Source of the DNA: an uncultured Gammaproteobacteria bacterium | GTDB taxonomy: Bacteria; Patescibacteriota; Microgenomatia; 2-02-FULL-39-11 | Assembly (NCBI GenBank): GCA_964520615.1 | Contig: CAZFNL010000011.1 | Coordinates: 1,123-65,122, forward strand | Reading direction: 5' to 3' | Length of the DNA: 64,000 nucleotides | In this document: in pieces, positions 1 through 64,000 of the stretch | How the letters are laid out: each line of letters starts with the position of its first letter | Numbering within the stretch: position 1 is the first letter of the stretch | The notes under the pieces: model-generated | The model's input: only the letters and a program-made list of their open reading frames with translations | Told to the model about the DNA's origin: nothing | Databases searched by the model: none | Program-made: the position numbers and the translations under genes

Positions 1-5
1 CACGC

Positions 6-1379
6 TTGACGGCAGCCCTAGCTGAGGTAAAACTTCGTGATTTCGGACTGCAAAATCATATAAATACCGCAGATACTTCTCAAATCCTCCATTTCGGCCC
101 GTTTTCTGTTGAATTTGTCCACGTCACCCACTCTATCCCTGATGCCACAAATCTTATTATAAGGACTCCTGTGGGCATCTTTTATCACGGTAGCGATTAT
201 AAATTTGACTGGACTCCTATTGACGGACAGCAAACTGAAGTCGGGAAAATTGCCAGAGTTTCATCGGAAGGAATTCTCTGCCTTTTGTCTGATTGCGTCA
301 GAGTGGAATCGCCAGGCTATACATTGCCTGAAAGAATTATTGAGGATACTCTTGAGGAGGAACTGCGTAAATGCCGGGGGAAATTTATTTTCACTACCCA
401 ATCTTCAAACATATCAAGAATCCAACAGGCCATAAATGTAGCTGTACGCAACAACCGTAAAATCGCCTTTTTGGGCAGGTCTATCGTGGAAAATGTGGAT
501 GTCACGAAAAAACTGCACTACCTGGAATTTCCGGATATTTTTGTGGTCCAGGAAAAGGAATTGAAACGCTATAAACCGTCAGATCTTTTCCTTATTGTTA
601 CCGGCAGCCAAGCCCAGCCCAACGCCGCTTTATCAAGGATTGCTGACGGATCACACAAGTTTGTCTCCATAAATCCAGGAGACACAGTCATCTTTTCTGC
701 TGACCCAATCCCGGGTTATGAAAATGCAGTCCACGGACTTATTGATGAGCTTACTGCTAAAGGTGCCAAGGTGGCATATTCAGACATTATGGATGCGCTT
801 CATGTCTCAGGACATGGGGCAGCCAATGATTTAGCTCTTATGATCGGCCTTACCCGGCCAAAATTTATTCTTCCAATAGGAGGAACCATCAGGCAAATGC
901 GCCGATATGCTGATATGGCAAAAGAAATGGGTTACAAGGATAATCAGATCTTACTTCCGGGAGAAGGAGATGTTTTGGAATTTGATGGCACGGGCAATGT
1001 CAGGAAAGCGGAAAACATTGATCTGAAAAATGTGATGGTCGACGGTCTGGGAGTAGGAGACGTAGGTAATGTAGTCATACGGGACAGGCAGACGATGGCC
1101 AACGAAGGAATAGTTGTTGTAGTGGTGCCGGTGGAACAATCAACCGGACGGGTGACTGCAGAACCTGATATCATTTCCAGAGGTTTTGTCTATATGAAAG
1201 AATCCACACGCCTGATTGATGGGGCCAAAAAAGTAGTCACCAATTCGCTCCGTCTCAAAAAAGGACGCATCTTTGATTGGCAATTTGTCAGAAAACAGAT
1301 AGAGGGCCGTCTTGAGGAATTCCTTTATAAGGAAACACACCGCAGACCTCTTATAATATCAGTTGTAGTTGAAGTATAA
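6..1379 (+). CDS. rnj: Ribonuclease J (metallo-beta-lactamase / beta-CASP RNase), N-terminus truncated by window start
   Basis: ORF runs from the first in-frame codon. Contains the HGSDYKFDWTP and HVSGHGAANDL motifs typical of RNase J, plus the C-terminal RNase J domain. At 457 aa versus ~555 expected, the N-terminus lies outside the window. Confidence 0.8.
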   Translation: MTAALAEVKLRDFGLQNHINTADTSQILHFGPFSVEFVHVTHSIPDATNLIIRTPVGIFYHGSDYKFDWTPIDGQQTEVGKIARVSSEGILCLLSDCVRVESPGYTLPERIIEDTLEEELRKCRGKFIFTTQSSNISRIQQAINVAVRNNRKIAFLGRSIVENVDVTKKLHYLEFPDIFVVQEKELKRYKPSDLFLIVTGSQAQPNAALSRIADGSHKFVSINPGDTVIFSADPIPGYENAVHGLIDELTAKGAKVAYSDIMDALHVSGHGAANDLALMIGLTRPKFILPIGGTIRQMRRYADMAKEMGYKDNQILLPGEGDVLEFDGTGNVRKAENIDLKNVMVDGLGVGDVGNVVIRDRQTMANEGIVVVVVPVEQSTGRVTAEPDIISRGFVYMKESTRLIDGAKKVVTNSLRLKKGRIFDWQFVRKQIEGRLEEFLYKETHRRPLIISVVVEV

Positions 1380-2100
1380 TTTTTCCATGAAAGTTTTAAT
1401 AATTAAAAATATCTCCCGTGAGGGTCCGGGAATTCTCCTGCAGCTTCTAGATCAGTATCTTATTAAATATGATCTTACAGATATAAGTAGAAATGAAATA
1501 ATACCTGATCCAATCAGTTACAATGCAATGTTTGTTTTTGGCGGACCGTCCAGTGCCAACGACACGACACAACGTATGACGGATGAATTGGCCAAAATCA
1601 AAACTGCAGTAAATTCCCATATCCCTTATTTTGGCTTTTGCCTGGGGATGCAAACTCTGGTCAAAGCCATTGGAGGGAAAGTGCTGAAAAACCCCATACC
1701 GGAAATCGGCTGGAAGGATAACAACGATAAATATTACAGCATTGATCTCACTCCCGCAGGAATGAAAGATGCTTTATTTTCAGGATTGGCTTCACCTCTA
1801 CCCATTTTCCAACTGCACGGTGAAACTGTTGAGCTTACCTCAAATATGAAGATTTTAGCAACCGGAAAACATTGTAAGACACAAGTGATAAAAGTCGGGG
1901 AAAAAGCTTATGGAACTCAGGGACATCCGGAACTGACAGATGAAATGTTTGAGTTATGGCTATCAGAGGATGATGATCTCAAAAAGTTAGACAAATATAA
2001 ATTAAGAAGTGACTGGCACCGGATAAGAATTGAATATGAAACAAACGGAAAACAACTACTCACTAATTTCCTCAAAATAGCTAACCTGGTAAGTATTTAA
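1369..2100 (+). CDS. Class I glutamine amidotransferase-like protein
   Basis: FGFCLGMQTL nucleophile-elbow motif (Cys) and a downstream GTQGHPE His motif, as in type-1 GATase/GuaA-like domains. Start overlaps the rnj stop; the true start may be the M at 1387. Confidence 0.6.
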   Translation: MKYNFSMKVLIIKNISREGPGILLQLLDQYLIKYDLTDISRNEIIPDPISYNAMFVFGGPSSANDTTQRMTDELAKIKTAVNSHIPYFGFCLGMQTLVKAIGGKVLKNPIPEIGWKDNNDKYYSIDLTPAGMKDALFSGLASPLPIFQLHGETVELTSNMKILATGKHCKTQVIKVGEKAYGTQGHPELTDEMFELWLSEDDDLKKLDKYKLRSDWHRIRIEYETNGKQLLTNFLKIANLVSI

Positions 2101-2300
2101 TTTTTTGTAAAAGTCCGGCCGTCTGGAGTTTTGCAGATTTGAGGACTTGATTGTATAACCGGATATCCCGCCTCGGCACATGAGCCAAAATCTTTTACAA
2201 TTTCAAGTTTTTCCCTAGGACTTTGAACAAAAAGCAGAATTGTCAAAAGTAAAATTATTGCAATAGCTCCAGCTGCAACAAATATTTTTATTGCTTTCAT
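2097..2300 (-). CDS. Small secreted/membrane protein, hypothetical
   Basis: 67 aa with an N-terminal hydrophobic signal-like segment (IFVAAGAIAIILLLTILLF). No recognisable family. Confidence 0.35.
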   Translation of the reverse strand: MKAIKIFVAAGAIAIILLLTILLFVQSPREKLEIVKDFGSCAEAGYPVIQSSPQICKTPDGRTFTKN

Positions 2301-2753
2301 GCTATCTTATATTATCAGAAAATATCGCTCATACCATATTATACCCGGAGTTTCTGGATATTAAATTCTATAACTTATTCAATCTGACGCTGACAGAACC
2401 TCCATTAATACCATGGATTTGTATGGATACTTGATGACCGACAACATTTTCCGGTAAGTCTAAACAGTTTGCATCATGAAGACTCATGAATTTATCTTTA
2501 TTTGCCCTTGCCATACTTTTTGCCGCCTAAACTTCTTTTTGACCCGGACGTGTCACTAATTTCCAATCTTCCAAACTGCTCACTATTTTCTTCTTCTGAA
2601 CACAAAATATATCAATTTTAACCAAATGAACTGTCCCCACCTCCATAAGAGGCCGTCTGTCTCTCTCCCATCTCATTTTATAAACCAAAGAGTTTTTAAC
2701 ATTTAGCCGTAAATAGTAATCCAGATAAAGTTATTTTTCCAGTAGAGATTATT

Positions 2754-3374
2754 TTAGGAAGGACAAGACATGTTTAACATTTCCTTTATTTTTCCAATCG
2801 ATCGCTTAGGATTATTGGAATCAAATAGGATTGTACTCCAACCCAAACTTTCTGCAACTTCCACATTTATTTTTAGATCATCAATAAACAATATCTCCCA
2901 ATGATTCACTTTTGCCTTTTTCCGTGCGTGTTCGTAGATTGCACGTTCGGGTTTGATTATTCCTATCTGACATGACTGGATTACCTCCGCGTAAGGCAGT
3001 TTTGGCACGAGTCCCTTTTCCAGTGAAAACTCGTATGTACCTTGGTGGATGTTTGTCAAAAGGCCAACCGGGATCTTTCTTATCAGATTTTTTACAAAGA
3101 CGTGTGTTTCTAAAATTGGCGAGAAACAGTTGAAAACAAAAGATTGTATATCGTCATTTTCATATTTCTCAAAATGCAAATCACTGGCTACTTTACCCCA
3201 TATTTCCTGTACACTAATCAACCCTCTGCAGGAAATCTCATCGTACTTGGCAAAACTTTCTGAAACTTCCTTTTCACTGTGTTGATATTTCCTGGCGACC
3301 TCCCCCAATGCTTTTCTCCATGAAAACATCACTCCGCCTATATCAAAATAGACAAATTTGATTTTGGAATTCAT
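2754..3374 (-). CDS. HAD-superfamily hydrolase
   Basis: N-terminal VYFDIGGVMF (DxG motif I) and C-terminal ILFIDDLKINVE (motif IV), as in HAD class IA phosphatases. Confidence 0.6.
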   Translation of the reverse strand: MNSKIKFVYFDIGGVMFSWRKALGEVARKYQHSEKEVSESFAKYDEISCRGLISVQEIWGKVASDLHFEKYENDDIQSFVFNCFSPILETHVFVKNLIRKIPVGLLTNIHQGTYEFSLEKGLVPKLPYAEVIQSCQIGIIKPERAIYEHARKKAKVNHWEILFIDDLKINVEVAESLGWSTILFDSNNPKRSIGKIKEMLNMSCPS

Positions 3375-3416
3375 AACGAGATACCATTATACAATTTTCA
3401 GAAAAGTTTCCCAAAA

Positions 3417-3836
3417 TTATCTGAAAGCGATAAGAAATCCAAAACCTATAAAAACGAGCCCTATTAAAAGATTAACGGATAATGCCTCTCCCAAGATGAA
3501 AAAAGACGCAACCGCCCCAAAAAGAGGAATAAGCACCCAGAAAGTATTTATTTGCCAGATGGGAAGATAATTGAATGACTGTATGAGAAGAAAATATCCA
3601 AAGGCATTTATTATACCTGCCAAAGCCAGAATTAAAATGGCGTTTTTATTATCAAAAACATTCTGGTAAGAACGGCTTACTATAAAAAAAGGCAAAACGC
3701 TCAACCACAAAACTGCAATCTGTACAATCATTGTAGCAAATGAGTTTAGCCCAGCTTTTTTCAGAAGAGGATTCACAACTCCATAAGCGGCCATTGAAAC
3801 AACCATTAATGTAACACCTAATACAGTCTTACTCAT
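3417..3836 (-). CDS. DMT/EamA-family small membrane transporter (4 TM)
   Basis: 139 aa with four hydrophobic helices, resembling an EamA half-transporter. Confidence 0.5.
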   Translation of the reverse strand: MSKTVLGVTLMVVSMAAYGVVNPLLKKAGLNSFATMIVQIAVLWLSVLPFFIVSRSYQNVFDNKNAILILALAGIINAFGYFLLIQSFNYLPIWQINTFWVLIPLFGAVASFFILGEALSVNLLIGLVFIGFGFLIAFR

Positions 3837-3928
3837 TTAAGTATCTCCAGTTTCTCATCTAATAAAAGATATTTCAATAATAATCTACAAAGAACTGATA
3901 CCGTTTACCTATCTGTTATAATGTATTT

Positions 3929-4318
3929 GTGGCTACTGACAATAAAAATATTAAAAACAAACTGACAAAAGAACAGTATAACATCTGTTTTCTCAAAGGT
4001 ACGGAGCCTCCATTTTCCGGAAAATATGTGGATAATCACGACAAAGGTATGTACGAATGCGTTTCCTGCAGACTGCCTCTTTTTTCCTCAACTGCCAAAT
4101 TCGATTCGGGTACCGGCTGGCCCAGCTTCTGGGAAGAAGTAAACGAAGGCAATCTGAGATTGGAAAGGGACAACTCTTTGGGGGAAAATCGAACAGAGGT
4201 ATGCTGCAGCCGATGTGGGGCTCATCTGGGACATGTCTTTTTTGATGGCCCCATGCCCACAGGAAAAAGATTTTGCATCAATTCTCTAGCTCTTGGATTC
4301 AAACCAGATATAAAATAA
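3929..4318 (+). CDS. msrB: Peptide-methionine (R)-S-oxide reductase MsrB
   Basis: CVSCRLPLF ... GWPSFW ... [17 protein letters not shown], the SelR/MsrB zinc-binding and catalytic motifs. Uses a GTG start. Confidence 0.85.
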
Positions 4319-4357
4319 CCGTCAATCTCCTCCCGCTTATTGCCCTTAATTATCAGT

Positions 4358-5389
4358 CTATTTGAAAGGCGTCACATCACAATTATTGTTTGACTCATTA
4401 CAACCAATCTTTATCCAATCATAAAATACTCTTGGATCTCCTTCTATGGCGTAGATTACTTTATCCACATCACTGGTACCGGCATGTTTTATAGTTTCAT
4501 TTGATTCGGCCAAAAATTCATTACTTTGGCAGGAAGATGACGCTGTAGGAATAATATTTCTGATATCATTTAAATTGACAAAGGCCGTCATATTTTTTAT
4601 CGTTATGCTTTTCAGTATATTTGCCGTGTCACTTGAGAATATTGACGTGAAGCCATGGCTCTTCTCCTTGTCTGTCGGACCTTTATACAATTCTTCAAGC
4701 GATGTCTTTACTACGTCATAAGTAGGAATGATTTTTCTGTCTGCCGGATAGACCAAACTACAATTATGGTTACCATATGGAGATAAATTCCTATTGGCAT
4801 AAAAGACTGTAACTTTATCGGATGATATTCTTTTCTGTCTAGTCACAGAATTGCAATCAATACTGTTTATCCTCCAGCTTGTTCCAGAGATTCTCAATCC
4901 TACAGGAAACATCTCTTCCTCACTTCCAAAAGTTTCTATTAAGCTCACATTAGCACTAGTATCTGAACGTGAGGAAAGTTTTGTACTTATATCTTCTGGT
5001 TTTTTATCAGAACAATAAAAGGGGTCATACGGGAAAGAGGTAGATGGCGGTGAAACAGCAGATGCGATTTTAAGCTTTAGCTCCTCGCTTAAATAATTGC
5101 TGTCCTTATATGAAGTCTGGTCGTTCTGCTTCATATACCAATTATAAAAATTATTTACGGCTTTCTCTGGACTGTCTGAAACAATCACTGATGAGTCTTC
5201 CTGCAAACAGTTTTCGGATGGCATAGGTCGGGAAGGATTACCATGTTTTATCCACATTCCATTTTGGCATATCCATGTATCCTCATCGCCTCCCGTCAGA
5301 AACCGCAAGGATAGTATTAAACCAGCACCCAACATAATAAGAACAAGAAGAAATAGAAATACCGATAATCCTTTATTTAGAAATTTCAT
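4358..5389 (-). CDS. Membrane-anchored secreted protein, hypothetical (Cys-containing extracellular domain)
   Basis: N-terminal signal anchor (LSVFLFLLVLIMLGAGLILSL) followed by a 300-aa extracellular region with several Cys. No confident family; possibly a GerMN-like fold. Confidence 0.45.
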   Translation of the reverse strand: MKFLNKGLSVFLFLLVLIMLGAGLILSLRFLTGGDEDTWICQNGMWIKHGNPSRPMPSENCLQEDSSVIVSDSPEKAVNNFYNWYMKQNDQTSYKDSNYLSEELKLKIASAVSPPSTSFPYDPFYCSDKKPEDISTKLSSRSDTSANVSLIETFGSEEEMFPVGLRISGTSWRINSIDCNSVTRQKRISSDKVTVFYANRNLSPYGNHNCSLVYPADRKIIPTYDVVKTSLEELYKGPTDKEKSHGFTSIFSSDTANILKSITIKNMTAFVNLNDIRNIIPTASSSCQSNEFLAESNETIKHAGTSDVDKVIYAIEGDPRVFYDWIKIGCNESNNNCDVTPFK

Positions 5390-5480
5390 TAACAGTCTGA
5401 AGGTTATAACTCGTCCATCAGGGAAAAATGTATTTTAACACCTTTTTTCCCGTAATTCTATTTATTAGGTATAAGATAAG

Positions 5481-5984
5481 TCATCCTGACGGCTCCAGCG
5501 TCAGGAATGTGTAATGAAAGCTATTATGGTAACCTTCGCTTTTTGCCACAATTTTGGCAAAACGTGAATAGTCGGGGAAAAAAGTGTCAGCAGTCGGATA
5601 TCTACCCTGCACTACTGTCAGATAAAGCCTATCCACCAGGTTTATCGTTTGTTTATAAATCTGTCCTCCTCCAATAATAAAAATTTCTTTGCTACCGGTC
5701 TCTTTTGCTGTTTGCAATGCCGCCTCGACTGAACTTACCACTAGACATTGAGCTAATTTAAGAGAAATATCTCGGGAGACAACAATATTTATACGGTTGG
5801 GTAAAGGCCGGCCGATTGACTGATAAGTGGTTCGGCCCATAATGACCGGATGATATCTAGTCAATTCCTTAAACCTTTTTAAGTCATCAGGTATGTGCCA
5901 AAGCAGTTTGTTTTCTCGTCCCAATTCCCTATTTTCACCTATAGCTGCAATAATACCGACAATCTGGCTTTTAACATTTTTCAT
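5481..5984 (-). CDS. folA: Dihydrofolate reductase
   Basis: IVGIIAAIGENRELGRENKLLWHIPDDLKRFKELT...IMGRTTYQSIG, the canonical DHFR N-terminal motifs. Lies immediately downstream of thyA. Confidence 0.85.
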   Translation of the reverse strand: MKNVKSQIVGIIAAIGENRELGRENKLLWHIPDDLKRFKELTRYHPVIMGRTTYQSIGRPLPNRINIVVSRDISLKLAQCLVVSSVEAALQTAKETGSKEIFIIGGGQIYKQTINLVDRLYLTVVQGRYPTADTFFPDYSRFAKIVAKSEGYHNSFHYTFLTLEPSG

Positions 5985-6025
5985 TCCTTATCCATGATTC
6001 TTACTTCTTAATTCATAATTCATAA

Positions 6026-6988
6026 TTAAAATCCTCCTACCACCGTTATCTCTCCTTTTATCGGCGGGTAAGGATCATACCCTTCAACGCTGAAGTGTTC
6101 AAAACGGAAATCATCTATCTTCCTAATTGAAGGATCAACTTTCATGACAGGAAAATGTCTGGGAGTGCGACTCAGTTGTTCTTTCACTTGGTCGAAATGG
6201 TTTTCATAAATATGTGCATCCCCAAATGTATGAATAAATTCTCCAGGTTTATATCCCGTCACCTGAGCCAACATTAGAGTAAGCAGGGCATAACTTGCAA
6301 TGTTAAAAGGCACTCCTAAAAACATGTCGGCGCTACGTTGGTAAAGAAGAAGAGAAAGTTTGTCACCGGTAATATTTATATGGTACATCGTGTGGCAGGG
6401 AGCAATTACCATGGATGCGGAGTGGCTGCCGGACATTTCATAAATACAGCCTGCATTCCAGGCAGAGATGACATAGTGTTTCTTTTGTGGATATTTTTTT
6501 ATCTTCTCTATTGCCCACCCCAACTGATCAACTGTCTTTTTGCCACCGGCTGGCCAGCGTCTCCACTGTACACCATAGACCGGCCCCAACTCTCCCCACT
6601 TAGCCAAGAATTTTTTATCTGACTGAATTTTTTGCAGAAACTCATCATAAGCCAATTTTTGCACCTTACCCTCATCAGTCGCCCACTGATATTTTTTATA
6701 AGCCCATTCATCCCAAATATGGACATTATTTTCCACCAGGTATTTTATATTTGAAGAACCGGAGAGAAACCAGATAAGTTCGTGAATTATTCCTCTAATG
6801 AATACTTTTTTTGTCGTCAAAAGAGGAAATCCTTTAGACAGGTCAAATCTTATCTGTCGTCCAAAAACGCTTTTTAGCTTGACACCTGTGGAATGGCTTA
6901 TTTTCCATTGCCCGTTATCCAAAATATCAGCAAGCAAGTTAAGATATTGGTATTCTGGATGGGATTTATCTTTTTGCGCCATAGACAA
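6026..6988 (-). CDS. thyA: Thymidylate synthase ThyA
   Basis: Active-site IAPCH motif and the YLNLLADIL N-terminus. A 320-aa ThyA-type protein, co-oriented with folA. Confidence 0.9.
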   Translation of the reverse strand: MSMAQKDKSHPEYQYLNLLADILDNGQWKISHSTGVKLKSVFGRQIRFDLSKGFPLLTTKKVFIRGIIHELIWFLSGSSNIKYLVENNVHIWDEWAYKKYQWATDEGKVQKLAYDEFLQKIQSDKKFLAKWGELGPVYGVQWRRWPAGGKKTVDQLGWAIEKIKKYPQKKHYVISAWNAGCIYEMSGSHSASMVIAPCHTMYHINITGDKLSLLLYQRSADMFLGVPFNIASYALLTLMLAQVTGYKPGEFIHTFGDAHIYENHFDQVKEQLSRTPRHFPVMKVDPSIRKIDDFRFEHFSVEGYDPYPPIKGEITVVGGF

Positions 6989-7265
6989 TTCTCTTTTTAT
7001 TATTTAACTCCAATATTTTAGTTTACTCCGAAGCGATAGTAAAGTAGAAAATTACCAATATAGAATAATAAAAGCGAAGCATGTGAAAATTTTTGAAAAT
7101 CGCATACGGAACGCTTATTCCAACTGAATATGTAGATAGTGATATGTAATTATATTCAATAATACACTTATTACAACGCACTGACAGAATTTCCCATCCT
7201 TGCGGACTAGAAAATTTTCATTGCGAGCTTTTAGAAAGTTAAGTGAAAATCGCTATATAATATAA

Positions 7266-7544
7266 ATGATGGCAAAAAAGAAAAACTGGTCAGGATATGT
7301 CATTAAACACAGCTTTGCTCTGGATCTTGAAGAAGGAGTCTTTACATGGGATGACCCCAAACGAATTGCGCTTTCGCTTAAACAAAGCGCCGAAAACAGC
7401 CTGCGCCGCAAAACTACACCATTTCAGTCAGCCATGTCCATGCTGAATTTCTATATCAACCGTGCCGGTAAGAAATTGCCGGAGGAAAAAAGGGCAATTT
7501 TAGAAAAGGCAAAAATAGAACTCAGGAAAGCATTCAAGAAATAA
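7266..7544 (+). CDS. Small basic hypothetical protein
   Basis: 92 aa, Lys-rich. No recognisable family. Confidence 0.4.
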   Translation: MMAKKKNWSGYVIKHSFALDLEEGVFTWDDPKRIALSLKQSAENSLRRKTTPFQSAMSMLNFYINRAGKKLPEEKRAILEKAKIELRKAFKK

Positions 7545-7560
7545 TATCCTCCTTGTCATA

Positions 7561-8364
7561 TTAAGAATGACGCGTCAAGAGTCCTTTTTCTTTTACTATT
7601 ATGTACATGCGGTAAAAGAAAACGACAGCAACGACAATATAGATAAGATTTAACCCTAACGCCCAAACAAATTCATTCCATAAAAATGTCTTATGAAGGA
7701 TGGCACCGCGCATCCCTTCAAAAACATGTGAAACCGGGAAGATAAAAGCGATTTCCTTTACAGTATCCGGCAGGATTGATACAGGATACCAGACTGCCGC
7801 AAGCGGGGTAAAAAGCCAGGGCATACTCCAGGCAAAATCCTCGACTTTAGTCCCGTATCTCAAAATAAGCGCTGAAGTTATGATACCTATTGACCAGCCG
7901 AATATGACAAGGTTGCTAAAAAAGGCCCAGAGAGAAATCCCGAGAGTAAAAAGATTGAATGAGTAGAAAAGCATGGCGACAAATGACGCAGTCAAAAGGG
8001 TAGCAACAATTTTTATCAAGCCAAGAAACAATGTAGCTACCAGAAACTCCGAAGGCCGCAAGGGGGAGGCAAAAAGATTGGGCAGATTGCGTGACCAGAT
8101 ATCATCAAGAAGTGAGACCGATATAGACTTTGAAGTATTATTGAAAATACTCCAAAGAATCATTCCTGACAAAAACAGGCTGGCAAAAAAAGGAAATCCG
8201 CTAGTCGTCTGGTTAAGATACACACTTACAAAACCCCAGATAACTACATCCATTGCCGGCCAATAAAAAATTTCAGTCAATTTACCCAATTCCCTTTTTA
8301 TTAGGTAAAAATATCTCCACAATAATGCAATTACTCTATAGAATTTCATGCACACCTCCTGCAA
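7561..8364 (-). CDS. ABC-2 type transporter permease
   Basis: Six-TM profile and overlaps the stop of the upstream ATPase gene. Start may be the M at 8349. Confidence 0.65.
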   Translation of the reverse strand: MQEVCMKFYRVIALLWRYFYLIKRELGKLTEIFYWPAMDVVIWGFVSVYLNQTTSGFPFFASLFLSGMILWSIFNNTSKSISVSLLDDIWSRNLPNLFASPLRPSEFLVATLFLGLIKIVATLLTASFVAMLFYSFNLFTLGISLWAFFSNLVIFGWSIGIITSALILRYGTKVEDFAWSMPWLFTPLAAVWYPVSILPDTVKEIAFIFPVSHVFEGMRGAILHKTFLWNEFVWALGLNLIYIVVAVVFFYRMYIIVKEKGLLTRHS

Positions 8365-9103
8365 TTTTCAAAAACACTTCTTCAAGATCAGGCTCTTCCT
8401 TTTCTATTTTCAGTATATTTTTAGTCACTTCTGTCGGGTTACCCTTTGCAATAATTTTTCCTTTATGCAAAAGGACAAGATAATCACACATCTTTTCCAA
8501 TTCAGCCATATTATGAGAGGTATATATTATTGTCAAACTGCGTTCCTTCTGTATACTTTTCAAAATTTTCCTTGTCTTATCGGCAATATAAGGATCAAGA
8601 CTTGCAGTTGGCTCATCAAGAAAAAGCACTTCAGGATCGTTTATCAGTGACTTGCATAAATTTAATCTTGTTGCCTCACCCGAAGAAAGATTATTTACTC
8701 TCTGGTTTCTCAATTCCCATATCTCAAATCTTTCCATTAGTTCCCTTATCTTTTCTTTCAGAGAAGAAACATGATAAAGCTTGGCAAAGACCATGAGGTT
8801 TTCCCAGGCAGACAGCCTCCAATCCATATTGGTATAGCTGCTGGAAAAATTTATTTTCTGCAGTATCTCCTCAGTGTGTCCGGAAAAATCCAAACCGAAG
8901 ATTCTGATGGAACCGGACGAGGGAGTAATGAGGTTTAACAGCATTCTTATAGTTGTCGTCTTACCTGCACCATTTGGACCCAGTAGTCCCATAATTTCAC
9001 CTTCTTTTATAACAAACGATAATCTATCAACAGCGGTAAATCCGCCGGCTCGCCCATCGAATTTTTTAGTCAAGTCTTTTACTTCAACGATATTTTCTCC
9101 CAT
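8336..9103 (-). CDS. ABC transporter ATP-binding protein
   Basis: Walker A GPNGAGKTTT, signature LSSGE, Walker B LFLDEPT. Confidence 0.85.
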   Translation of the reverse strand: MGENIVEVKDLTKKFDGRAGGFTAVDRLSFVIKEGEIMGLLGPNGAGKTTTIRMLLNLITPSSGSIRIFGLDFSGHTEEILQKINFSSSYTNMDWRLSAWENLMVFAKLYHVSSLKEKIRELMERFEIWELRNQRVNNLSSGEATRLNLCKSLINDPEVLFLDEPTASLDPYIADKTRKILKSIQKERSLTIIYTSHNMAELEKMCDYLVLLHKGKIIAKGNPTEVTKNILKIEKEEPDLEEVFLKIAGGVHEIL

Positions 9104-9293
9104 GTAAATCCCATTTTAACTTATGATTCTACGCTTCACAATGAAAAAGCACTTGACATTGCGCTGATAATACTATAGGATATTAATACCTTTATCTTTT
9201 TTTAATGAAGATAATCCTGATATAATAAGCTAGAACTTATATCAAAATGAGTTGATTGTGAGTTATAGCTTTCATAGGATTAAAACCTAGGTT

Positions 9294-11525
9294 TTGATAT
9301 CAGTTTTACTACTGCCTATGGCAAGAAGATATAGAAGAAAAAAATTTCCAAAATTCAAACTCAAAGCACAGTCTGTCTTTACCATATTCACTATTCTTTT
9401 TATTGGTGCAGCTGCACTTACCACAATCTCCTTTTTTCAGTCCGGTACCAAATTGGGTCTCGTCCGCAATCTTCTTATAGATAAATTAGGTTGGGGCGGC
9501 ATGCTACTTCCGGTTGTTCTGGTAACATTCTCCTTCCTTTTTATGAAACTGAAATTATCCTTTACCCGCCCAAATGTTTCTCTTGGGGTTTTGTTAAGCT
9601 ATATCTGTCTTTTGGCACTTACCCGCGCGGGAAGTGTCGGTACGCAAATTTGGGAAAATTTTGCAGCGCTTGTCTCAGGTATTGGTGCATTCATTATACT
9701 TTTTGGAATGTTATGCATAGGGCTTATTGTACTTTTCAACACCTCAATAGATGAAATAGCAAAAACAATCAGTGAAATTGCAAAAAGCTTAAATAAAATG
9801 CTAGGTACCCTCCCAATATTTAATATGTCCTTCAAAAAATCAAAACCGCTTTTTGTGGAAAAATTACCCATCAAACCCCCTATTGACTATAAAAGAGAAG
9901 AACAAAAACCTGTCTCCTCCCAAAAGCCTAGTGGGCCAAACAACAAGCAAGTTGCTTCCTCAGTTTCAACCATCAATGGACAATCTCTCAACGCTACAAG
10001 CGGTTTACCGACAGACATTATTGCCAACGTCCCAGGCAGTCAAAATGTCTGGGAATATCCGCCTCTCTCACTTTTATCTTCTTCATTCGGGCAAAAAGCA
10101 GACCGGGGGGATATGAAACACAATGCCAGCACAATTGAGAAAACACTGGAAAGCTTTGGCATATCAGCAAAAGTGGTAGAAGTAAATATGGGTCCGGCAG
10201 TCACGCAGTATGCTCTTGAGATTGCCATGGGTACCAAACTTTCCAAAATTACCGCACTATCAAACGACCTGGCTTTGGCTCTTGCTGCCCCCACAGGACA
10301 AATAAGGATTGACGCACCTATTCCCGGCAGAAGTCTGGTAGGCATTGAAATTCCCAATAAATCGCTTGAGTTTGTTACACTACGGCATATGCTCTCTTCT
10401 GAAAACCTGAAAAGAAGTAAAGAGAAGCTTTTGGTTGCTTTGGGTCTTGATGTATCAGGTAATCCAGTTGCGGCAAATATTGCCAAAATGCCCCATGTTC
10501 TTATTGCCGGGACAACAGGCAGCGGAAAATCAGTCCTCATAAATACATGGATTTCATCACTTCTTTTTAGGACTAATCCGTCAGAAGTAAGACTCATACT
10601 AGTCGACCCCAAAAGAGTAGAACTCATTGGTTATAACGGTATCCCCCATCTTCTGACTCCCGTGATTGTAGAGCCTGATAAGATCCTTTCAGCCCTCAAA
10701 TGGGCCATGGGAGAGATGGATAAACGTTATAAGACTTTTTCTGAAGTGGGTGTGCGTAACATTGACGGCTTCAACGAACTGGCGGGTTTTCAGTCATTGC
10801 CTTATATAGTCATATTTATAGACGAATTGGCAGACCTTATGTCTTATGCCCCAGTTGAGGTAGAAGATTCCATCTGCCGTCTAGCTCAGATGGCAAGAGC
10901 CACAGGAATTCATCTTGTTGTCGCCACACAAAGGCCTTCTGTTGATGTTATTACAGGACTTATAAAAGCCAATATCCCTTCCAGAATTGCTTTTAACGTA
11001 TCATCCATGATTGATTCAAGAGTCATCCTGGACGTACCCGGAGCAGAGAAACTACTTGGACGCGGTGACATGCTCTATATCCCGCCTGAACAAGCCAAAG
11101 CCACCCGCATACAAGGCACTTATATCTCAGAACAGGAAGTACGCCAACTTGTAAATTTTCTTAAAAGTAAAAACATACCAGTACAATACACAGAAGAAGT
11201 TACCTCCATGCCACAGACCTGGAAAAAATCTTCTGGAAGTGGAGCGGGTAGCATGGCAACTGGGGAAGACGATGGGAAGGATGCAATGTTCCAGGAAGCT
11301 ATACAAATAGTCTGCCAATATGATAAGGCTTCGGCTTCCCTCCTGCAAAGAAAATTAAAGATCGGGTATGCCAGAGCCGCAAGGATACTAGACCAGCTGG
11401 AAGAGGAAGGAATTGTCGGACCGGGAGAAGGTTCTAAACCCAGAGACGTCCTCATGCACAACGCAGAAGAGTATTTAGCATCACATACCAATCCAACAGC
11501 TTCTTCCGAACAACAAACATTGTAG
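9294..11525 (+). CDS. ftsK: DNA translocase FtsK/SpoIIIE
   Basis: N-terminal 4-5 TM helices, P-loop GTTGSGKS, IVIFIDELADLM, VATQRPSVDVITG, and a C-terminal gamma winged-helix (LLQRKLKIGYARAARILDQLEEEGIVGP). Confidence 0.85.
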   Translation: MISVLLLPMARRYRRKKFPKFKLKAQSVFTIFTILFIGAAALTTISFFQSGTKLGLVRNLLIDKLGWGGMLLPVVLVTFSFLFMKLKLSFTRPNVSLGVLLSYICLLALTRAGSVGTQIWENFAALVSGIGAFIILFGMLCIGLIVLFNTSIDEIAKTISEIAKSLNKMLGTLPIFNMSFKKSKPLFVEKLPIKPPIDYKREEQKPVSSQKPSGPNNKQVASSVSTINGQSLNATSGLPTDIIANVPGSQNVWEYPPLSLLSSSFGQKADRGDMKHNASTIEKTLESFGISAKVVEVNMGPAVTQYALEIAMGTKLSKITALSNDLALALAAPTGQIRIDAPIPGRSLVGIEIPNKSLEFVTLRHMLSSENLKRSKEKLLVALGLDVSGNPVAANIAKMPHVLIAGTTGSGKSVLINTWISSLLFRTNPSEVRLILVDPKRVELIGYNGIPHLLTPVIVEPDKILSALKWAMGEMDKRYKTFSEVGVRNIDGFNELAGFQSLPYIVIFIDELADLMSYAPVEVEDSICRLAQMARATGIHLVVATQRPSVDVITGLIKANIPSRIAFNVSSMIDSRVILDVPGAEKLLGRGDMLYIPPEQAKATRIQGTYISEQEVRQLVNFLKSKNIPVQYTEEVTSMPQTWKKSSGSGAGSMATGEDDGKDAMFQEAIQIVCQYDKASASLLQRKLKIGYARAARILDQLEEEGIVGPGEGSKPRDVLMHNAEEYLASHTNPTASSEQQTL

Positions 11526-11538
11526 TGTATAGATACTT

Positions 11539-12180
11539 ATGCGCACAGTCGGAGACATTCTCAAAAAAGCCAGACTGGAAAAGAAACTGGAATTTGAAGA
11601 AATCGAAAAACATTTGAAGATTAGGGGGAAATACCTCCAGGCTCTCGAAGAAAACAATTGGAACCAGTTGCCGTCTCTTCCTTATATCAAAGGATTCTTG
11701 CGCAACTACAGTTCTTACCTGGATCTGAAACCTGATGAGATGTTAGCAATTTTCCGCAGGCAATTCACCCAACAACAAAAATCAGGTCTCCTTCCTAATG
11801 GATTATCTCAACCCTTGAATGAACCGCTAATAAAACTGACTCCCCATATAATTGTAACAGGTATAATTATTTCCTTTCTTCTACTTTTCTTCGGTTATCT
11901 GGCTTTCCAATACAATTCTTATACCAGCCCCCCCAACCTGACTATCACAAAACCACAAGAGGGAGAGGTAATAAAATCAGACAAGGTGCAAGTCACTGGC
12001 CAAACAGACACCGACGCTGTCGTTTCAGTCAACGGCCAGAAGATTGCAGTTCTTGCAGGCGGCAATTTCTCAACCACCCTTATACTTGTCCCGGGAGTAA
12101 ACACTATCACGATAGATTCAACAAGCAAATATGGTAAAAAAAAGACTTTAACCAGAACGGTACAAATCTCAGAAAATTAG
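11539..12180 (+). CDS. RodZ-like cytoskeleton protein (HTH + TM + C-terminal beta domain)
   Basis: N-terminal XRE-like HTH (ILKKARLEKKLEFEEIEKHLKIRGKYLQALE), a single TM, and a C-terminal DUF4115-like domain. Confidence 0.6.
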   Translation: MRTVGDILKKARLEKKLEFEEIEKHLKIRGKYLQALEENNWNQLPSLPYIKGFLRNYSSYLDLKPDEMLAIFRRQFTQQQKSGLLPNGLSQPLNEPLIKLTPHIIVTGIIISFLLLFFGYLAFQYNSYTSPPNLTITKPQEGEVIKSDKVQVTGQTDTDAVVSVNGQKIAVLAGGNFSTTLILVPGVNTITIDSTSKYGKKKTLTRTVQISEN

Positions 12181-12321
12181 CATTCAGCCAAACAGCACAA
12201 AGAGCGGCAGGAGATATGATCCAAGAAAGTAAATTCTCCATCAAAACTGATACCTTTTGTACGGTTGACTGTAATGATATCTAAATATTAAAATGTTATA
12301 ACCTATTTAATACACCTGCCT

Positions 12322-12585
12322 ATGATTGATCCGACACAAATACTTCTTTTTTCAGTAGTCATCATACTCACAGCCATTGTTGTTCTAATAGGTTGGCAAA
12401 TCTTTTCTATCCTCTCTGAAATTAGGAAAATGCTTTCAAAAGTAAACATGATGGTTGATGGTGCAGTTTCCATTTCCGGCAACATCGGCAAATCATTCAA
12501 GGATCTGAGCGGATTTTCTGAGGGAGTAAAAACGGTATTGGGTTTTTTAAAGATATTCAAAAGGAAAGGGAAAAAAGATGAGTGA
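12322..12585 (+). CDS. Small membrane protein, hypothetical
   Basis: 87 aa with one N-terminal TM helix. Overlaps the start of the downstream YtxH-like gene. Confidence 0.35.
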   Translation: MIDPTQILLFSVVIILTAIVVLIGWQIFSILSEIRKMLSKVNMMVDGAVSISGNIGKSFKDLSGFSEGVKTVLGFLKIFKRKGKKDE

Positions 12586-12970
12586 CGACAAAAATGGTGG
12601 AAATTTTTGGCTGGGTTTTTTCCTTGGTGGTCTTATAGGCGGCTTTATCATATTCATGCTTGGTACAAAAGAGGGAAAAAAGAAACTGGAAAAGTTACTG
12701 GACCAGGCTGAAGTCTATGAGGAGGAAATTGAGGAGAAAGTGTCCAATCTCCAGAAACAGGGAGAAAAACTTCTGGCTGAAACGGAAGATATAAAGGAAA
12801 AAGTGGTGAAGAAGATGGCTGATAAGAAGGAAATCGTCTCTGATTCATTTACTGATAAAATGGACCAGACTCTAAGTAAAATTGAGGAAGTGCAAAAGAA
12901 GGGTATGGCCCTCACTCAGGATATCAGGCACCGTTATTTCAAGAAGAACGGAAAAACCCTCAACACCTGA
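12578..12970 (+). CDS. YtxH-like membrane protein (DUF948-type)
   Basis: Gly-rich TM (GFFLGGLIGGFIIFMLGTKEGKKKLE) followed by a charged coiled coil, as in YtxH. Confidence 0.5.
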   Translation: MSDDKNGGNFWLGFFLGGLIGGFIIFMLGTKEGKKKLEKLLDQAEVYEEEIEEKVSNLQKQGEKLLAETEDIKEKVVKKMADKKEIVSDSFTDKMDQTLSKIEEVQKKGMALTQDIRHRYFKKNGKTLNT

Positions 12971-13026
12971 TTTATCCATCCCGCATTATAGCGAAAATAG
13001 ATATTTCTATACGCCAAGAAGAAAAT

Positions 13027-13527
13027 TCAGCTCCTGATTTTATCTACCCTACATTCTTTTATCGCCCTATCCATTACGGAAAGCATTTCATTTATAATCT
13101 CTTCCGCTTCAGAAAGTGCCAGTGCCCTTAAGTTATGCTGAAAATAATGGAACACCTGATTCCTGCCTCTTTTCCAAACATTCCATAATTCATCGGCCAA
13201 CTCCCTATCACCACACTTTCTTACTATTTTGTCATATGCTGACCACCGGCGCAGCTGTCTTTCCAATTGAGGATTTAATGCCCTGCCAATTCTGAAATGA
13301 TCACTACCATATTCCTTGGCGCTTATAAATCCGCTATCAAGAAAAAACTTCTTGAGGAATCCTTCGTAGGCTTTAGCAAAAGGAAAAACCAAATAGGAAT
13401 AATCGGTTATGTTCTCATCGGGATGTTCTTTTAGATCATTTAGAAGGTATATTCCTTCGTCAATCAGTCCTTTTTGCCCATCCGAAAGATATTTCCATAA
13501 AAATGAGCTTTTGTCAATTGCAAACAT
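13027..13527 (-). CDS. Hypothetical protein with candidate HEPN motif (R-x4-H-x-Y)
   Basis: 166 aa. C-terminal half carries RNQVFHYF (Rx4HxY), the HEPN RNase signature. Gene lies 21 nt downstream of thrC on the same strand. Confidence 0.4.
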   Translation of the reverse strand: MFAIDKSSFLWKYLSDGQKGLIDEGIYLLNDLKEHPDENITDYSYLVFPFAKAYEGFLKKFFLDSGFISAKEYGSDHFRIGRALNPQLERQLRRWSAYDKIVRKCGDRELADELWNVWKRGRNQVFHYFQHNLRALALSEAEEIINEMLSVMDRAIKECRVDKIRS

Positions 13528-13548
13528 GTGATAGAAAGTATTCTAATT

Positions 13549-15081
13549 TTACCATCTTTTCAAAGATTGCATAATTGCTCTTTCCACTGATTCTTTTCCG
13601 GATGCATACTTTCTCTTGAATCTAATTTTTTTGTTTTTTAGATTGGCAATATTTGGAGGAATAGTAATGCTGGGAAAAAGAATGGTAATTTTTTTTAGGA
13701 TCTTGAACTCATCTTCTTTTGATCCAAAGCCTGATAATGCCTTATAGACATCTTTGGCAAACTTTGCCCAATGCGCGGTGGAACAAATTACTACCGGCTT
13801 AGGAGAGCCGTATTTATTCTGATACCTTTCTGCTACTGCTTGGGCTACTGCAGTATGCGGATCAAGAAGATAATTTGTTTCATTGTATGTCTTTTTTATT
13901 GTTGCTAAACAATCTTTATTTGATACCCAATCGGCAAAGAAATTTTCTTTTAATCTACGCAGTGTCTCACTGTCCACTTTGAAAAAATTGTTATTTTTCA
14001 ATTGACTCATCCAAAAATTCACCTTTTCAACATCATAAGTCAACTCATATAACAACCGCTCCAAATTACTACCCACTAGTATACTCATAGCTGGAGAGGG
14101 GGTTTTTACCAATTTTCTTTTTCTGATGTCATACACGCCTGTTTTCAGAAATTCACTATAGACATTATTTTCATTATTTGCACAGATAAGCCTGCCAACG
14201 GGCAATCCCATAATCTTGGCATAATAGGCGGCCAGAATATTGCCGAAATTCCCCGTAGGAACTGCAATATCTATCCTCTCCCCAAAACTTATCCTTTTCT
14301 CGTTAACCAAATCCAGATAACTTTTTACATGATAAACAATCTGAGGAAATAGCCTTCCCCAATTTATGGAATTGGCAGAAGAAAGTAAGACATTTTTCTC
14401 CAACAGCAGTTTTTCATTAAATTCCTTATCATTGAATAATTCCTTTACACTTTTTTGTACATCGTCAAAATTACCTTGAATTCCGTATACAGCAACATTT
14501 TTCCCTTTCTGCGTGATCATGGATAATTCCTGCAAACTTGATACTCCTTTATAGGGATAAAAGACCACAATTGATATCCCCTCCTTATTGGCATATCCTT
14601 CAAGAGCCGCTTTTCCCGTATCTCCTGAGGTGGCTACAACAATCAGGTAGTTTGGCTGTCTTAACCCTTTCTTTAACCGATGTATTTTTTCTTTTTTCTG
14701 GCTTTCGGTAAACAAATGAGTGGTAAACTGCAAAGCAATATCCTTAAACGCCAAAGTGGGACCATGCCAAAGTTCTAAAAGATATTGATTATCCCTAAGT
14801 TTAATTAAGGGAGTAATCCTCGTATCGTCAAAATTATCTGAATAGGCGCGATAAATCAGCTTTTTTAACAAATCATGATCAAAATCAGTCTTGAACAAAT
14901 CACAAACAGAAAGACACGTATCCTGATAGGAACCATTTAATAAAGGCTTTAACTTTTTTAATGAAAAATGTGGCAATCTCTCAGGTACAAAAAGTCCTCC
15001 ATCTCCTGCAATTCCTTTTAGTATCGTTTCAGAAAATGTGTATATTTTTTTGTCACCTCTTGTACTATGGTAGGAGATCAT
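13549..15081 (-). CDS. thrC: Threonine synthase (long form)
   Basis: PLP-lysine motif HGPTLAFKDIA at the expected position in a 510-aa protein. Overlaps thrB by 4 nt. Confidence 0.85.
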   Translation of the reverse strand: MISYHSTRGDKKIYTFSETILKGIAGDGGLFVPERLPHFSLKKLKPLLNGSYQDTCLSVCDLFKTDFDHDLLKKLIYRAYSDNFDDTRITPLIKLRDNQYLLELWHGPTLAFKDIALQFTTHLFTESQKKEKIHRLKKGLRQPNYLIVVATSGDTGKAALEGYANKEGISIVVFYPYKGVSSLQELSMITQKGKNVAVYGIQGNFDDVQKSVKELFNDKEFNEKLLLEKNVLLSSANSINWGRLFPQIVYHVKSYLDLVNEKRISFGERIDIAVPTGNFGNILAAYYAKIMGLPVGRLICANNENNVYSEFLKTGVYDIRKRKLVKTPSPAMSILVGSNLERLLYELTYDVEKVNFWMSQLKNNNFFKVDSETLRRLKENFFADWVSNKDCLATIKKTYNETNYLLDPHTAVAQAVAERYQNKYGSPKPVVICSTAHWAKFAKDVYKALSGFGSKEDEFKILKKITILFPSITIPPNIANLKNKKIRFKRKYASGKESVERAIMQSLKRW

Positions 15082-15992
15082 AATTCAATCAATTTTACTT
15101 CAGAACCTGTATTGGTAACATCAAGAACCAGAGTACTGCCTGAGATATTACCTTCTGCCGCCGCTTCAACCATATTTCTGGCGATAGCCTTAAAACGATG
15201 TCCTGCAAGAGCAATTATTGATGATCCGCCTCCTGAAAGTGCCGCTCCATAAGCTCCTTCAGAAAGTGCCGCAGCAATAATCCGCGGCATAAGAGGGAAC
15301 ACTTTTGTCCTTGCCGGCTGGTGAATCCTGTCTTCCATCGCAGTCCCAAGAAGGTGATAATTCCCTGACTGGAGTGCAGCCAGAAAAAGTGCTACACGCC
15401 CAGTGTTAAACACCACATCGTTTTTGTGATAGTGTGTCGGCATCAGTTTTCTGCCCGTTATAGTATCCATGGCAAAATCGGGCACAAAATAAACCGCCTT
15501 CAAATCCTGAGGGAAAGGTATTTTTATGTATGTAAGTTTTGCATCTTTTTTTGATGTAACAATGACCAGCCCTCCAAAAAGTGCCGGCGTCACGTTATCC
15601 GGATGCTTTCCGCGTTCAAGCTCAACTGCCATTGGCAGAAGTTCTTCAAAGGAAAAATGGTTATGCAAAAATGCGTTTGCTGCAAGAAGCCCGCCTACTA
15701 CCGCTGTTGCACTGCTGCCGAATCCCCTTCCCTGAGGTATCCCAAGATTCATCTCAATCCTCACTTGAGGAGTTACCTCTTTCAGTTTCTCAAATGGATA
15801 GATAAAAGACTGGTAAAAAAGGTTTTCTTTATTTTTAGGCAAACTGTTTAATCCTTTTATAACAATTCCAAAATTTTGCGCTTCTTCAACCAAAAACTCA
15901 TTATGAAGCCCAACAGCCAGACCAAAAATATCAAAACCCGGACCCAGATTTGCGGACGTTGCCGGTACTTTTATTTTTACTTTCATATTCAA
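15078..15992 (-). CDS. thrB: Homoserine kinase
   Basis: GHMP-kinase motif PATSANLGPGFD; 304 aa. Confidence 0.85.
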   Translation of the reverse strand: MNMKVKIKVPATSANLGPGFDIFGLAVGLHNEFLVEEAQNFGIVIKGLNSLPKNKENLFYQSFIYPFEKLKEVTPQVRIEMNLGIPQGRGFGSSATAVVGGLLAANAFLHNHFSFEELLPMAVELERGKHPDNVTPALFGGLVIVTSKKDAKLTYIKIPFPQDLKAVYFVPDFAMDTITGRKLMPTHYHKNDVVFNTGRVALFLAALQSGNYHLLGTAMEDRIHQPARTKVFPLMPRIIAAALSEGAYGAALSGGGSSIIALAGHRFKAIARNMVEAAAEGNISGSTLVLDVTNTGSEVKLIEL

Positions 15993-16118
15993 TGAGACTA
16001 GAAAAATTCAAACAACTAACGACTGAATAGAATTTTTCGTAAGTCGAATTAATCCCGAGCGCTAGCGAGAGATTTCAATGATAACTAATTCTTAATAAAC
16101 TGTTAACTTCACGTTATT

Positions 16119-17222
16119 TCAAACCGATAGATATCCTTTTTTATAAAGAAGTTCCGCGATAAGAACTGCACCCCCCGCTGCTCCTCGTATGGTGTTGTGA
16201 GAAAGTGATACAAATTTCCAGTCAAAAAATGGATCTTCCCTGAATCTGCCACATGAGACAGTCATTCCTTTTCCCAAGTCTCTATCAAAATTTGTCTGGG
16301 GACGATCATCCTCGGAAAAATATTTTATGAACTGTTTGGGAGAAGATGGTAAATCCATTTCGGAAAGAGGATTGTCAAAATTATGTATTGCTTCAACTAT
16401 TTCCCCAAAAGTCGGCTTATTTTCAAACTTCACCGATACGGATGCCATATGTCCGTCAGTTACCGGTACTCTTATGCATGTTGCTGATATCTGCAAATTC
16501 TCTGCTTCTTTAATCCTGCCTTCCACCAAATCTCCAAGTATCTTTTGTGGTTCTCTTTCTGTTTTTTCCTCTTCGCCGCTTATAAAAGGGATAACATTAT
16601 CTACCATTTCCGGCCAGTCCGCAAAAGTTTTTCCGCCTCCTGAGATTGCCTGAAGAGTGGTTACCTCTACCAGTTTGGGCTTGAATTTCCGCAGAACATA
16701 CAACACAGGTACATAAGATTGGAGGGAGCAATTGGGTTTTACGACAATAAAACCTTTCGACCAACCCCTGTTTTTTCTCTGCGATTCGATTAACCTAAGA
16801 TGGTCTGGGTTTATTTCCGGAATCACCATAGGTATGTCTGATGCAAAACGGTTGCTAGAGTTGTTTGAAACTACCGCTATTCCCTCTTCTGCATATCTTT
16901 CTTCAATCCGCTTAACCCTGTCTTTATCTACATTCAAAGCGGAAAATACCAAATTGACACTTTTGGCAATTTTTTCAAAATCACCTTCAACGTCATAGAT
17001 ACTCATCTTCTTTACCGTTTCTGGCATATCCGTATTCAATTTCCATCGCCTCTCAATAGCCTGCCCGTAAGTCATACCGGCGGAGCGGGCTGAGGCTGCC
17101 AGACATACAACCTCAAACCACGGATGGTTATGGAGCATGCTGACAAATCGCTGTCCCACCATGCCTGTCGCGCCCAAAATTCCTACCCTCACTTTATGCA
17201 CAACTCTTCCTTTTGCTTTCAT
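16119..17222 (-). CDS. asd: Aspartate-semialdehyde dehydrogenase
   Basis: NAD-binding VGILGATGMVGQ, active-site Cys in KPNCSLQ, and the C-terminal dimerisation domain. Confidence 0.85.
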   Translation of the reverse strand: MKAKGRVVHKVRVGILGATGMVGQRFVSMLHNHPWFEVVCLAASARSAGMTYGQAIERRWKLNTDMPETVKKMSIYDVEGDFEKIAKSVNLVFSALNVDKDRVKRIEERYAEEGIAVVSNNSSNRFASDIPMVIPEINPDHLRLIESQRKNRGWSKGFIVVKPNCSLQSYVPVLYVLRKFKPKLVEVTTLQAISGGGKTFADWPEMVDNVIPFISGEEEKTEREPQKILGDLVEGRIKEAENLQISATCIRVPVTDGHMASVSVKFENKPTFGEIVEAIHNFDNPLSEMDLPSSPKQFIKYFSEDDRPQTNFDRDLGKGMTVSCGRFREDPFFDWKFVSLSHNTIRGAAGGAVLIAELLYKKGYLSV

Positions 17223-17225
17223 AAA

Positions 17226-18275
17226 TTACGAATGATAAATAAACTTTGCAGCTTCCAGGACGTCGGCTAGAACCCCTTCTGCTGTCACGCTGACACCCGC
17301 ACCGGGACCTTTCACAACTAGTGGATTTTTATCATATCTTTTTGTTTTAAAAACTATAATATTGTCTGGTCCTTTCAAATTTCCCACGTCACCATTTTTT
17401 TCTACTTCCTCCATACCGATGGTACAGGAATTTACCGTGACGCTTGCCACATACCTTAAAGTCATTGATCTTTCCCCAGCCATATAAATTTTCTTTTTGT
17501 ATTCATCATCAAACCGACCAATTGTTTCCATAAATTTATCTACAGTCAGTCCATCCATATTCCGGGGATATAAACTTTCAATTTTAATATCCTCTATTTC
17601 AATCCTCCTGCCCAAAAGTCTGGCAAGAATTAACGCTTTCCTTGCTACATCCATTCCAGAAAGGTCATCTCTGGGATCCGGTTCTGTAAAACCTTTTTCT
17701 TTGGCCTGTTCTACTGCTTGAGAAAATAACATCCCTTCCTCCAGATGGAAGAATATGTATCCGAGTGTACCGCTGAAACAACCTTTTATCTCAGAAATAC
17801 TGTCACCGGTATCGATAAAATTATTTAATGTAGAAATAACCGGTAAAGCCGCTCCGACTGTCGTCTCAAAAAATAATTTTCTTCCAAAATATTCCTCCAA
17901 TCGGTCAAATTGCTTTTGACTCTGCGTAAATGGCTTTTTGTTGGATGTGACTACATATCCGCCATTGCTGAGGGTTAACATAAACAATTCGAGTGTCTTA
18001 TCAGATGCCGTCGTATCAATCAGGATAAACGGATCAACAACTACTTTTAACGCCTTTTTTACATCTACTCCGGAGGATGTTTTTGGGAAACTTTTTATCT
18101 TATTTTCAGATAAGCCCTCCGCATCAAAAACACCTCCTTTTGAACCGAACATACCGCAATAATTCAAAAATATCCCATACTTCCTTTTCCAAGAAGGATT
18201 TACTTCCTCTATCTCCCTGATAAGTTCTTTTCCTACATTACCGATACCCAAATGAATGATGTTAATCTTGTGCAC
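17226..18275 (-). CDS. hom: Homoserine dehydrogenase
   Basis: N-terminal IIHLGIGNVG Rossmann motif and a Hom catalytic domain; 349 aa. Confidence 0.8.
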   Translation of the reverse strand: MHKINIIHLGIGNVGKELIREIEEVNPSWKRKYGIFLNYCGMFGSKGGVFDAEGLSENKIKSFPKTSSGVDVKKALKVVVDPFILIDTTASDKTLELFMLTLSNGGYVVTSNKKPFTQSQKQFDRLEEYFGRKLFFETTVGAALPVISTLNNFIDTGDSISEIKGCFSGTLGYIFFHLEEGMLFSQAVEQAKEKGFTEPDPRDDLSGMDVARKALILARLLGRRIEIEDIKIESLYPRNMDGLTVDKFMETIGRFDDEYKKKIYMAGERSMTLRYVASVTVNSCTIGMEEVEKNGDVGNLKGPDNIIVFKTKRYDKNPLVVKGPGAGVSVTAEGVLADVLEAAKFIYHS

Positions 18276-19176
18276 TTGTTACTCCTTTCCAGATTTTTGT
18301 TCCTGCAAATTCCGGCCTGAACGTATTTTTTACCCAGACGGTAATTTCTTTTTCGGCTACCGGCTTCAGAGCTTGAGGATGCAGCACTTTTGCCCCTTTT
18401 TGAGCCATATCCAAAGCATCAACATAAGAAATCTCGGCAATAAATTTCGCGTTACTACCCTTTTTGGGATCGCCGTTAAATAACCCATCCACTTCTTTCC
18501 ATAAAACCACTTCGGAAGCATCCAAGGCATATGCAAGAATTGTAGCGGTATAATCTGATCCTCCTCTGCCCAACGTTACGACCTTTCCTTCTCTTGTACC
18601 CCCATAAAATCCTGTCACAACAGGAGTTACGCCTTTGAAAATGAGTTTGTAAATCAGCTGTTCCGTCATTTCCCGTGTCTCCTCAAAATTGACTTTGTAA
18701 TTGCCGCTCTCATTCGACATAAGTATCAGCTTCCCACTATCTACTTCCCGTGCTCTCACTTTTATGTGTTGCAGTACGGCTGAAAGCAGAATGCAACTGA
18801 GCCTTTCCCCAAACGAAACCACATAATCATAACCGCAATCTGCAAGTCCCTTCTTAAAAGTCAGACAAGTGATAAGTCTTCCGAAAAGTCTGACTAATTT
18901 TTCGTGGGTTTCTTCATACATTTCCCTTCTCAATTTCAGACCAACCAGTGTTTCAAGATGCAATGTGTAAAGATTGTTTAGCCCTTCATAGGCATCAGCA
19001 TACCGGCCATCCTTATAAAAATTGTAGACATCTATCAAAGTATCGGTGACACCACCCATTGCAGAAACCACAACCACCACATGACCACCTGAAGAGTGGT
19101 TTTTTATGATATCCGCAACTCTTAATATATTTTGTGCTGACCCGACGGATGATCCGCCAAATTTCATGATTTTCAT
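18262..19176 (-). CDS. lysC: Aspartate kinase, short form without ACT regulatory domains
   Basis: MKIMKFGGSSVG ... VVVVSAMGGVTD amino-acid-kinase motifs. Only 304 aa, so the usual C-terminal ACT domains are absent. Confidence 0.8.
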   Translation of the reverse strand: MKIMKFGGSSVGSAQNILRVADIIKNHSSGGHVVVVVSAMGGVTDTLIDVYNFYKDGRYADAYEGLNNLYTLHLETLVGLKLRREMYEETHEKLVRLFGRLITCLTFKKGLADCGYDYVVSFGERLSCILLSAVLQHIKVRAREVDSGKLILMSNESGNYKVNFEETREMTEQLIYKLIFKGVTPVVTGFYGGTREGKVVTLGRGGSDYTATILAYALDASEVVLWKEVDGLFNGDPKKGSNAKFIAEISYVDALDMAQKGAKVLHPQALKPVAEKEITVWVKNTFRPEFAGTKIWKGVTSAQD

Positions 19177-19312
19177 TTCAGATTCCCCTTTTAGATCCTT
19201 ATGCGCTTATTAATTTGTGTTGTCTTTAGTCCACACTTCACAAGAAATTGAATACAAAATAATGACCAGATTAATTCATCTTTATCATATTTGATTTGTG
19301 AACTGACCAACA

Positions 19313-19340
19313 AAAAAGACCTCCTTTTAGGAGGTCTCGT
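19313..19340 (-). terminator. Rho-independent terminator downstream of sortase gene (minus strand)
   Basis: On the plus strand: AAAAAAGACCTCC-TTTT-AGGAGGTCT. The reverse complement gives a hairpin followed by a U-tract, 170 nt after the 19509 stop. Confidence 0.5.
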
Positions 19341-19508
19341 CAATTACTTATTATATTCCTACTACGAAACCTCCTTCAAAGAAGGACCAATAGTAGTAGT
19401 GACAATAATAAGGCTTTTTACTTTTAACATATTTTAATTTGAGCTATTCTAACGCAATCTTTTGCATATTGTCAAGAGGTATTATTGTTATTTCACCGTC
19501 CTATAAGC

Positions 19509-20183
19509 CTAAACCCTTTTGGCAGTCACAATCAGCCTTTTGCTGTCGGCAAAACCGGTACATGTATAAAGCGTTAAAACCTCATCTCTTGTCGGAGCAA
19601 TTACTTCAGTTTGAGATGGTAACACCTCCTGAATATTATTTATCTTATATTGATACCATTTATCGCTAGTAAAGACATAAATATCTTCTCCATTTTTAAC
19701 ATTTTTAAGAGGTAAGAACATGCCTTGCCTGGCATGGGCGAAGATGACTTGGTTACCCTTTTCTCCCGGGTAACCCGAACCCTGCCCCCAACCAGCGCCG
19801 CTCGGGAATACTTCCCAATAGCCATCTATCACTTTTGCTTCCTTCACGGGCAGATCTATATCAACACTTGGAATAAGTACCCGCATGGGAGCTTCCTGAT
19901 TCTTCTTTATTTGTGTTGAAAGAAGCAATTTGTCCACCTTCACTGGTTCCTGGGAAAAAGAGGATACTTCTCCGTTTTGTGGCACAGTAACTGTATTTGC
20001 GCTATTGTTTGACGAGTTTGAACTTGCGGGAGTACCGGAAAGATAAAATCCAAAGCCAATAAAAAGGATCCCCCCGGCAAGAAGATATAAACGGATTTTT
20101 TTCTTCTCGTTTTTGAGGATCCTTTTTAACGTGATCTCTTTATGTCTATTTCTATTTTTGACCTTACGTAAAGTAGAAGACAT
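19509..20183 (-). CDS. Sortase-family transpeptidase
   Basis: N-terminal TM, catalytic His (VIFAHARQ), LTLYTCTGF (TLxTC Cys) and Arg in SKRLIV. Confidence 0.75.
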   Translation of the reverse strand: MSSTLRKVKNRNRHKEITLKRILKNEKKKIRLYLLAGGILFIGFGFYLSGTPASSNSSNNSANTVTVPQNGEVSSFSQEPVKVDKLLLSTQIKKNQEAPMRVLIPSVDIDLPVKEAKVIDGYWEVFPSGAGWGQGSGYPGEKGNQVIFAHARQGMFLPLKNVKNGEDIYVFTSDKWYQYKINNIQEVLPSQTEVIAPTRDEVLTLYTCTGFADSKRLIVTAKRV

Positions 20184-20647
20184 AGCACTCCAGCAAGAAG
20201 TATTATATCAGATATGGAGAGCTCTGAACCTCCTGTATACGAAAGTCCCAATACCTGCGGGCCTCCAATTCTTACTCCAGTGCTTGTTCCACCACCTCCA
20301 CCGCCACCCGAACTTTCGCTAACTGATGGCGACCATCCGCAATATGGACCGTAATACGATTTCCCCGGCGCGCAAGGATCTTCTGTAGAACTACTGCTTG
20401 TGGAAGACGCTTGTGTAGCAGTAGGACTTGATGGAGTCACATTTGGTCCACCTCCTGACGTCGGTGTCGGCTGACCTTGTGGCGGGCTAGTTGGAAGAGG
20501 AGGCACTGTTACCGTCCTCTCTAAAGAAGGAGAAGTCGGTCTTGCTGCAGGCCTCTGCCACCAATCTGCCAAAACACTGCCGTTTAGCATCACACTTAGA
20601 ATAAATACTATTCCAAATAAACTGATGACCGATACTAATTTTTTCAT
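20126..20647 (-). CDS. Pro/Ser/Thr-rich surface protein with C-terminal sorting-signal-like anchor (candidate sortase substrate)
   Basis: N-terminal signal peptide and a PT-rich low-complexity region. C-terminus has ...LSYTGGSELSIS followed by a hydrophobic stretch and a basic tail (RSKIEIDIKRSR). Confidence 0.5.
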   Translation of the reverse strand: MKKLVSVISLFGIVFILSVMLNGSVLADWWQRPAARPTSPSLERTVTVPPLPTSPPQGQPTPTSGGGPNVTPSSPTATQASSTSSSSTEDPCAPGKSYYGPYCGWSPSVSESSGGGGGGGTSTGVRIGGPQVLGLSYTGGSELSISDIILLAGVLCLLLYVRSKIEIDIKRSR

Positions 20648-20692
20648 TTATTCACCTCCTTTCCTTTTTATAATAAAAATTAATATTTGCTT

Positions 20693-23149
20693 TTATAAAA
20701 GCACTTCAAGAAGCGCATTCACATACTTTCCCAGGTGAAACCTCTTCCTTCTTCTTATAAGTATCAGGAAAAATGCTAGTGGAACAACTGACAACCATGA
20801 TTCATTTACATTCAACCTTGCTCCTCCCAAAAGCATCCCGGCAAAACTTGTTTCTGTAGCCTTGGCAAAAGCCGGAGACACGAAACTGCCGCGAAGCATT
20901 CTGTTTTGGCCGTTGTTTTGGCCCAATATGTAGGTCTGCGGATCCTGTTGTAAATATTCCTGTGCTTGGTTTGCCAGTTGATATTTTTGGTTTGCGACAT
21001 TTGCAGTTGCCAGATAGTAACTCGACGGGTAATAATATCGGGCCTGCTGAACCTGCTGTTGTGTCTGGAGGCCGCTTGTATCTGTCGGATAATAGTATGA
21101 GTAATAAGTATGTGAGTAATTTTGGCTATCAGCTGTTTGTTTTGTTGCGGTCACACCGCCTATATTGGTATCTGCGGTATCAAATGACGGTAAAGGATCC
21201 AAGGTCGGTGTAGGAGATATTGCGCTTTGTGAATTATTACTGCTCCCTGTTGTACCTGAGTTAATTGTGTCTCCACTTCCGGCTTCAGCCGTCTGATTAT
21301 AGTTTTGTCCTGGTGTCACCACATTCCCCAGGAAATTACCAAACACATTCACCAGAAGTACGGCAAAATTCTTGGCGGTTACATTTGTGTTAACCAGATT
21401 AACCAGATTTAGTCCAACCTGAGCATTACCCGTCTGTATTTGTCCTTCTCCGGTATTGTCCTGGGCTTTATTGTTACCGGTATCGGCATTTGCAGTAATA
21501 TTGTTTACAATACTAGCACTATTGTTATTGGATAAAGAAGTATCTGACGTACTATTATAGGTAGAGTTATTTGTTGAAAGTGCTCCTGTCCCGCTACTGC
21601 CTACATCCGTAGTATACGTACCAGACCCTCCACCTCCTGTTTGTTGCACAGGTAAACCGTTTGAAGCAGATGTCGCTCCCCACGGAGCTCCCATTATATA
21701 ACCCACCCATTTACCCATATCGTTTACTATGACAAGCCATACAGTTCCACCCTCATCCACTGCGTTCGTATTGGCTACTGTACTATTGCTCACTTGCGTG
21801 TTGGAATTTCCCGTAGTTACGCTTCCTCCACCGGTATTTATGGAGGCTGAGTTGTTTCCAGTATTGGCGGTAGCGTTTACTGTACTTGTGATATCAGCGG
21901 TATTATTATTGGTTAAGTTTGTCGAATCTGAAGTGTTGGATGTGGCATTATTTGTTGACAGCGCACCAGTAGTATTGTTGGTCACATTTGTACCCGCGCT
22001 TGTTGTGTTTGAAGCTGTAACATTTCCGGTGGAATTTCCAGTACTCCATGGCAAAACAATATTTCCCGCCAAAGTCCCATAAATATTTACTACACCCATC
22101 AGCCAATTACTGACGTTTAAATTGGAGTTAACCATGTTTATAATGTTGCCAAGAGCTGTAGCATTTCCGGTCTGGATAGTACCGTTACCCGTGTTGTATG
22201 ACGCACTGTTTTGACCGGTAACTGCCTGCAAATTTATATCATTTACCAGTTGAGCGTCATTTCCGTTGGCTTCTTTGACTGAAAAGGAATTATTTGCTGG
22301 CGCATCATTGGATGAACCTGCTCCCGTCACTGAATTTTTGGATACTGTAGGAGAGGCACTTGAGAATCCGCTGCCTGCACTTGGATCGCCAGTCTGGAAG
22401 ACTATATCACCTGTCTGAGTACCATACACATTGTAAGTAGAGAAACCTCCCACTCCTGAGATATTACTGTTTAGTTTATTTAAGAGATTTACTGCAGATT
22501 GGGTATTCCCAGTTGATACCTGGCCGTTTAGAGTATTAAGGTCAGCATAATTGAAACCTGTATTTGTAGCGGCATCAATCTTATTTTGGATATCAGCCAA
22601 ATTTTTATTCAATACCTGCTGCCAGTTGGAATTTGTTTCTGAAGCGCTATTTGTGGATAACGCGCCAGTTCCGACATTCGCCGGATCGCTAACGCTACCG
22701 TTTGTGCCAGTGTCACCTGTAGGACCTGTCGGACCGTTTGTACTTGAGGCGCCCAAAACATTATTCGTGTTTGTTGTACCTGTACCATCTGTGGAACTGC
22801 TGCCTGTCGGTTGAGAACCGGAAGTACCTGATGGGCCGGTAGAACCCGATGGGCCAGAAGGATTTGTAGCGGGCGGATCACTACTGGTCGGTGCGGGAGC
22901 AGTTGTTGGAGATACGGAAGAATTGGTAGGCTGCGGAGCGCTGGTGGGTGCCGGTGCGCTCGTTGGCGCGGAAGCACTAGGTGGTGAAGTCGGGGCCGGT
23001 GCGCTGGGCGGACTGGTTGGTGCAGGAGCTGAAGCTGGAGACTGCGCACTCTGGCCGTATACCACCGGAACCCATACCAAATTCCCTCCGGTAAATACCA
23101 GGCTTAAAATAAGTATAAAACTGATAATTTTGTTTCTAAATTTTGACAT
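20693..23149 (-). CDS. Large secreted Asn/Thr/Gly/Ser-rich repeat protein (paralog 1 of 3), putative surface fibre or beta-solenoid
   Basis: Signal peptide, then PAPTSPPSA x4 repeats, then long degenerate repeats (e.g. ...NTGNNSASINTGGGSVTTGNSNT...). Ends in a C-terminal hydrophobic segment followed by RRRKR. Confidence 0.6.
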   Translation of the reverse strand: MSKFRNKIISFILILSLVFTGGNLVWVPVVYGQSAQSPASAPAPTSPPSAPAPTSPPSASAPTSAPAPTSAPQPTNSSVSPTTAPAPTSSDPPATNPSGPSGSTGPSGTSGSQPTGSSSTDGTGTTNTNNVLGASSTNGPTGPTGDTGTNGSVSDPANVGTGALSTNSASETNSNWQQVLNKNLADIQNKIDAATNTGFNYADLNTLNGQVSTGNTQSAVNLLNKLNSNISGVGGFSTYNVYGTQTGDIVFQTGDPSAGSGFSSASPTVSKNSVTGAGSSNDAPANNSFSVKEANGNDAQLVNDINLQAVTGQNSASYNTGNGTIQTGNATALGNIINMVNSNLNVSNWLMGVVNIYGTLAGNIVLPWSTGNSTGNVTASNTTSAGTNVTNNTTGALSTNNATSNTSDSTNLTNNNTADITSTVNATANTGNNSASINTGGGSVTTGNSNTQVSNSTVANTNAVDEGGTVWLVIVNDMGKWVGYIMGAPWGATSASNGLPVQQTGGGGSGTYTTDVGSSGTGALSTNNSTYNSTSDTSLSNNNSASIVNNITANADTGNNKAQDNTGEGQIQTGNAQVGLNLVNLVNTNVTAKNFAVLLVNVFGNFLGNVVTPGQNYNQTAEAGSGDTINSGTTGSSNNSQSAISPTPTLDPLPSFDTADTNIGGVTATKQTADSQNYSHTYYSYYYPTDTSGLQTQQQVQQARYYYPSSYYLATANVANQKYQLANQAQEYLQQDPQTYILGQNNGQNRMLRGSFVSPAFAKATETSFAGMLLGGARLNVNESWLSVVPLAFFLILIRRRKRFHLGKYVNALLEVLL

Positions 23150-23175
23150 TTTAAACTACTGTGTTAATCAATGTC

Positions 23176-23260
23176 ATCCTGAATTTATTTCAGGATCTCT
23201 GAAAATTCCTGAGGGAACTTACAGATTGGACCTTACTGGATGCTGAAACAAGTTCAGCAT
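23176..23260. promoter_or_regulatory. Two similar palindromes (ATCCTGAA-N5-TTCAGGAT and ATGCTGAA-N5-TTCAGCAT) 64 bp apart, upstream of the 818-aa surface-protein gene
   Basis: Read directly: 23176-23196 and 23240-23260 have the same half-site architecture. They lie 27-110 nt upstream of the start codon at 23149. Confidence 0.35.
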
Positions 23261-23378
23261 GACAGATATGTACAGTTCGGGATGACTTTGTTAAAAACTT
23301 AAATTTTTTTATTACGTCTTTCCCGGTGGGAACCCCTTTTCCTAGGATGGATTCCCACCGAGGAAAAAACGTCTTTTC

Positions 23379-24506
23379 TTATTGGATGACTGTCAAAGAA
23401 TCATTTAGATGGTTTGAGATAGTCTTCCAAAGATCTGACAATCCTGCCCATACTGAGCCTCCGCCTGTATTGTAGTTGGAAGCATTTGATCCTGTGTCAG
23501 CAACGTCATTATCAGTGTTGGTGACGTTAGAGTTGTTCGGATTGTTTACTGTTGTTCCGAAACTATTTAACAGGGTTGTACGATTGTCAGAAAAAGGTCC
23601 GGTGACGCCGTTACTACCATCGTTGGCGAAGCCGCCCATGGCCATCTGGATGGTTGTAGTACTTATGTTACCTTCATTATTCATTCCTACTCCAGCAGAT
23701 GATCCGCCGGTTCCGATACCTCCTCCAAGTGTATTGTAGGAAGCACCGTTATTGCCGGAACGTGACACGACAGCTACATTATTACCCAAATTCAAATAAT
23801 TAGGATTGTTTACTGTTGCGTTTGCCGAGTTTACAACATCAACATAATCAGTTGAAAATGGTCCTGTAGTATCGTTGGCAACGGAATTACCGCCTGCACC
23901 TCCTGCTCCCGCAGTTATACCTGTGGCACTGTCATTTAAGTGATTCTGAAGCATGACATTTGCCTGGGTAGATCCTGTTTGGACATTTGCCGGCCCGGTG
24001 TTGTAATTAGCATTGTTGTTTCCTGAATCAGATGTCGTGTTCACGTTGTTGCGAACATCAGCCTGATTGCTGTTTACAACATTTACGCGCTGACTGTTTG
24101 TTATGGTGACTCTATTGTCAGAACTTGGTCCGGTAATGTTATTGGAACCTGAGTTATTGGCTGCGGACGGTCCACCGTTTACAGTAGTAGTGTTTATATT
24201 ACCGACTGTATTCAAAGTGGCATTCAATGTCGCATTTCCTGTCGTAATATTGCCTCCCAATGTATTGTAGGAAGCGCTATTGTGACCGGTGTTTGATACT
24301 GCTGAGACGTTGTTTGTCAAATTAAGATTGTTTGTATTTGTCACATTGACGTCACTGGTATTGGTTATATTGCAGTAATCATGCGAAAGAGGTCCGGTTG
24401 TGCCGTTGCTGCAGTTGTTGCCTGCTGCCATTGCCGGAATAACTGCTCCGATTAAAAGAGCAATTGATCCTGCTATAGTTGCAAATTTTTTCATTATTCT
24501 ATTCAC
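23379..24506 (-). CDS. Secreted Asn/Thr-rich repeat protein (paralog 2)
   Basis: Signal peptide, then the NNCSNGTTGPLSHDYC...VNNPNYLNLGNNVAVVSRSGNNGASYNTLGG repeat units shared with 26996-27607 and 20693-23149. Probable ATG start at 24494 after a GGAGG RBS. Confidence 0.6.
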   Translation of the reverse strand: MNRIMKKFATIAGSIALLIGAVIPAMAAGNNCSNGTTGPLSHDYCNITNTSDVNVTNTNNLNLTNNVSAVSNTGHNSASYNTLGGNITTGNATLNATLNTVGNINTTTVNGGPSAANNSGSNNITGPSSDNRVTITNSQRVNVVNSNQADVRNNVNTTSDSGNNNANYNTGPANVQTGSTQANVMLQNHLNDSATGITAGAGGAGGNSVANDTTGPFSTDYVDVVNSANATVNNPNYLNLGNNVAVVSRSGNNGASYNTLGGGIGTGGSSAGVGMNNEGNISTTTIQMAMGGFANDGSNGVTGPFSDNRTTLLNSFGTTVNNPNNSNVTNTDNDVADTGSNASNYNTGGGSVWAGLSDLWKTISNHLNDSLTVIQ

Positions 24507-24717
24507 CTCCTTCCGTCTTATGATGTATCAAGACTGTCTGCCCTCTGCCTGCCTAGGATTAAGCTAAGTTTTCAGTCTTGCCGCTCTCGCGGGTAAAATT
24601 TTTTCATAATGTCAGTAAGCTTTTAAGTTACCGCTGTCAAATTCCAAATAAAAAGAGGTAAGTCATCCCGAAATTTTCGGGTATTCTTACCTCCGTTGGC
24701 GGTCGGTATTTTTTATT

Positions 24718-24918
24718 TTAGATATCTTTGATATTGTGATTTGTCTTTTTTATATTTCTTTCAGTAATCTGTGTCACTTTGAAATCCTGTACATAAATTT
24801 CCACAGAACCAAAACCGCGCACATTTTTCAGCGCCTGCTTTATTTCTTCAACCAAGTCGCGAGTAACTTTCTTTGTCGAATAGTCCACCATTTCAATTTT
24901 GGGGCAGTTAACAGGCAA
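24718..24918 (-). CDS. Small hypothetical protein
   Basis: 66 aa. Followed on the minus strand by a conserved 17-nt motif and a hairpin terminator. Confidence 0.3.
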   Translation of the reverse strand: MPVNCPKIEMVDYSTKKVTRDLVEEIKQALKNVRGFGSVEIYVQDFKVTQITERNIKKTNHNIKDI

Positions 24919-24942
24919 ATAATGGCAGTTATGAGGCAGAAA

Positions 24943-25524
24943 TCAGGAAGGAAAATTTACAGGAATTGTTTCCTTCTTACCATCCAACTCACCTACAAAT
25001 AATTTGAAATTTCGCACGTTGTCCGGTACTACAAATCCGACTCTATCCAGCTTGGTGGAAATTGCGGCAATAGGCACCAGGTTATTGTGCAAATCAGGCG
25101 CAAATTTATTGCCGTCATCATTGTTATATGTAAGCCTGATGAGGTCTCCTGGGAAAACATTCAGGGACGAAGTGGTATCGTTCTTGTATTCCAAATTCAA
25201 TATGAGGAAAAGCTTTTGGTTTGTGGCTGTGTAAGTTTTATTATTTACCATCACCTGGTTTGTCTTTTCGGTTGAAGCAATAGTAAATGTAATTTTATTT
25301 TTAGTGGGCTTACCCTGGTTATCCAAAGCAGTGAAATCAAAACTTTTGTTTATCTGGGCACTGATGCTTTTGGCAGCTTTGGTTGTGCCTTCAGACCGGG
25401 TACGCATAGCATTGATATTTACCGCAAAGATGGCAAAGATCAAAACAACAACACCGACCACCAGTTTTTTATGCTCTTTTGCAAATTCCCGAATTTTTTT
25501 CATCCAATTTTGTGTTTTAGGCAT
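24943..25524 (-). CDS. Membrane-anchored extracellular beta-sandwich-like protein (DUF4352-like), hypothetical
   Basis: N-terminal TM (LVVGVVVLIFAIFAV) followed by a 150-aa extracellular domain. Confidence 0.4.
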   Translation of the reverse strand: MPKTQNWMKKIREFAKEHKKLVVGVVVLIFAIFAVNINAMRTRSEGTTKAAKSISAQINKSFDFTALDNQGKPTKNKITFTIASTEKTNQVMVNNKTYTATNQKLFLILNLEYKNDTTSSLNVFPGDLIRLTYNNDDGNKFAPDLHNNLVPIAAISTKLDRVGFVVPDNVRNFKLFVGELDGKKETIPVNFPS

Positions 25525-25744
25525 AATCTTAATACGGATAAAATTTCCGTCTGGCCTTTAATAGATTGAGCGGTAATCAATTTTAATTGGACAGTTTTTG
25601 GCAGGGGAAAGTATGAATCCTTCCAACTTTGTGGCAGCTAAGGCAGAGTAAAAAGATGTTATACTGCCCGTCCTGACTTGTCAAGATGACAACACCGTAA
25701 CAAAATATATCAGACTATAACTCTACTCTGATAAAATTGTGCTT

Positions 25745-26938
25745 TTACGCGACAAAAAAACCTAAAGTATAGTATATGAAAAATATCAAGAGCAAGACGA
25801 GTGAAAAGAAAACATAAATTATTTCCCAAAATCTAGCTGGTCTTAGCCTACCCATAGACATAAATATTGGGAAAAATATGAGGGCATAGCGGGAAACACC
25901 ATTGAGTATATATCCCCGGTACTGAAAGAAATAGAAGACAAGAAAAAAGACCAAAAGAAAAATCCAGTCTTCCCTCCTGATTTTCCTGCAGGAAACATAA
26001 AGATAAGCTATAGCACCGGCTGTTATGACAAAATCCAAATCGTTGGGAAGGTTCAGGGGACTCACCAGCAATATTTTTGCCTGCGACAGCAGCGGATCCC
26101 AGGGAAGAGGCAGCGTCACTTTCCAGGCGGAATTGACTCTAAGGGCAACAAGAGAAACACCGGTCATCGCGTCCTGAAACCCGGCTATGAGAAAAAATGA
26201 CAGCGGGATAAGAATTAAGGAAAGCAAAGCCGGAATTTTATTTTTTATCTTTTTGCTTTTCCAGAAAATATAAGCTAAAGGCGCCAAAAGCACACCTCCA
26301 TATGGTTTAGTCACTGTGGCAAAGATGGCAAATAATGTTGCTGTAAACGGCCTGTCTTTTTTAGCAAATATGAGGCAAGCCAGGACAAAAGAAATAAAAA
26401 GAGACTCTGCATACGGGACAAGCAGGAAAAACGCGGCCGGAAAGATAGCATATGCCGCAAGCAACCTCACCGCGATTTTCCCGTCATTCTCCATCAAAGT
26501 AAAATAATAAAATAAGAAAAATGCTAAGGCGGAAAGAAATGTATTTAGGAAAAAAGCTGCTACCGGAAATGTTGCCGGACTTACCAACGTCAGTAATTTT
26601 ACTGCCCAAGGATACAGAGGGAAAAACTTGGCCGTCAATGGTTCACCTCTATAATTAGTCCTCGCCACTTCCTCATACCAGAGAGCGTCAAAGCGGTGAA
26701 GCGGTTGGACAATATAATACCAGGAATCATTTCTATCGACGGGAATATTGCGCACCAAATCCATCTGAGCGGTAGTTAGCGGAATTTTGGGAAATATGGA
26801 AAAAAGGGAAAAACCGGCAAACAAAAGCAAGAGGCGCAGAAACAGTGTGAAAATTATTGAGAGGATAATGCCTGTTTTTATATTTTTCCTATCCGTTTTC
26901 ATCAACGAAAATATAAATGTATTTGCCGCAAACGTCAA
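25745..26938 (-). CDS. Polytopic membrane GT-C-fold glycosyltransferase-like protein (putative mannosyltransferase family)
   Basis: About 10 TM helices. First extracytoplasmic loop carries an Asp/aromatic motif (HRFDALWYEEVA) like DUF2029/PMT-type GT-C enzymes. True start is probably the M at ~26899. Confidence 0.5.
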   Translation of the reverse strand: MTFAANTFIFSLMKTDRKNIKTGIILSIIFTLFLRLLLLFAGFSLFSIFPKIPLTTAQMDLVRNIPVDRNDSWYYIVQPLHRFDALWYEEVARTNYRGEPLTAKFFPLYPWAVKLLTLVSPATFPVAAFFLNTFLSALAFFLFYYFTLMENDGKIAVRLLAAYAIFPAAFFLLVPYAESLFISFVLACLIFAKKDRPFTATLFAIFATVTKPYGGVLLAPLAYIFWKSKKIKNKIPALLSLILIPLSFFLIAGFQDAMTGVSLVALRVNSAWKVTLPLPWDPLLSQAKILLVSPLNLPNDLDFVITAGAIAYLYVSCRKIRREDWIFLLVFFLVFYFFQYRGYILNGVSRYALIFFPIFMSMGRLRPARFWEIIYVFFSLVLLLIFFIYYTLGFFVA

Positions 26939-26963
26939 GAGCTCTCCTAAAAGGAGAGCTCTT
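26937..26963. repeat. Perfect 11-bp-stem palindrome AAGAGCTCTCC-TAAA-GGAGAGCTCTT
   Basis: Read directly. Lies between the paralog-3 stop (26996) and the GT-C gene start, with no adjacent U-tract on either strand. Confidence 0.4.
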
Positions 26964-26995
26964 AAACTGAAATATTCAGTAAACTGCTCACTATA

Positions 26996-27607
26996 TCATT
27001 GAGATATCGTAATAGATGAACTGTTTACATTATTGCTCACTCCTACATTTACCAAAGCATCTCCGGTTCCCACTCCTCCACCGACTGTATTCAGGTTTGC
27101 CTGATTATTACCTGTATTTACGGTTGTGTTCACGTTATTGGTAACGAAAGCAGTGTTGGTTAACATAAAACCAACCCTCTTATTTACATTTACGGTGACG
27201 TTATTGGTGGAACCGTAACCGGTAATGGAGTTTCCGCTGCCGGTCAATGATGTATCCAAAACAGCTGTCTGGTTTACGTTTAGGCCGACATTGTTTACTG
27301 TATTGGCTACAGGATTGATATTTGCCGTAGCGTTTCCAGTGAGAACTCCGCCCAGACTCGCGTCTGAATTCTGGTTATTCTGGTTTCCGCCGGTATTTGT
27401 GTTGGTAGTTACATTGTTGGTAACATTCCCATTATTACCCAGCATAAACCTTACAATCCTTTTTGCCTTTATGGTGCAATAGTTAGAACTATAAGCACCT
27501 GTCGGACCGTTTCCACAATCCACAGCCAGTGCCGGTGCTACTGTCAAAAGCAGCATTCCTGCTCCAATGGCCATTCCCAATATATTTTTTTTCATAAATC
27601 TTTTCAC
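26996..27607 (-). CDS. Secreted Asn/Thr-rich repeat protein (paralog 3)
   Basis: Signal peptide, then CGNGPTGAYSSNYC and repeated VTNNVxTNTNTGGNQxN units. Start region is conserved with paralog 2 (GGAGGTGAAnAGAnTnATGAAAAAA). Confidence 0.6.
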   Translation of the reverse strand: MKRFMKKNILGMAIGAGMLLLTVAPALAVDCGNGPTGAYSSNYCTIKAKRIVRFMLGNNGNVTNNVTTNTNTGGNQNNQNSDASLGGVLTGNATANINPVANTVNNVGLNVNQTAVLDTSLTGSGNSITGYGSTNNVTVNVNKRVGFMLTNTAFVTNNVNTTVNTGNNQANLNTVGGGVGTGDALVNVGVSNNVNSSSITISQ

Positions 27608-28002
27608 CTCCTTTCTTTATTGATTTTCTTACTGCACAAAAATAACACTCTCCTCCCTCGGTCTATAAGAGACCTCGGGATTCGAGTGTTTTCCTTTGAG
27701 CAGAAGGCAGACTATGATACATAGGGCAGCAAGTTAAGACTCGGGCAGCGATATTTTCCGACTAAAAAACTACACCGGGCAGGTGTCGAAAGACAAATGG
27801 AAACAAAAAAGCAATCCTTTACAGGGATTGCTTCCGTTTGCGGTCGGCAAACTCTACTTCCACTGTAAAATAATTTTTTCTATTTTGTCAATACCCAAGT
27901 TTTTAGCTAAGTTTAGAGATAATATAATACATTTATATATCTGAAAACAATATGGGAAATGACATGATTTTATCGAGATCTGTTTTGAAGGATATGTTGC
28001 TA

Positions 28003-28031
28003 ATTGCAATTTCAAGTGCAAGAAGTATATA
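28003..28031 (+). promoter_or_regulatory. Candidate sigma-70-type promoter for the alaS leader
   Basis: TTGCAA at 28003-28008, a 17-nt spacer, then TATAAT at 28026-28031. Confidence 0.3.
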
Positions 28032-28039
28032 ATATCAAT

Positions 28040-28320
28040 CAAGATAGTAAAATCATGCGGGGACAAGTATCTGGAGATTGCAAAATCGAAGGTGAAGCCG
28101 CCCAGCAAGTCCCGAAATATATTGAGGGAGAAGATGCGGAAAGAAACCCTTCTTCAAACGGAAGGATAAGTAGAATCCGACGGGTATGCCCGTGACAGCT
28201 GGAATAAGTAGTTGTTAGTAAGTAGTCAGGAAACATATTCAATAATTAACCAATAACTAACAACTAAAGTAAGGTGGTACCGTGACGATCTCACCCTTTG
28301 ACAAAGGTGGGATTTTTTTG
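28040..28320 (+). ncRNA. Candidate T-box riboswitch leader upstream of alaS
   Basis: AAGGTGGTACCGTGACG at 28271-28287 matches the T-box consensus (AGGGTGGNACCGCG). Immediately followed by a terminator hairpin (CACCCTTTG-ACA-AAGGTGGG) and TTTTTTT at 28291-28319. GCC/GCU triplets are present in the upstream stem region. Confidence 0.45.
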
Positions 28321-28401
28321 TGAGAGTAGAAGATACAAAGTGAGTCGTACTCTCACGTATGGTGAGGAGAGAAGCGACGAATCCATTTTGTAGGTTAGTT
28401 A

Positions 28402-30297
28402 ATGAATATTTTACCAGAGACTGATGTTATAAATGTTACAATTCAATTAAATAAACATATGACTCACACTGATTTGCGCAAAAAATTCATCAGGTTTTTT
28501 ACTTCATCTCCACGCAATCACAAGGAAATTCCTTCTGCCCCCCTTGTCCCGGAGAATGATCCGACAGTCCTTTTTATCACAGCCGGCATGCATCCCCTGG
28601 TTCCCTATCTTATGGGAGAAACCCATCCACTGGGACGGAGACTGGTAGATGTGCAAAAATCCATGCGTACTGACGACATCGAGGAAGTAGGAGACCTGCG
28701 CCACTTTACTTTTTTTGAAATGTTGGGTAATTGGAGCCTGGGCGATTATTTCAAAAAGGAAGCAATCAGCTGGTCTTTTGAATTTCTGACTTCTCCCAAA
28801 TGGCTGCATCTTGACCCATCCAAAATTTACATATCTGTATTTGAAGGAGACAGTGATGCGCCCCGCGACGACGAGTCTATCGGTTTCTGGCAAGAGGCTT
28901 TTGGAAAAGCAGGCATAGAAGCAAAAGTGGGTAACCCCAGAGACGATGTGACACTGGGAGGCAGGATATTTCCCTATCCCAAAAGCAAGAACTGGTGGGG
29001 ACCGGCAGGCACCACCGGACCATGCGGTCCTGATACGGAGATGTTTTTTGACACGGGCCTGTCTGTGCATAATCCAGAAATATATGGTCCGGTTTGCCAC
29101 ATCAATTGTGACTGCGGACGTTTTGTAGAAATTTGGAATGACGTCTTCATGCAATATAATAAAAAACCTGACGGAAGTTTTGAACCGCTGCAGCAAAAGA
29201 ATGTTGATACCGGAATGGGTATGGAGAGGTTAACGGCAATTCTGGAATGGTTTGAAGGGAAAATTCCCGATCCGGACCCTTTTCGGACAGAACTTTTTAA
29301 CCCAGTGACGGAAACTATAAATAAAGTCTATTTCCAAAAATACGGCGGGGAAAATACTAAATCTCTACGGATTATCGCAGATCACATCCGAGCGGCAGTT
29401 TTCATCATTTCAGACGGTGTTGTACCCAGCAATAAGGAAAGAGGTTATGTTCTGCGAAAACTCATTAGGCGCACCGTGAGGCATCTCCAGCTTATTGGAG
29501 TTAAAAATCCTTTTATAAGCCCCTTAGCAATGGCTATGATAGAGACCTATAAGTCAGATTATCCTGAATTGTCCCAAAACAAGAAACTCATAAAAGAAAC
29601 AATGGAACAAGAAGAGACAAAATTCTTGGCTACCCTCAGTCGCGGTCTGAAAGAAATAGAAAAACATTCTATCCTGACCGGAAAAATCGCTTTTGACATA
29701 TACCAAAGCTATGGTTTTCCCTGGGAGATGACGGCAGAAATTGCCCGCGAGAAAGGCCAACAGATTGATCAGGCACAGTTTGAGTCGGAATTTAAAAAAC
29801 ATCAGGAATTATCACGTACAGCTACAAAAGGCGTATTTAAGGGAGGATTACAGGATCACTCGGAAACCACGACTCGCCTCCATACTGCTACTCACCTTCT
29901 CCAGGAAGCTTTACGAGAAGTCCTAGGAGACCACGTCAGGCAAAAAGGCAGCCACATCACAGCTGAGCGTCTGCGTTTTGACTTTTCCCATCCCGCTAAG
30001 ATGACACCTGAAGAGGTAAAAAAAACCGAGGATCTGGTAAATGCACAAATCAAAAAAAATCTTCCCGTAAGCATAAAAGTAATCGACCTGAAAGAAGCTA
30101 CAAATGAAGGCGCGCTCACTGTTCCCGGCGTAAATTATCCTGAAAAAGTAAAAGTATATACCATCGGCAATTTTTCCCGAGAAGTCTGTGGAGGACCGCA
30201 TGTCGACTTTACAGGAAAGATGGGAACGTTTAAGATAATAAAAGAAGAGGCGGCCTCTGCAAACGTTCGCAGAGTCTATGCAATCCTCACTATCTAA
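28402..30297 (+). CDS. alaS: Alanine--tRNA ligase, short form lacking the C-terminal C-Ala domain
   Basis: FITAGMHP, RHFTFFEMLGNWSLGDYFK (class II motifs), and the editing-domain motifs HTATHLL / CGGPHV. At 631 aa versus ~870, the C-Ala domain is missing. Likely true start is the M at 28459. Confidence 0.85.
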   Translation: MNILPETDVINVTIQLNKHMTHTDLRKKFIRFFTSSPRNHKEIPSAPLVPENDPTVLFITAGMHPLVPYLMGETHPLGRRLVDVQKSMRTDDIEEVGDLRHFTFFEMLGNWSLGDYFKKEAISWSFEFLTSPKWLHLDPSKIYISVFEGDSDAPRDDESIGFWQEAFGKAGIEAKVGNPRDDVTLGGRIFPYPKSKNWWGPAGTTGPCGPDTEMFFDTGLSVHNPEIYGPVCHINCDCGRFVEIWNDVFMQYNKKPDGSFEPLQQKNVDTGMGMERLTAILEWFEGKIPDPDPFRTELFNPVTETINKVYFQKYGGENTKSLRIIADHIRAAVFIISDGVVPSNKERGYVLRKLIRRTVRHLQLIGVKNPFISPLAMAMIETYKSDYPELSQNKKLIKETMEQEETKFLATLSRGLKEIEKHSILTGKIAFDIYQSYGFPWEMTAEIAREKGQQIDQAQFESEFKKHQELSRTATKGVFKGGLQDHSETTTRLHTATHLLQEALREVLGDHVRQKGSHITAERLRFDFSHPAKMTPEEVKKTEDLVNAQIKKNLPVSIKVIDLKEATNEGALTVPGVNYPEKVKVYTIGNFSREVCGGPHVDFTGKMGTFKIIKEEAASANVRRVYAILTI

Positions 30298-30300
30298 ATA

Positions 30301-32508
30301 ATGTCCCTAGTCAATAAATTCCTGCAAAAAAAAGTAGAAAAAGAATACTTCATAGTCCTCGGCATTGAAGAACACCGCATCTGTGCTGCCGTGGCTGAAA
30401 TTGAAGCCGCTATGGTAAGGATAATCGGAACCGGTGAGAGTGAATATGCAACCGTAGGCAGCGAAATAGAAGCCACTGATATTGCCATTTCCACTGCAGA
30501 AAAAAGTGTCCCTGAAAATATATTCGTCAAAAAGACAATTTTTGGCGTCCCAGTATCGTTTATGCAAAACGGTGAGATAAAACCTGAATATATGGAAAGG
30601 GTACAAAAAATATCCAAAGAACTTGACCTGTCTCCCCAAGGATATATCGAGTATCCCCAGGCAATCTCCAGCTTTTTGGAAGCAAAAGAAGAAACACCTC
30701 CTACTCTTCTTCTACTATCCATCGGAAGGAATCATCTTACTCTATCACATCTTCGAGTGGGTAAAGTGGAAAAAAATATTGTTGTCGAAAGGTCTTCATC
30801 TTTATCAGAAGACTTCAATAGTATACTTTCCCATTTCGAGTCAGAAATTCTGCCTTCAAAAATAGTCATGTATGACGAAGTAAAAGGACCACTCCTTGAG
30901 GACATGAGGGAAGAACTGCTGAATTTTCCCTGGCACAAACAGGCTTCTTTTATGCATACGCCCAAAATAGAAATTATGGAACCAAGCGCTATCACAACAG
31001 CCCTGGTTGAGACAGCAGCCAGTAAATTCATCAGAAGCGATCTTAAAGTAATCTCTCAAGATGAGGAAAAATCAGAAAGTACAGCAAACGTCAATTCAAA
31101 AGAAGAAACTGAAAAAGAAAATGAGAGTTATACAAGTGAAACTCCTACAGTAAAAAGATTGGTTGAAAAAGAAAACCATAGTGAAGAAGAAGCTTTTGGT
31201 TTTGTAAAGAATAAAGACATCAGGAAAACAGAAGAACTGGAAAATATCTCCACTCCTGTCGACCTGAAAACAGAATTGTTTGGCGGGAAATTTGAGGAAG
31301 CACAAAAACCCGTCAGGAAATTCATACCCAATACGCCCAATATACCATTGCGCCTTCCACCTATATCCTTGAGCCTGGCGCCAGCACTCGGGGTTTTATT
31401 GGCCCTTATACTTATTGTCTTTGTGGGCTATTTTCTTGTCTGGAATTATCCTCAAAGTGACGTCAATCTTATCGTCTATCCTCTCAAGTCTTCCCAGACA
31501 ATGGGTGTAGTCTTTACCACAGACAATACCCGAACCAACCTAGACAATAACATCATCCTCGCTTCCACCATATCCCAAGAAATTTCCGACCAGAAGACTG
31601 TCGAGACTACAGGAAAAACCAAAGTGGGCAATCCGGCAAAAGGTGATGTGACGATATACAACAAAACTCTTGATGCCAAGACTTTCCCAAAAGGTACTGT
31701 TTTAACCAACGGATCGCTAAAATTTACACTGGATAATGATACCACTATCGCTTCTGCTTCAGACACAGGGGAAGGGCTGACTTATGGGAAAACCACGACA
31801 AGCGTCACAGCCGTTGATATAGGACCAGAAGGTAACCTGGGTGCTGACAGTAATTTTACCATAAAGGACTTCCCAGGAACATCATACTATGCCAAAAATA
31901 CAAGCAATTTTTCAGGCGGCACCAGCCGGGATGTATCAAGCGTCTCTAAAGAGGATCAGGATAATCTTTTCTCCTCGCTTTCCCAGGATCTTGAAGGTCA
32001 GGCGAAGCAAAAAATGCTTCAGCAAATTGGATCTGATGAAAAACTGCTTGACGGATCTATAGAAAATACAGTCGTCTCCCAAAAATTCAGCAACGACGTC
32101 AATACAGAAGCCAAAGAATTGACGCTGACGCTTGACATGAAAGTCAATGCGCTTGTTTACAAACAGAAAGACCTGACTACTCTTGCCAAAACTGACCTTT
32201 TCCAGCCACCCCAGGGATATACTATCAATAATTCACAAAATCAGATAAAGATCGAACAGGCACAAGTAGAGAAAAACGGGGATACACAGGCGACCGCCGT
32301 CATAACAGCCAACTTTATCCCCAAATTTGACACATCACTACTTAAATCGCAAATTGCCGGAAAATCTTTTCAAACCGCCAGCAACACGTTATCAAAAATC
32401 AATAATATCGGGGGTATAGAAATTATCAAAGAAAACAACCTTCCTCTATGGGGAAATAGGCTTCCTCTAAACGGGAATAATATCAATATCAATCTCGTCA
32501 TTCGATAA
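30301..32508 (+). CDS. Membrane protein with N-terminal FtsA/PilM-like (actin-fold-like) cytoplasmic domain, single TM, and large extracellular domain; hypothetical
   Basis: N-terminus (YFIVLGIEEHRICAAVAEIE...IIGTGESEY) resembles the FtsA/PilM phosphate-1 region. TM at ~aa 355-375 and a 360-aa Ser/Thr/Asn-rich ectodomain. Lies 4 nt upstream of the sortase gene. Confidence 0.4.
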   Translation: MSLVNKFLQKKVEKEYFIVLGIEEHRICAAVAEIEAAMVRIIGTGESEYATVGSEIEATDIAISTAEKSVPENIFVKKTIFGVPVSFMQNGEIKPEYMERVQKISKELDLSPQGYIEYPQAISSFLEAKEETPPTLLLLSIGRNHLTLSHLRVGKVEKNIVVERSSSLSEDFNSILSHFESEILPSKIVMYDEVKGPLLEDMREELLNFPWHKQASFMHTPKIEIMEPSAITTALVETAASKFIRSDLKVISQDEEKSESTANVNSKEETEKENESYTSETPTVKRLVEKENHSEEEAFGFVKNKDIRKTEELENISTPVDLKTELFGGKFEEAQKPVRKFIPNTPNIPLRLPPISLSLAPALGVLLALILIVFVGYFLVWNYPQSDVNLIVYPLKSSQTMGVVFTTDNTRTNLDNNIILASTISQEISDQKTVETTGKTKVGNPAKGDVTIYNKTLDAKTFPKGTVLTNGSLKFTLDNDTTIASASDTGEGLTYGKTTTSVTAVDIGPEGNLGADSNFTIKDFPGTSYYAKNTSNFSGGTSRDVSSVSKEDQDNLFSSLSQDLEGQAKQKMLQQIGSDEKLLDGSIENTVVSQKFSNDVNTEAKELTLTLDMKVNALVYKQKDLTTLAKTDLFQPPQGYTINNSQNQIKIEQAQVEKNGDTQATAVITANFIPKFDTSLLKSQIAGKSFQTASNTLSKINNIGGIEIIKENNLPLWGNRLPLNGNNININLVIR

Positions 32509-32511
32509 CAC

Positions 32512-33222
32512 ATGCCATTGTACTCATATACTAAATCCCATGGTAAATCCCGCGGGAAAAAAATAATCTCTTTCATATCTGCAATACTGATCCTTACCGG
32601 ACTTGCAGTCGTCGGTTGGACAGTCTATCCTATCGCCACATATGAAATATTTTATGCGCCCAAATTTGAAAATTCTGTAAATCCGGTACCTATGGAAATT
32701 GTAAAAAACACGATTGCCGACAACATACCTGCAGTATTGGGAGCCCAAAACGCTGATTACACCAGAGCAAGCGCCTGGTTCCCTAAAGCCAACAATATCA
32801 AACTCAGCAATTCCAATACGTCGTATTTTGTTTCTATACCCAAAGTAAATATCCAAAATGCTACAGTCCTTCTGGGTAACGATGATCTTAACAAAAGCCT
32901 GGTACAGTTTGCCGGGCCACTACCTGGAAACTATGGCAATCCAGTCATTTTCGGACATTCTACTCTACTCTGGTTTTATAATCCCAAAGATTACCGGACT
33001 ATCTTTTCTGAATTACCGCAATTAAACATTGGTGACGATATATACATCAGTCTGGAAAACATCAGCTATCATTACAAGGTTTTCCAGATGAAAGTCGTCT
33101 GGCCTGACAATCTCTCTGTATTGGATCAGACATATGACGATGAATATCTGACTCTTATCACTTGTGTGCCGCCTGGAACTTTCTATAAACGTCTTGTAGT
33201 CAGTGCCAGACTAGTCAGATAA
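32512..33222 (+). CDS. Sortase-family transpeptidase (second copy)
   Basis: N-terminal TM, catalytic His in IFGHSTLLWF, YLTLITCVPPGT (TLxTC Cys) and Arg in KRLVVSARLV. Confidence 0.75.
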   Translation: MPLYSYTKSHGKSRGKKIISFISAILILTGLAVVGWTVYPIATYEIFYAPKFENSVNPVPMEIVKNTIADNIPAVLGAQNADYTRASAWFPKANNIKLSNSNTSYFVSIPKVNIQNATVLLGNDDLNKSLVQFAGPLPGNYGNPVIFGHSTLLWFYNPKDYRTIFSELPQLNIGDDIYISLENISYHYKVFQMKVVWPDNLSVLDQTYDDEYLTLITCVPPGTFYKRLVVSARLVR

Positions 33223-33416
33223 TAATATTTCTGAAATATTTTTATAAACACAATAACGACAACAGAGTTGAACTCCGATATAATGATTGGATCAGGACAA
33301 ATCCATTTACAAGATGACCGCTGTTATATAAGAAACGATATGATACAAAGGGACTCAAATTTGACATTAAGTCGGGAGCAATCCCCTAGATTATTAATTC
33401 ACTTTTATCAAAAAAT

Positions 33417-34700
33417 ATGAAAACACAAAAACAGGCCGAAAACGAGGAATCTATGAAGGCAATAGATGCCATAAAGAAAAAATTGCTGGGAAAAAAACTT
33501 TCATACAAGGAAATTTTTTCACTTATGGATGAGGTGGCACACGAAAAGTTGGGACCAGTACTTACTACATACTTTGTAGCCGCAGGATTCAAGGAGGGTT
33601 TTTCCAACCAGGAGCTTTTCTATCTTACAAAAGCAATGGCTGATACCGGGACCAAACTGAAATTCAAAGGAATAGTAGCTGATAAACACTCCACTGGCGG
33701 GCTGGCAGGAACAAGAACTACCATGATTCTTGTACCAATCATCGCTGCCGCTGGATATAAGATACCCAAAAACTCATCCCGCGCCATCACTACTCCTGCC
33801 GGAACCGCCGATACTATGGAAGTATTGGCTCCTGTCACTTTCCACCCGGAAAAGATCCAAAAAATAGTGGAAAAAGTCGGCGGTTGTATCGTCTGGGGAG
33901 GACATTTGGGCCTGGCTCCGGCTGATGATGTCATAATTAGAGTCGAGACACCTTTGGCTTTTGAATCTTTTGATAAAATAATTGTTTCCATCATGGCAAA
34001 AAAAATTGCTTCAGGAGCAACGCACCTTGTCCTAGATATCCCCGTAGGGTCAACCCTGAAAGTAAAGCATTTTAAGGATGCGGAAATAATTGCCGCCAAA
34101 TTCCATTTCCTAGCTAAGAAATTTAATATAAAATTGACTGCGGATGTCAATGAAGCTTTGGAACCGGCAGGTCATGCCGTCGGACCTGTGCTTGAAGCCC
34201 ATGACGTCCTCAAAGTTTTGGAACAAAGACCTGACAGGCCATTTATTCTGGAAGCCAAAGCTCTACGCCTAGCTGGGAAACTACTAGATCTTTGCATGTC
34301 TGATCCCAGAGAAAAAAAAGAAAAGCAGACAAACGGCGAAGATCTGGCCAGACAAATTCTCAAAAGCGGCGGCGCCATAAAAAAGATGAGAGAGATCATA
34401 AAAGCACAGGGAGGCAATCCTGATATCGGCATTCCCGATCTGAAACTGGGATCAAATAAATATGAATTTCCCAGCCCAAAGCATGGCACCGTCACGTCTT
34501 TTAATAATGAGGATTTGACTGTAATCGCTAAAATTCTTGGCTGTCCTTATGACAAAAAAGCTGGCATTTATATTGAGAGACGCATCGATGAAAGAGTAGA
34601 CAAGAATGATATACTATGTGTGCTCTATTCATCTGACAAATGGAGACTAAGCGAGGCCAAAGAGACACTGAAACAAGTACCTATTTATAAGATTGAGTAA
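33417..34700 (+). CDS. Pyrimidine-nucleoside (thymidine) phosphorylase-family protein, possibly AMP phosphorylase
   Basis: DKHSTGG motif and TTPAGTADTMEVLA (glycosyltransferase family 3 / DeoA). The 427-aa length fits this family. Confidence 0.75.
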   Translation: MKTQKQAENEESMKAIDAIKKKLLGKKLSYKEIFSLMDEVAHEKLGPVLTTYFVAAGFKEGFSNQELFYLTKAMADTGTKLKFKGIVADKHSTGGLAGTRTTMILVPIIAAAGYKIPKNSSRAITTPAGTADTMEVLAPVTFHPEKIQKIVEKVGGCIVWGGHLGLAPADDVIIRVETPLAFESFDKIIVSIMAKKIASGATHLVLDIPVGSTLKVKHFKDAEIIAAKFHFLAKKFNIKLTADVNEALEPAGHAVGPVLEAHDVLKVLEQRPDRPFILEAKALRLAGKLLDLCMSDPREKKEKQTNGEDLARQILKSGGAIKKMREIIKAQGGNPDIGIPDLKLGSNKYEFPSPKHGTVTSFNNEDLTVIAKILGCPYDKKAGIYIERRIDERVDKNDILCVLYSSDKWRLSEAKETLKQVPIYKIE

Positions 34701-34771
34701 AAAAGAAATGTTATTTTTCCAGTATAGGAATTTTTGATGTTATCTGTGCGATAACTGGTGCAGGAGAAAAA

Positions 34772-34984
34772 ATGTTCAGAAATATTATTTCTCCAGTACA
34801 AGCCTGGCTCATGTCACAAGGCCGATGTGTTGGGTGCGGCACTGCTCTGTCGGGAAGCGGTAAAGGGAAAAAGACTGGAGAAGAACAGGAGATAACCTGC
34901 AGGAAATGCGGCAGGATATTTTTACGAAACAGAAAAACAGGGCGGTATCGCAGGGCGCCGATTTCTTCTTCACTTAAAAAATGA
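34772..34984 (+). CDS. Small zinc-ribbon protein, hypothetical
   Basis: CVGCG...CRKCG (two CxxC pairs) in a basic 70-aa protein. Confidence 0.35.
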   Translation: MFRNIISPVQAWLMSQGRCVGCGTALSGSGKGKKTGEEQEITCRKCGRIFLRNRKTGRYRRAPISSSLKK

Positions 34985-35946
34985 AACAGAGATTAATTAT
35001 ACTATTTCTGATACTTGTTATCATCGGAATGTCAATCCTTCTTTGGTGGAACCAGGCAATAAAACCCTCTGATCCACAGAATGTACAAAACGCCACCTTC
35101 ACCATTTCAAGAGGAGAAAATGTCAGGGATATTGCCGAAAGATTGCAAAAAGATAACCTGATAAGGTCATCCGTAGCATTTTTCCTTATAGCAAGGTTCG
35201 GAGGCTTGGCACAAAATATCCAGTCTGGTGATTTTAAGTTAAACCCGGCTATGGATCTTTTTACGGTAGCAAATACTTTGACACATGGAACCACAGACGT
35301 CAGAATCACTATTCCAGAAGGTTGGCGGGACGAGGAAATATCTCTGGAATTGACCAAAGAACTAAATATACCTGAATCTGAATTTTTGAAAGTGGCCAAC
35401 GAAGGATTTATGTTCCCTGATACCTATATGCTGCCCAAAAATGCTTCTGCTTCCACAGTCGTTAGACTTATGCAATCAAACTTCCATAAAAAGGTCAAAG
35501 GGGATATCATATCGAAAGCACAAGTAAAGGGATTATCATTAAATGACCTTATCACTGTCGCGTCGCTGGTGGAAAGAGAAGCAAAATTACCCAAGGACCG
35601 GCCTTTGGTAGCGAGCGTCATATTAAATAGGCTCAAAATAGGTATGAAACTGGATATTGACGCAACAGTCCAATATGCACTGGGTTATCAACCGGCAAAC
35701 CAGAGCTGGTGGAAAAAAGATTTGACCCAGGAGGATCTGCAAATTGACTCCCCTTACAATACATATCTTAACCCTGGTCTTCCACCAGGCCCGATAGCCA
35801 ATCCTGGCCTAGCAGCAATAGAAGCGGTGGCCAATGCGCCCCAAACAGATTATCTTTTCTATGTCTCAGATAAAAGCGGGAAACTCCACTTTGCCACTTC
35901 CGAAGAAGGACACAACTCCAACATCACAAAATACATAAATAATTGA
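34981..35946 (+). CDS. mltG: Endolytic murein transglycosylase MltG (YceG family)
   Basis: N-terminal TM, TIPEGWRDEEI, and YNTYLNPGLPPGPIANPG (YceG signature region). Confidence 0.8.
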   Translation: MKQRLIILFLILVIIGMSILLWWNQAIKPSDPQNVQNATFTISRGENVRDIAERLQKDNLIRSSVAFFLIARFGGLAQNIQSGDFKLNPAMDLFTVANTLTHGTTDVRITIPEGWRDEEISLELTKELNIPESEFLKVANEGFMFPDTYMLPKNASASTVVRLMQSNFHKKVKGDIISKAQVKGLSLNDLITVASLVEREAKLPKDRPLVASVILNRLKIGMKLDIDATVQYALGYQPANQSWWKKDLTQEDLQIDSPYNTYLNPGLPPGPIANPGLAAIEAVANAPQTDYLFYVSDKSGKLHFATSEEGHNSNITKYINN

Positions 35947-35950
35947 TTTA

Positions 35951-36550
35951 TCACAATTCCAAACTACGCCACAAGATTCTGCATGCATAACTTCTGTATG
36001 GCGACCACTTTTTGCTGAATTCTTCCGCTCTTTTTATAGTCACTTCCTCCTCAAGTTTGTATAATTTCTTTATGGCTTTGCGCAAACCCAAATCTCCTGG
36101 TGAAAAAATATCTTCTTTTCCAAGAGAGAAAATAAGAAACATTTCAACTGTCCATGAACCTATTCCTTTTATTTTCGTCAGCCTTTGACGAATTTCCATT
36201 TCTTTATACTTCCCTATTTTATTCAAATCCAGTCGGCCACTAACTATTTCCTTGGCAACTCCTTTCATAAAATTTATTTTTGAACGAGAGGGACCAGTCT
36301 GTCTTATTTTTCCGTCACCCAGTTTTAATAACTTCTCAGCAGTCACCAAGCCTCGGGGGAAAAGTTTACTGAAACGCGCAAATATTGTCGCGCTGGCCTT
36401 ATCCGATAGTTGTTGGTTTATGATAATTTCGCAAAGATGGGAAAAGTAATCACGGTTTGTGGAGATTTCGGAAAGAGGACGGATTTTTCCTATGACAGAA
36501 AAAAGGTCTGGGTCAATTTTCCTAAAATGTTCAATTATTTTTTTATCCAT
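35951..36550 (-). CDS. HhH-GPD family DNA glycosylase (AlkA/3-methyladenine glycosylase II-like)
   Basis: IKGIGSWTVEMFLIFSLGKEDIFSPGDLGLRKA, a helix-hairpin-helix with a Gly/Pro...Asp loop. Confidence 0.65.
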   Translation of the reverse strand: MDKKIIEHFRKIDPDLFSVIGKIRPLSEISTNRDYFSHLCEIIINQQLSDKASATIFARFSKLFPRGLVTAEKLLKLGDGKIRQTGPSRSKINFMKGVAKEIVSGRLDLNKIGKYKEMEIRQRLTKIKGIGSWTVEMFLIFSLGKEDIFSPGDLGLRKAIKKLYKLEEEVTIKRAEEFSKKWSPYRSYACRILWRSLEL

Positions 36551-36622
36551 TAACTATCTATTACGATTTTTAGAAAAGGATGGGCGGCGGGCGTCTAGTT
36601 TAAACAATCTTTCTCTATTTGG

Positions 36623-37525
36623 CTAAAACCAGCCTTTCTTTTCCTTGCCTTCCTTATTAAATTGCTGCAGTAATTCTTTTTGCCGTCCGGAAAGCTTTGT
36701 GGGAACCAACACCTTTAACCTGACATAGTGGTCTCCCCGTCCGCTACCCCGCACATGAGGTACTCCTTTCCCCCTAAGTCTTATAAGAGTACCGGGCTGT
36801 GTCCCCGGTTGCACCTTGAGATTCAACGGCCCATCTATAGTTGGTACGGAAATTACATCACCCAAAGCCGCCTGGCCGAAACTCACCTCTGCATCAGAAA
36901 TAAGATCATAACCTTCTCTTCTGAATCTTGAATCTTGCTGTACCTCGACTATGATATCATAATCGGAAAAACGGATACGTGTTTCATTGTCTACCCCTGC
37001 CGGGATTTTGATTTTTTGGGATTTCCCTTCTATCTCCACTTCTTTCTCCGTACCCTTGACCGCCTCCATAAAATCTATCGTTAACTGGTAAACAGACCGT
37101 CTTTTTGTTCTCTGTCTGCCACTAAATGGTGATCCGCCGAAAAACTGTTCAAATATCTCAAAGGGATCGGAAAAACCGCCGAAATCCACTCCCTCAAAGG
37201 GAGAACCTCCGCCGTAAGAGCTGTAAGTATAGGTAAAAGGACCGTATCTTCCTGTCTGTTGTCCGCCAAAAGGCCCTTGTCCTGCCGCACCAAAACCGCT
37301 TCCAGGAGCAAAAGCCGACTCACCATACTGGTCATACGCCTCTTTCTTCTTGGGATCGGAAAGCACTTCATATGCTTTATTTATTTCCTTGAATTTTTCA
37401 GTTGCTTCAGCACTTTTGTTTCTATCTGGATGCCACTCTAAAGCAAGTTTTCTATAGGCACGTTTTATCTCTGCCTCTGAAGCTCCTTTTTGCACGCCCA
37501 AAATCTCGTAAAAATTCTTGGCCAT
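36623..37525 (-). CDS. dnaJ: DnaJ-family co-chaperone (J-domain + G/F region, no CxxCxGxG zinc finger; class B/CbpA-like)
   Basis: [31 protein letters not shown] with the HPD motif, a Gly/Phe-rich linker, and C-terminal substrate-binding domains. Confidence 0.8.
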
Positions 37526-37709
37526 AATCTCTTATTTTATCAAAAAAAGCGCTAAACGCGCTTTGAATAAATCTTAATCGTGTTTTAACCTAGAGAATTA
37601 ATGCATCACGCCACACAACCCAACTAAACCATCTTAAACTTTATATAAAAATTATATTATCTCTTTACACAAATATTTAGTCCGATCTTGCAACTCACAA
37701 CCAGTAAAA

Positions 37710-39617
37710 CTAACTTACTACTTCTCCTTCCTGGACATCTTCCTTCTTGTCTTTTTTATCCTTTTTCTCTTCCCTTTCCTCTTTGTTATTTCCTGCCTGC
37801 TGTTGAGTTTGCTGAGATTGCTGTTGCTGCTGGTACATCGCCTGTCCGATTTTCTGCAGGGAATCGGAAAGATCTTTTGTCTTTGTCTCCAAATCTTCCT
37901 TGGTTCCTATCTCAAGAACAGATTTTAATGCCGAAATTTTTTCCTCAACTTCCTTTTTGACATCGGCGGCTACTTTATCGCCTGCATCTTTAAGCGACTT
38001 TTCAGCCACATATACCATATTGTCTGCCTTGTTGCGGGCTTCCACTTTGCCTTTTTTGGCCTCATCTTCTGCAGCATGAGCTTCAGCTTCCTTGGTCATT
38101 TTTTCAATTTCATCCTTTGAAAGCCCTGTTGAGCCAGTGATTTTGATACTCTGACTCTTGCCTGTTGCTTTATCTTTGGCTGAGACGCTCAATATGCCGT
38201 TTGCATCAATGTCAAAAGTGACTTCTACCTGTGGGATACCGCGCGGTGCAGGAGGTATGCCATCAAGTATAAACCGGCCCAATGATTTGTTGTCAGCAGC
38301 CATGGGCCTCTCCCCTTGAAGGACATTTATCTCTACAGATGTCTGGTTGTCTGCGGCTGTCGAAAATACCTCTGTTTTTGATGTCGGCACAGTTGTATTT
38401 CTAGTTATAAGAGGAGTCAGGACCCCTCCGTACGTCTCCACCCCCAGTGTCAGAGGCGTCACATCCAAAAGTACTACATCCCGCACTTCCCCTGTCAGGA
38501 CACCTGCCTGTACTGCAGCACCAATTGCTACGACTTCATCTGGATTGACAGTACGATTGGGATCTTTGCCGAAATACTCTTTTACTTTCTCAATGACTTT
38601 AGGCATTCTGGTCATTCCGCCAACCAAGACGATCTCATCAATCTTGTCTTTGGTTATCTTGGCATCCTTAAGACAAGATTCAACCGGACCGATAGTATTA
38701 TCAATCAAATCGCCTACTATTGATTCAAGTTTGGCTCGGGTCAGCTTATGCACAAGGTGTAAAGGTCCCTCCTTTCCCTGTGTTATAAACGGCAAGTTTA
38801 TCTCTGTTTCCAGACTGCTTGAAAGCTCTATTTTTGCTTTCTCAGCTGCGTCACGCAAACGTTGTAGTGCCTGGGGATCTTTTCTCAAATCCACACTGTT
38901 TTCTTTCTTGAATTCATCAGCCAGATATTCAAGGATTTTCTTATCGAAATCGTCTCCTCCCAGGTGGGTATCCCCATTGGTAGCCTTGACTTCATAAACA
39001 CCTTCACCCAATTCCAAAACTGATATATCAAAAGTTCCTCCGCCCAGATCGTAAACTGCCACAGTATGGGCATGCTTTTTGTCCAAACCGTAAGCAAGTG
39101 CAGCAGCTGTAGGCTCATTTAGAATTCTTTTAACTGTCAGACCAGCGATTTCCCCTGCCTGTTTGGTAGCTTGTCTTTGCGAATCATCAAAATATGCTGG
39201 AACTGTAATGACTGCTTCATTCACTTTTTCGCCTATATGGTTTTCCGCGTCTGTCTTTATCTTTTGCAGAATCATGGCCGAGATTTCCTGAGGAGTAAAA
39301 GTTTTACCATCAACCTCGACAACAGCCATTCCTTCACGGCCGCTTTTTATCGCATACGGAAGCCATTTGATGTCATACTGGACTGACTTATCTGAAAATT
39401 TGCGACCCATCAATCTTTTCACTGAAAAGATTGTCGATTTGGGGTTTATCACCATCTGGCGTTTAGCCACGTCCCCGACTATTCTCTTTATGGGATCAAC
39501 CACCGAAGGGATGACATTTCTCCCTTCAGCGGAATTTATCACTTTAGGGGAACCACCCTCCATAACTGCTACACATGAATTTGTAGTACCCAAATCTATA
39601 CCGATAATTTTTGCCAT
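37710..39617 (-). CDS. dnaK: Chaperone DnaK (Hsp70)
   Basis: [25 protein letters not shown], and full-length Hsp70 architecture with a C-terminal lid. Confidence 0.95.
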
Positions 39618-39671
39618 ATAGCCTCCTTTTATTCAAATAACAATTAACAAATAAAAGACAACAATAATATT

Positions 39672-40178
39672 TTATTTTACATTTTTGTTTTCTATTATTT
39701 GCTCCTTGTTCTCTGTTTTTCTCCCAACTTTGACTTTTGCCACCCTGATAACTTTGTCTCCCAATTTATATCCCGGCAGCAATTCCTCAATCACATTATC
39801 ATCTTTACCGTCTCCTACCACTTCTACACACTCCATTTCATTGGGATCAAATCTTTTTCCTTTTGTCTCAAGCCTTCTTACGCCCTTTCCAGAAAGCACG
39901 TTCCAGAAACTTTTCAATCCCAAAGTCAACCCCTGATCGTTTATATGTTTTTCAGCCTTCTCCAGTACATCTATAACCGGTAGAAATTCTACTATGACAC
40001 TTTCCAATGCATTTTGCATCATGTCCTGACGCATCTGTGTCACCCTTTTTTCCAAATTCTGGTAATCAGCCAAGGCTCTTAAATACTTAGCTTTCCATTC
40101 CTCCGCTTCTTTTTTTATCTTATCGTCTGCCGCGGATGGATGCACACTCAATGGCTGGTTATCAGTCTTCTTATTCAT
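39672..40178 (-). CDS. grpE: Nucleotide exchange factor GrpE
   Basis: Coiled-coil N-terminus and a GrpE C-terminal beta domain. Position is between hrcA and dnaK. Confidence 0.8.
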   Translation of the reverse strand: MNKKTDNQPLSVHPSAADDKIKKEAEEWKAKYLRALADYQNLEKRVTQMRQDMMQNALESVIVEFLPVIDVLEKAEKHINDQGLTLGLKSFWNVLSGKGVRRLETKGKRFDPNEMECVEVVGDGKDDNVIEELLPGYKLGDKVIRVAKVKVGRKTENKEQIIENKNVK

Positions 40179-40196
40179 CTCTCAATTTTTGGAAAA

Positions 40197-40934
40197 TTAC
40201 CAATTTGGAGCAACTTCTTTTATAAGCTGACCCATATACCGCACCATAGGAACAATCCGTGGGTAATTCAACCGGGATGGACCAACCACCCCAATTGCTC
40301 CCTGGTGTGAAGGGGAAACAAACCTTATGAAAACCCCACCGCATTGACTAAGTATCCTACTACCTGACGCTTCGCCAAGAAATACAGTCACCGGATCTTC
40401 CCCAGACTCCAGACGGGAAAATATATTCCACCAATAGCTGTATTCATCCAATGTGTTTAACAGATGTTTGGTCATATCTATATCAAAAAATTCAGGCATA
40501 TCAAGAATATTACTGACGCCTGCAGCATAGATATCCCCTTCATCAGTGGCAGCCAGTGACATCGTCTTTGTCTGTTCAGCCAGTTCCCGTGTGGCTTCCC
40601 TCAGAAGCTTTTCCATACGGTTGCGGTATTCCCAAATATCCTGCTTGACTTTCACTTCTTCCGCTACAGACAGATCGTGAGGTTTCATAAGATTATTCAC
40701 ATAAAGCTTCAAGGCAACGGGCGTAGGAGTTCTTCCAGCTGAAGTATGAAGCTGTTTCAGATATCCTATCTGGGTAAGCCTGACCATTTCGTTTCTTATC
40801 GTGGCCGGAGAAATGCCCAAATTGTACTTTTTATCCAAAGTCTCGGAACCTACCGGTTCGGCGGTATTTATATATTCCTCAATTATGACTTTCAATATTT
40901 GTGTCTGCCTATCCGTCAAATCACTCATTTTCAA
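40197..40934 (-). CDS. hrcA: Heat-inducible transcription repressor HrcA (short form)
   Basis: N-terminal winged HTH (RQTQILKVIIEEYINTAEPVGSETL...ISPATIRNEMVRL). First gene of the dnaK operon, with a CIRCE element upstream. Confidence 0.75.
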   Translation of the reverse strand: MKMSDLTDRQTQILKVIIEEYINTAEPVGSETLDKKYNLGISPATIRNEMVRLTQIGYLKQLHTSAGRTPTPVALKLYVNNLMKPHDLSVAEEVKVKQDIWEYRNRMEKLLREATRELAEQTKTMSLAATDEGDIYAAGVSNILDMPEFFDIDMTKHLLNTLDEYSYWWNIFSRLESGEDPVTVFLGEASGSRILSQCGGVFIRFVSPSHQGAIGVVGPSRLNYPRIVPMVRYMGQLIKEVAPNW

Positions 40935-40960
40935 AAATTAATTTTATAATGTTTTTCCGG

Positions 40961-40987
40961 TTAGCACTAAGATAACATGACTGCTAA
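40961..40987. promoter_or_regulatory. CIRCE operator (HrcA binding site)
   Basis: TTAGCACTA-N9-GACTGCTAA versus the consensus TTAGCACTC-N9-GAGTGCTAA. Sits in the divergent intergenic region 26 nt upstream of the hrcA start. Confidence 0.75.
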
Positions 40988-41042
40988 AGTTTGTCAAGTT
41001 TAATTATTTGCAGTATATTTTCAACATGATACTATAAAATTA

Positions 41043-42986
41043 ATGCGTAAGAATTTAATTTATATAATTCTGGCAACTATTTCCTTACCTTTAATCATTT
41101 TTGCCGGAAACCAGATTGTAGAACTTATCAGCCGTGCGGCTCCCCAACCAGCAAAAATCATTATTGACACCAAAAACAACACTGGAGTCCTAAATCCCTC
41201 ATGGGAAGCCTTTGCCCAGGGAGGAGAAGAACCACCACCAATGCTCACACGCATAGTGACGCAACTGCGAACATTAAAACCAAGATATGTCAGACTTGAC
41301 CATATATATGACTCTTATTCCATAGTACAAAAAAACGGCAATAATTTTGTTTATGATTTCTCACGTCTGGACCAAACAGTCAATGATATTCTGGATGCTG
41401 GAGCGCTGCCTTTTTTCAGTCTTTCATATATGCCACGCGAGCTTACCGGAACAGATTCCGTCATAGATACACCGGTAAACTGGGATGATTGGAAAAACCT
41501 GGTACAAGCAACAGTTGAACACTATAGCGGCAAGAAATTCCGTAATCTCAATAATGTTTATTATGAAGTCTGGAATGAACCTGAGTTGCCACAGTTTGGC
41601 AATTGGTCATTGTCTGGCAACAAGGACTACAGAATGCTTTATTATTATGCCCAGGCTGGAGCTGCTTTGGCCCAGGATGTCAATAAATTTTATATTGGCG
41701 GACCGGCTGTGGGATCTTATTACCCCAGCTGGGTAAACAGCTTTCTCTCTTATATCAGCCAAAACAACCTACGTCTGGATTTTTACTCCTGGCACAGGTA
41801 TACAAAAAGACCTTCTGATTACGTCTCAGATATCAAAAACACCAGAAACAAGCTTTCAAATTTTCCCAAATATAAAGATATTCCCCTTATCTTATCAGAA
41901 TGGGGACTTGACTCCGCCAATAGTGAAATGAATAATTCCGATGCGACAGCCGCATTTACTGTAAATACCATTGCAGAAATCGGAGACAAGGTAGATTTGG
42001 CGTTTGCTTTTGAGATAAAGGACGGCCCTCCACCTGGTGGCGGCAAGTGGGGTCTTATCACACATGAAAATGGTAATCCTCCTCTTTCACCCAAACCGCG
42101 ATTTAGAGCTTTTGAAGCTCTAGCCGATCTGGATAGAGGCAATAAAATCTATATCTCAGGACAAGGTACTTTCGTCAAGGCTATTGCCACCAATGACGCT
42201 AACACAATTAGGGTCCTTCTTAGTAATTATGATCTAACCAACAATAATACAGAAAATGTTCCTGTCACTTTCACCGGCCTTTCACCCTCATCCTATAATC
42301 TCAAGTACAAATATCCCTTAACACAATCAGATGGAAATTATGAAATCACTTCAACCACTGGCGCAATCACCAAAAACATCCCTATGCCTCCCAATTCCAT
42401 CGTCTATCTGGAATTATCCCCTGTCTCCCCATTGGCCACTTTTATTCCCGGGGCAAGTGGCAAATCTGAGGATGAAGCATTGGTACTTCAGAAAAATTCC
42501 GATCCGCTAGTCTTCAGTTCACCAGAATTTCATCTCTTACCATCCGGAAAAATCAGTTTTTATATAAAACCCCTGTGGGATAAAAATGATACTGACCCCA
42601 AAATCATTTTTGAAGCGCCTTTTGCTACCGAAAGCGGGGCTCTGCAGAAAATATTTTTGAGAAAAGAATCTTCCCCTTCATCCTCACAGCTGACGTTTGG
42701 TATAGAGAACACATCTTCCTTATCCTCAAATCCAACAATTGTGACGCTACCTGCCTATACTCTTCAAGATGGCAGCTGGCATAGGATTACGGTTGGTTGG
42801 GATCCCAATCAAATCTATATGTTTCTTGACGACACTGAAAAAGCACAGCTTCCGGTCACAATCGATATTCGCAATGGCAGAATTGTCACTTTTTATCCGG
42901 TAAACGATGCTATTGACAATCTCTCAATTGTGCTTGGCAAAGAGCAGCTTATTGGTAGAACATTTGACGGAAGAGTAGACAGATAA
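41043..42986 (+). CDS. Secreted glycoside hydrolase (clan GH-A, GH39/GH5-like) with C-terminal concanavalin-A/LamG-like domain
   Basis: Signal peptide, YEVWNEPEL (catalytic acid/base NEP motif) and SEWG (nucleophile region). C-terminal domain ~200 aa (SWHRITVGWDPNQIYMFLDD). Confidence 0.6.
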   Translation: MRKNLIYIILATISLPLIIFAGNQIVELISRAAPQPAKIIIDTKNNTGVLNPSWEAFAQGGEEPPPMLTRIVTQLRTLKPRYVRLDHIYDSYSIVQKNGNNFVYDFSRLDQTVNDILDAGALPFFSLSYMPRELTGTDSVIDTPVNWDDWKNLVQATVEHYSGKKFRNLNNVYYEVWNEPELPQFGNWSLSGNKDYRMLYYYAQAGAALAQDVNKFYIGGPAVGSYYPSWVNSFLSYISQNNLRLDFYSWHRYTKRPSDYVSDIKNTRNKLSNFPKYKDIPLILSEWGLDSANSEMNNSDATAAFTVNTIAEIGDKVDLAFAFEIKDGPPPGGGKWGLITHENGNPPLSPKPRFRAFEALADLDRGNKIYISGQGTFVKAIATNDANTIRVLLSNYDLTNNNTENVPVTFTGLSPSSYNLKYKYPLTQSDGNYEITSTTGAITKNIPMPPNSIVYLELSPVSPLATFIPGASGKSEDEALVLQKNSDPLVFSSPEFHLLPSGKISFYIKPLWDKNDTDPKIIFEAPFATESGALQKIFLRKESSPSSSQLTFGIENTSSLSSNPTIVTLPAYTLQDGSWHRITVGWDPNQIYMFLDDTEKAQLPVTIDIRNGRIVTFYPVNDAIDNLSIVLGKEQLIGRTFDGRVDR

Positions 42987-43062
42987 ACTTCGGCTCTCTC
43001 CTGTATTGGTAAACCAACAGCATATCGTACGGACTTTTGACGGGAAAGTAGACAGATAAATA

Positions 43063-44727
43063 TCAGACGTTTGACTCTTGTACGTTTACAACTTCCTGGG
43101 TAGTATCAATCATCACTCCTTTTCTGAATTCCTTAGCCCTCTTTATCATTTTGTAAAAGACGCTGATTTGGGGCACCTCCAGAAACCAGGAAAGGAAAAG
43201 GTATACAGACATGCCAGCAAGAGTGGCAATTCCTGTCAGAAATAGAAGATTGATTGTTTTTGTCGTATCAAAGACCAGCTGATCCAAAAGCTTCATGGGG
43301 ATATACAACACTACTCCTGTTACAATTCCGGAGAGAAATATTTTTATCGCGGGCAGAATAAATTCTACTTTTGCGAAGCTTCCCACTTTTCTATCCAAGA
43401 AAAAAGTCAGAAGAATTATCTGGGCAATACTGGCAATGGAAGTAGACAATCCCAAAGACCAAACATCCATATGAAGATGGAGGACAAAGATAAGTGATAA
43501 TACCGTATTTAAACCAACCGATACCGCTCCTATAACAACAGGAGTTTTTGTATCATGAAGAGCGTAAAATGCCCGGGCTAAAAGCTGTATGAGTGATTGG
43601 GCGAAAAGGGAGATGCTGAAATATGCAAGAGTCTTTCCCGTAATGACTGTGCTATTCCAATCAAATAAAGTAGAAGCCCCGAAGACAAGTCTGACCATAG
43701 GGATACGTAAAACTATAAGAATTGCCGAAATAGGAATAACCAGAAAAAGAATCTGGTGAAAAGCCGCAAGAAAAGTATTTTTGAATTCATCCATATTCTT
43801 CTTGGCATATAAAGATGAAAGGGATGGCAAAGTCGCCTGAGCAATACTGGCACCAAAAAGTCCAATTGGAACCTGTTGCAAATGCTGGGCAAAATTAAAA
43901 ACCGTAACTGAAGCTGCTCCCAAAAGTGTTGATAGGATTAGATCAACAGTAGCATCAATCTGGGAAACTGCTAATCCCAAAGTTCGGGGCAACATCAGTT
44001 TTCCCACCTCGCGGGTACCGGGGTTTGAAAGTGAAAGACTCCAATGATGCTTATATCCAAGTGATAAAACAAGCGGCACCTGTATAACGGTAAACAACAC
44101 TGCACCAATCACAACTCCAATTACCGGAGCATAAAGGCCTAAAAATGGCGTCAGGAAGATGATACCTAAAATTATTCCTACGTTGTAAACCACAGGCGCT
44201 AGTGATGGGATTATAAAATTCCTAAATGACTCTAGAATTCCCGTAAAAAAGTTGCCTATGATAAGCGGAAAAACCTGGGCTAAAATCATGATTTGAGTAA
44301 ACGAGGCCATGAGCGTTATTTCATGTTCGTCAAACCCTGGAGCCAGCAACATGGAAGTCTGCCGGGCAAAAAATACGACCGGAAGGGAAAAGATTACGAA
44401 AATCACCATCCCCACATTTATAAGAGACGCAGCCATTTTGAAGGCTGCTTCCTTTCCCTTATTGTCCAGATGATCGGTAAAAACAGGTATAAAAGCTGTC
44501 GCCAGAACCCCCATCACCAGAAGCTCAAAAATCATATTTGGGAGCCTGAATGCGGCATAGTATATGCCTAAATCCGACGGAGTAAACCTTGCCGCCAGAA
44601 GTCTGTCTCTAAATAATCCCAGCACTCTTGAAAACGCTACCGTCACCATGATGATTGAGGCGGCAGAAAAAACACTATTTTGCCGGTGTGTTAAAATACG
44701 CAGAGTGTGTTTAAATAGCTTGACCAT
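43063..44727 (-). CDS. murJ: Lipid II flippase MurJ (MviN)
   Basis: 14-TM MOP-superfamily profile. Contains the conserved LPRTLGLAVSQIDATVDLILSTLLG segment. Confidence 0.8.
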   Translation of the reverse strand: MVKLFKHTLRILTHRQNSVFSAASIIMVTVAFSRVLGLFRDRLLAARFTPSDLGIYYAAFRLPNMIFELLVMGVLATAFIPVFTDHLDNKGKEAAFKMAASLINVGMVIFVIFSLPVVFFARQTSMLLAPGFDEHEITLMASFTQIMILAQVFPLIIGNFFTGILESFRNFIIPSLAPVVYNVGIILGIIFLTPFLGLYAPVIGVVIGAVLFTVIQVPLVLSLGYKHHWSLSLSNPGTREVGKLMLPRTLGLAVSQIDATVDLILSTLLGAASVTVFNFAQHLQQVPIGLFGASIAQATLPSLSSLYAKKNMDEFKNTFLAAFHQILFLVIPISAILIVLRIPMVRLVFGASTLFDWNSTVITGKTLAYFSISLFAQSLIQLLARAFYALHDTKTPVVIGAVSVGLNTVLSLIFVLHLHMDVWSLGLSTSIASIAQIILLTFFLDRKVGSFAKVEFILPAIKIFLSGIVTGVVLYIPMKLLDQLVFDTTKTINLLFLTGIATLAGMSVYLFLSWFLEVPQISVFYKMIKRAKEFRKGVMIDTTQEVVNVQESNV

Positions 44728-44828
44728 AAGCCCAGTCTTTAGTATACTATTACAACGTCAGTTAATAAATGATTTGAAGATTAGTTCATTGTAATCTCGA
44801 TTTACTAGTTATTTGACACCATAAATCT

Positions 44829-45137
44829 ATGCCTATCATAAAAAGCGCCAAAAAGAAACTTCGCCAGGATAAAATAAGGACAAAACAAAACTTGCTGGTA
44901 AAAAAGGCTGTCAAAGCGGCTATTTCAGTTTTCAAGAAAAAACCGACACCAAAAATGATGGAAAAAGTTTACAGTCTTTTGGATAATGCCGTGAAGAAAA
45001 ATATATTCCATAAAAACAAATCAGCCAGGCTGAAATCAAACCTTTCCAGACTTTTAGGGAAAAAGCCATCACCGCAAAAGACCCAAGAACCAAAATCGTC
45101 TGCCAAAAAAGCCAAAAGCAAAAAATCCTCAAGCTAA
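44829..45137 (+). CDS. rpsT: 30S ribosomal protein S20 with Lys-rich C-terminal extension
   Basis: MPIIKSAKKKLRQDKIRTKQN N-terminus typical of bS20. Confidence 0.75.
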   Translation: MPIIKSAKKKLRQDKIRTKQNLLVKKAVKAAISVFKKKPTPKMMEKVYSLLDNAVKKNIFHKNKSARLKSNLSRLLGKKPSPQKTQEPKSSAKKAKSKKSSS

Positions 45138-45281
45138 TTCACATATATTTATCTCCAACCTTTTTTACAAAACGATTTTATAGTGCTGGTTAGAATTCCG
45201 TTGTATAATAAATTGAATAATAACGCGGATTCCCAAAAAGGTTTGCCGCGGGTTATTGTAATTGAATAAGACTTAAAACCT

Positions 45282-45839
45282 ATGCCTGCCGCCAAAAAAA
45301 AAGTAAACATTAACCTGATTGTAAAAGAAGATATAGATGAGTCATTCTCCGGCCAAGCCTTATCCTGGGCACTCACTTATGGACGTTATATCATAATCAT
45401 CACCCAAATAGTCGTCTTGTCAGTTTTTTTTCTGCGTTTCAAACTTGACCGCGACCATACCGATTTGAAAGATTCCGTTTCACAAAAACAAGCATTGGTG
45501 GAATCAATCTCTGATCTTGAGGGCAATATTAGACAAGTGCAGGCTAAATTAGCTTATATAGGTCAGGTGACGAATAATCAGGATGCTATCCTAAAAGTTA
45601 TCAGGTTTTTGCAAAACCTGACACCATCTGATACCGTCTACTCGACCCTTTCAATAAACGCTACTAGCCTCAGTCTTAACGCCACATCCGGCAATTTGCG
45701 AAGTTTCAACTTTTTCCTACGGCAACTACAACAGGACAATAAACTGACTGAGGTCACCCTGAATGATATCCAGCGACAACCTGACGGAAGAATATCGTTC
45801 AAGATTAGTGCAAGTGTTAATTTGAATAAATTCAAGTAA
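45282..45839 (+). CDS. PilN-like type IV pilus assembly protein
   Basis: KVNINLIVKE (INLLP-like) N-terminus, a single TM, a coiled coil, and a C-terminal alpha/beta domain. Confidence 0.55.
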   Translation: MPAAKKKVNINLIVKEDIDESFSGQALSWALTYGRYIIIITQIVVLSVFFLRFKLDRDHTDLKDSVSQKQALVESISDLEGNIRQVQAKLAYIGQVTNNQDAILKVIRFLQNLTPSDTVYSTLSINATSLSLNATSGNLRSFNFFLRQLQQDNKLTEVTLNDIQRQPDGRISFKISASVNLNKFK

Positions 45840-45916
45840 ATTGTATATGCTAGAACCTGACGGAAGAATATCGTTCAAGATTAGTGCAAGTGTGAATATA
45901 AATAAGTTTAGATAAC
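45778..45916. repeat. Tandem duplication of the last ~60 nt of the PilN-like gene
   Basis: AACCTGACGGAAGAATATCGTTCAAGATTAGTGCAAGTGT occurs at 45778-45817 and again at 45854-45893. Each copy is followed by a diverged tail encoding VNLNKFK* and VNINKFR*. Confidence 0.6.
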
Positions 45917-45922
45917 AAAATT

Positions 45923-46537
45923 ATGGTCAAAAGACCGACATTTTATCATCCTACTTTCGGAGCAGCCTACCAAAGGTTCATGCCCATCATAAAAAGCAAA
46001 AAGTCAAAATCATACCTTACGTTAACTTTGACTTTCATATCTCTTTCGATATTCGGGCTTTTTGCCATACGGCCCACTCTTATTACTGCTATTTCTCTTT
46101 ATAAGGATGTTGGCGACCTACAGGCTCTCAATATCCAATACGAAAATAAGATTGGCAGCCTCATAAGAGCCCAATCATCTTATGAACAGATAAGGGATGA
46201 CCTACCTCTAATCGATACAGCTATCCCAACAAATACCGATTTCAGCAAGCTTGCCAGATCAATAGAAAATTTTGCAAATAAGGAAAACCTTATCATAAAC
46301 CAAATGCAAATTGACAATGTCTCAATTTCCCATCTGCCGTCAACCGGAAAGCTGAACAACTACGGATTTAATATGATCGCCACAGGAGATTTTAACTCTA
46401 TTACTAATTTCCTGACTCATCTTATAAACTGGAGAAGGATAGTAAATATCAACTCTTTAGAACTGTCACACGAAGGAGGCACGCAAAGTGCCAACTTGAG
46501 GATGCAAATCAGAGCCACCACTTACTATGAACCGTAA
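45923..46537 (+). CDS. PilO-like pilus assembly protein
   Basis: Short cytoplasmic N-terminus, a TM (LTLTFISLSIFGLFAI), and a coiled coil plus periplasmic domain. Located after the pilN-like gene. Confidence 0.45.
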   Translation: MVKRPTFYHPTFGAAYQRFMPIIKSKKSKSYLTLTLTFISLSIFGLFAIRPTLITAISLYKDVGDLQALNIQYENKIGSLIRAQSSYEQIRDDLPLIDTAIPTNTDFSKLARSIENFANKENLIINQMQIDNVSISHLPSTGKLNNYGFNMIATGDFNSITNFLTHLINWRRIVNINSLELSHEGGTQSANLRMQIRATTYYEP

Positions 46538-46715
46538 AGAAATTATGATCATGGCTTTAATAATTTTGCTGACTGTAGCAGCATGGATTGTCTTTGGCGT
46601 ATATCATGCCAAAACAGAGTCCAGCATTTCCCAACAGGATTTGCGTCAAGTTGAGCCGTTGACACCAACTTTTGACAATGACATAATCAAAAAACTTAGA
46701 AGCCGAGAGGAATAA
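46527..46715 (+). CDS. Small single-TM protein, hypothetical (pilus-operon member)
   Basis: 62 aa with one TM. Overlaps the pilO-like stop and abuts the next gene. Confidence 0.35.
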   Translation: MNRKEIMIMALIILLTVAAWIVFGVYHAKTESSISQQDLRQVEPLTPTFDNDIIKKLRSREE

Positions 46716-48146
46716 ATGTATAGAAAGGAAAAACGCATACCTACCATTTTGGCTCTTTTCATACTTTTTGCCGGTATCGGCAGTACTCTCTTTTTTGATA
46801 GATCAGCTCACATATTTACCTCCTCAGCCAAAAATCCAATCTTTCCACAAGAGGTACACATAAGCAATATTTCAGAAAATTCTTTTACCGTTTCATGGCT
46901 TACTTCCACTCCGGTTACCGCCATAGCAAAAATCACCGGAAATAATATCACACCAATAACTCTTATAGACGACCTTGACAATGACAACATACAAAGACCA
47001 AGAACAACCCACTATATTACTTTCAGAAACCTCAATCCAGATACGGCATATACAGTCCAGATATTTGATAACAATACTAACTGTCCAAACAGCATTTACT
47101 GCCCGACAATAAAACAGAAAACTGGTACCAAGATCCCAACTGCCCCTTCTCTACCTCCAGCAAAAGGAAAGATTATCGACATTACGGGAAAAGCGGCTGA
47201 TGGAGCAATTGTCTATCTTACTCTTGGAAAGAGTGCGCTTTTATCCGGCAGAAGTGACAGTTTGGGATTTTGGGTCATACCTCTGAACAACATCAGAAGT
47301 CAAGACCTTTTAAGCCGCATAGAAATTGCAGATAGCGATCTACTGCAAATTTCAGCATACGTTGCGCCACAGCAGACAACTTCAGGCGTAGTCGACGTCC
47401 TTTCAATAAGACAAAACCTCCAGATACCGGACATGATTGTGGGAAACAATTATAATTTTATTAACCTTATCAGTAAAAGAGATCTGCTGGCCCAAATAAA
47501 TGACCAGAAAATTCTTGGCGCACAAACAAAAGCAAATAGTGAAAAAATTCCAGGCTCTTTGGTGGGCGCAAGCAGTATTGGTGGTTATAACCTGATTTTT
47601 CCCTCTTCAAACGGAGACTACACAAGTGATACACAACCAAGATTTAGAGGGATTGGACCTAAAGGAAAACAAATCTTAGTTACTGTCCGTTCATCACCCC
47701 AATCAGCCAAAGTGACTGTGGACCAAAGCGGCAACTGGTATTGGCGGCCGCCTCAGGCGCTTTCTCCTGGAACCCATTACATCAGTATCCAGGGGTATGA
47801 CGAATATGGCAACCCGGTAAAAATAACAAGGGAATTTATAGTCTTTAAGAGTGGAGAACAAGTCTTGGGGGAAGCAACAGCTTCTGCCACTCTAACTCCT
47901 TCTCCCACTTTTACTCCAACTCCAATTCCAACAAATATTCCAACCCCTTTACCTACCAGCACACCAGTGCCAACACCTATAAACTCGCCAATACCCAGCC
48001 CGACATCTGCTCCGACAATCGCTTATATTTCACCTACACTTGCACAAAACCCTCCGCGTACCGGATCATACCAGACCACTGTGGCTTTATTAGGAGGAGG
48101 TGCAGCTCTTCTTCTTGCAGGCATCAAACTCTTTACTTCTCTATAA
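46716..48146 (+). CDS. Surface protein with Fn3-like and Ig-like domains, Pro/Thr linker and C-terminal anchor (candidate sortase substrate)
   Basis: Signal anchor, Fn3-like region (ENSFTVSWLTSTPVTA), an Ig-like domain, and a PT-rich linker (PTPIPTNIPTPLPTSTPVPTP). C-terminus has NPPRTGSYQTT followed by a hydrophobic tail. Confidence 0.5.
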   Translation: MYRKEKRIPTILALFILFAGIGSTLFFDRSAHIFTSSAKNPIFPQEVHISNISENSFTVSWLTSTPVTAIAKITGNNITPITLIDDLDNDNIQRPRTTHYITFRNLNPDTAYTVQIFDNNTNCPNSIYCPTIKQKTGTKIPTAPSLPPAKGKIIDITGKAADGAIVYLTLGKSALLSGRSDSLGFWVIPLNNIRSQDLLSRIEIADSDLLQISAYVAPQQTTSGVVDVLSIRQNLQIPDMIVGNNYNFINLISKRDLLAQINDQKILGAQTKANSEKIPGSLVGASSIGGYNLIFPSSNGDYTSDTQPRFRGIGPKGKQILVTVRSSPQSAKVTVDQSGNWYWRPPQALSPGTHYISIQGYDEYGNPVKITREFIVFKSGEQVLGEATASATLTPSPTFTPTPIPTNIPTPLPTSTPVPTPINSPIPSPTSAPTIAYISPTLAQNPPRTGSYQTTVALLGGGAALLLAGIKLFTSL

Positions 48147-48147
48147 T

Positions 48148-49257
48148 CTAGGGGATCATCTTGCAGTTGGTATCCTGCATCTGGCACAAGATAAACTTAT
48201 GTATCTCGTCAAAATTGCCAGTCCTTGGCGCTAACACCCATTTCCCGTCGTACTGCCAGTCAGGAGGATTTACTAAAAATCCTTTCCTTCTGTTGGGAGC
48301 ATTTGATAAAATATCGCCTGCATCCAAAACCACTTTTCGCAAAGAACCATCTTTTAGTGTAGCAAAAAACCTTGCCATCTGTATCTTTTCAGACAGATTC
48401 ATATCGGTGAGGACAGTACTAATGAAAACATTTATTATCTCCACGACCCGACGGGGATCAGTCCAAAACGAAGGCTTCATCACCTTGTCTTTTATTGCCA
48501 GTATCACCTTCTGTTGCCTCTGGTCTCTGGCAAAATCAGTTCCCTCCTCCCCTTGCGCATGCCTGCTCCGGACAAATTTTAATGCTGTTGTACCATCCAT
48601 ATGTTGTAGACCGGTGTTAAAACGCACCGTCTCATATCTACAGGCAAATGTCATGTCACCGCCGCAAGCGTCATTTTCTTTGCCGGCAATAGGATACATT
48701 GTATCGGTAAAAGCTGTGGACACATTTATATCAACTCCGTCCAAAAGATCAATCAGCCTCTCAAACCCTGAAAAATCAACAAGCACGGCATAATGTACTG
48801 GTTGGCCTACCACTTCTTCAATAGCCGACTTTGCCAGTATGAAACCTCCTCCTTTTTCCTTTGCCTCCCCATAGTGATAAGCACTATTTATCTTATCCTT
48901 CAGGCTATCAAGCCAAATATCCCTGGGAATTGATACCATAAGTGCATCATGCTTTTTGAAATCAACACTGAGAAACATCATGGTATCGGTCAGATCTGCT
49001 CCCTCATGATTACCCCCTCCAATGCCCAAAACAGCAATGTTTGTCCTGCCCTGATATGATTTCAGAGTTGGCGTGGTGTTAAATATGATACTTGAAAAAA
49101 GGGATGGTGACAGATTATTGGCCACGGCAAACTGATACGCCGGAAAATATATTTTTATGAGGAATAATGCTGCTGCCAAAATAAAAATAGCCCCCAGTAT
49201 AGAGGCCTTCAGAACCGGCAGATATTTTTGGATCCTTCTCTTAAAATGATGAAGCAT
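48148..49257 (-). CDS. LytR-CpsA-Psr (LCP) family glycopolymer transferase
   Basis: N-terminal TM and an LCP core (NIAVLGIGGGNHEGADLTDTMMFLSVDFKKHDALMVSIPRDIWL). Confidence 0.75.
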   Translation of the reverse strand: MLHHFKRRIQKYLPVLKASILGAIFILAAALFLIKIYFPAYQFAVANNLSPSLFSSIIFNTTPTLKSYQGRTNIAVLGIGGGNHEGADLTDTMMFLSVDFKKHDALMVSIPRDIWLDSLKDKINSAYHYGEAKEKGGGFILAKSAIEEVVGQPVHYAVLVDFSGFERLIDLLDGVDINVSTAFTDTMYPIAGKENDACGGDMTFACRYETVRFNTGLQHMDGTTALKFVRSRHAQGEEGTDFARDQRQQKVILAIKDKVMKPSFWTDPRRVVEIINVFISTVLTDMNLSEKIQMARFFATLKDGSLRKVVLDAGDILSNAPNRRKGFLVNPPDWQYDGKWVLAPRTGNFDEIHKFILCQMQDTNCKMIP

Positions 49258-49921
49258 TGGAAACTATGTCAAAGAAACTTTGCGGGTCAAGACTGGAACC
49301 ACCTGGCAATACTCCATCGATACTTCCAAAAGACAAAAAACTGTTGGCATTTTCTGCTTTGACACTTCCGCCATAAATTACCGATTTTCCTGGATTCTTT
49401 TTTTTGATATATTCTGCTACTTCACCTGCTTTTTGCGGGCTCTCAGTCTTGCCAGTACCTATAGCCCAAACCGGCTCATAAGCCACGATATCAGCCTCAT
49501 TTGGTACTGGAGTTTCCGGCCCTGGAATGCAAAAAACTGTAATTAAACCGGCACTTTTGGCTCTTTTGGCTTTGTCAGAAAGAATATTATCTGTTTCTCC
49601 AAATTTTTCTCTTCTCTCCGAGTGACCAATAATGGCATACTGCGCAAACTCTTTTGCCATCCCTGCTGTCACTTCTCCTGTAAATGCTCCTTCAGCAAAT
49701 GGTGAAATATTCTGCACTCCCAGACCCAAAGGCAAACCATACTTATCCCTCAACTCTTTTGCCAACGGCAGAAGTACAAAAGGGGGACAAATTACTAGTG
49801 TCAGGTTTGCGGTAGAGATGGTGTCTTTTTGTCTGGAGTAAATATTGGTAAATTTGGCAAACCAGTCTCGCGTCTCCAGTAGATTCTTATTGGATTTCCA
49901 ATTGCCGATAATGTATTTCAT
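49241..49921 (-). CDS. tpiA: Triosephosphate isomerase (short form)
   Basis: IIGNWKSN (catalytic Lys), IGHSERRE (His) and AYEPVWAIGTGKT (Glu). Confidence 0.85.
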   Translation of the reverse strand: MKYIIGNWKSNKNLLETRDWFAKFTNIYSRQKDTISTANLTLVICPPFVLLPLAKELRDKYGLPLGLGVQNISPFAEGAFTGEVTAGMAKEFAQYAIIGHSERREKFGETDNILSDKAKRAKSAGLITVFCIPGPETPVPNEADIVAYEPVWAIGTGKTESPQKAGEVAEYIKKKNPGKSVIYGGSVKAENANSFLSFGSIDGVLPGGSSLDPQSFFDIVSNASSF

Positions 49922-50053
49922 AAATCAGATTTGAAGAAAGATTATGTTATTATAGTTTATTGTAACATTAGGGATAGATGTCATAAATAGCGCAAATCTC
50001 AAATTCATACGCACCTTGTCATCCTCCGGCTTGTCTCGCCCGGCGGCATAGCC

Positions 50054-51964
50054 TTGCCGAAGTCGGGACCGGAGGACCGAAATATTAATTATATATTTAA
50101 TGTTTTTATAGTATTTATGCCCAACGACTCACTTTTATCGTCTCTCAACCCCGCTCAAAAAGAAGCGGTTCTAGCTACAAATGGTCCTATCCTTATTCTG
50201 GCCGGCGCAGGATCCGGAAAGACCAGAGTACTTACATATAAAGTGGCTTATCTGATTTTGGAAAAAGAAATACCGTCCGGAAACATACTCATGGTAACAT
50301 TTACCAATAAAGCTGCAGGGGAAATGAAGGATAGAATTACGTCACTTCTGAAAAAATCAGGAGATAAACACGTATCCGATCTGCCGTTTGCCGGCACTTT
50401 CCATTCACTCTGCGCCAGGATACTCAGGCATCATGGCCGGGCAATCGGCATCACTCCCGACTTTCTCATCTACGACAGCCAAGACACAAAAGATGCTATA
50501 AAGGAAGTTCTTGAGAACTTGGGTTTGGACCAAAAAAGGTTCCATCCTCCAGCTGTAGCAGCTACCATCTCCCAAGCCAAAAACGAACTTATTTCCGCCA
50601 TTGAGTACCAACAAATCGCCCGAGGTTATTTCCAGGAAAATATCGTTAAAGTTTATATCGGATACCAGAAACTTTTACGTGAAAACAACGCCTTGGACTT
50701 TGACGATCTGCTCTTTTTCACCGTAGAGCTTTTCCGAAAAGATAAAGAGACGGCCGGATATTACCAGAATTTATTCAAATATGTCCTTGTTGACGAATAC
50801 CAGGATACCAACCATGCCCAGTATGAATTGACCCGCCTTTTGTCTAAAAGATGGAAAAATATATGTGTAGTAGGGGATGCTTCCCAAAGCATCTATGCCT
50901 GGAGGGGGGCGGATTTCAGAAATATATTGCGCTTCAAGGAAGACTTCCCTTACTGTAAAGTATTTCATCTTGAGCAAAACTACCGCTCCACCCAAACAAT
51001 ACTTTCAGCTGCTTATTCTGTCGTCTCACGGAATAATTCACACCCCATCCTAAAATTATGGACTGAGAAAAATGGCGGCGATCTCATCACTTCATTCCAA
51101 GCCAGAAACGAGCAGGAAGAGGCTCTTTTTGTCATAGGAAAAATTACCGAGTCAAAATATAAAAACAGTCATTTGCACTACTCAGACTTTGCCGTACTTT
51201 ACCGGACCAACGCCCAAAGCCGAGTTCTTGAGGAAGCACTTCTTCATACCGGACTCCCGTATATACTGGTGGGCGGGGTCAGATTTTATGAAAGGAAAGA
51301 AATAAAAGATGTTCTCTCATATTTGAGACTTTTGATAAACCCAAAAGACAGCATTTCATACAGGAGAATAGAAAAACTGGGCAAAAAGAAAATGGCAAGG
51401 TTTATGGACTTTGCCGGGAATTTCAGAAATGAAATAAAAAAAGACAATCTCTCTTCACTTGAAGTGATGGATAAAACTCTGCAGGAAACGTCCTATCTTG
51501 ATCTTTACGACAAAAACAATGAAGAAGATCTTTACAGACTGGAAAATATAAAGGAACTTCGCTCTGTTGCTTCCCAATTCCCCAATCTTAATAATTTTCT
51601 GGAAAATGTGGCGCTTGTCGAACAGGAATACTTACCGGACCGGCCGGTAGAAAATAACAATAAAAAAGACGCCATAACACTTATGACTCTACATGCTGCT
51701 AAAGGTCTGGAATTTCGCAACATATTCATGGTTGGTATGGAAGAAGGCCTTTTCCCGCATGCCAGATCAATAATGGAACCGATGGAACTTGAGGAAGAAA
51801 GAAGACTTTGCTATGTTGGTATCACCCGAGCTATGGATAAACTTTACCTTACCTATACATCCAGAAGACTTTATTTTGGCCAAAGATCAGCTAATCCCGT
51901 CTCCCGTTTCTTACTGGATATTCCCCAGGAATTGCTACAGCAATCAACGGAACAGGTAATTTAA
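50054..51964 (+). CDS. ATP-dependent DNA helicase UvrD/PcrA family
   Basis: AGAGSGKTRVLT Walker A and the DEYQDTN, GDASQSIYAWRGA and helicase motifs IV-VI. Probable start is the M at 50117. Confidence 0.85.
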   Translation: MPKSGPEDRNINYIFNVFIVFMPNDSLLSSLNPAQKEAVLATNGPILILAGAGSGKTRVLTYKVAYLILEKEIPSGNILMVTFTNKAAGEMKDRITSLLKKSGDKHVSDLPFAGTFHSLCARILRHHGRAIGITPDFLIYDSQDTKDAIKEVLENLGLDQKRFHPPAVAATISQAKNELISAIEYQQIARGYFQENIVKVYIGYQKLLRENNALDFDDLLFFTVELFRKDKETAGYYQNLFKYVLVDEYQDTNHAQYELTRLLSKRWKNICVVGDASQSIYAWRGADFRNILRFKEDFPYCKVFHLEQNYRSTQTILSAAYSVVSRNNSHPILKLWTEKNGGDLITSFQARNEQEEALFVIGKITESKYKNSHLHYSDFAVLYRTNAQSRVLEEALLHTGLPYILVGGVRFYERKEIKDVLSYLRLLINPKDSISYRRIEKLGKKKMARFMDFAGNFRNEIKKDNLSSLEVMDKTLQETSYLDLYDKNNEEDLYRLENIKELRSVASQFPNLNNFLENVALVEQEYLPDRPVENNNKKDAITLMTLHAAKGLEFRNIFMVGMEEGLFPHARSIMEPMELEEERRLCYVGITRAMDKLYLTYTSRRLYFGQRSANPVSRFLLDIPQELLQQSTEQVI

Positions 51965-51966
51965 TC

Positions 51967-52446
51967 TTACTGGCAACTTACTACCTTTTCCAACCCTACG
52001 TTGTAAGTGTAATTTTTTCCCTGTGACTGAAGAACTATGATATACCCCGGAGTTATCACCTGGGAATACATTTGGTTTCTTTTAGGACAACCAAGACTCG
52101 TGTCGTTCCAATTCTTTTGAGTTATACTGATCACTTGGATATCATTGGCAGACATGTCAAGCTTTTTAGCCAAATCAGCTTTTGCCATACCGGTATAAGT
52201 ATCCTGCTTCAGGTTGCCTCCATATGGAACAATATCCGCCGGAGTGGGCGTAGGAATTGGAGTTGAGGTTGGTACTGCGCCCAACAATACTTTCGCAGCT
52301 GTTATTACACCGCCTCCGGAAACGGCATTCAGAATGACTACTACCACCAAAATTACTCCCGCAATGATCCATTTGGACCTCAATACTGGTTTTGATTTCC
52401 TTTTGACCGGTTTTCTTGCTATTTTTGTTTTGGTTTTGGTTTTCAT
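51967..52446 (-). CDS. Membrane-anchored extracellular protein, hypothetical
   Basis: Lys-rich N-terminus, a TM, a PT linker, and a ~90-aa extracellular domain. Confidence 0.4.
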   Translation of the reverse strand: MKTKTKTKIARKPVKRKSKPVLRSKWIIAGVILVVVVILNAVSGGGVITAAKVLLGAVPTSTPIPTPTPADIVPYGGNLKQDTYTGMAKADLAKKLDMSANDIQVISITQKNWNDTSLGCPKRNQMYSQVITPGYIIVLQSQGKNYTYNVGLEKVVSCQ

Positions 52447-52527
52447 GCTTGAATTTAAGTATATATCACTACCAATTATTCATATAATAACATAAAATAA
52501 CATTTGTGAAGTGTCCCTTATAAATAT

Positions 52528-53535
52528 ATGGATATAAAGTCAGTTTCCGAAAAAGACAGAATTGTATTTGACAAACTGGCCACCCACCCTCTACAGTCAT
52601 GGGAATGGGGGGAATTTCGCAAAAAAACAGGAATTGACGTAGCAAGACTGGGCAGATTTGACAACGATAAGCTTGTAGAGACAGCTCAGATCACTTTCCA
52701 TAAACTTCCAACCACAAACTATACCATAGGCTATCTGCCAAAATGCGGCCGAATAAGTACTGAAATGCTTATGAGATTGAGTGCATTGGGTAAAGAAAAA
52801 AACTGTATCTTCATCAAATTTGAGCCGAATATCGAAAAAAAAAATTGGAAACTTAACATTGTCGCCTCCCCCCACCCACTTTTTACTAAATACACTTTCC
52901 AACTTGATATCTCAAAATCCGAAAAAGAACTTTTGTCTGTTATGCATCCCAAAACCAGATACAACATCAAGGTTGCCCAAAAGCACAGTGTGACCGTGAC
53001 GGAAGATAACTCAAAGGAGGCTTTTAAGAAGTACCTGGAACTTACTTTTGAAACCACCAGAAGGCAAAAATTCTATGCGCATAATGAGCGTTATCATACT
53101 CTCATGTGGGAGACGCTACACCCCTGTGGCATCGCCCATCTTTTGACCGCCAGTTTTGAAGATATGGACCATAAACATATTCTTGTGACGTGGGTTCTTT
53201 TTCTTTTCAATAAAGTTATTTATTATCCATACGGCGCCTCAAGCGACAGTTTCCGAAACGTCATGGCCTCAAACCTTATGATGTGGGAAGCAATAAGATG
53301 GGGTAAAAAAATGGGCGCAAAGAAATTTGACATGTGGGGCGCACTAGGCCCAAACCCCTCTCCCAATGACTCATGGTATGGATTCCACAGGTTCAAACAG
53401 GGATACGGGGCAACACTGGTAGAATTTGCGGGAAGTTTTGATATTGTGATACACCCGGCCGCATATAAAATCTTCAACATTTTGCATGCTGGCAGGGAAA
53501 TCTTTCTGAAAATAAGAAGCAACTTCCGCAACTAA
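52528..53535 (+). CDS. FemAB-family peptidoglycan interpeptide-bridge peptidyltransferase-like protein
   Basis: LQSWEWGEFRKKTG motif and the two GNAT-like halves of FemX/FemAB proteins. Confidence 0.65.
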   Translation: MDIKSVSEKDRIVFDKLATHPLQSWEWGEFRKKTGIDVARLGRFDNDKLVETAQITFHKLPTTNYTIGYLPKCGRISTEMLMRLSALGKEKNCIFIKFEPNIEKKNWKLNIVASPHPLFTKYTFQLDISKSEKELLSVMHPKTRYNIKVAQKHSVTVTEDNSKEAFKKYLELTFETTRRQKFYAHNERYHTLMWETLHPCGIAHLLTASFEDMDHKHILVTWVLFLFNKVIYYPYGASSDSFRNVMASNLMMWEAIRWGKKMGAKKFDMWGALGPNPSPNDSWYGFHRFKQGYGATLVEFAGSFDIVIHPAAYKIFNILHAGREIFLKIRSNFRN

Positions 53536-53556
53536 CTGAAAAACAAATTTCCGTCT

Positions 53557-55227
53557 ATGATTACCTACTTTAATATCCGCAGACATATCAATCTGTTTTT
53601 GGTTTTGGCTGTTGTTTTTCTCTGCATTGCTACATATATAAATATCCTGCCAAATAAGCTTTTTTTTGACGATGAAGAGTTGATATACAAGAACTACTAC
53701 GTGCAAAACCTGAAATATCTGCCTCAATACTTTACCCAAAATATGATTGCCGGAGCGGGCAAGATAAGCAATATGTATCGGCCTATCCTTCTTACTTCTT
53801 TTGCCGCAGACTACGCAATATGGAAAGATAATCCTATCGGTTTTCACCTGACCAGTATCGTCCTCCATTCTATAAATGCTGTTTTATTTTTTTTTCTGAC
53901 TTTGAAATTGTTTGGCAACAAATTTATCGCATTTTTTTCCTCTCTTCTTTTTGCGGTACACCCGGCACTTTCTGAAGCGGTCATCTATGCCTCTGGCAGG
54001 ACCGACCCATTATACGCGTTCTTCATGCTCTGCAGCCTCCTACTCTTTATCTCCTGTCTGGAAAAGAAAAAAAAGGGGTGGGCAAGATATACCGTTTCAA
54101 TCCTGTTTTTTATTCTGTCGCTTCTGTCAAAGGAAACAGCCATAGTGTTTCCCCTTATTCTTCCGCTCGTTATCCTCGCTTTTCTACATACCAAAAATAT
54201 TAAAGAGCTAAATGACAAAAAAACACGCCTGGTAAACCTAAAGTTTAACAATCTTAATGTTCTGCTTAAAACAGGTATATTATCTCTACCTTTCTTCACC
54301 ATCAGTTTTATTTACTTTATTTTGCGGTTAACAATCCTAAACTTTGCTGACACTTTAAATTTTTATCTAAATAATGCGGGTACAACTGGCGCATCTACGG
54401 CTTCTTTATACAGCCAAAATCTTCCAGTACGTCTCTACACTTTCTCCAAAGTTTTTTTTGATTATGCCGGTCTTATATTTTTCCCCAACTATCTTGCCAT
54501 TGCCAGAACTCCCCAAATAATTACAACAATTTTCAATCATTGGGTCATCCTGTTTATTTTTGCCGTCACTATTTTTGTTATCGTCGCCAAACGCAATTGG
54601 CCCAAAAACGGCATCATCGCTTTTGCCCTTTTGTGGTTTTTCATCCTTATTTTGCCTGTTTCAGGTATCATCCCTATAAATAATATTGAGTCTGAGCATT
54701 ATCTTTATCTACCCTCATTATCTTTTTTCGTCATCATCTCCTATTTCGTCTATTTTATATGGCAAAGAGTAAGATCTTCTGAGATAAAAACAGCTTTTGC
54801 CATGCTCCTTATTATCATCACTCTACTACTATCCCTGCGGACAGTCGCAAGGACTTTTGATTGGCGGGATCCAGTCACTTTTTACAACATCGCTCTTTCC
54901 CAATCTCCCGGCAACCTGCCTATCCAAAACAACTTGGCAATGGCTTATGAGGAAAAAGGGGATATCAGTCTGGCAATTGAGCAGTATAAAAATATTATCG
55001 CCGTGGGAGATTTTTATCCCAATATCCACCACAACCTGGCCAATGCTTATGTAAAGCAAGGTGAATATAAGAAGGCCGAAACTGAGTACAAAAAAGCTCT
55101 TTCAATGGATCCGAAATTCTACTTCAGTTACTACGGATTACTTGATCTTTACCAAAAAACGGGCAATGCTTCAAAAGCAGCTGAAATGAAATCCGTTATT
55201 TATAGACTGCAAAAAGTACAGCAATAA
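53557..55227 (+). CDS. TMTC/PMT-like GT-C membrane glycosyltransferase with C-terminal TPR repeats
   Basis: About 11 TM helices with a conserved first-loop motif (YRPILLTSFAADYAIW...GFHLTSIVLHSINA) as in DUF1736/TMTC proteins. Three C-terminal TPR units (AMAYEEKGD..., ANAYVKQGEYKKAE...). Confidence 0.55.
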   Translation: MITYFNIRRHINLFLVLAVVFLCIATYINILPNKLFFDDEELIYKNYYVQNLKYLPQYFTQNMIAGAGKISNMYRPILLTSFAADYAIWKDNPIGFHLTSIVLHSINAVLFFFLTLKLFGNKFIAFFSSLLFAVHPALSEAVIYASGRTDPLYAFFMLCSLLLFISCLEKKKKGWARYTVSILFFILSLLSKETAIVFPLILPLVILAFLHTKNIKELNDKKTRLVNLKFNNLNVLLKTGILSLPFFTISFIYFILRLTILNFADTLNFYLNNAGTTGASTASLYSQNLPVRLYTFSKVFFDYAGLIFFPNYLAIARTPQIITTIFNHWVILFIFAVTIFVIVAKRNWPKNGIIAFALLWFFILILPVSGIIPINNIESEHYLYLPSLSFFVIISYFVYFIWQRVRSSEIKTAFAMLLIIITLLLSLRTVARTFDWRDPVTFYNIALSQSPGNLPIQNNLAMAYEEKGDISLAIEQYKNIIAVGDFYPNIHHNLANAYVKQGEYKKAETEYKKALSMDPKFYFSYYGLLDLYQKTGNASKAAEMKSVIYRLQKVQQ

Positions 55228-55230
55228 ATT

Positions 55231-56178
55231 ATGACTGATATCAGACAATCAAGGTTTTTTGCAAATTTTATGAAGGATTTAGGCTGGAAAACCGAAAAAA
55301 TAAAAAATTCTTACGTATACCTGCGCCGTTTTCCACTTCTGGGATATTTTGCCAAAGTACCCAAAATCACTCCTCCCCTGCCCCTCACTGAAATAGACGC
55401 ATTAAGGTTAAAATATAATATCTTTCAGATAATGGTCGCGCCTGACATCCCTACTGACAACAGGCAATATAAAATACTCCTCAGACAACTTGAAGTAAAA
55501 AAATTCAAGGTGGATATAAGTCCCTTTAATCCCACCACAGATATTCGATTTGATCTGGCAATTGATGAAAAAGATATTTTTTCCCGTTTTGCTGAGGCAA
55601 AAAGGAGAGGTGTAAGACGCGCCATAAAAAACCACATTACGGTAATTGAATCAGATGACTTTGAATCTTTCATAAAGATAAGGAAAAAACAGTACTCACC
55701 GGTCGGTTTCCTTGTTGCCCCGGAGATGCGCAAACTCTGGAGAAATTTTTATCCTGCAAATGCCTCTTTGTTATTGGCCTACTCAAATACTGATACTAGC
55801 ACTCACGATGTCTTTTCCAAGATCCCAAAACAAGTAAAACTTCTAACGGGAAAAAACAAACCGGAACCGGTAGCCGGCATCCTTCTGCTTTTTTATAATA
55901 GCGTTGCGTACTACTGGTATGCCTCGGCACTAAAAAAAGGTAAGAGACTATTTGCCCCGACACTTTTGGTCTGGCAAGCGCTCAGAATTTCCCAAAAAAG
56001 AGGTTGTAAAGAATTTACATTTGAAGGAATATATGATGAAAGGTTCCCCAAAGCCGCCAAATCATGGAAAGGTTTTACCAAATTTAAGGAAGGTTTCGGC
56101 GGGAAAAAAGTAGTTTATATGGAAAACTTTTCCCAAATCACCAATCCAGTTTTTAACCTACTACACTTCGTTATGTAG
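55231..56178 (+). CDS. FemAB-family peptidyltransferase-like protein (second paralog)
   Basis: N-terminal QSRFFANFMKDLGWK and the C-terminal FemAB-like half (YYWYASA...K). Parallels 52528-53535. Confidence 0.6.
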   Translation: MTDIRQSRFFANFMKDLGWKTEKIKNSYVYLRRFPLLGYFAKVPKITPPLPLTEIDALRLKYNIFQIMVAPDIPTDNRQYKILLRQLEVKKFKVDISPFNPTTDIRFDLAIDEKDIFSRFAEAKRRGVRRAIKNHITVIESDDFESFIKIRKKQYSPVGFLVAPEMRKLWRNFYPANASLLLAYSNTDTSTHDVFSKIPKQVKLLTGKNKPEPVAGILLLFYNSVAYYWYASALKKGKRLFAPTLLVWQALRISQKRGCKEFTFEGIYDERFPKAAKSWKGFTKFKEGFGGKKVVYMENFSQITNPVFNLLHFVM

Positions 56179-56943
56179 TTTTAGCCATTTTGTGTCTATA
56201 TCCGGAAACTGGGCAGAAACTTTATCCATAAGAGCCCGCAGTCCGAAAACTTCAGTCGCATAGTGTCCTCCGGCAATAAGATGGACTCCTGCTTCACGAA
56301 ATAGCTCCCTGTTCCACTCGTGCACTTCACCGGTGACGTAAAGGTCCACTTTTTCGTCTATCAAATCCTGTATTTCGGATGCTCCGGGAGCACCTTTACC
56401 GGACAGTGCCACAACTTTTTTAACCTTTTCCGGCCCAAAATCATAGACGGTAAGGCGTTTACTCAAATAGGGTCTAAGGTTCCCAATGATATTTTCCAGT
56501 GTTTGCGGTTTTTCAAAGACTCCCGTCCATCCCCAGGGATATCCATGGAAGAAATATTGCGCTTCCTTTTTTGCGCCAACCGTTTCCAGAATTTGGGCAT
56601 TGTTTCCCACCTGCGGGTGGGCATCCAGAAGAAAATGGTAACCGAAAAGTGATATGTCGTTTTGCAAAAGATATCCTATCCGGTTTTGGAAAATTTCATC
56701 ATAGCGGTTTGTCGGCGGCAGATTAAAAGAATGATGTACGACAATTGCGTCACAATTTTCTTTTTGGGCCAGACCAAAAAGTTCCAGTGAAGCTGAAACA
56801 CCAAAGCCTACTTTTTTCACTTCCTCCCTACCCTTTACCAGAAGACCGTTTGTCATGTACGGATCTATAACTGCAGTATCCATCTTCTTGTCAAAAAGAA
56901 GATAACCGTCAAGAAACTTTTGCATTTGTGAGAGATAAATCAT
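56161..56943 (-). CDS. Nif3-like dinuclear metal centre protein (YqfO/YbgI family)
   Basis: IVVHHS...LLDAHPQ motifs with His clusters, as in the NIF3 family. Confidence 0.7.
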   Translation of the reverse strand: MIYLSQMQKFLDGYLLFDKKMDTAVIDPYMTNGLLVKGREEVKKVGFGVSASLELFGLAQKENCDAIVVHHSFNLPPTNRYDEIFQNRIGYLLQNDISLFGYHFLLDAHPQVGNNAQILETVGAKKEAQYFFHGYPWGWTGVFEKPQTLENIIGNLRPYLSKRLTVYDFGPEKVKKVVALSGKGAPGASEIQDLIDEKVDLYVTGEVHEWNRELFREAGVHLIAGGHYATEVFGLRALMDKVSAQFPDIDTKWLKLHNEV

Positions 56944-56948
56944 AATGT

Positions 56949-57170
56949 CTATCTGTGAAATAGATTTTCTATTTTTACATCCAGTTTTCCGGCGATTTTC
57001 ATCAACAGTTTGAGAGAGGGACTCTCCCTGCCTTGCTCTATATATCCCATATACACTCTACTTATTCCCAATCTAGCAGCAAATTCTTCTTGAGTAAAGT
57101 CTTTCTGTTTTCTCAACTTTTGAATTTTTTTACCTAATATTTCCAGAGCTCTTGCATTACTTCCCCGCAT
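56949..57170 (-). CDS. XRE-family helix-turn-helix transcriptional regulator
   Basis: 73 aa with QEEFAARLGISRVYMGYIEQGRESPSLKLL, an HTH_3 motif. Confidence 0.65.
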   Translation of the reverse strand: MRGSNARALEILGKKIQKLRKQKDFTQEEFAARLGISRVYMGYIEQGRESPSLKLLMKIAGKLDVKIENLFHR

Positions 57171-57306
57171 ACAGATAATTTTCTGTGCTGGAAGTCTGAT
57201 AGTCTACTAAGTATAACTAAGCAATTAGCCTCAAATTACTACTTGAAACTCACGCTAAGAAATACTAAGATTTTTTTAGTAGGCAAACCAATTCTGTAGT
57301 AAATTT

Positions 57307-58443
57307 ATGAACAAACATTTGCTTTTATCAGACGGGTTTGTAGTACTGTTTGTAATCGGCTTTTTCTCCTTTGCTCTCTTCTCTTTTCCCACTAAAGTAT
57401 CTGCCACAGACTATCTCTTCGGCTCAGACGGTACAAATTTCTTCATCAAGCCCAAAGGCAGCAGCAATATCTTCCAGATGGACTCTACCGGCCACATCTC
57501 CACCGCTACGATAAATGCCTCAAATATATCTTCAGGACAATTCGGCTCAAACACAGGCGGAGGAAACTATGTTTTTTCCGGCAACGTCGGCATCGGGACG
57601 ACAGGACCGGTATACAAATTGGATGTGCAAGGTGGAGACATAAATGCTGCAAACAATTTGCGTGAGGGTGGCACTGCCATGTCCAGTAAATATGCCTATG
57701 TCGGCGGCGGAAATGCCTCAGGAACCTGGGGAATCAACGTCACAGGCAATGCGGCCACAGTAACAAATGGCATCTACACCACTAATATCGGCAGTTATGC
57801 TCCTTCGCTCACCGGAGGCGGAGCGTCAGGAACGTGGGGGATAAATGTTACGGGTAGCGCCGGAAGTGTCGCCTGGGGAAACGTCACCAGCAAACCATAT
57901 CCTGTCAACGGACAAAGCTGGAACTGGTCGGGACAAGGTGGACAACCAACCTGGCTGTGGGGAAGTAATGACGGTACAAATATGTATGTTTGGAACCCAA
58001 GCAACTTCAGTGTCAATTATGCCAACAGCGCAAACAGTGCTACCTATGCCACTTATATCAATGATGACAGTTACAATGCTAAACTTCATTGGTCAGGCCA
58101 AGGTGGACAACCAACCTGGCTGTGGGGAAGTAATGACGGACAAAACTTCTATGTCTGGAATCCAAGTAATTTCAACGTGAATAATGCCCTACATTCTGCA
58201 ACGATGGTTTGGGGCTTTAATGTTGGTCATGGCGTATGGACAACTGCAACTTGTCCTGCGGGACAAACTATTATAAGTGCCAAAAATATTGGTTATGGAA
58301 ACTGTGACTGGAATCCCGGATGGTGTCACCAGAATTTTTCCGGTTCCAGTGTCAATCAACGTGAAGATTGCAAAGGCGCAACTAGTTGTAGTCAAATATC
58401 ATGGGGGTGTTCGGGTAATTGCATAAATATAGTCTGTGATTAG
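57307..58443 (+). CDS. Secreted tail-fibre-like repeat protein with Cys-rich C-terminal domain
   Basis: Signal anchor and SGNVGIGTTGPVYKLDV (a motif common in tail-fibre-domain proteins). Duplicated GTWGINVTG units and a ~57-aa internal tandem repeat (WSGQGGQPTWLWGSNDG...VWNPSNF). C-terminal 90 aa carries 10 Cys. Confidence 0.5.
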   Translation: MNKHLLLSDGFVVLFVIGFFSFALFSFPTKVSATDYLFGSDGTNFFIKPKGSSNIFQMDSTGHISTATINASNISSGQFGSNTGGGNYVFSGNVGIGTTGPVYKLDVQGGDINAANNLREGGTAMSSKYAYVGGGNASGTWGINVTGNAATVTNGIYTTNIGSYAPSLTGGGASGTWGINVTGSAGSVAWGNVTSKPYPVNGQSWNWSGQGGQPTWLWGSNDGTNMYVWNPSNFSVNYANSANSATYATYINDDSYNAKLHWSGQGGQPTWLWGSNDGQNFYVWNPSNFNVNNALHSATMVWGFNVGHGVWTTATCPAGQTIISAKNIGYGNCDWNPGWCHQNFSGSSVNQREDCKGATSCSQISWGCSGNCINIVCD

Positions 58444-59346
58444 TTGTTTCTCAACATTAGGATGCGAAGTAAAATGAAATCGTTGAAATTCTGGATACCA
58501 ACCTTAGTTGTTATATTTTTTTTAGGAAACTTTTCGTCTAAGGTATTCAAGTTACAAAAAAGATCACGGTTACCTATTTCCCCTAATATTCTCTACTTCA
58601 CTTCTCCAGTTACTTCGTTTTACGGTAAAGTCGAAAGAGTAAAAGGTAATATTATTACCGTAAGTCAGAAACTGACTATAGAAGAACCAACGCCTGTCTA
58701 TAACCCAAACCAACCGCATCCTCCCATTCCCACACCGATAAGGCAAATCCTTACTTACGAAATTGAAATTACAAAAGATACTATAATCAGCCGTCCTCCA
58801 TTAATGATAGATTATCTTTTTATCACCCCAACTCCAATACAACCTCCACGATTTTCTATATCTGACATTCAAGAGGGTCAAACAATAACTGTTTTAACCA
58901 ACAGTGACCTTCGGATCCTTCAGGGAAACAAAGTTGTCGCCGCATCAATTCAATTGCCAGCAATCAGCAATGCACAAAAGGGAACAATTGCTACGGTTGA
59001 AGGAAATATCATTACTATACAAGCTTATACGCCCACATCTCCAAATCCAATTGGGAATGTTGCGCCATTACAAGAACACCAATACTTTATAACTGTAACA
59101 AAGAATACAGAAATATCACGACTATCAAAACCATCTTCACCTGAACAACTCTTCTTGTCCGACTTGAAACCCGGAATGCAAATCATTGTCTATACTGATG
59201 AAGATGTGACAGTCACCGATCATCTCACCGCTCTTCGCATCGAACCGCTATTCTCAAATCCCACCCCGCTTCCTGAAACTTCATTCTCCCCTCAAGGTAC
59301 CCTCTCCGCAACATCAAGTGCCCACTACCCAACCGCAAATCCCTAG
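58444..59346 (+). CDS. Secreted/membrane-anchored hypothetical protein
   Basis: N-terminal TM, then a PT-rich ectodomain with internal repeats (GNIITV/GNIITI). Confidence 0.4.
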   Translation: MFLNIRMRSKMKSLKFWIPTLVVIFFLGNFSSKVFKLQKRSRLPISPNILYFTSPVTSFYGKVERVKGNIITVSQKLTIEEPTPVYNPNQPHPPIPTPIRQILTYEIEITKDTIISRPPLMIDYLFITPTPIQPPRFSISDIQEGQTITVLTNSDLRILQGNKVVAASIQLPAISNAQKGTIATVEGNIITIQAYTPTSPNPIGNVAPLQEHQYFITVTKNTEISRLSKPSSPEQLFLSDLKPGMQIIVYTDEDVTVTDHLTALRIEPLFSNPTPLPETSFSPQGTLSATSSAHYPTANP

Positions 59347-59408
59347 TGACCGCCAAACCAGGTGACCGTTCAAAGGTAGAAATTTATTTTCTCCCCGCCA
59401 CCACCACC

Positions 59409-59437
59409 CGCCCCGCTTGTCGCGGGGTTTTCTTTTT
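59409..59437 (+). terminator. Rho-independent terminator
   Basis: CGCCCCGC-TTGT-CGCGGGG followed by TTTTCTTTTT, 63 nt after the 59346 stop. Confidence 0.5.
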
Positions 59438-59645
59438 GCTTGCTTGCTGTCTTCCCAGTTTATCACACGCTCAAGGACTGCGGGCAGTTTGCAACTGTCC
59501 TCGCAAGTTGTGGTTCCCCTTCGTCCATCGACTTCGCTCAGGATGCTCAGGGTCACCATCAATCCTTGACTTCGTGTGCTGCCCTCCCATCAGCCAAGCA
59601 AGCAAAAGAGCTTGCAAATCATGGCAAGGAGGGAGGTGCCCCAAA

Positions 59646-59869
59646 TGGCACAAACGAAACGCTTCACGGCGAAGAAAGACCTCAAGCTCGACTGCGGTCA
59701 CACGATCAAAACCGGCGAGACCTTCGTCGTGACGAGCATCTACGCGTGCGAGAAAGATGCCGAGTGGCCGCTTGGCGTCCTCCGCGCCGCCTTTGAGAAA
59801 GCGCTTGCTAACCTGCTCAAGGAATTGAAGCCGGTGAGCGCCAAGGGCGGAGACGCAGAGCAAGAGTAA
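59646..59869 (+). CDS. Small hypothetical protein in the GC-rich block
   Basis: AGGAGGGAGG RBS 6 nt upstream of ATG 59646 (ORF track 59576-59869). 74 aa with GC3-rich codon usage, followed by a strong terminator. Confidence 0.4.
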
Positions 59870-59883
59870 TCGCTCTGCCTTCA

Positions 59884-59918
59884 GGGGCTAGGGAGAAATC
59901 TCTAGCCCCTATTTTTTT
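59884..59918 (+). terminator. Rho-independent terminator
   Basis: GGGGCTAGGGAGA-AATC-TCTAGCCCCT followed by ATTTTTTT. Confidence 0.7.
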
Positions 59919-60095
59919 GCTGCGCCTCTCCTTCCTTCCCTCCCATCCGCCCCCTCGTTTCCCCACCACTCTCCCTCCTCATTCATCCGCTCCTCGCTGC
60001 CTCTTAATCCCCACCTCTCGTCTACCTCTCTTTAGCTTCGCCATTCGTGCAAATCTCATCACTTCCACCACTGGTAATCTTCATCACCTATCTGT

Positions 60096-60237
60096 CACAC
60101 TGATTTCCCTCAGGCACTTTGGGCTGGCAAGTATTCGTAGCGGATTTCAGGCAAAAACGAGCGTGAAATAGGCAAAAGTGCCCTCCGAATACTTGCCAAT
60201 TTGACCACCGAAAAAGGGTCCCAGGGAAATCAGTGTG
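60096..60237. repeat. Nested inverted repeats (15-bp outer arms CACACTGATTTCCCT/AGGGAAATCAGTGTG; 12-bp inner arms GGCAAGTATTCG/CGAATACTTGCC)
   Basis: Read directly: outer arms at 60096-60110 and 60223-60237, inner arms at 60126-60137 and 60186-60197. Both are perfect and enclose a ~48-nt loop. Confidence 0.65.
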
Positions 60238-60329
60238 TCATTGACTCACACCATGATAAACCTTGACACAGATCCGATGGAAAACCGTCGAGGGACCACA
60301 AAAGAAACGTCTCTTTGAATTCTCCCAGG

Positions 60330-60360
60330 ATCGAACTCAATCGAACTCAATCGAACTCAT
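60330..60360. repeat. Three tandem 10-bp repeats (ATCGAACTCA), iteron-like
   Basis: GGATCGAACTCAATCGAACTCAATCGAACTCATCAGG. Flanked by GAATTCTCCC direct repeats at 60317 and 60423. Confidence 0.6.
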
Positions 60361-60980
60361 CAGGATGTGATTCTCAACCTGGCATCGCCACGCACCGGCA
60401 TCTGCGTGCGGAACAACCCTCGGAATTCTCCCCGCTTGTTTTCCTCTGCTCGGCGTCCCGCAACTACGTGCGGTCTCTCTCGCGTTTGTAATCTAAGCTG
60501 CAAATTCTTACCGCGAGTCTAACCCATCCAGAAAAAGCGTCAAGGGTAAAGTCGCTTTGCTCCCGGCTTCGCCGCCCTTGACGCTTTTTCTTGACCCGAT
60601 GGGTTTCTCTCCTCGCGGAATTTGCACCTTAACAAACGCAAAAGCGGATCGACCGCACCCAAGGCGGGACGACAACCCCTCGCAGATCGTCTTGCGGGGC
60701 AACAGCATTCCTACGGGAAGAGCGTTCCGCGTCTTAACAAGATGCCGGTGCCAAGAGAAGCCGATGCCACAATCTATCCAACCACGCATCGCCCTTGCGT
60801 TCTGCGTGGTCGGTTTTCACTTCACCTGAAAACGGAAAGGCAGTTAGGCACATTGGAAAGTGACTTGCGGACAAGCGCCCTGCAAACCTGCTTGACCAGA
60901 AAGTGAGTTCGTTCGTGTGTGTGTTGTTTTTTCTCATCAAGGGGAAGGGTGCGCCCCGAGAAAAGCACCCGGAGGTGAAT

Positions 60981-61157
60981 ATGTTCGTTCTGTGGCTACT
61001 GCACTTCTACAAACTGCGCTACGACGTGTTTGGAAACGCGCAAGCGTCTGTGAATCCGACCCGCGACGAATTGTTCAGTTTCTACGCGCTTCTTCTCACT
61101 CCTCAAGCCGTGATGACGGCGCTGTACGACTCCCAGGCGCGTCACATCTACTACTGA
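60981..61157 (+). CDS. Small hypothetical ORF with strong RBS
   Basis: GGAGGTG sits 4 nt upstream of ATG 60981 and the ORF is 58 aa. Coding status is uncertain. Confidence 0.3.
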   Translation: MFVLWLLHFYKLRYDVFGNAQASVNPTRDELFSFYALLLTPQAVMTALYDSQARHIYY

Positions 61158-61234
61158 AAAAAAGTTCGGGCTTGCAAGTGATCAGCCGTCACGCGCAAGC
61201 CCTAACATCCCAATCCAGTTGAAAGGACATTGAG

Positions 61235-61522
61235 ATGTCTAACGTGATTGTATCACTCATCGACCCATCCGGCAATCCCGATCCGAGCCTGGCGGCATAC
61301 ATGGCGGTGCAGGACTATGCCGCGATCCTCGCCGAGGAACTTGATCCTCGCGACGACCCTCACGCCGAGCACGGAGATTGGCAAACACCCAACGTACATG
61401 CTTGCTGCGACGGCAACATCGAAACGCAAATTACAAAGCGGCACGAACCAGGGACACCTTACATGTGTCCACACTGCCAGCAGCCCTACTGCGCTGACTG
61501 TGACATCGAGGTGCAGCGATGA
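61235..61522 (+). CDS. Small acidic Cys-rich hypothetical protein
   Basis: 95 aa with a C-terminal CCDG...MCPHCQQPYCADCD cluster (zinc-binding-like). The stop overlaps the next start (ATGA). Confidence 0.4.
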   Translation: MSNVIVSLIDPSGNPDPSLAAYMAVQDYAAILAEELDPRDDPHAEHGDWQTPNVHACCDGNIETQITKRHEPGTPYMCPHCQQPYCADCDIEVQR

Positions 61523-62493
61523 CCGCCCAGCAGATGAATATGTTTCCCCAAGGTGACGATTTGCCGCTCTTCAGCGGCACGCCCATCAAGGTGAGAATTC
61601 AGACCAGTGAGCCGCGCGAAGCCGAGAGCCAAGCGCGGCTTTCAATTTGTCCACTGTGCCAGGACACCGGCAAGGTCATCATTCAGCGCAAGCGAAGCGA
61701 GCCAGTGTTTTGCACGTGCGAAGCAGGACAAAGTGCGAAAGCAAAAGCACGGTTGGAACAACTCCCAGACTCCAAGCGTGTTAAGCGTTTACGCGAGATG
61801 TACGCCGAGCCAAGGGACGACACTGGACAGGTGCTGCGCGAGGCAATGGTGTGGGACAATCCCAAGGCGCGACTGGCTAGTATCGGTCCGCAAGCGTTGA
61901 CGCTCATCGAACTCTTGTCCGTGATTCTGGGCACGGAAGGACAGCCCGAGGTGGGGGCAAGAGTGCTTGCAGAGTGCAAGACTATCGCAGGTATTCGTAC
62001 CCGTTCCATCGCGGAATTGGTGACGAGCACAAAGCTGACACTGACGCGAGCCAAGCGTCTCGCCGCTGCGCTCGAACTGGGACGGCGAGCACTTCAGTGC
62101 AGTGAAGAGCGTCCTTACATCAAGTCTCCCGCCGATGCTGCTCAGCTTCTAGCCGAGATGGGCACACTTGACCAGGAGCAGATGCGGGTGCTGGCACTTG
62201 ACACCAAGAACCGCGTTATAGAGATCGTGACCGTCTATCAAGGAAGCGTGCACACAACAGTCATTCGCGTGTGTGAGCTAATGAAAGCAGCAATCCGCGT
62301 CAATGCAACCTCGATCATCGTTGCCCACTGTCATCCCTCCGGCGATCCGACTCCAAGTCCTGAAGACGTGGCGGTCACAACGGAGATTGTCAAAGCGGCA
62401 AAAATCCTTGACCTCGACTGTCTCGACCATCTGGTCATCGGCAGTTCGGGCAAGTTCGTCAGCTTGAAGGAAAGGGGGCTTGGATTCTCATGA
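61519..62493 (+). CDS. RadC-like JAB/MPN-domain protein with N-terminal zinc-ribbon extension
   Basis: C-terminal JAMM-like HCHPSGDPTPSPED motif preceded by a helix-hairpin-helix region (RadC/UPF0758 architecture). The first ~100 aa carry CPLCQDTGK...FCTCEAG. Confidence 0.8.
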   Translation: MTAQQMNMFPQGDDLPLFSGTPIKVRIQTSEPREAESQARLSICPLCQDTGKVIIQRKRSEPVFCTCEAGQSAKAKARLEQLPDSKRVKRLREMYAEPRDDTGQVLREAMVWDNPKARLASIGPQALTLIELLSVILGTEGQPEVGARVLAECKTIAGIRTRSIAELVTSTKLTLTRAKRLAAALELGRRALQCSEERPYIKSPADAAQLLAEMGTLDQEQMRVLALDTKNRVIEIVTVYQGSVHTTVIRVCELMKAAIRVNATSIIVAHCHPSGDPTPSPEDVAVTTEIVKAAKILDLDCLDHLVIGSSGKFVSLKERGLGFS

Positions 62494-63203
62494 TCACCCA
62501 AACTACCCCCGCCCAGCGCGAAGAACGCAAGCGCAAGCTGCAAACCCTCTCACAAGCTGAATATCAGAACTTGCGGAACCTCGTGCACTACATCGTGCCC
62601 CAAAAGTTCTGCGACCCCGACGATGCGCTCAGTCACGGTCTTTTGATCGCGATGGAAAAGTACGACGGACACGGCGAACTCAAGACGTACGTCATGCGCT
62701 GCGCCTATCTCTACTCGCTGCAGCAGGTCAAAAAGACCCGACTCAATATCACCTTCACCGACCTGCAAAACGAATCGGATTTCGAGGAATATTTGGACGA
62801 AGTACTTCCCTACCTCGAAGACCCGCGATACGTCGAAGCCGTCGACGAGTTATTCATTAGGCGCATCCATGAAGTGCTCGACAGCATGAGGAACTGGCGT
62901 TTCCGTCACACCACCCAGGAAGCCATCGCTGACGCTCACACGATCCTGGAGCTCTTGCGTGAGAACGCCAACCTGGGAAAAGGGATCGGTGTGGACGAAT
63001 ACGAAGACGGACCGCTCACGGCGTTCAAACGCGGCAAACCCCGTGTCGGACGCCCCATGCACAATACCAAGATCGTCCGCAAGAACATCGTCGATCATCT
63101 CACCGACGAGCTGCACACTACCAAGCAGGACATCAGCAGCGCATACAAGGCGCTGCGTCTCAGCACCCGACAGGCGCTCAATGAAGGATGGCTTCCGACA
63201 TGA
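62490..63203 (+). CDS. Hypothetical protein, weak sigma-70 region-2/region-4-like features
   Basis: DALSHGLLIAMEKYDGHGELKTYVMRCAYLYSL resembles sigma region 2. C-terminal ISSAYKALRLSTRQAL is HTH-like. Start overlaps the upstream stop. Confidence 0.3.
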   Translation: MITQTTPAQREERKRKLQTLSQAEYQNLRNLVHYIVPQKFCDPDDALSHGLLIAMEKYDGHGELKTYVMRCAYLYSLQQVKKTRLNITFTDLQNESDFEEYLDEVLPYLEDPRYVEAVDELFIRRIHEVLDSMRNWRFRHTTQEAIADAHTILELLRENANLGKGIGVDEYEDGPLTAFKRGKPRVGRPMHNTKIVRKNIVDHLTDELHTTKQDISSAYKALRLSTRQALNEGWLPT

Positions 63204-63469
63204 CCATCTATCTTCTCCACATTCAGCCCTGCTATAAGCACGCACGGCACTACCTGGGCATCACGAAAGATCTCGACGCGCGGTTGCAGCTTCATCGCGA
63301 AGGGAGAGCCGCACGACTGACCCAGGTGTGTGTCGAGAGTGGGCGTGTGTTACAACTGGTTCGAACGTGGGAAGGCAGTCGCGACGACGAACGACGATTG
63401 AAGAATCAAAAGAACTCGCCACGGCTGTGTCCTCTGTGTAATCCCAAGTTGAAAGGAGTCGAATGCTAG
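63188..63469 (+). CDS. Stand-alone GIY-YIG nuclease-domain protein
   Basis: IYLLHIQPCYKHARHYLGITKDLDARLQLHREG, with GIY-YIG-like Y...Y(L)G, Arg and Glu positions. 93 aa. Confidence 0.65.
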   Translation: MASDMTIYLLHIQPCYKHARHYLGITKDLDARLQLHREGRAARLTQVCVESGRVLQLVRTWEGSRDDERRLKNQKNSPRLCPLCNPKLKGVEC

Positions 63470-63789
63470 TTGACCAACCAAGTCCGCAACAATACTTGAA
63501 GGTTATCTTGTGCGAAGAAATTGGGCTGTCCGAGAAATCGGCAGCCCGTCTCATTCAAGAGTACGGTGAGCTTGCAGTGCAGCGTCACGCGATGTATTGC
63601 CTCTGGATGATGAGCCAGGGTAAAGTGCACGTTCCGCCGGCGTGGTTGACCGCATCTTTGAAAGGCGATTGGCGCGCACCGTACGGAATGCCAAGCGATT
63701 GGTTGCCGACGGTGCTGCATTTCCGTGTCGACGAGAACACGTTCGTGGAGTTCACGCGTGAGGTGCGTGACGAGAAAAAGGCAACTTGA
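63463..63789 (+). CDS. Hypothetical protein (last gene of the overlapping GC-rich operon)
   Basis: 108 aa. Start overlaps the upstream stop and the gene is followed by a terminator. Confidence 0.35.
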   Translation: MLVDQPSPQQYLKVILCEEIGLSEKSAARLIQEYGELAVQRHAMYCLWMMSQGKVHVPPAWLTASLKGDWRAPYGMPSDWLPTVLHFRVDENTFVEFTREVRDEKKAT

Positions 63790-63796
63790 ACACCGA

Positions 63797-63838
63797 AGCC
63801 CCGGAAGCAGCGATGCTTCTGGGGCTATTTTTATTTTG
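63797..63838 (+). terminator. Rho-independent terminator
   Basis: GCCCCGGAAGC-AGCGAT-GCTTCTGGGGC followed by TATTTTTATTTT. Confidence 0.6.
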
Positions 63839-64000
63839 CCACTTTTGCCTCCTCCACTTCTTGGCACACCTCCTATTGACTCCGCAGTTCCCACCTGATA
63901 ATCTACCTTCATGATTACCAAAAAGGATGTGGAAGAAACAGTCAACACCGGAATCGCCGGATTACGCAAAGAATTCAAGGAAGAAATGTCGTCGATGCGC

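Follow-up and report, generated by a model that had tools for sequence, protein, structure and literature searches.

The question raised by this locus is what a gene for a small HEPN-like protein does directly behind a threonine biosynthesis operon. In the window, i.e., the whole 64-kb stretch of DNA that was analysed, the gene (13027..13527, minus strand, ATG start by ORF call) encodes a protein of 166 aa. Directly upstream lies the lysC-hom-asd-thrB-thrC operon (13549..19176, minus strand), in which lysC matches AA_kinase and thrB GHMP kinase in Pfam, and which as a whole is co-directional with the HEPN gene. Its last gene, thrC (13549..15081, minus strand; Thr_synth_N, PALP, and THR4_C by Pfam), ends 21 nt before the HEPN start codon (spacer 13528..13548, minus strand). 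A preliminary description had named the 166-aa ORF, the peptide RNQVFHYF, and the distance of 21 nt to thrC on the same strand, all of which can be read from the sequence. A promoter and terminator scan of the spacer predicted neither a promoter-like nor a terminator-like site, the 21 nt contain no obvious Shine-Dalgarno sequence, and alignments of the regions upstream of the HEPN gene among relatives yielded no conserved signal. There is no co-directional gene downstream of the HEPN gene in the window; the next gene encodes a YtxH-like protein (12578..12970, plus strand; ORF call and Pfam) and belongs to a convergent block of FtsK, HTH_25 (RodZ-like), 87-aa ORF, and YtxH-like genes (9294..12970, plus strand; Pfam). 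The HEPN gene is single-copy within the 64 kb. The GC and GC3 values are unremarkable for both the HEPN gene and the thr operon, and thus composition gives no sign of recent transfer.

The HEPN motif R122-N-Q-V-F-H127-Y-F (residues 122-129; 13141..13164, minus strand, read from the sequence) says little by its mere presence, as a bare R-x4-H occurs at chance level, namely in 16 of the 67 window proteins, with 0.18 occurrences to be expected for a length of 166 aa. The motif therefore gains its meaning from homology and conservation. In Pfam, the protein matched HEPN_RnaseLS (PF18869; E 1.2e-5, 26.1 bits) and RnlA-toxin_DBD (PF19034; E 3e-4, 21.5 bits), whereby both scores lie below the respective gathering thresholds of 29 and 27. 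Searches of NCBIfam and single-sequence searches of the PDB gave nothing useful. A search of 5.8 billion proteins yielded 881 homologues from Patescibacteria and Gottesmanbacteria, almost all of them 160-170 aa long and unnamed, and many with the same weak Pfam marks. The family comprises 239 clusters at 50% identity with members of mostly 160-200 aa, one of which (P0092) has been named “type II toxin-antitoxin system RnlA family toxin” by NCBI. When a profile of 37 homologues (A1) was compared to the PDB, exactly one sequence was matched, LsoA (5HY3, residues 224-344, E 0.002), and the matched region is the C-terminal HEPN or Dmd-binding domain. The segment was confirmed as lsoA by tblastn of a plasmid collection, and alignment of A1 to the LsoA segment alone with hhalign gave a probability of 81% (E 1.2e-5) in an unchanged register. 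The family profile search extends further to P0221, which passes the PF19034 threshold, and to P0270, which carries RnlA_toxin plus DBD. At the sequence level, these matches support the assignment of the 166-aa protein as a stand-alone HEPN domain of the RnlA/LsoA (RNase LS) class and bear out the HEPN reading of the preliminary description.

The assignment is strengthened by the active-site residues. In the alignment of A1 to 5HY3, K52, E55, R122, and H127 fall onto R243, E246, R305, and H310 of LsoA, which are the equivalents of R255, E258, R318, and H323 of RnlA. Each of these four RnlA residues is needed for RNase activity and toxicity (PMC8266594). The second active-site element of the protein, K52-A-Y-E55-G-F-L-K59 (13351..13374, minus strand, from the family alignment), combines the K/R..E pair with an E-x3-K motif. 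Among 151 family members, position 52 is K or R in 150, E55 is present in 150, and K59 in 145; with gaps left out of the denominators, R122 is found in 148 of 148, N123 in 147 of 148, and H127 in 146 of 147 members. Since the arginine and the histidine are conserved to this degree in the homologues, the HEPN call stands. Anantharaman et al. (PMC3710099) define HEPN sequences by R-x4-6-H, a polar residue (N, D, or H) right after the R, and an upstream acidic residue, typically within E-x3-[KR], and the protein has all three in R122-x4-H127, N123, and E55-G-F-L-K59. Further conserved positions of the family are W11, Y13, and Q18 in the N-terminal helix and an insert at residues 65-108 with R79/G81 (F78-R79-I-G81...P86). 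An AlphaFold2 model calculated with A1 predicts an all-helical bundle (pLDDT 88.6, pTM 0.87) with helices at 16-34, 48-64 (carrying K52/E55), 109-125 (ending with R122-N123), and 138-158, as well as a helical insert at 70-105. Foldseek gave a mixed answer: the best-ranked matches are HEPN or RNase LS-like, but the E-values are weak. In the PDB, no match was significant (best E-value 0.26), and the top matches were the HEPN domains of AF_0298 (2hsb), 4nqf, RnlA (7aex), Csm6, and TT1696 (1ufb), while the best match among the viral structures of BFVD was an RNaseLS-like protein (probability 0.99, TM 0.64).

Compared to RnlA and LsoA from E. coli (PF19034, PF18869; 5HY3, 7AEX), the protein shares the HEPN sub-class by profile match, the four equivalent catalytic positions K/R, E, R, and H, and the motif context DYS...EGF and W..R..FH. 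Unlike these toxins, it is made up of one domain only (166 aa), lacks the TBP-like pair (NTD/NRD) or an RNase H part as well as any other Pfam match, has a lysine in place of the first arginine, carries the family-specific insert at residues 65-108, scores under the gathering thresholds of the RnlA/LsoA families, and is encoded without an RnlB/LsoB antitoxin gene. RnlA and LsoA are borne on plasmids or islands, whereas in the ultra-small bacteria of the candidate phyla radiation (CPR) the gene has a chromosomal location and descends vertically. HEPN families have been tabulated (PMC3710099), and for RNase LS the table gives fusions with RNase H or TBP-like domains together with an RnlB partner, but no stand-alone form. 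Among the distant matches of the family profile, P0230, P0261, P0268, and P0270 are multi-domain proteins. Three of these relatives (589-662 aa) combine a DUF3378 domain (TBP-like, of the RNase HIII N-terminal type) with a HEPN-like middle part and RNase HII, whereas one carries RnlA_toxin, DBD, and a cold-shock domain; these architectures echo the published association of RNase LS-class HEPN domains with RNase H. The HepT/MntA system (HEPN-MNT, type VII) offers a likeness in size, since HepT is also a small stand-alone HEPN protein (~130-170 aa) with R-x4-H and an expected dimer. However, the sequence is nearest to the RNase LS class and not to HEPN-T or DUF86, and no MNT nucleotidyltransferase gene adjoins the HEPN gene in any of 78 loci. 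A search of the literature on HEPN proteins in Patescibacteria turned up no work on the present family.

The distribution of the gene was analysed by a scan with one genome per GTDB species, in which at least 507 species genomes encode a relative. They belong to Gottesmanbacteria, Roizmanbacteria, Woesebacteria, WWE3, and “Microgenomates,” and include the complete genome of WWE3 RAAC2. De novo clustering of the neighbours revealed five synteny types, each stable within its lineage. In type A (34 loci), pth, a 92-aa ORF, in brackets an acylphosphatase gene, and a membrane protein gene precede the HEPN gene, which is followed by a CPBP/Rce1-like protease gene. Type B (21 loci) has nusG, the genes for L11 and L1, in brackets a cytidylate-kinase-like gene, the HEPN gene, and a P-type ATPase gene. 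The remaining types comprise five loci each, namely type C of WWE3 with mnmA after the HEPN gene, type D, to which the window belongs, with the convergent YtxH ... FtsK genes, and type E with trpS. Thus, housekeeping genes (pth, nusG-L11-L1, trpS, mnmA, alaS) neighbour the HEPN gene across lineages. Nearest-neighbour sequences have the same synteny type in 61 of 70 cases, compared to an expectation of ~23 and to at most 36 when the labels were shuffled. Relatedness thus tracks synteny type, which fits vertical descent. The rate of evolution was compared over identical genome pairs within loci, as pairs of the window with distant loci shared too few genes. Over the same genome pairs, the HEPN protein shows 57% identity versus 60% for Pth, 66% versus 55% for ribosomal protein L1, and 68% versus 58% for transketolase, although it is less conserved than L11 or NusG. 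The HEPN gene is vertically inherited across the Microgenomates (Gottesman-, Roizman-, and Woesebacteria) and WWE3. None of these features, i.e., vertical inheritance, slow evolution, single copy in the window, and unremarkable composition, is reminiscent of toxin or defence genes that are mobile and evolve fast.

Since the gene is partner-less, vertically inherited, and located at lineage-stable housekeeping positions, we read its product as probably being a stand-alone endoribonuclease of the RnlA type that has been recruited to housekeeping RNA processing or turnover. Most likely, the protein forms a homodimer, in which two R-N-x3-H motifs would meet along with the K52/E55 pairs, and K52 and E55 would position the substrate and the histidine, as their equivalents do in RnlA (PMC8266594). 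The dimer would then cut RNA independently of metal and leave 2',3'-cyclic phosphate ends. Metal-independent cleavage with such ends is a feature of other HEPN RNases. As there is no TBP-like domain, substrate recognition would fall to the family-specific conserved surfaces, namely the N-terminal helix (W11, Y13, Q18) and the insert (F78-R79-I-G81...P86). In this way, the fold of a toxin-type RNase would have been recruited to a housekeeping RNA role in reduced genomes. The more far-reaching proposal is that an RnlA/LsoA-type fold has been domesticated as a partner-less housekeeping endoribonuclease of a CPR super-clade (Microgenomates and WWE3), as the bacterial counterpart of Las1-like nucleases and possibly replacing missing RNA-processing or decay enzymes; this we put forward tentatively, and as somewhat doubtful in its full extent. 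Las1 is the eukaryotic endonuclease of the pre-rRNA ITS2 and a mainly stand-alone housekeeping HEPN RNase (PMC3710099), and the likeness would be one of functional analogy, i.e., a HEPN nuclease in core RNA processing and not in conflict. Las1 acts together with the kinase Grc3, whereas no such partner was seen for the CPR protein, and the two proteins showed no specific similarity in sequence or structure.

The alternative that survives best, albeit as an unlikely one, is that the protein works as an RnlA/LsoA-like toxin or anti-phage RNase, though a solitary one, and is released on infection or stress, whereby its control might come from an unrecognised partner elsewhere, an in-cis element, or a non-canonical dimer state. 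All characterised members of the RnlA/LsoA class are toxins or defence nucleases (PMC3710099, PMC8266594), the active site of the CPR protein is intact, and the NCBI name of P0092 points in the same direction. The search for a partner speaks against it. Neither an MNT nor an RnlB-type gene lies beside the HEPN gene in the window, no small co-directional partner is conserved across synteny types in the 78 loci, and PADLOC gave no defence-system match; the preliminary remark that no partner is evident has thus held beyond the window. The YtxH/87-aa/HTH_25/FtsK block was rejected as a functional partner because its conservation does not extend beyond the subclade of the window. The pairs of small genes that precede the HEPN gene in two loci, which look like independently inserted toxin-antitoxin cassettes, were likewise rejected. 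By eye, the pair of 81 aa and 83 aa in L007 (7492-7988), ending ...ILRVGHRREIYK, is RelE/ParE-like, and the pair of 177 aa and 242 aa in L033 (4241-5499) is AbiEi/AbiEii-like. A further point in favour of a toxin comes from the CPBP/Rce1-like intramembrane protease gene, which in 29 of the 78 loci lies co-directionally behind the HEPN gene (type A, L012-L058; for example, L022 8584-9261), and from P0133 and P0136 (383-aa clusters), which are fusions of an N-terminal HEPN part to a C-terminal Rce1-like part. CPBP/Rce1-like proteins are often tied to self-immunity. The adjacency and the fusions suggest a functional link or a membrane tethering in those lineages; the 64-kb window contains no CPBP gene. 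The protein also lacks the TBP-like domain that RnlA requires for substrate binding (PMC8266594), and a rate close to that of Pth and slower than that of L1 is not what is seen in fast-evolving, patchy toxins. Together with the vertical descent and the lineage-stable synteny amid housekeeping genes, this makes the toxin or defence role, which the preliminary description had given as the usual expectation for HEPN proteins, a poor fit.

It could also be that the HEPN domain is non-catalytic and binds RNA, a nucleotide, or a protein, as do MtlR or the HEPN domains of nucleotidyltransferases. Some HEPN families are indeed non-catalytic (PMC3710099), and the conserved insert (65-108, R79/G81) and the N-terminal helix (W11, Y13, Q18) would be possible binding surfaces. 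However, such HEPN domains typically lose the R-x4-6-H motif (PMC3710099), whereas R, N, H, and the K/E pair are near-invariant over the 151 sequences of this family, and a purely binding role is improbable for this reason.

In order to judge the connection to threonine biosynthesis, the best 80 species-level loci of the at least 507 genomes were used for a synteny census, in which thr genes were sought within 8 kb. They were found in only 3 of the 80 loci (L006, L008, and L010), all from the window's subclade. The arrangement of thrC and the HEPN gene as in the window is present in L006, L008, L010, and L001, and P0076 (L001/L002) shows lysC-hom-asd-X-thrC followed by the HEPN gene. The closely related loci L003, L004, and L007 (61-70% identity) keep the HEPN gene together with its YtxH...FtsK neighbours, but the thr operon is absent, so that among close relatives the operon is patchy. 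In P0045 (L003) and P0093 (L004), with 61-68% identity, the HEPN gene adjoins a divergent alaS or an unknown gene, and both loci keep the convergent YtxH gene, a ~90-aa ORF, the HTH_25 RodZ-like gene, and FtsK. The YtxH...FtsK block as such occurs in L001-L008, L010, and L011, with or without the thr operon. In contrast, the slot upstream of the HEPN gene is variable and holds the thr operon, alaS, glycosyltransferase genes, or the apparent toxin-antitoxin cassettes of L007 and L033. This variable slot and the few thr-linked loci indicate that the thr adjacency of the window is lineage-specific. The thr-linked loci themselves contain two versions of the operon, which is complete in the Gottesmanbacteria-like CPR genome of the window. 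In the window and in L006, ThrB is a GHMP kinase, and ThrC has 510 aa and a Thr_synth_N domain. In L001 (1039-5926), L008, and L010, these slots instead encode a protein of 207 aa without Pfam match and a PALP enzyme of 420 aa. The 207-aa protein in the thrB slot is possibly a non-orthologous homoserine kinase. Because of the two versions of the thrB and thrC slots, the HEPN gene tracks no particular set of thr genes.

Thus, the thr operon is a local, lineage-specific neighbour, and a functional coupling is not supported. The preliminary description had suggested that the gene is co-transcribed with the operon, and for the genome of the window read-through from thrC is plausible given the 21 nt without predicted terminator or promoter; as a functional link, the suggestion does not hold. 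In one subclade, the thr operon would have come to lie in the variable slot that precedes the HEPN gene; read-through is likely there, and the co-transcription seems to have followed incidentally from the insertion of the operon. The idea of a HEPN RNase wired to an amino-acid pathway, e.g., one that regulates thr mRNA or senses amino-acid supply, draws on the close, co-directional position behind thrC and on the like arrangement in four further loci, but with 3 of 80 loci linked, close relatives that keep the gene without the operon, and two versions of the thrB and thrC slots, it has already been largely refuted by the synteny data and is highly improbable.

To our knowledge, HEPN RNases of bacteria have nearly always been taken for toxins or defence effectors, which a partner has to neutralise. 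The family described here combines an RnlA-type active site without a partner, housekeeping-like conservation, and stable chromosomal locations across hundreds of CPR species. Should its members be constitutive RNases, they would clearly exemplify how bacteria can recruit a conflict-type nuclease for core RNA metabolism, and they would enlarge by one enzyme the set of RNA-processing functions in the CPR, which is poorly understood. An automated label of the kind “RnlA family toxin” probably misleads when it is given to members of this family, and the adjacency to the thr operon should not be taken as metabolic regulation.

Some further observations were made on the window and its relatives. 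In the window, the HEPN gene and the YtxH-like gene lie 56 nt apart (12971-13026) without a predicted terminator, and in several relatives the two genes overlap by 6-12 nt at their 3' ends (L001 6491-6501; L003 6493-6504; L004 5421-5426; L007 8493-8504). It could be that convergent transcription couples the expression of the two genes. An 818-aa ORF without Pfam match (20693-23149, minus strand) adjoins a sortase gene, and its product may be a sortase-dependent surface protein; the corresponding genes of L003 and L004 (712-735 aa) also lie beside sortase genes and have at most a weak Baseplate_J match. The 92-aa protein encoded just after pth (L025 6938-7216 and 26 other loci, cluster c4) has no Pfam match either. 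Its median pairwise identity is 77.6% over 27 genomes, compared to 76.4% for L11 in its own genome set, and it may be an unrecognised core protein. Finally, many metagenome-assembled genome records with the title “uncultured Gammaproteobacteria bacterium” (L009, L013, L015, and others) carry the HEPN gene and synteny of the Microgenomates type, and these titles look like placeholders or mislabels and not like the real taxonomy.

Follow-up and report, generated by a model that had tools for sequence, protein, structure and literature searches.

The last part of the 64,000-nt stretch of DNA analysed here (the window), from position 59350 to its end, is probably part of a horizontally acquired integrative element belonging to a poorly characterised family. 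As a type of feature it is an ordinary genomic island, namely a GC-rich foreign block joined to a low-GC Patescibacteria chromosome. That the element is present as a whole is possible, and that it is an immobile remnant is rather doubtful. GC content is 40.8% in 1-59346 and 54.7% in 59347-64000 (55.0% for 59350-63841). A preliminary description of this DNA had located the step correctly and had rightly called the block GC-rich, although its figures of about 35% for the host and 58-60% for the block proved to be too low and too high, respectively. The features identified are given in Table 1.

Table 1. Features of the GC-rich block and of the adjoining host chromosome in the window.
Feature	Coordinates	Strand	Basis or remark
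Patescibacteria host chromosome adjoining the block	48297..59349	.	syntenic throughout with L005 at 88-93% nucleotide identity
Last host gene, 300-aa secreted protein	58444..59346	.	ortholog P0123 82% identical
Host/foreign junction zone	59349..59372	.	L005 homology ends, L027 homology begins
Intrinsic-terminator-like hairpin with T-run, left block edge	59410..59436	+	terminator scan
74-aa ORF, RBS AGGGAGGTG upstream	59645..59869	+	five homologs, GC3 76%
Terminator of 74-aa gene	59883..59918	+	12-bp stem and T-run
Window-specific noncoding insert	59950..60366	.	missing from L001 and L027
Conserved noncoding cassette leader	60367..60980	+	60781-60980 nearly invariant
58-aa ORF, RBS GGAGGTGA	60981..61157	+	reading frame conserved in four loci
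95-aa Cys-rich (zinc-binding-like) protein, operon gene 1	61235..61522	+	homologous ORF upstream of RadC
Long-form RadC	61519..62493	+	PF04002 (2.1e-36), TIGR00608
237-aa divergent ECF-sigma-like protein	62490..63203	+	variable slot of cassette
93-aa probable GIY-YIG (UPF0213/YhbQ-like) nuclease, C-terminal CxxC	63188..63469	+	Pfam and PDB matches
108-aa protein, signature last cassette gene	63463..63789	+	copies in L001-L003
Strong intrinsic terminator	63797..63841	+	13-bp stem (63797-63836 in all) and T-run
Unassigned tail, 47% GC, new ORF from 63911	63842..64000	+	GC and GC3 intermediate

Host chromosome and junction

Judging from its synteny over 11 kb with the related MAG L005 ("MAG: Patescibacteria group bacterium FK_Sedi_A_Bin.134"), the low-GC part of the window is Patescibacteria chromosome. 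The window copy of the last host gene carries a 2-nt frameshift approximately 25 nt ahead of the native stop. In L005, synteny continues up to the stop codon, a convergent AddA-like gene follows 13 nt on, and no region above 48% GC is present within 21 kb. Because the host gene there passes directly into the AddA-like gene and the block is absent, L005 represents an empty site. The block is therefore missing at the syntenic site of a relative (L005 being syntenic up to 59338-59372), as is characteristic of a genomic island, and the foreign origin suggested in the preliminary description is upheld by this empty site in a related Patescibacteria genome. A simple insertion of 4.5 kb is excluded, since the tail of the window is unlike L005 downstream of the empty site; nor does this tail show similarity to any of the fetched loci. 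The right junction of the block falls outside the window.

By blastn the homology to L005 extends to 59338, and by global alignment to 59349-59372. As foreign homology to L027, a relative of the element, already starts at 59356, the junction is sharp, and it is intergenic in both partners, host (L005) and element (L027). No att repeat, tRNA, integrase or Rfam family at gathering score was identified in the window, and profile searches of 59350-64000 found no integrase or recombinase gene, which would have been a further mark of a genomic island. The absence of a tRNA and an integrase noted earlier for the left junction thus extends to the whole window. The suggestion that the block is possibly still mobile fared less well, given that recombinase, relaxase, att repeat and tRNA target are all lacking within the window and that the block starts mid-element. 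With respect to the gene order of L027 and L001, this start lies between a 67/114-aa gene and the 74-aa gene, which would fit the presence of attP at this point and, equally, a truncation or a chimeric join.

Such a chimeric join, in which the end of a Patescibacteria contig would have been misjoined during assembly to the end of a Chloroflexota-type mobile-element contig from the same sample without any insertion, is on balance unlikely, and is the rival explanation that survives best. It would account for the mid-element start, for the lack of a mobility gene and att repeat within the window and for named relatives of the block that come from another phylum. In addition, proteins identical to those of the host side and the block side occur on one single contig among 15 billion sequences, so that no second, independent assembly supports the junction, and the same junction was not found in the other genomes and metagenomes searched. 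Mobile elements also often break contigs, examples being L028 and L002, which break inside the cassette region. However, de Bruijn assembly chimeras normally require a shared k-mer, and L005 and L027 have no common repeat longer than about 5-8 nt at the break, the 6-8-nt similarities present there being at chance level. The break also sits directly after the host stop codon, in what is the 13-nt gap of L005, and is intergenic in the element too, a combination which a random join would seldom produce. Moreover, the cassette, at 57-62% GC, adjoins DNA of 41-50% GC in at least five independent contigs from unrelated assemblies (L001, L003, L004, L010, L015), and the GC contrast is for this reason considered a property of the cassette family. 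Among all the relatives, none of the flanks could be assigned to Patescibacteria.

Left part of the block

The hairpin at the left edge of the block is conserved in L027, where it lies 3′ of a 67-aa element gene. It is followed by the 74-aa ORF, whose five homologs range from 73 to 102 aa (four of them 73-74 aa) with 77-84% identity, the one in L027 holding the same relative position. The terminator of this gene gave a match to the Rfam family BjrC68 that is below threshold (33.9 bits, gathering score 39). The noncoding insert which comes next, present in single copy, combines a pyrimidine-rich tract and a threefold GAACTCAATC repeat with a nested hairpin of 148 nt (60093-60240) that has a folding z of -4.8. 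In its place, the flanking homologies are joined by approximately 45 nt in L001 and 186 nt in L027.

The noncoding leader of the cassette has 84% identity with L001 from 60367 and about 79% with L003, L004 and L007 from 60782. Its 200-nt core, also found in L010/L025, L022, L027 and L002, is conserved above coding sequence, with few compensatory changes. There is also a 58-aa ORF, in which changes among the four loci are mostly at the third position and which is annotated as a 58-aa gene in L004.

The RadC operon

Five genes, encoding the 95-aa Cys-rich, RadC/JAB, ECF-sigma-like, GIY-YIG and 108-aa proteins, form what is by its layout a translationally coupled operon, with successive overlaps of ATGA, ATGA, 16 nt and 7 nt and one terminator after the last gene. 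The 95-aa protein, which shows a weak match to the C1_4/TFIIH zinc finger, is encoded by an ORF with the first of these overlaps with RadC and with a homolog immediately 5′ of RadC in L001-L004. Together with the CxxC motifs found N-terminally in RadC and in the tail of the GIY-YIG protein, it bears out the small Cys-rich proteins reported in the preliminary description.

The RadC protein has a DLPLFSG motif and a CxxC..CxC ribbon at its N-terminus, as well as a region resembling a helix-hairpin-helix and a JAB/JAMM domain. Its scores exceed the cut-offs of both PF04002 (124.9 bits, cut-off 22.1) and TIGR00608 (154.8 bits, cut-off 133.85) and the JAMM motif HxHPxGxxxPSxxD is intact (HCHPSGDPTPSPED, residues 270-283, HCHPSGD from 270), confirming the RadC-like JAB assignment made at the outset. 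Residues H270, H272, P273, S274, G275, D276, P277, P279, S280, E282 and D283 are invariant in seven relatives. Homologs number 4810, the closest being 86-88% identical, and the closest named ones belong to Chloroflexota (Chloroflexi/Anaerolineae), consistent with a donor of higher GC content. RadC is also found as cargo: 2380 plasmid records contain RadC-like genes, and 1655 of these plasmids are conjugative. RadC-like JAB genes are also carried by the cryptic prophages of E. coli (yeeS, ykfG, yfjY).

The 237-aa sigma-like protein has no Pfam match and reaches none of the curated cut-offs (TIGR02937, 15 bits, cut-off 42.9). Of 25 relatives, seven match Sigma70_r2 (best E-value 2e-4), C-terminal helices are predicted, and the family is tiny and known only from this kind of element. 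The 93-aa protein is probably a GIY-YIG nuclease, as initially proposed, with the qualification that its Pfam score (PF01541, 21.6 bits, E-value 2.8e-4) is under the gathering score of 22.6. Its best PDB sequence match is the UPF0213 GIY-YIG protein 1zg2 (E-value 0.011) and IYLL..YLGIT..R..E can be read in its sequence, with an AF2 single-sequence model reaching a pLDDT of only 46. The 108-aa protein, with copies 61-83% identical in L001-L003, matched no family in any library searched; 18 metagenome loci were recovered with it. On the right, alignments to those related loci whose contig includes the terminator end at 63832-63841, and no homology to the cassette extends beyond this terminator.

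Related loci

More than 20 independent contigs (L001-L004, L007-L028) also carry the operon, as do the 18 metagenome loci, which supports the block being part of a recurrent cassette family associated with mobile elements. In L001 the cassette is near a large serine recombinase, Replic_Relax (6.5 kb upstream) and HTH_17, while in L028, a named Chloroflexi MAG, there is a tyrosine integrase 5.6 kb upstream of it as well as a LexA-like repressor. A recombinase or integrase is also present in L004. Other neighbours are type I restriction-modification (R-M) genes (L025), IS110 and DDE transposases (L023, L017) and a methylase-SNF2 polyvalent protein (L022). The association with mobile elements put forward in the preliminary description is supported by these neighbourhoods.

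The same description had also considered the content typical of a prophage, and here it was not sustained. It is very improbable that the block represents the early or lysogeny part of a temperate phage that has integrated. It has no virion or packaging genes and no PHROG structural matches, searches of 50,697 phage records and, with three different queries, of IMG/VR gave no match or relative, and virion genes are lacking in its relatives, where Replic_Relax, recombinases, R-M genes and IS elements are found.

Composition of the block

Host stretches of 4654 bp have a mean GC content of 40.7% (SD 1.4, maximum 44.3), which places the block approximately 10 SD out. The tetranucleotide comparison called for in the preliminary description gave the same picture, as the distance to the host profile peaks in the last stretch (0.39, elsewhere 0.14-0.28). 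GC3 is 62-76% in seven block genes and 33-46% in 20 host genes, so that the deviant composition of a genomic island is seen in all of these measures. The maximum-likelihood GC change point, at 59205, is too early with respect to the true break of 59349-59372 given by homology, the reason being the natively GC-rich 3′ tail of the last host gene (59205-59346), which is rich in Pro, Ser and Thr codons and is also present in the L005 ortholog. This tail is the one point in favour of the block being native or ancient host DNA that owes its GC content to local gene function and not to recent acquisition, an explanation with next to no probability left and effectively refuted by the empty site, the GC3 values and closest homologs outside the host lineage.

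Proposed origin and role

The integrative element preferred here would have inserted between two convergent Patescibacteria genes separated by a short intergenic gap, the 300-aa gene and, by analogy with L005, the AddA-like helicase-nuclease gene. The window would then display an accessory, "establishment-type" region (the 74-aa gene, conserved noncoding leader, coupled operon and strong terminator) and not the mobility core; the recombinase expected from relatives (serine in L001, tyrosine in L028) would lie beyond 64000 or have been lost. The operon may be expressed as one unit upon entry of the element to the cell or during its residence there. From their domains, the sigma-like factor could redirect host RNA polymerase to element promoters, and RadC and the GIY-YIG protein could act on DNA or host proteins such that the incoming DNA survives. 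A recent arrival of the element from hosts with a GC content of about 55-60%, in which it evolved or among which it circulates, would explain the GC contrast.

It is a speculative and rather unlikely extension of this reading that the junction is biological and records the recent inter-phylum transfer of a Chloroflexota-type element to an ultra-small Patescibacteria episymbiont, with the cassette as a self-contained "establishment module". If true, the transfer would suggest that Chloroflexota-type and Patescibacteria lineages are physically associated as host and symbiont. The cassette would move as a module, not described so far, from one element backbone to another, and would be composed of the near-invariant 200-nt leader, the zinc protein, the long RadC, a swap slot for an orphan sigma factor or a DnaJ-like protein and the 108-aa protein.

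Comparison with known systems

Genomic islands have been documented in Patescibacteria MAGs, with most transfers occurring within Patescibacteria (PMC12455944). The block resembles these islands as a deviant accessory segment in a streamlined CPR chromosome that is absent from a related genome. It differs in that its nearest named relatives are Chloroflexota, with a 14-point GC difference and no amelioration, and in that none of its mobility genes are visible within the window.

Conjugative plasmids and integrated elements also carry RadC-like JAB genes (PMC12826799), and in both cases a JAB/JAMM RadC is found as accessory cargo beside small proteins. However, plasmid RadC copies are less than 40% identical and none spans the N-terminal 110 residues with the zinc ribbon and DLPLFSG motif. 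An analogy, and no more, can be drawn with the anti-defence islands in the leading regions of conjugative plasmids (PMC11541004): small genes form a compact operon in a single orientation, the noncoding leader is structured and conserved, one slot varies, and relatives (L022) have methylase-helicase polyvalent proteins. No relaxase was found within the window, and no PADLOC or anti-defence family match beyond generic JAB. Compared with ECF (group 4) and the minimal sigma factors of phages and elements, the 237-aa protein stands apart in its sub-cut-off scores and tiny family.

The integrative (mobilisable) elements with recombinases, of the L001/L028 type, have the same RadC cassette. Nucleotide identity to L001 is 84% over 2.1 kb, and there too the cassette is at the edge of a high-GC block. 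The window copy differs from this type in having no recombinase within reach and from L001 in that the sigma-like gene and GIY-YIG take the place of its DnaJ-like gene, as well as in possessing the extra 74-aa gene and the hairpin-bearing insert of approximately 400 nt.

Host chromosome and compositional step

The low-GC part of the window is ordinary bacterial chromosome, with genes for RNase J, FtsK, threonine synthase, aspartate-semialdehyde and homoserine dehydrogenases, AlaRS, DnaK, MurJ, a UvrD-type helicase, FemAB proteins, LytR and NIF3. Its GC content is 40.8% (1-59346) versus 54.7% in 59347-64000, and host stretches of the latter length (4654 bp) average 40.7% (SD 1.4) with a maximum of 44.3%. 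Tetranucleotide distance to the host profile peaks in the last stretch of the window, and GC3 is 62-76% in seven genes of the block versus 33-46% in twenty host genes. The step is genuine. The preliminary description located the switch correctly, near 59.4 kb, while its contrast of ~35% versus 58-60% GC was overstated. The likelihood change point (59205) falls slightly upstream of the true break only because the last host gene ends in a Pro/Ser/Thr-rich tail of natively high GC. A milder second anomaly lies within the host part at 20001-24000 (44-47% GC, tetranucleotide distance 0.22-0.28), coinciding with an 818-aa ORF (20693-23149) and a 375-aa ORF (23379-24506), both without a Pfam match.

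An ortholog 82% identical to the product of 58444-59346 is encoded in 'MAG: Patescibacteria group bacterium isolate FK_Sedi_A_Bin.134', whose contig (L005) is collinear with window positions 48297-59338 at 88-93% nucleotide identity. In L005 this ortholog is followed by 13 nt and then by a convergent gene for a 990-aa AddA-like helicase-nuclease; RmuC and other housekeeping genes come next, with no region exceeding 48% GC across 21 kb; L005 therefore supplies an empty site for comparison. The isolate label FK_Sedi (L005 / L006, JAMCUI010000012.1) recurs in PMC5864196, which concerns metagenomes from acid mine drainage (AMD) as well as hot springs, and the host lineage may come from AMD sediment, the link being by name only.

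The junction

Careful alignment carries host homology to the region of the native stop codon (59349-59372), and homology to L027, a 5.2-kb ENA contig found via the 74-aa ORF of the block, begins at 59356 and ends at 59925 (75% identity). This gives a sharp junction, placed within ~20 nt. The break is intergenic on both sides: in the host it falls in a gap between genes, and in the foreign partner between a 67-aa gene and a terminator hairpin. At this point L005 and L027 have no repeat beyond 6-8 nt in common, and an att core common to both was rejected, matches of that length not being significant. Since 63842-64000 finds no counterpart in L005 downstream of the empty site, a plain insertion of 4.5 kb that stops at the terminator (63841) is excluded.

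Set against L027 and L001 (GCA_014874385.1), the block starts mid-element. Three cases fit: an attP may lie between the two genes at this point, the recombinase then being at the far end of the element; the block may be a truncated remnant; or the join may be wrong. An excised circular form would show an L027-like junction, with GGAGCCTAACTGCCGG joined directly to AACCAAG. Close to the junction, the host gene 58444-59346 lacks 2 nt that its L005 ortholog has, ~25 nt upstream of the native stop (site 59321-59346), which alters the last 8 codons and leads to an earlier TAG; either a genuine frameshift or a fault of sequencing or assembly may be the cause.

Organization of the block and its proteins

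The features of the block are listed in the table together with their counterparts on related contigs. The operon encodes, in order, a 95-aa Cys-rich protein, a 324-aa long-form RadC, a 237-aa sigma-like protein, a 93-aa probable GIY-YIG protein and a 108-aa protein.

Features of the GC-rich block and coordinates of related segments on other contigs carrying the cassette or relatives of the block (L numbers)
Feature	Sequence	Coordinates	Strand	Remark
Terminator-like hairpin	window	59410-59436	+	
74-aa ORF	window	59645-59869	+	own terminator at 59883-59918
Window-specific noncoding insert, roughly 400 nt	window	59950-60366	+	without counterpart in L001, L027
Conserved noncoding leader	window	60367-60980	+	last 200 nt almost invariant among four loci
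58-aa ORF	window	60981-61157	+	
Five-gene operon	window	61235-63789	+	stops/starts overlap
Closing terminator	window	63797-63836	+	13-bp stem
Swap-slot counterpart (window 62490-63469)	L001	10974-11513		
Swap-slot counterpart	L002	1579-2124		
Swap-slot counterpart	L025	10839-11372		
Leader core copy	L001	9263-9472		
Leader core copy	L003	5580-5783		
Leader core copy	L004	7236-7444		
Leader core copy	L010	7794-7973		
Leader core copy	L027	4066-4142		part

Several products had been named from the sequence, and these names fare differently. The RadC-like JAB protein is confirmed (PF04002, 2e-36; JAMM motif HCHPSGD intact), as is a small Cys-rich protein, which opens the operon. The N-terminus of RadC (residues 1-110, 61519-61850) possesses a CxxC..CxC zinc ribbon and an invariant D-L-P-x-F-S motif, mostly DLPLFSG. 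The ribbon and the DLPxFS motif are common to the long-form RadC proteins, and plasmid and chromosomal RadC proteins lack both. The motif may resemble a sliding-clamp-binding peptide.

The term 'sigma-like' keeps moderate support. The window protein itself has no family match and a Foldseek search of its model against PDB gave nothing significant; its family comprises only 35 representatives among 1.8 billion proteins, 7 of 25 members match Sigma70_r2 below threshold, and in a PDB profile search eight of nine matches, including all of the top six, were sigma factors, mostly ECF. The 93-aa protein, earlier called a GIY-YIG nuclease outright, is a probable one by its sequence, its Pfam score being one bit under the cut-off and its PDB match the UPF0213 protein 1zg2. 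As had been reported for the left junction, there is no tRNA or integrase; neither was found anywhere in the window, nor was a relaxase or an Rfam family at gathering score, and a defence-system search of the window returned nothing beyond the generic JAB domain. The sole Rfam match even at E <= 1 is a sub-threshold one to the Bradyrhizobiaceae sRNA BjrC68 (59836-59918; 33.9 bits, gathering score 39, E 4e-6); it falls on the 74-aa gene's terminator, and resemblance between terminator hairpins is probably all that it reflects.

Noncoding leader and hairpin insert

The ~200-nt leader core (60781-60980) is more conserved than the adjacent genes in four loci and has no family match in Rfam; its folding z-score is only -1.1. 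It holds an invariant hairpin, CCACGCA-N14-TGCGTGG. Covariation was not demonstrable in four sequences because these are too invariant; in six sequences, with divergent copies included, a few compensatory pairs emerge. The core may act as a regulatory RNA in cis or as a site for protein binding.

The upstream insert contains a 148-nt nested imperfect hairpin (60093-60240; outer arms 28 nt, inner arms 23 nt, folding z = -4.8), as well as a pyrimidine-rich tract and three tandem copies of GAACTCAATC. The hairpin is present in a single copy, is missing from related loci and, searched by its arm, has no relative in IMG/VR. A MITE-like insert, a single-strand promoter and a small RNA are candidate identities.

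The cassette in other genomes

Close full-length relatives of RadC (58-88% identity) occur on several contigs. The RadC relatives nearest to it among those with a name are from Chloroflexi/Anaerolineae, and the RadC query had no match in GTDB representative genomes. L001 shares DNA identity of 84% over 60367-62501 and 79% over 63463-63838; upstream of its cassette are Replic_Relax, an HTH_17 protein and a 556-aa large serine recombinase. Ten unannotated genes of L001 and L027 yielded nothing useful with Pfam and PHROGs. The gene order is the same in L002, L003/L007, L004 and L025/L010 (L025, GCA_009712145.1). What varies is the slot that separates RadC from the 108-aa gene. This swap slot is occupied by the sigma-like and GIY-YIG pair in the window, by a sigma-like gene also in L004 and L027, by a DnaJ-like 180-aa gene in most relatives (replacing the pair in L002, L003/L007 and L025/L010) and by a 1158-aa methylase-SNF2 helicase in L022.

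Using the 108-aa protein as a probe, 18 metagenome loci were recovered. Where the contig includes the terminator, alignments end at 63832-63841, and each locus continues with different DNA. Many metagenomic copies of the 108-aa gene are degraded (L011, L013, L014, L017-L021, L023), some with internal stops and some retaining the C-terminal 70 residues only, while L020 and L021 have two partial copies each. This is as expected of decaying mobile DNA, and it seems that the 3' part of the gene with the terminator survives as a module boundary. Neighbours of the cassette include type I R-M genes (L025), IS110 and DDE transposases (L023, L017), a C5 methylase (L015), a DUF6094-methylase/SNF2 polyvalent protein (L022) and, in a named Chloroflexi MAG (L028), a tyrosine integrase and a LexA-like repressor. 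In L001, L003, L004, L010 and L015 the cassette, at 57-62% GC, adjoins DNA of 41-50% GC (in L001 a drop from ~55% to 44% just past the terminator); the contrast is therefore a recurrent trait of the cassette family and not peculiar to the window. A tblastx comparison of the relatives' flanks with Patescibacteria host DNA gave no match, so no second Patescibacteria carrier is shown.

The earlier proposal of foreign mobile-element content stands insofar as the block is foreign and belongs to a recurrent cassette family linked to mobile elements; no integrase or relaxase gene lies within the window. The suggested prophage origin finds no support, nothing in the block resembling known phages or IMG/VR contigs (searched with RadC, the sigma-like protein and the 108-aa alignment), and nucleotide searches of the block against phage and plasmid databases were likewise without a match.

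Insertion or chimera

The block is best read as part of a Chloroflexota-associated integrative mobile element in a Patescibacteria chromosome, the visible portion being its accessory operon and not its mobility core. That the insertion is real is somewhat favoured. The alternative, an assembly chimera in which a Patescibacteria contig was mis-joined to element DNA, is less likely. Host and block proteins identical to those of the window are recorded on one contig only, an NCBI entry of 76,838 bp, and the junction was not found in other assemblies: in GTDB representative genomes the host-side pattern matches the L005 genome only, and in JGI metagenomes it has no match. Against a mis-join, the break is intergenic on both sides, the join has no shared repeat and the same GC contrast surrounds the cassette in unrelated assemblies. 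For an inserted element, the domains of its products suggest that promoters of the element would be driven by its own sigma-like factor, and that DNA or host proteins would be the targets of RadC (a JAB metalloenzyme with DNA-binding regions) and of the small GIY-YIG nuclease as the element establishes itself.

Should the junction be real, this is a clean case of a streamlined CPR bacterium having recently gained an element, still un-ameliorated, from another lineage of higher GC, and the empty site is on hand for comparison; if chimeric, it usefully flags contamination of the MAG, and no more. Either way, a recurrent RadC cassette is defined whose boundaries are fixed, whose slot varies and whose noncoding leader is unusually conserved; it offers a concrete setting for testing the function of mobile-element RadC proteins. 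Cross-phylum transfers can hint at the hosts of Patescibacteria episymbionts.

Genomic islands in Patescibacteria MAGs are already documented, and recent cross-phylum transfers into this group are rare in published surveys (PMC12455944). RadC cassettes on mobile DNA are also familiar: RadC-like genes are frequent on conjugative plasmids (PMC12826799), with products of <40% identity that lack the N-terminal extension. The added interest is modest and lies in the possible cross-phylum origin and in a cassette whose swap slot holds an orphan sigma-like gene beside a conserved leader. The operon may be likened, by analogy only, to the leading-region/anti-defence module of PMC11541004.

Follow-up and report, generated by a model that had tools for sequence, protein, structure and literature searches.

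A conserved giant hairpin upstream of a RadC-type operon, a candidate single-strand promoter in a Dehalococcoidia-related mobile element

The locus and its genes

The window analysed here is a 64,000-nt stretch of DNA in which a structured, non-coding region opens a GC-rich block of foreign DNA and is followed by a RadC-type operon. At the block edge where the region sits, GC content rises abruptly from 40% to 54%; together with the folds described below, this bears out the original prediction of strongly structured DNA at the start of a GC-rich block. The features listed in that prediction (a terminator, a CT-rich tract, nested inverted repeats, decamers, direct repeats and a long-loop inverted repeat) are all present where it had placed them. 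The region and the operon are composed of the following elements:

59883–59918, plus strand: terminator of an upstream small gene (59645–59869), with a 12-bp stem at 59883–59910 followed by a T run
59920–60060, plus strand: pyrimidine-rich (CT) tract, 81–85% C+T over 59900–60050
60093–60240, no strand assigned: hairpin 1, nested inverted repeats with arms 60093–60120/60213–60240 and 60125–60147/60176–60198
60330–60359, plus strand: three tandem exact ATCGAACTCA decamers, a local expansion
~60380–60769, minus strand: giant imperfect hairpin of ~400 nt (L arm 60380–60471, apical part 60472–60650, R arm 60651–60769)
60472–60650, minus strand: apical hairpin (hairpin 2), 179 nt, the upper half of the ~400-nt hairpin, including the AAAAAGCGTCAAGGG/CCCTTGACGCTTTTT repeat
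60516–60521, minus strand: -10-like box TAGACT, 16 nt from the -35-like box, with TAGA in an internal loop
60538–60543, minus strand: -35-like box TTGACG, within the fully paired, invariant stem segment GTCAAGGG/CCCTTGAC
60620–60980, plus strand: putative 5' leader RNA, start predicted near 60620
60781–60810, plus strand: almost invariant hairpin CCACGCATCGC..GCGTTCTGCGTGG, with GGTTTT after it in 5/7 loci
60981–61157, plus strand: first operon gene, 58 aa, with ribosome-binding site GGAGGTG
61235–63789, plus strand: rest of the operon, encoding 95-aa Cys-rich, RadC-like JAB, 237-aa, 93-aa GIY-YIG-like and 108-aa proteins
61519–62493, plus strand: gene for the RadC-like JAB protein (Pfam RadC, 2.1e-36)
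63797–63826: operon terminator

On its left, the non-coding region is bounded by the terminator at 59883–59918, which shares 77% identity with a terminator at 8716–8779 of the closest relative, locus L001, and scores 33.9 bits against the Rfam sRNA family BjrC68, below the cut-off of 39. The earlier statement that no convincing ORF covers 59920–61230 holds for 59920–60980; the segment 60981–61157 is a real gene, whose 58-aa product is conserved among relatives while its DNA has diverged (76% identity to the homologue P0121). In the 93-aa protein, the GIY-YIG Pfam match (2.8e-4) falls just short of the family cut-off. Gene order in the operon is common to the window, L001, L002, L003, L017, L018 and L021.

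The conserved core of the region, 60367–60980, precedes the same small-ORF/RadC operon in six further metagenomic loci (L001, L018, L002, L017, L003 and L026), which together with the window give a comparison of seven. It is ~92% identical to L001, a level above that of the adjacent coding DNA, and is alignable in the remaining five. Sequence conservation between the window and L001 ends to the left of ~60340.

The element that carries the core is integrative and related to a Dehalococcoidia metagenome-assembled genome. L001 encodes a PF13814 (MOBC) relaxase (6.7e-28), the sole relaxase seen among the seven loci, together with a large serine recombinase, and its genes are all co-oriented with the operon, as in the F plasmid. 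Neither a relaxase gene nor an oriT was found inside the window, a domain search of the operon gave no rep domain, and a search for a tRNA or tmRNA as integration target found none. A DNA similarity search of plasmid and phage collections and a genome-collection scan with the RadC protein gave no match; a collection scan with a conserved 26-nt pattern matched the L001 contig only, and scans of viral collections gave no relative and one chance match, inside a 622-aa ORF.

Lineage-specific repeats to the left of the core

The repeats of the region that catch the eye most, perfect nested hairpins and decamers in tandem, call for caution, since they are the non-conserved ones. Where the window has 59920–60340, L001 has only ~45 nt. 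The CT tract is absent from L001, L002, L017 and L003; L018 has a comparable tract that lies within the hairpin loop. As a shared feature the tract was rejected, being present in 2/6 loci only and at different positions.

Hairpin 1 contains perfect cores of 15 bp and 12–13 bp in its arms, and the fold of these nested repeats is stable (-64.9 kcal/mol, z = -6.75). It shows no strand preference (-41.0 kcal/mol on the plus strand and -39.9 on the minus strand), is absent from L001 and has no relative in the viral contig collection. It was considered as a second promoter hairpin and rejected, as it has neither boxes nor strand bias, and as a diverged copy of the conserved hairpin, which was likewise rejected when covariance model R1 gave no match to it.

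In place of the decamer triplet, L001 has a single related unit, GATCGAAAGCA, which matches ATCGAACTCA at 8/10 positions; no decamer unit occurs in the loci other than the window and L001. The direct repeat GAATTCTCCC, which the original prediction had counted among its features, has two copies (60317 and 60423) and was rejected as a functional element: local alignment of the variable against the conserved part does no better than shuffles, so the repeat is at chance level. As judged from the locus comparison, the CT tract, hairpin 1 and decamer triplet are lineage-specific, lie outside the conserved device and carry no sign of function.

A giant hairpin in the conserved core

The long-loop inverted repeat reported at ~60531–60598 is present, as AAAAAGCGTCAAGGG/CCCTTGACGCTTTTT at 60527–60546/60575–60594, and is kept in the relatives, which the nested hairpin is not. 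It does not stand as a separate unit: it forms the apex of the 179-nt apical hairpin, which in turn is the upper half of a ~400-nt hairpin. The minimum-energy fold of the segment is one extended hairpin in 6/6 loci. The two arms co-evolve: cognate L:R duplexes (-86 to -115 kcal/mol) are more stable than those formed across the two sequence types (-52 to -79 kcal/mol). The apical hairpin has z = -9.5 as RNA and -11.3 as minus-strand DNA. Its seven-sequence alignment has 95% of cells paired and 12 pairs with both sides changed, a count reached by 0/500 shuffles, although the seven loci amount to roughly three lineages and are too few for rigorous co-variation statistics. A search with covariance model R1 found no extra copies, giving one hairpin per locus. 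The gene called on the minus strand under the hairpin in L001 was rejected, as frameshifting indels separate the window from L001 there.

Neither the length nor the sequence of the apical loop is conserved. An arm spacing of 28–90 nt is unfit for the core site of a recombinase, and in PHROGs, apart from families of unknown function, only the RadC/JAB domain and a peptidase-like protein were matched, which gives no phage-family indication of the attP or cos region that had been suggested. The other proposal was a transfer or replication origin, with hairpins of the oriT type and iterons of the oriV type. In favour of an origin, the region lacks coding sequence, has many inverted repeats and belongs to a mobile element that in a relative encodes a relaxase. 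The putative iterons dwindle to the one 8/10 unit of L001 and no rep gene was seen, so that an oriV is not borne out; the nested hairpins cited for an oriT are missing from L001, the apical loop has no conserved nick-like motif, and in L001 a distance of 5.4 kb separates the region from the relaxase gene. We consider an origin of this composite kind very unlikely, the case against an oriT being the less firm.

Promoter-like boxes in the hairpin

The minus strand of the apical hairpin carries, in 7/7 loci, the sigma-70-like pattern TTGAC(N) - 15/16 nt - TAGACT/TATGCT. The -35-like box reads TTGAC in six of the seven (L026 has TTGAG) and the -10-like box TAGACT in six of the seven (L001 has TATGCT); an extended -10 TGn is present in four loci. 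The 15–16-nt spacing is below the 17-nt optimum, and the motif alone is common, with 11 matches in the window where 8.2 are expected. The -10 box begins with TAGA, and these four bases lie in a 4x6 internal loop; the opposite side of the loop (60606–60611, TCTCTC in the window) has a different sequence in each locus and is complementary in none. In the minus-strand hairpin, both boxes belong to the 3' arm, which is the non-template arm for the downstream genes. In the mirror-image arm, only the -10 box is lost, and more than 60 co-varying base pairs flank the boxes on either side.

A consensus scan reports TTGACG-16-TAGACT as a minus-strand promoter, and the boxes are conserved; they could in principle form an ordinary leftward promoter in double-stranded DNA (60543–60516), with the palindrome serving as operator or cruciform and a divergent or antisense transcript as product. 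Nothing conserved is encoded leftward: the indels described above exclude an ORF, and conservation does not extend beyond 60340. An ordinary promoter would also leave unexplained both the co-varying pairs on either side of the boxes and the loss of the -10 box, and of that box only, from the mirror-image arm. This reading seems to us very unlikely.

Strand preference and comparison with the published criterion

With DNA parameters, the operon's template strand (the minus strand) gives the more stable fold in 6/6 loci, with a margin of 4–16 kcal/mol. As a control, Frpo1 and Frpo2 of the F plasmid were located from the published construct sequence; a hairpin upstream of the antirestriction gene in F was rejected as either of these, the true ones being elsewhere. 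In F, the transferred strand is favoured by 5.5 kcal/mol for Frpo2 and 8.4 kcal/mol for Frpo1. Wobble pairs were also counted. In the model-fitted alignment of the apical hairpin, the minus strand has 34 wobble cells and the plus strand 2; an unbiased arm-against-arm alignment gives 19 against 19, hence no bias, and the intersection of plus- and minus-strand folds only 0 against 3. Given these equal or near-equal counts, the strand preference rests mainly on the energies and the model-fitted alignment.

The published screen for single-strand promoters seeks a DNA fold below -75 kcal/mol in a 300-nt segment, with promoter boxes in the stem (PMC12672017). Within 58–64 kb, only 60340–60779 falls below this energy, the minimum being -86.5 kcal/mol on the minus strand at 60400–60699. 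A BLAST comparison with Frpo/ssi sequences gave a best E of 0.05, from 15–16-nt matches to F Frpo1, F Frpo2 and ColIb-P9 Frpo1; the published similarity threshold for Frpo class 1 is E <= 1e-6.

A predicted structured leader downstream of the boxes

The segment between the predicted start and the first gene contains a locally folded domain (~60630–60927) closed by pairing of UUAACAAACGC with GUGUGUGUGUUGUU. In alignment A8, 93% of the cells of the leader are paired and 13 pairs have both sides changed, a count reached by 1/500 shuffles. A C(UACG)G tetraloop at ~60711–60716 is C(UCCG)G in L018, and the plus strand of this part folds better in 5–6 of 6 loci. The hairpin at 60781–60810 may be an attenuator. 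A promoter scan found no good double-strand promoter between 60650 and 60980.

The leader raises an alternative for the whole conserved region, namely that it is a large structured RNA of the plus strand, either a cis-regulatory 5' leader or a non-coding RNA of ~600 nt, made from an unrecognised promoter to the left of 60370, and that the boxes are coincidental. Several observations favour an RNA: the tetraloop remains of the UNCG type (UACG or UCCG), 60630–60927 has G.U pairs and co-variation on the plus strand, the 3' part folds better on that strand, and the context resembles that of the radC and STAXI candidate motifs, which occur near radC, ssb and antirestriction genes (PMC2864571). The hairpin half behaves otherwise, folding better on the minus strand in all six loci, and its near-perfect 400-nt duplex would be a target for RNase III in a transcript. 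There is no plus-strand promoter match between the terminator and 60370, an interval that in L001 spans only ~70 nt, and the internal loop conserved on one side and reading TAGACT would be left unexplained. A known structured RNA, also raised originally, finds no counterpart in Rfam, radC and STAXI included: no match reached the gathering score across the whole window, and nothing relevant appeared at E <= 10 in 59000–64000. We regard a plus-strand RNA spanning the whole region as unlikely, though it deserves to be taken seriously.

A possible single-strand promoter for an establishment operon

Our preferred reading, held tentatively and at somewhat below even likelihood, is that the conserved ~400-nt hairpin is a Frpo-like single-strand promoter of a new class, directed into the RadC operon and followed by a structured RNA leader. 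With the same reserve, the core at ~60380–60980 would be the start signal of an 'establishment' operon in an integrative mobilizable or conjugative element. Of the earlier suggestions, that of a leading region fits best, given the Frpo-type anatomy directed toward the RadC operon and the MOBC relaxase and serine recombinase in a close relative.

The mechanism that we envisage begins with entry of the element into a recipient as single-stranded DNA, the minus strand being the one transferred, as the orientation of the genes suggests. On this strand the hairpin would fold and mimic duplex promoter DNA. On the non-template arm, host RNA polymerase would bind TTGACG in its paired state and TAGACT in its already open one, and would then transcribe along the template arm, rightward, from a start near 60620; ~150 nt of stem would separate this start from the base of the hairpin. 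The transcript would contain, in order, the ~300-nt structured leader, the 58-aa and 95-aa ORFs, RadC, and the 237-aa, GIY-YIG-like and 108-aa genes. Synthesis of the complementary strand would abolish the hairpin and leave the boxes pointing leftward, away from the operon, so that expression of the operon would stop.

The same hairpin, boxes and strand preference could also belong to a single-strand origin (sso/ssi) at which RNA polymerase makes a short primer only, the operon having a conventional promoter of its own. The original description of Frpo, by the title of Masai and Arai (1997), gave it a part in both transcription and primer synthesis. Four points make such an origin improbable as the whole explanation: CS-6 (TAGCGT/A) is absent from both strands of all seven loci, the apical loop is not conserved, the hairpin always lies directly upstream of the same operon and points into it, and the conventional promoter is not apparent between 60650 and 60980. 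The two roles are mutually compatible, and by analogy with Frpo, for which this has been shown, a promoter hairpin here could in addition prime synthesis of the complementary strand.

The single-strand promoter reading can be extended to a two-part signal of Chloroflexota-related mobile elements, in which a ~400-nt promoter active only on single strands is followed by refolding of its R arm, in the transcript, as a ~300-nt leader that controls the RadC operon. This fuller version is plausible, if less likely than not. If true, it would be the first class of single-strand promoter outside Proteobacteria, and would provide indirect evidence of conjugative transfer of single-stranded DNA in this poorly studied group.

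Single-strand promoters set which genes a conjugative element expresses in its first minutes in a new host, typically those for anti-defence and establishment. The promoters characterised so far come from enterobacterial plasmids, and searches have mostly relied on similarity to five known examples; classes defined independently of homology were reported only in 2025 (PMC12672017). A larger, sequence-unrelated example in a Dehalococcoidia-linked integrative element would, if confirmed, imply that the strategy is widespread. It would also offer a search template, namely a very large hairpin whose arms co-vary and whose -10 box lies in a loop with one conserved side, and would mark the RadC, 58-aa, 95-aa and GIY-YIG genes as candidates for early-establishment functions.

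Comparison with known systems

The radC RNA motif (RF01754) and STAXI (Weinberg et al. 2010, PMC2864571) resemble the region in being conserved, structured and non-coding, and in adjoining radC, ssb, antirestriction or integrase genes; the authors of STAXI themselves raised a role in single-stranded DNA (PMC2864571). Unlike the 400-nt hairpin and leader described here, these motifs are small and proteobacterial, and their covariance models give no match even at E <= 10. The ssoA-type origins of rolling-circle plasmids and ICEs share an orientation-specific single-stranded hairpin that RNA polymerase reads as a promoter, a property predicted for the present hairpin, which differs from them in lacking CS-6 and a conserved loop, in being much longer and in its fixed position upstream of an operon.

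The Frpo/ssi elements of IncF and IncI1 plasmids (class 1, PMC12672017) have no sequence similarity to the hairpin and belong to enterobacterial plasmids, whereas the present element is integrative and Dehalococcoidia-related. Frpo hairpins span ~150–170 nt rather than ~400 nt, lie close to the gene rather than behind a ~300-nt conserved leader, and occur several times in F as opposed to once per locus; the boxes here are placed ~150 nt from the hairpin base, and the stem between that base and the predicted start is far longer than its counterpart in Frpo. The common plan is a long imperfect hairpin within an extended intergenic stretch, immediately followed by early genes of the same orientation that are typical of mobile-element establishment, with -35 and -10 boxes rebuilt in the stem and the template/transferred strand favoured (by 5.5–8.4 kcal/mol in F and 4–16 kcal/mol here).

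The class 2 and class 3 promoters of pESBL, located upstream of klcA/ardA and M.EcoGIX (PMC12672017), are unrelated in sequence, and their starts were confirmed by 5' RACE while the start here is predicted. They are likewise large stem-loops with -35/-10 boxes upstream of leading-region operons and were defined without homology, and the present hairpin passes the same energy criterion. A hairpin upstream of the klcA-like gene of F reads, in our own annotation rather than that of PMC12672017, TTGCAT-15-TAAGAT with TAA in a 3x3 internal loop, the same geometry as that of TAGA in the hairpin described here.

Conserved and lineage-specific elements of the non-coding region

All of the features attributed to the non-coding region in the original prediction are found at their predicted positions: a terminator, a pyrimidine tract, nested inverted repeats, decamers, 10-mers and a long-loop inverted repeat. 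The main elements are:

59883–59910: terminator, followed by a T run
60093–60240: nested inverted repeats (hairpin 1)
60330–60359: three exact copies of a decamer
10-mer GAATTCTCCC: two copies
AAAAAGCGTCAAGGG/CCCTTGACGCTTTTT: long-loop inverted repeat

Hairpin 1 has a folding energy of −64.9 kcal/mol (z = −6.75). The region was thought to be non-coding as far as 61230, which holds up to 60980; positions 60981–61157 form a genuine 58-residue gene with a GGAGGTG ribosome-binding site, a conserved protein with divergent DNA, and a 76%-identical homologue. Both GAATTCTCCC copies are present, but their repetition is at chance level. There is no tRNA match, and the Rfam search suggested at the outset matched no family at the gathering score or even at E ≤ 10. 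A sub-threshold Rfam match to BjrC68, a Bradyrhizobiaceae sRNA family, lies at 59836–59918 (+; 33.9 bits versus a cut-off of 39). It overlaps a gene end and the terminator and most likely reflects mere resemblance to a terminator hairpin.

Related metagenomic loci were reached via RadC homologues. The closest relative, L001, is part of a Dehalococcoidia metagenome-assembled genome; its terminator is 77% identical, and all sequence from ~60340 on is shared. The intervening segment is ~45 nt in L001 versus ~420 nt in the window, and the pyrimidine tract and nested hairpin are therefore specific to the window lineage. With no counterpart of hairpin 1 in L001, the reading of the nested hairpins as an oriT is not supported. 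In place of the decamer triplet L001 has one unit, GATCGAAAGCA, and the other loci have no counterpart, a pattern that argues against iterons and an oriV. The decamer ATCGAACTCA (60330–60359) is complementary at 8–9 of 10 positions to a conserved leader segment, TGAGTTCGTTCGTG (60904–60917), so that long-range pairing is possible in the window lineage only.

In contrast to these lineage-specific elements, positions 60367–60980 are ~92% identical to L001, above the level of adjacent coding DNA, and can be aligned in five further loci (L018, L002, L017, L003 and L026) despite RadC proteins that are only 59–88% identical. Contigs break just downstream of this segment in several metagenome assemblies. 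Three independent metagenome contigs (L021 1–300, L023 1–292 and L024 1–228) have their first bases shortly after the non-coding region ends, which is what assembly breaks at a long hairpin, or at sequence common to several elements, would produce. L018 has a ~80% pyrimidine insertion within its apical loop (~450–580) that recalls the tract upstream of the window's hairpins. Four relatives carry an additional conserved hairpin, CGCTTGCTTTGYGCC ... GCGACGCAAGCGG, upstream of the shared structure (L018 88–160; L002 ~5060–5145; L017 ~6715–6800; L003 ~8645–8730); it is missing from the window and L001, and its minus strand folds slightly better in all four loci.

A co-varying giant hairpin

Folding of the whole region gave one extended imperfect hairpin in each of the six full-length loci, spanning ~60380–60769 in the window. 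The 179-nt apical hairpin (60472–60650; −79.7 kcal/mol, z = −9.5) is its upper half, and the long-loop repeat is merely the tip of this far larger structure. The flanking arms (60380–60471 and 60651–60769) co-evolve: they fall into two sequence types with ~62% identity between them, and duplexes between cognate arms reach −86 to −115 kcal/mol versus −52 to −79 kcal/mol for cross-type duplexes. In a seven-sequence structural alignment of the upper half, 95% of cells are paired and 12 pairs are changed on both sides, a number equalled by none of 500 shuffles; slid controls pair just 39–50% of cells.

In all six loci the minus strand forms the more stable fold, by 2.6–7.9 kcal/mol for the apical hairpin (DNA parameters) and by 4–16 (DNA parameters) or 1–22 (RNA parameters) kcal/mol for the whole hairpin. 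As a positive control, the F-plasmid single-strand promoters Frpo2 and Frpo1, positioned from the published construct sequence, favor the transferred strand by 5.5 and 8.4 kcal/mol, respectively. We regard the minus-strand preference as moderately supported, because wobble cells number 34 (minus) versus 2 (plus) in the model-fitted alignment, which is biased to its own strand, and 19 versus 19 in a plain arm-against-arm alignment. The hairpin is also selected by the homology-independent screen that defined new single-strand promoter classes in the plasmid pESBL (PMC12672017), which requires a DNA fold below −75 kcal/mol in a 300-nt window and boxes within the stem. The only passing stretch within 58–64 kb is 60340–60779, where the fold minimum is −86.5 kcal/mol versus a mean of −44 (standard deviation 13).

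Promoter-like boxes in the stem

The minus strand of the 5′ arm contains CCC-TTGACG-16 nt-TAGACT (60543–60516), and a consensus scan found these boxes independently. Across seven loci, the −35 box is TTGAC(G/A/T), with TTGAG once, the spacer is 15–16 nt and the −10 box is TAGACT, with TATGCT once; a TGn extended −10 is present in four. The −35 box lies within an invariant, fully paired stem segment whose neighboring pairs co-vary. Within the −10 box, TAGA sits in an internal loop, and the opposite side of this loop (TCTCTC, TTACTT, GGTCGT, GGGCGT, GGCCGT, GAACGT or ACCCGC) is complementary to it in none of the seven. The motif alone is common (11 matches in the window versus 8.2 expected), and the case for a promoter is based instead on its conservation, its position and a loop kept on one side only. 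In duplex DNA the boxes are directed leftwards, to sequence that is neither conserved nor coding. If the minus strand forms the hairpin, the box arm would be the non-template strand, and transcription would run down the opposite arm and exit rightwards into the operon.

A proposed structured leader

Transcription is predicted to start at ~60620. The strongest competing explanation, a large structured RNA on the plus strand, is one that we consider improbable; the minus-strand preference of the hairpin bears against it, and the leader bears in its favor. Past the predicted start the signals switch strand, and the plus strand of 60651–60985 folds better in five to six of six loci. A local fold of 60630–60927 has 93% of cells paired, shifting G.U pairs and 13 two-sided pair changes, a number matched by one of 500 shuffles. 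The leader tetraloop C(UACG)G has the form C(UCCG)G in L018; loops of the UNCG type stabilize RNA but not DNA, an argument used for the STAXI motif (PMC2864571). The closing helix pairs UUAACAAACGC with GUGUGUGUGUUGUU, among the most conserved leader blocks; in the DNA hairpin, the partner of UUAACAAACGC is instead the 5′ arm. Use of both structures would constrain UUAACAAACGC doubly and would explain its near-invariance. A nearly invariant hairpin lies at 60781–60810.

Genomic setting

GC content is ~40% up to ~59.3 kb and 52–56% thereafter. Chromosomal genes lie to the left (MurJ, LCP transferase, PcrA and a Nif3-like protein), and to the right is the plus-strand RadC operon, closed by a terminator at 63797–63826. 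Its genes are, in order:

60981–61157 (+): 58-residue ORF
61235–61522 (+): 95-residue Cys-rich ORF
61519–62493 (+): RadC-like JAB protein (Pfam match 2.1e-36)
(+): 237-residue ORF
(+): small GIY-YIG-like protein
(+): 108-residue ORF

The 95-residue protein has a C-terminal CxxC...CxxC and a weak Pfam C1_4 match, and the RadC protein has an N-terminal extension of ~110 residues (within 61519–61800) with CPLC...CTC that is missing from typical 230-residue RadC proteins; both, judged by these motifs, may bind zinc or DNA. Just past the operon terminator, 63876–63904 (+) reads as a sigma-70-like TTGACT, a 17-nt spacer ending in TG, and ATAATC, which suggests a TTGACA/TATAAT consensus for the element's ordinary promoters.

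The genes that precede the operon in L001, all co-directional with it, encode a 555-residue protein, a PF13814 protein (6.7e-28; the MOBC relaxase family, PMC5357655), an HTH_17 protein and a large serine recombinase. Module neighbors in other loci are a CHAP-domain protein, a type I restriction-modification system or NB-ARC/TPR proteins, and the genes past the module in L003 appear chromosomal. This places the region at the edge of an integrative mobilizable or conjugative element. The original suggestion of a leading region stands and the oriV/iteron and oriT readings are not supported, which leaves the original interpretation partly supported. The product of the final low-GC gene (58444–59346, +) is a 300-residue protein rich in Pro and Thr that matches no family. 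Because the GC rise starts within the 3′ end of this gene, its stop codon, or the sequence just past it, may mark the element junction. A perfect 13-nt inverted repeat, TTTTGCTTGCTTG / CAAGCAAGCAAAA (59434–59446 and 59595–59607), flanks the stretch from the GC boundary to a small upstream gene and could be related to an element end or attachment site.

Proposed mechanism and comparison with known systems

The co-varying hairpin, the conserved boxes with their one-sided loop, the better fold of the template strand, the co-oriented operon and the mobile context, in which one relative carries a relaxase, lead us to propose, tentatively and at somewhat less than even odds, a single-strand promoter of a new class followed by a structured leader as the best explanation. 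The element would be transferred as single-stranded DNA, the minus strand entering the recipient, where the hairpin would fold and take on promoter function in the manner of Frpo (PMC9849209, PMC11541004). The RadC operon would then be expressed early, via the structured leader, until complementary-strand synthesis switched the promoter off. A primer (sso-like) role may exist alongside.

The giant hairpin does not belong by sequence to Frpo/ssi or to the class 2 and class 3 single-strand promoters (best E-value 0.05 versus a published threshold of 1e-6), hairpin and leader are not members of the Rfam radC or STAXI families, and the CS-6 motif of ssoA was not found in these loci. In the F plasmid, a 240-nt hairpin upstream of a klcA-like antirestriction gene (NC_002483 56480–56718; L027 4481–4719) has, in our own reading rather than a published annotation, the same layout (TTGCAT-15-TAAGAT, TAA in a 3x3 internal loop). 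It favors the transferred strand by 6.6 kcal/mol, is neither Frpo1 nor Frpo2, and probably corresponds in F to the pESBL 'class 2' promoter. The likeness of the giant hairpin to Frpo/ssi and to classes 2 and 3 would be one of function, by analogy. It differs from the known classes in its size (~400 nt versus ~150–240 nt), the large separation between boxes and hairpin base, its host lineage and the ~300-nt conserved leader that follows it.

Follow-up and report, generated by a model that had tools for sequence, protein, structure and literature searches.

We propose that five overlapping plus-strand genes, at 61235-63789 of a 64,000-nucleotide stretch of DNA (the window), form the early (establishment) operon of a family of integrative mobile elements found in Chloroflexota, an explanation that we judge probable, if far from secure. 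The element is probably conjugative, mobilizable or rolling-circle replicating. According to this model, when the minus strand becomes single-stranded (after transfer or displacement) a palindrome at 60375-60770 would fold into a rod that rebuilds a duplex -35/-10 promoter, and host RNA polymerase would proceed from it along the template arm into p0-p5. The outcome would be immediate expression of the operon, perhaps accompanied by priming of complementary-strand synthesis, as for the Frpo/ssi elements of F-like plasmids.

Five coupled genes on a foreign island

All five open reading frames were present where the initial annotation had placed them, and every junction between them overlaps. They encode a 95-aa His/Cys-rich putative metal-binding protein (p1, 61235-61522), a 324-aa RadC protein (p2, 61519-62493), a 237-aa divergent ECF-sigma-like protein (p3, 62490-63203), a stand-alone GIY-YIG protein of 89 aa (p4, 63200-63469; 93 aa if read from the ATG at 63188, i.e. 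63188-63469) and a 108-aa helical protein (p5, 63463-63789). The p1/p2 and p2/p3 junctions are ATGA overlaps, while p4 and p5 overlap by 7 nt. The 16-nt overlap originally assigned to p3/p4 was not retained; p4 starts at ATG 63200 (MTIYLL...) in its homologues and in the database gene call, and from this start the p3/p4 junction is an ATGA overlap as well. The five ORFs are real genes rather than chance ORFs, each with conserved homologues: p1 belongs to a 5-member cluster and is also found in related loci (designated by L numbers), p2 has thousands of homologues, p3 has 67 and p5 has 74, and those of p4 occur in related loci and in viral contigs. The operon is closed by an intrinsic terminator at 63797-63838 (+ strand), as strong as first described, in which a 13-bp stem (63797-63826) containing 8 GC pairs and capped by a 4-nt loop is followed by a T-run (ATTTTTATTT). 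This terminator region is conserved with L001, the closest relative, and with L008-10.

A further small ORF, p0 (60981-61157, + strand, 58 aa), lies between the palindrome and p1 and is preceded by the ribosome binding site GGAGGTG. Relative to L001 it has a 3-nt indel that keeps the frame, and its conservation resembles that of coding sequence; tblastn identity is 67-76% in L001, L027 and L028; a Pfam search of p0 gave no match. It probably belongs to the proposed establishment operon, of which it may be the first gene.

The operon lies on an island that differs in composition from the rest of its contig. At ~59.2-59.4 kb of the window the GC content steps from ~40% to ~55%, marking the start of foreign DNA of which only 4.6 kb fall inside the window; within this portion no oriT, relaxase or transfer genes are visible. 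The related loci are all on Chloroflexota MAG or metagenome contigs of 49-62% GC. The flanking host part of the contig is Patescibacteria (~40% GC), and the true host and the contiguity of the element are therefore uncertain: a 55% GC island within a 40% GC Patescibacteria contig arose either through chimeric assembly or through transfer between phyla. If the junction is genuine, a CPR bacterium may have taken up a Chloroflexota element, which would document the entry of a large mobile element into such a bacterium. The first recognisable gene of the island is pm1 (59645-59869, + strand), which encodes 74 aa from ATG 59645 (82 aa from 59621 in the database call), with the ribosome binding site AGGGAGG before its ATG and a terminator after it at 59883-59910. 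It had no match in Pfam; its cluster contains 10 metagenome members, one of which shares a 5211-nt contig with a homologue of p3 (P0148).

A mosaic pool of genes in Chloroflexota loci

The same genes recur, in differing orders, in about 12 independent Chloroflexota loci, in some of which a J-domain protein (J) joins the set. The order is p0-p1-RadC-p3 in L027, p0-p1-RadC-J-p5 in L001 and L028, p1-RadC-J-p5 in L002, p3-RadC-p4...p5 in L004, RadC-p4-p3-J...p5 in L025 and p3-J...p5 in L026. In sister elements a UvrD-helicase and DnaG-primase pair fills the position of RadC, giving the orders UvrD-primase-p3-J-p5 (L008) and UvrD-primase-p3 (L013, L015, L016, L022 and L023). RadC and p4 are not a strict pair, since p4 is found without RadC in L011/L021 and RadC without p4 in L001, L002 and L032. 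Across the loci p4 is often absent or frameshifted, whereas p3 and p5 persist, with p5 as the module's constant last gene. The five genes of the window are one permutation of a mosaic pool made up of p1-RadC, p3, p4, the J-domain protein and p5.

These observations refine the single functional module of the initial annotation. The genes do make up a single transcription unit, tightly coupled and carried on foreign DNA, but a fixed five-component set is not supported, the gene orders being permuted elsewhere. The survey did find conserved co-occurrence in other genomes, on which the earlier proposal had depended, and the gene set recurs; the homology to routine replication modules that would have spoken for a commonplace origin is present in part, in the form of the UvrD helicase and DnaG primase at the RadC position. 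The statement that this is not a described system agrees with our searches, which found no such system in Pfam, NCBIfam, PHROGs or PADLOC.

The neighbours of these loci place the genes in a mobile context. Genes for a serine recombinase, HTH_17 and Replic_Relax (6.7e-28) are present in L001, as is a weak match to a HerA/FtsK-type ATPase; because Replic_Relax and the ATPase were seen in this relative only, transfer of ssDNA is not established for the element family. Tyrosine integrases occur in L003, L004 and L027, and L032 contains a type I R-M system. A TIR-WD40 protein was also observed near a relative.

Integrases, together with an HTH repressor-like gene near some loci, would suit a prophage as well, in which case the island would be a temperate phage and the operon its routine early or replication region. 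RadC matches PHROG 10276 (2.3e-32), homologues of RadC and p4 are found in IMG/VR contigs (RadC and J being adjacent in L045 and L049), and a p4 homologue sits among the small early genes of Bradyrhizobium phage BDU-MI-1. However, searches of 2.9 million viral contigs with the p3 and p5 alignments returned no match, PHROGs yielded neither a structural nor any other informative match for ten large neighbouring proteins, what L001 carries is a serine recombinase and Replic_Relax, not a phage module, and the RadC genes of viral contigs all lack the N-terminal extension of p2 described below. We consider a prophage origin improbable.

The shifting composition of the pool also bears on whether the operon is defence or toxin-antitoxin cargo, with the GIY-YIG or RadC protein as effector and the small proteins as sensors or antitoxins. 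A fixed composition was not observed; the putative effector p4 is missing or frameshifted in many loci where p3 and p5 stay, and the genes hold a fixed position behind a conserved hairpin and beside replication-type genes rather than in a variable cargo slot. The translational coupling of a nuclease, a metalloenzyme and small proteins on a mobile island would be expected of such cargo, as would the R-M system and TIR-WD40 protein near relatives, and PADLOC returned weak JAB matches (best E=0.0013). Nevertheless, PADLOC-DB gave p2 only a generic JAB assignment (Cap3-like) and nothing for p1, p3, p4 or p5, and no CbtA/CbeA-type toxin-antitoxin or DUF3085 family was detected in p0, p1, p3, p4 or p5 (Pfam, E <= 1; p0 E <= 0.1). 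The defence or toxin system entertained in the initial annotation is thus very improbable.

A rod-like hairpin upstream of RadC modules

The structured non-coding DNA reported upstream of the operon proved much stronger than had been noted. A first long hairpin of ~150 nt at 60093-60240, built from nested inverted repeats I1/I2 (-64.9 kcal/mol, z -6.45), is followed by three exact tandem copies of ATCGAACTCA at 60330-60359. Neither this hairpin nor the direct repeats are conserved in L001, whose homology begins at 60367. Immediately beyond lies the palindrome at 60375-60770 (minus strand), a rod-like hairpin of 396 nt and a candidate Frpo/ssi/sso-type single-strand promoter or priming site. 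Folded as DNA it has a dG of -104.5 kcal/mol (z -10.5) with all 135 pairs on one axis, and its best 300-nt window reaches -77.3 kcal/mol. The minus strand bears promoter-like boxes (TTGACG-16 nt-TAGACT; 60543->60516) in the hairpin arm that is distal to the operon, with the -10 box positioned at an internal loop.

A rod hairpin precedes all RadC-type loci for which upstream sequence was available (7/7), with lengths of 277-397 nt, dG values of -81 to -105 kcal/mol and z scores of -6.7 to -16. Rod-likeness was scored by on-axis pair count, because folding energy alone is not specific in 55-60% GC DNA, and by this measure the seven hairpins come top among 6442 windows in ~390 kb scanned. All of these diverged hairpins have their boxes solely in the distal arm of the minus strand, with none on the plus strand. 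Scored under sigma-70-like rules, from which Chloroflexota promoters may differ, the arrangement seen in the window recurs in L001, L027, L028 and L032 and, more weakly, in L025 and L004, the boxes of L004 being poor; the -10 boxes are imperfect (TAGACT, TATGCT). The distance from the apex to the first gene is 663-681 nt in five of the seven, and compensatory changes occur in 21/50 consensus pairs of the hairpin family.

Published in-silico screens for ssDNA promoters look upstream of leading-region operons for 300-nt windows with dG < -75 kcal/mol in which a -35/-10 is reconstituted (PMC12672017; PMC11541004). The hairpin described here shows both properties, a stem-loop of sufficient energy and rebuilt boxes with the template arm leading into the genes, and it looks like an Frpo/ssi single-strand promoter in its geometry. 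From this resemblance we infer that it would be active as a promoter on ssDNA. In common with the Frpo/ssi promoters in the leading regions of F, ColIb-P9 and pESBL plasmids, it is a large stem-loop (~300 nt or more) directly upstream of an operon, with dG < -75 kcal/mol, boxes rebuilt in the stem and a folded strand that is the template for the genes. It differs from them in being a candidate promoter only, on Chloroflexota-type DNA with no known oriT, and in lacking plasmid sequence similarity (blastn, word 11, 72,556 plasmids); moreover, the genes behind it are RadC, sigma-like and GIY-YIG, whereas those behind Frpo/ssi are ssb, psiB or ardA. Class 2 and class 3 ssDNA promoters likewise lack similarity to known Frpo/ssi elements (PMC12672017).

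It may be instead that the palindrome is not a promoter at the DNA level at all, and is an RNA leader, an RNase III site, a divergent promoter/operator or a MITE-like repeat, the operon being constitutive or repressor-controlled. Covariation cannot separate RNA from DNA hairpins, minus-strand boxes would fire leftward on dsDNA, the substitutions between the window and L001 are compatible with neutral decay of a palindrome, and the 5′ arm of the L001 and L027 hairpins contains small minus-strand ORFs predicted by gene callers. Against these points, each locus in the ~390 kb scanned has just one hairpin, which invariably precedes the RadC module, so that it is not dispersed as a MITE would be; the confinement of the boxes to one strand in 7/7 diverged hairpins, with the -10 at an internal loop, likewise argues against this group of alternatives, and an Rfam search matched the hairpin to no family. 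Taken together, they are less likely than a single-strand promoter to be correct, but carry appreciable weight.

Related elements include the sso of rolling-circle plasmids and ICEBs1. To our knowledge, ssDNA promoters have so far been shown in enterobacterial plasmids only, and the hairpins described here would extend them to a distant phylum. The most specific form of the establishment model, in which a new Frpo-like class of hairpin promoters outside the classical plasmid groups drives an operon with a clamp-tethered zinc-ribbon RadC, p1 and an orphan ECF-like sigma factor, is offered tentatively, as it is unlikely to be right in every part.

Proteins of the operon and their proposed roles

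The p1 alignment contains eight invariant residues (H43, H46, H55, C57, C78, C81, C86 and C89), and a profile search returned a weak match to the C1_4 zinc finger. It is encoded directly upstream of RadC, ATGA-coupled, in the window, L001 and L002, is also present in L027 and L028, and in L003 makes up the C-terminal domain of a 268-aa product. From its sequence and position, p1 is an obligate upstream partner of the extended RadC and putatively binds metal. Identification of p1 as DUF3085 was rejected, a Pfam search giving no DUF3085 match.

The assignment of p2 as a RadC/JAB protein with an N-terminal zinc ribbon was upheld. It scores above the cut-offs of Pfam RadC (PF04002; 124.9 bits, 2.1e-36, cut-off 22.1) and TIGR00608 (154.8 bits versus 133.85, in a full-length alignment spanning residues 115-320), and below those of the equivalog NF000642 (166.1 bits, cut-off 180) and of PF20582 (UPF0758_N, HhH; 19.3 bits, E=0.0012, cut-off 27.1). 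The JAB motif E...HxHx7Sx2D is intact, with E220, H270, H272, S280 and D283 invariant in 22 aligned sequences. From the N-terminus, the protein comprises QMNMF, DDLPLFSGTP, the Zn ribbon (CPLC...CTC), a helical linker, a probable HhH and JAB; the N-terminal extension, with its clamp-binding-type motif and four-Cys zinc ribbon, accounts for ~110 aa. Identity is 86% to the RadC of L001 and 54-55% to chromosomal Chloroflexota RadC, and no PLSDB plasmid record covers the extension.

The clamp-type motif, Q5-M-N-M-F9, lies at the disordered N-terminus of p2, the same end at which Hda carries its clamp-binding motif. Relatives have QLSLF, QLNLF, QLTLF, QLNMF or QINMF at this site, the [LM]F being kept in 19/19 and the Q in 15/19, and among viral-contig RadC genes the motif is found in a separate neighbouring ORF in L039-L041. 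The canonical beta-clamp-binding motif is Q-phi-x-[L/M]-[F/L] (PMC11139829). The agreement, albeit over a short pattern, suggests that the p2 N-terminus may bind the beta-clamp.

RadC is among the most widespread bacterial proteins for which we know of no accepted function, nor do we know of a biochemical activity demonstrated for it in any system. p2 shares with the family the JAB core, a probable HhH and the intact metal motif, and, like other mobile RadC-like proteins (E. coli YeeS/YkfG/YfjY, the RadC domains of conjugative polyvalent proteins and plasmid RadC with DUF3085), it is encoded on a mobile element with a small adjacent partner. It differs in its ~110-aa extension, in a partner that is not DUF3085 and, relative to the E. 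coli cryptic-prophage proteins, in having no CbtA/CbeA-type toxin-antitoxin genes alongside. RadC has been predicted to be a nucleic-acid-processing domain and, like DnaG primase, is found in polyvalent proteins that conjugative elements carry (PMC5512222); conversion of single- to double-stranded DNA requires recipient UvrD (PMC10085688). Three features (the clamp motif with the zinc ribbon, the position equivalent to helicase-primase and the upstream hairpin) give a specific, testable hypothesis: while incoming DNA is being converted from single- to double-stranded form, RadC would act at primer sites loaded with the clamp. In the establishment model, p2 would be a RadC-type JAB metalloenzyme tethered to the host sliding clamp via its N-terminal Q-x-x-M-F and, with its zinc ribbon and its partner p1, would process element DNA at primer/clamp sites. 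If true, this inferred biochemistry would provide RadC with a concrete, testable role, namely the conversion or processing of element DNA that arrives single-stranded.

The third protein, p3, begins with a sigma-2-like region at its N-terminus and ends with a sigma-4-like one at its C-terminus, the two being separated by a family-specific central insert of ~100 aa (DPRYVEAVDE, NLGKGIGVDEYE). The sigma-like assignment was sustained by the fold and by distant family members, but the window protein itself falls below every curated sigma threshold in profile searches. Its family is a small, isolated orphan of 56 clusters. Compared with ECF (group 4) sigma factors, p3 is thus sub-threshold, carries the insert, belongs to a tiny isolated family and has no identified anti-sigma partner. 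Sigma-like regulators are encoded by other elements, such as Tn916 Orf7, the phage ArpU/RinA-type proteins and T4 gp55. By analogy of fold, p3 may act as a sigma factor that redirects RNA polymerase to element promoters, and with its family the sigma-like proteins that elements encode would gain an isolated branch.

An anti-defence cassette, expressed first on entry so that its enzymes and small proteins neutralise host immunity, would be compatible with much of the above. Genes of this kind are enriched in leading-region operons behind Frpo-type promoters (PMC11541004), the hairpin geometry suits such a leading region, a broad-host-range plasmid study linked RadC to DUF3085, a small partner encoded next to it (PMC12826799), and variable content, with p4 and J often lost, is typical of arms-race genes. 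Yet no component matched a known anti-defence family in profile searches, the position of RadC is equivalent to that of a helicase/primase and not to Ard/Acr-type genes, and a clamp motif and a sigma-like protein suggest roles in DNA transactions and in transcription. Anti-defence is an improbable primary function, and one that overlaps with establishment rather than excluding it. Of the anti-defence or establishment cassette suggested initially, the establishment/leading-region half fits best, by virtue of the Frpo-like hairpin and of the Replic_Relax, weak ATPase and serine recombinase matches of L001.

The GIY-YIG identity of p4 held at the superfamily level. Its Pfam GIY-YIG score (PF01541; 21.6-21.7 bits) is just under the cut-off of 22.6, but 8/8 members of its family match GIY-YIG (best 1e-5), and its profile matches UPF0213 structures (1zg2, 3.3e-5; 1ywl, 1e-4). 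Like UPF0213/YhbQ-type proteins, p4 is a single ~90-aa GIY-YIG domain in which the catalytic Tyr, Tyr-x-Gly, Arg, Glu and Asn are conserved (invariant Y4, Y18, G20, R28, E64 and N69). It differs from them in its sub-cut-off score, its mobile-element/phage rather than housekeeping location and an added C-terminal CPxC (CPLC). In the proposed operon, p4 would be a small GIY-YIG nuclease, an accessory function that many loci dispense with, and p5 would be a conserved helical partner.

The operon and the DNA that carries it

All five plus-strand reading frames of the operon described in the initial annotation (61235-63789) were present, namely p1 (61235-61522), p2 (61519-62493), p3 (62490-63203), p4 (63188-63469) and p5 (63463-63789), and because each of the five products has conserved relatives, these are genes rather than chance ORFs. 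The four internal junctions had all been described as overlapping; the overlaps hold (ATGA at p1/p2 and at p2/p3, 7 nt at p4/p5), but the 16-nt overlap assigned to p3/p4 probably does not, since homologues and the database gene call start p4 at an alternative ATG at 63200 (MTIYLL), so that this junction is most likely ATGA too. The operon ends in the strong terminator claimed at 63797-63838, which consists of a GC-rich 13-bp hairpin with a T-run behind it. A further small plus-strand ORF, p0 (60981-61157, 58 aa; RBS GGAGGTG), lies 5′ of p1 and keeps this position in three relatives; its alignment with the related locus L001 contains an in-frame indel.

GC content climbs from ~40% to ~55% near 59.2-59.4 kb of the window. 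The low-GC part (1-59346, the first ~59.3 kb, 40% GC) is Patescibacteria: named proteins of that group share clusters with three window proteins, matches in this part including MCL5797936.1 and MCL5797950.1. The last 4.6 kb (59400-64000, 55% GC) has relatives, from the small ORF pm1 (59645) onward, only in Chloroflexota MAGs and metagenome contigs of 49-62% GC. Because of the GC jump and this distribution of relatives, the operon sits on foreign, Chloroflexota-type DNA. The boundary was placed beyond a 290-aa host ORF, whose stop is at 59346, and beyond a terminator-like hairpin at 59410-59428. The junction reflects either a chimeric assembly or an insertion across phyla. Short Logan contigs of the same runs do not span 59.3-59.6 kb, stopping at ~57.45 kb or starting at 62.08 kb.

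On the host side, the 378-aa repetitive protein encoded at 57307-58443 is rich in Gly, Asn, Ser and Trp, and has a signal-like N-terminus and many Cys in its C-terminus; it was seen on this contig only, and independent short assemblies break at its gene. A sub-threshold Pfam match of this protein to H-NS, spanning 16 residues at 23.7 bits (cut-off 25.6), looks spurious. An Rfam search gave no match at gathering thresholds; a sub-threshold match to the sRNA BjrC68 at 59836-59918 (33.9 bits, gathering score 39) overlies the 3′ end and terminator of pm1 and is most likely just the terminator hairpin.

Gene content of related loci

Thirty-three loci were fetched via relatives of p2, p3 and p5, and the window proteins, together with a J-domain protein (J) that recurs in these loci, were mapped onto them. 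The expectation that the module genes recur together was borne out: at least two of them occur in about 12 independent loci (duplicates collapsed), which refutes an absence of co-occurrence. Their order differs between loci, and what had been read as a single five-gene module is a mosaic gene pool rather than a fixed system. Loci with RadC (p2) carry p0-p1-RadC-p3 up to the contig end (L027), p0-p1-RadC-J-p5 (L001, L028), p1-RadC-J-p5 (L002), a p1 fusion followed by RadC (L003), p3-RadC-p4 ... p5-like (L004), RadC-p4-p3-J ... p5 (L025) or RadC-J-p5 (L032). Others carry p3-J ... p5 (L026) or p3-p4-p5 with p4 frameshifted (L011/L021). In sister elements the RadC slot is occupied by replication-type enzymes, with UvrD helicase-DnaG primase-p3-J-p5 in L008 (J frameshifted) and 470-aa protein-UvrD-primase-p3 in L013, L015, L016, L022 and L023 (L015 begins inside UvrD). 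The Chloroflexota MAG GCA_009712145.1 holds two variants on separate contigs, helicase-primase-p3-J-p5 (L008) and hairpin-RadC-J-p5 (L032). A 485-aa ORF within the primase-type element of L022 (13313-14770), downstream of the p3 region, resembles by eye a group II intron reverse transcriptase/maturase.

The surrounding genes are typical of mobile elements: L001 has a serine recombinase, HTH_17, Replic_Relax (6.7e-28) and a weak HerA/FtsK-like ATPase as neighbours, tyrosine integrases lie near the module in L003, L004 and L027, and L032 has a type I R-M system. A defence or toxin-antitoxin system and a prophage early module are possible rival readings, and neither found specific support. Canonical RadC, p4 homologues and RadC-J pairs are present in viral contigs; p3 and p5 are absent from 2.9 million of them, and PHROGs gave no informative match to ten large neighbouring proteins.

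Protein p1 is His/Cys-rich with eight candidate metal ligands invariant in the alignment, and no family assignment was obtained for it. The 268-aa protein 5′ of RadC in L003 was considered as a p3-p1 fusion and rejected (hhalign probability 0.1%), being p1-like at its C-terminus only. The sigma-like p3 had no match to the PDB by sequence, and p5 is helical with no informative fold match. As proposed, p4 is a stand-alone GIY-YIG domain. The window p4 alone scores slightly below the Pfam cut-off; all 8 aligned family members match GIY-YIG, their catalytic residues do not vary, and the family profile matches 1zg2 and 1ywl, both of them UPF0213 structures. The 94-aa gene after RadC in L028 was rejected as a p4 homologue; the p4 remnant there is 28 aa and lies upstream of that gene. 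The p4 gene is split into two frames in L011 (846-1087) and L021 (103-344), as is the J-domain gene in L008 (10908-11436), L009 and L010; these are either decaying accessory genes or recurrent frameshifts.

An extended RadC with a predicted clamp-binding motif

By its matches to Pfam (2.1e-36) and TIGR00608 (154.8 bits; cut-off 133.85), p2 is a complete RadC. The JAB metal motif is intact, E220, H270, H272, S280 and D283 being invariant in the alignment. The p2 core shares 54-55% identity with chromosomal Chloroflexota RadC, from which p2 differs by an additional ~110-aa N-terminal extension. The extension contains, in order, Q-M-N-M-F, DDLPLFSGTP and a CPxC...CxC ribbon. The N-terminal peptide MTAQQMNMFPQGDDLPLFSG bears Q5, M8 and F9 of the first motif, which in relatives reads QLSLF, QLNLF, QLTLF, QINMF or QLNMF. 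It conforms to the canonical beta-clamp-binding motif Q-phi-x-[L/M]-[F/L], which is present at a disordered N-terminus in Hda as well (PMC11139829). From the motif, p2 is predicted to bind the clamp. The extension is encoded by no plasmid in PLSDB, and the N-terminal domain does not resemble the Zn ribbon of the L008 primase.

The opening of p2 (Q-x-x-M-F-P-x-G-D-D-L-P-L-F-S) recurs in otherwise unrelated proteins of three IMG/VR viral contigs, L039 (8922-9119), L041 (8474-9235, in the C-terminal part) and L040 (4407-4517), each encoded directly after a short RadC of canonical type. ORF inspection covered L039 and L041, and in both the gene also lies directly upstream of a ParB-like gene. Because the peptide recurs in unrelated proteins beside RadC, it behaves as a portable short linear motif tied to RadC neighbourhoods.

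A conserved hairpin upstream of RadC-type modules

Structured non-coding DNA had been claimed upstream of the operon, and an imperfect palindrome of 396 nt was found there (60375-60770), which folds into a single rod (-104.5 kcal/mol with DNA parameters, z -10.5, 135/135 pairs on one axis). Absolute folding energy was discarded as a hairpin detector because it is unspecific at 55-60% GC, with values below -70 kcal/mol in many coding windows, and on-axis pairs were counted instead. Among 6442 300-nt windows from the window and loci L001-L033 (mean 27 ± 9.5), the best-ranked (82-114 on-axis pairs) were intergenic and upstream of RadC-type modules. Every such module with upstream sequence has a hairpin (this window, L001, L027, L028, L032, L004 and L025), 277-397 nt long with dG of -81 to -105 kcal/mol and z of -6.7 to -16, and in 5/7 a distance of 663-681 nt separates the apex from the module's first gene. 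The sequences have diverged, with no similarity detectable by blastn between subgroups, and 21/50 pairs of the RNAalifold consensus are kept via double changes. Substitutions between the window and L001 are enriched at unpaired positions (31/123 vs 17/270); this was rejected as a signal of selection, as a structure derived from the window makes changes in its own lineage look unpaired, and the numbers agree with neutral decay.

Boxes resembling -35 and -10 occur in every hairpin (TTGACx, a 15-16 nt spacing, then TAGACT or TATGCT), those of L004 and L025 being weaker. They are confined to the opposite strand from the genes and sit in the gene-distal arm, with the -10 at an internal loop. Frpo/ssi promoters, the single-strand DNA promoters of plasmid leading regions, have the same arrangement of boxes and arms, and in-silico criteria for them are published (PMC11541004; PMC12672017). 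The window hairpin agrees with both arrangement and criteria. Its sequence resembles no plasmid sequence. By analogy, it may be active as an ssDNA promoter. An ordinary role of the palindrome, or one at the RNA level, is a possible rival reading that found no specific support.

In duplex DNA, the minus-strand boxes would fire away from the operon. Were the minus strand single-stranded, the hairpin would pair the boxes with the proximal arm, which would then serve as template and bring RNA polymerase straight into p0-p5. Expressed from this promoter or priming site, the operon would supply p2 as a RadC tethered to the clamp, its partner p1, p3 as a sigma-like factor of the element, p4 as an accessory GIY-YIG nuclease and the conserved helical protein p5. 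The best-supported reading is an early or establishment operon of an integrative element with a single-stranded phase; an anti-defence cassette, which overlaps it, is possible and has no specific support of its own. The establishment reading agrees with the literature, in which RadC is regarded as a domain for processing nucleic acids and, like DnaG primase, is characteristic of the polyvalent proteins of conjugative elements (PMC5512222), recipients require UvrD-type helicase activity to convert ss to ds DNA (PMC10085688), and plasmid RadC is reported to pair with a small protein encoded next to it (PMC12826799).

Every operon component falls within a known superfamily. Mobile-element early operons are a known kind. 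What is new is the extended RadC that carries a clamp motif and is partnered by p1, the isolated sigma-like family of p3 and the conserved hairpin class, in a phylum without a described ssDNA promoter. The findings would gain in interest should the predicted ssDNA promoter and clamp tethering, or else the junction with Patescibacteria DNA, prove real.

Directly before the 396-nt hairpin lie three exact tandem copies of ATCGAACTCA with a 10-nt period (60330-60359), which resemble iterons or binding sites and have no conserved counterpart in L001. A first, shorter hairpin lies further upstream (60093-60240), and the stretch from the pm1 terminator to it is occupied by a ~170-nt C/T-rich polypyrimidine tract on the plus strand (59920-60090; GC skew about -0.46).
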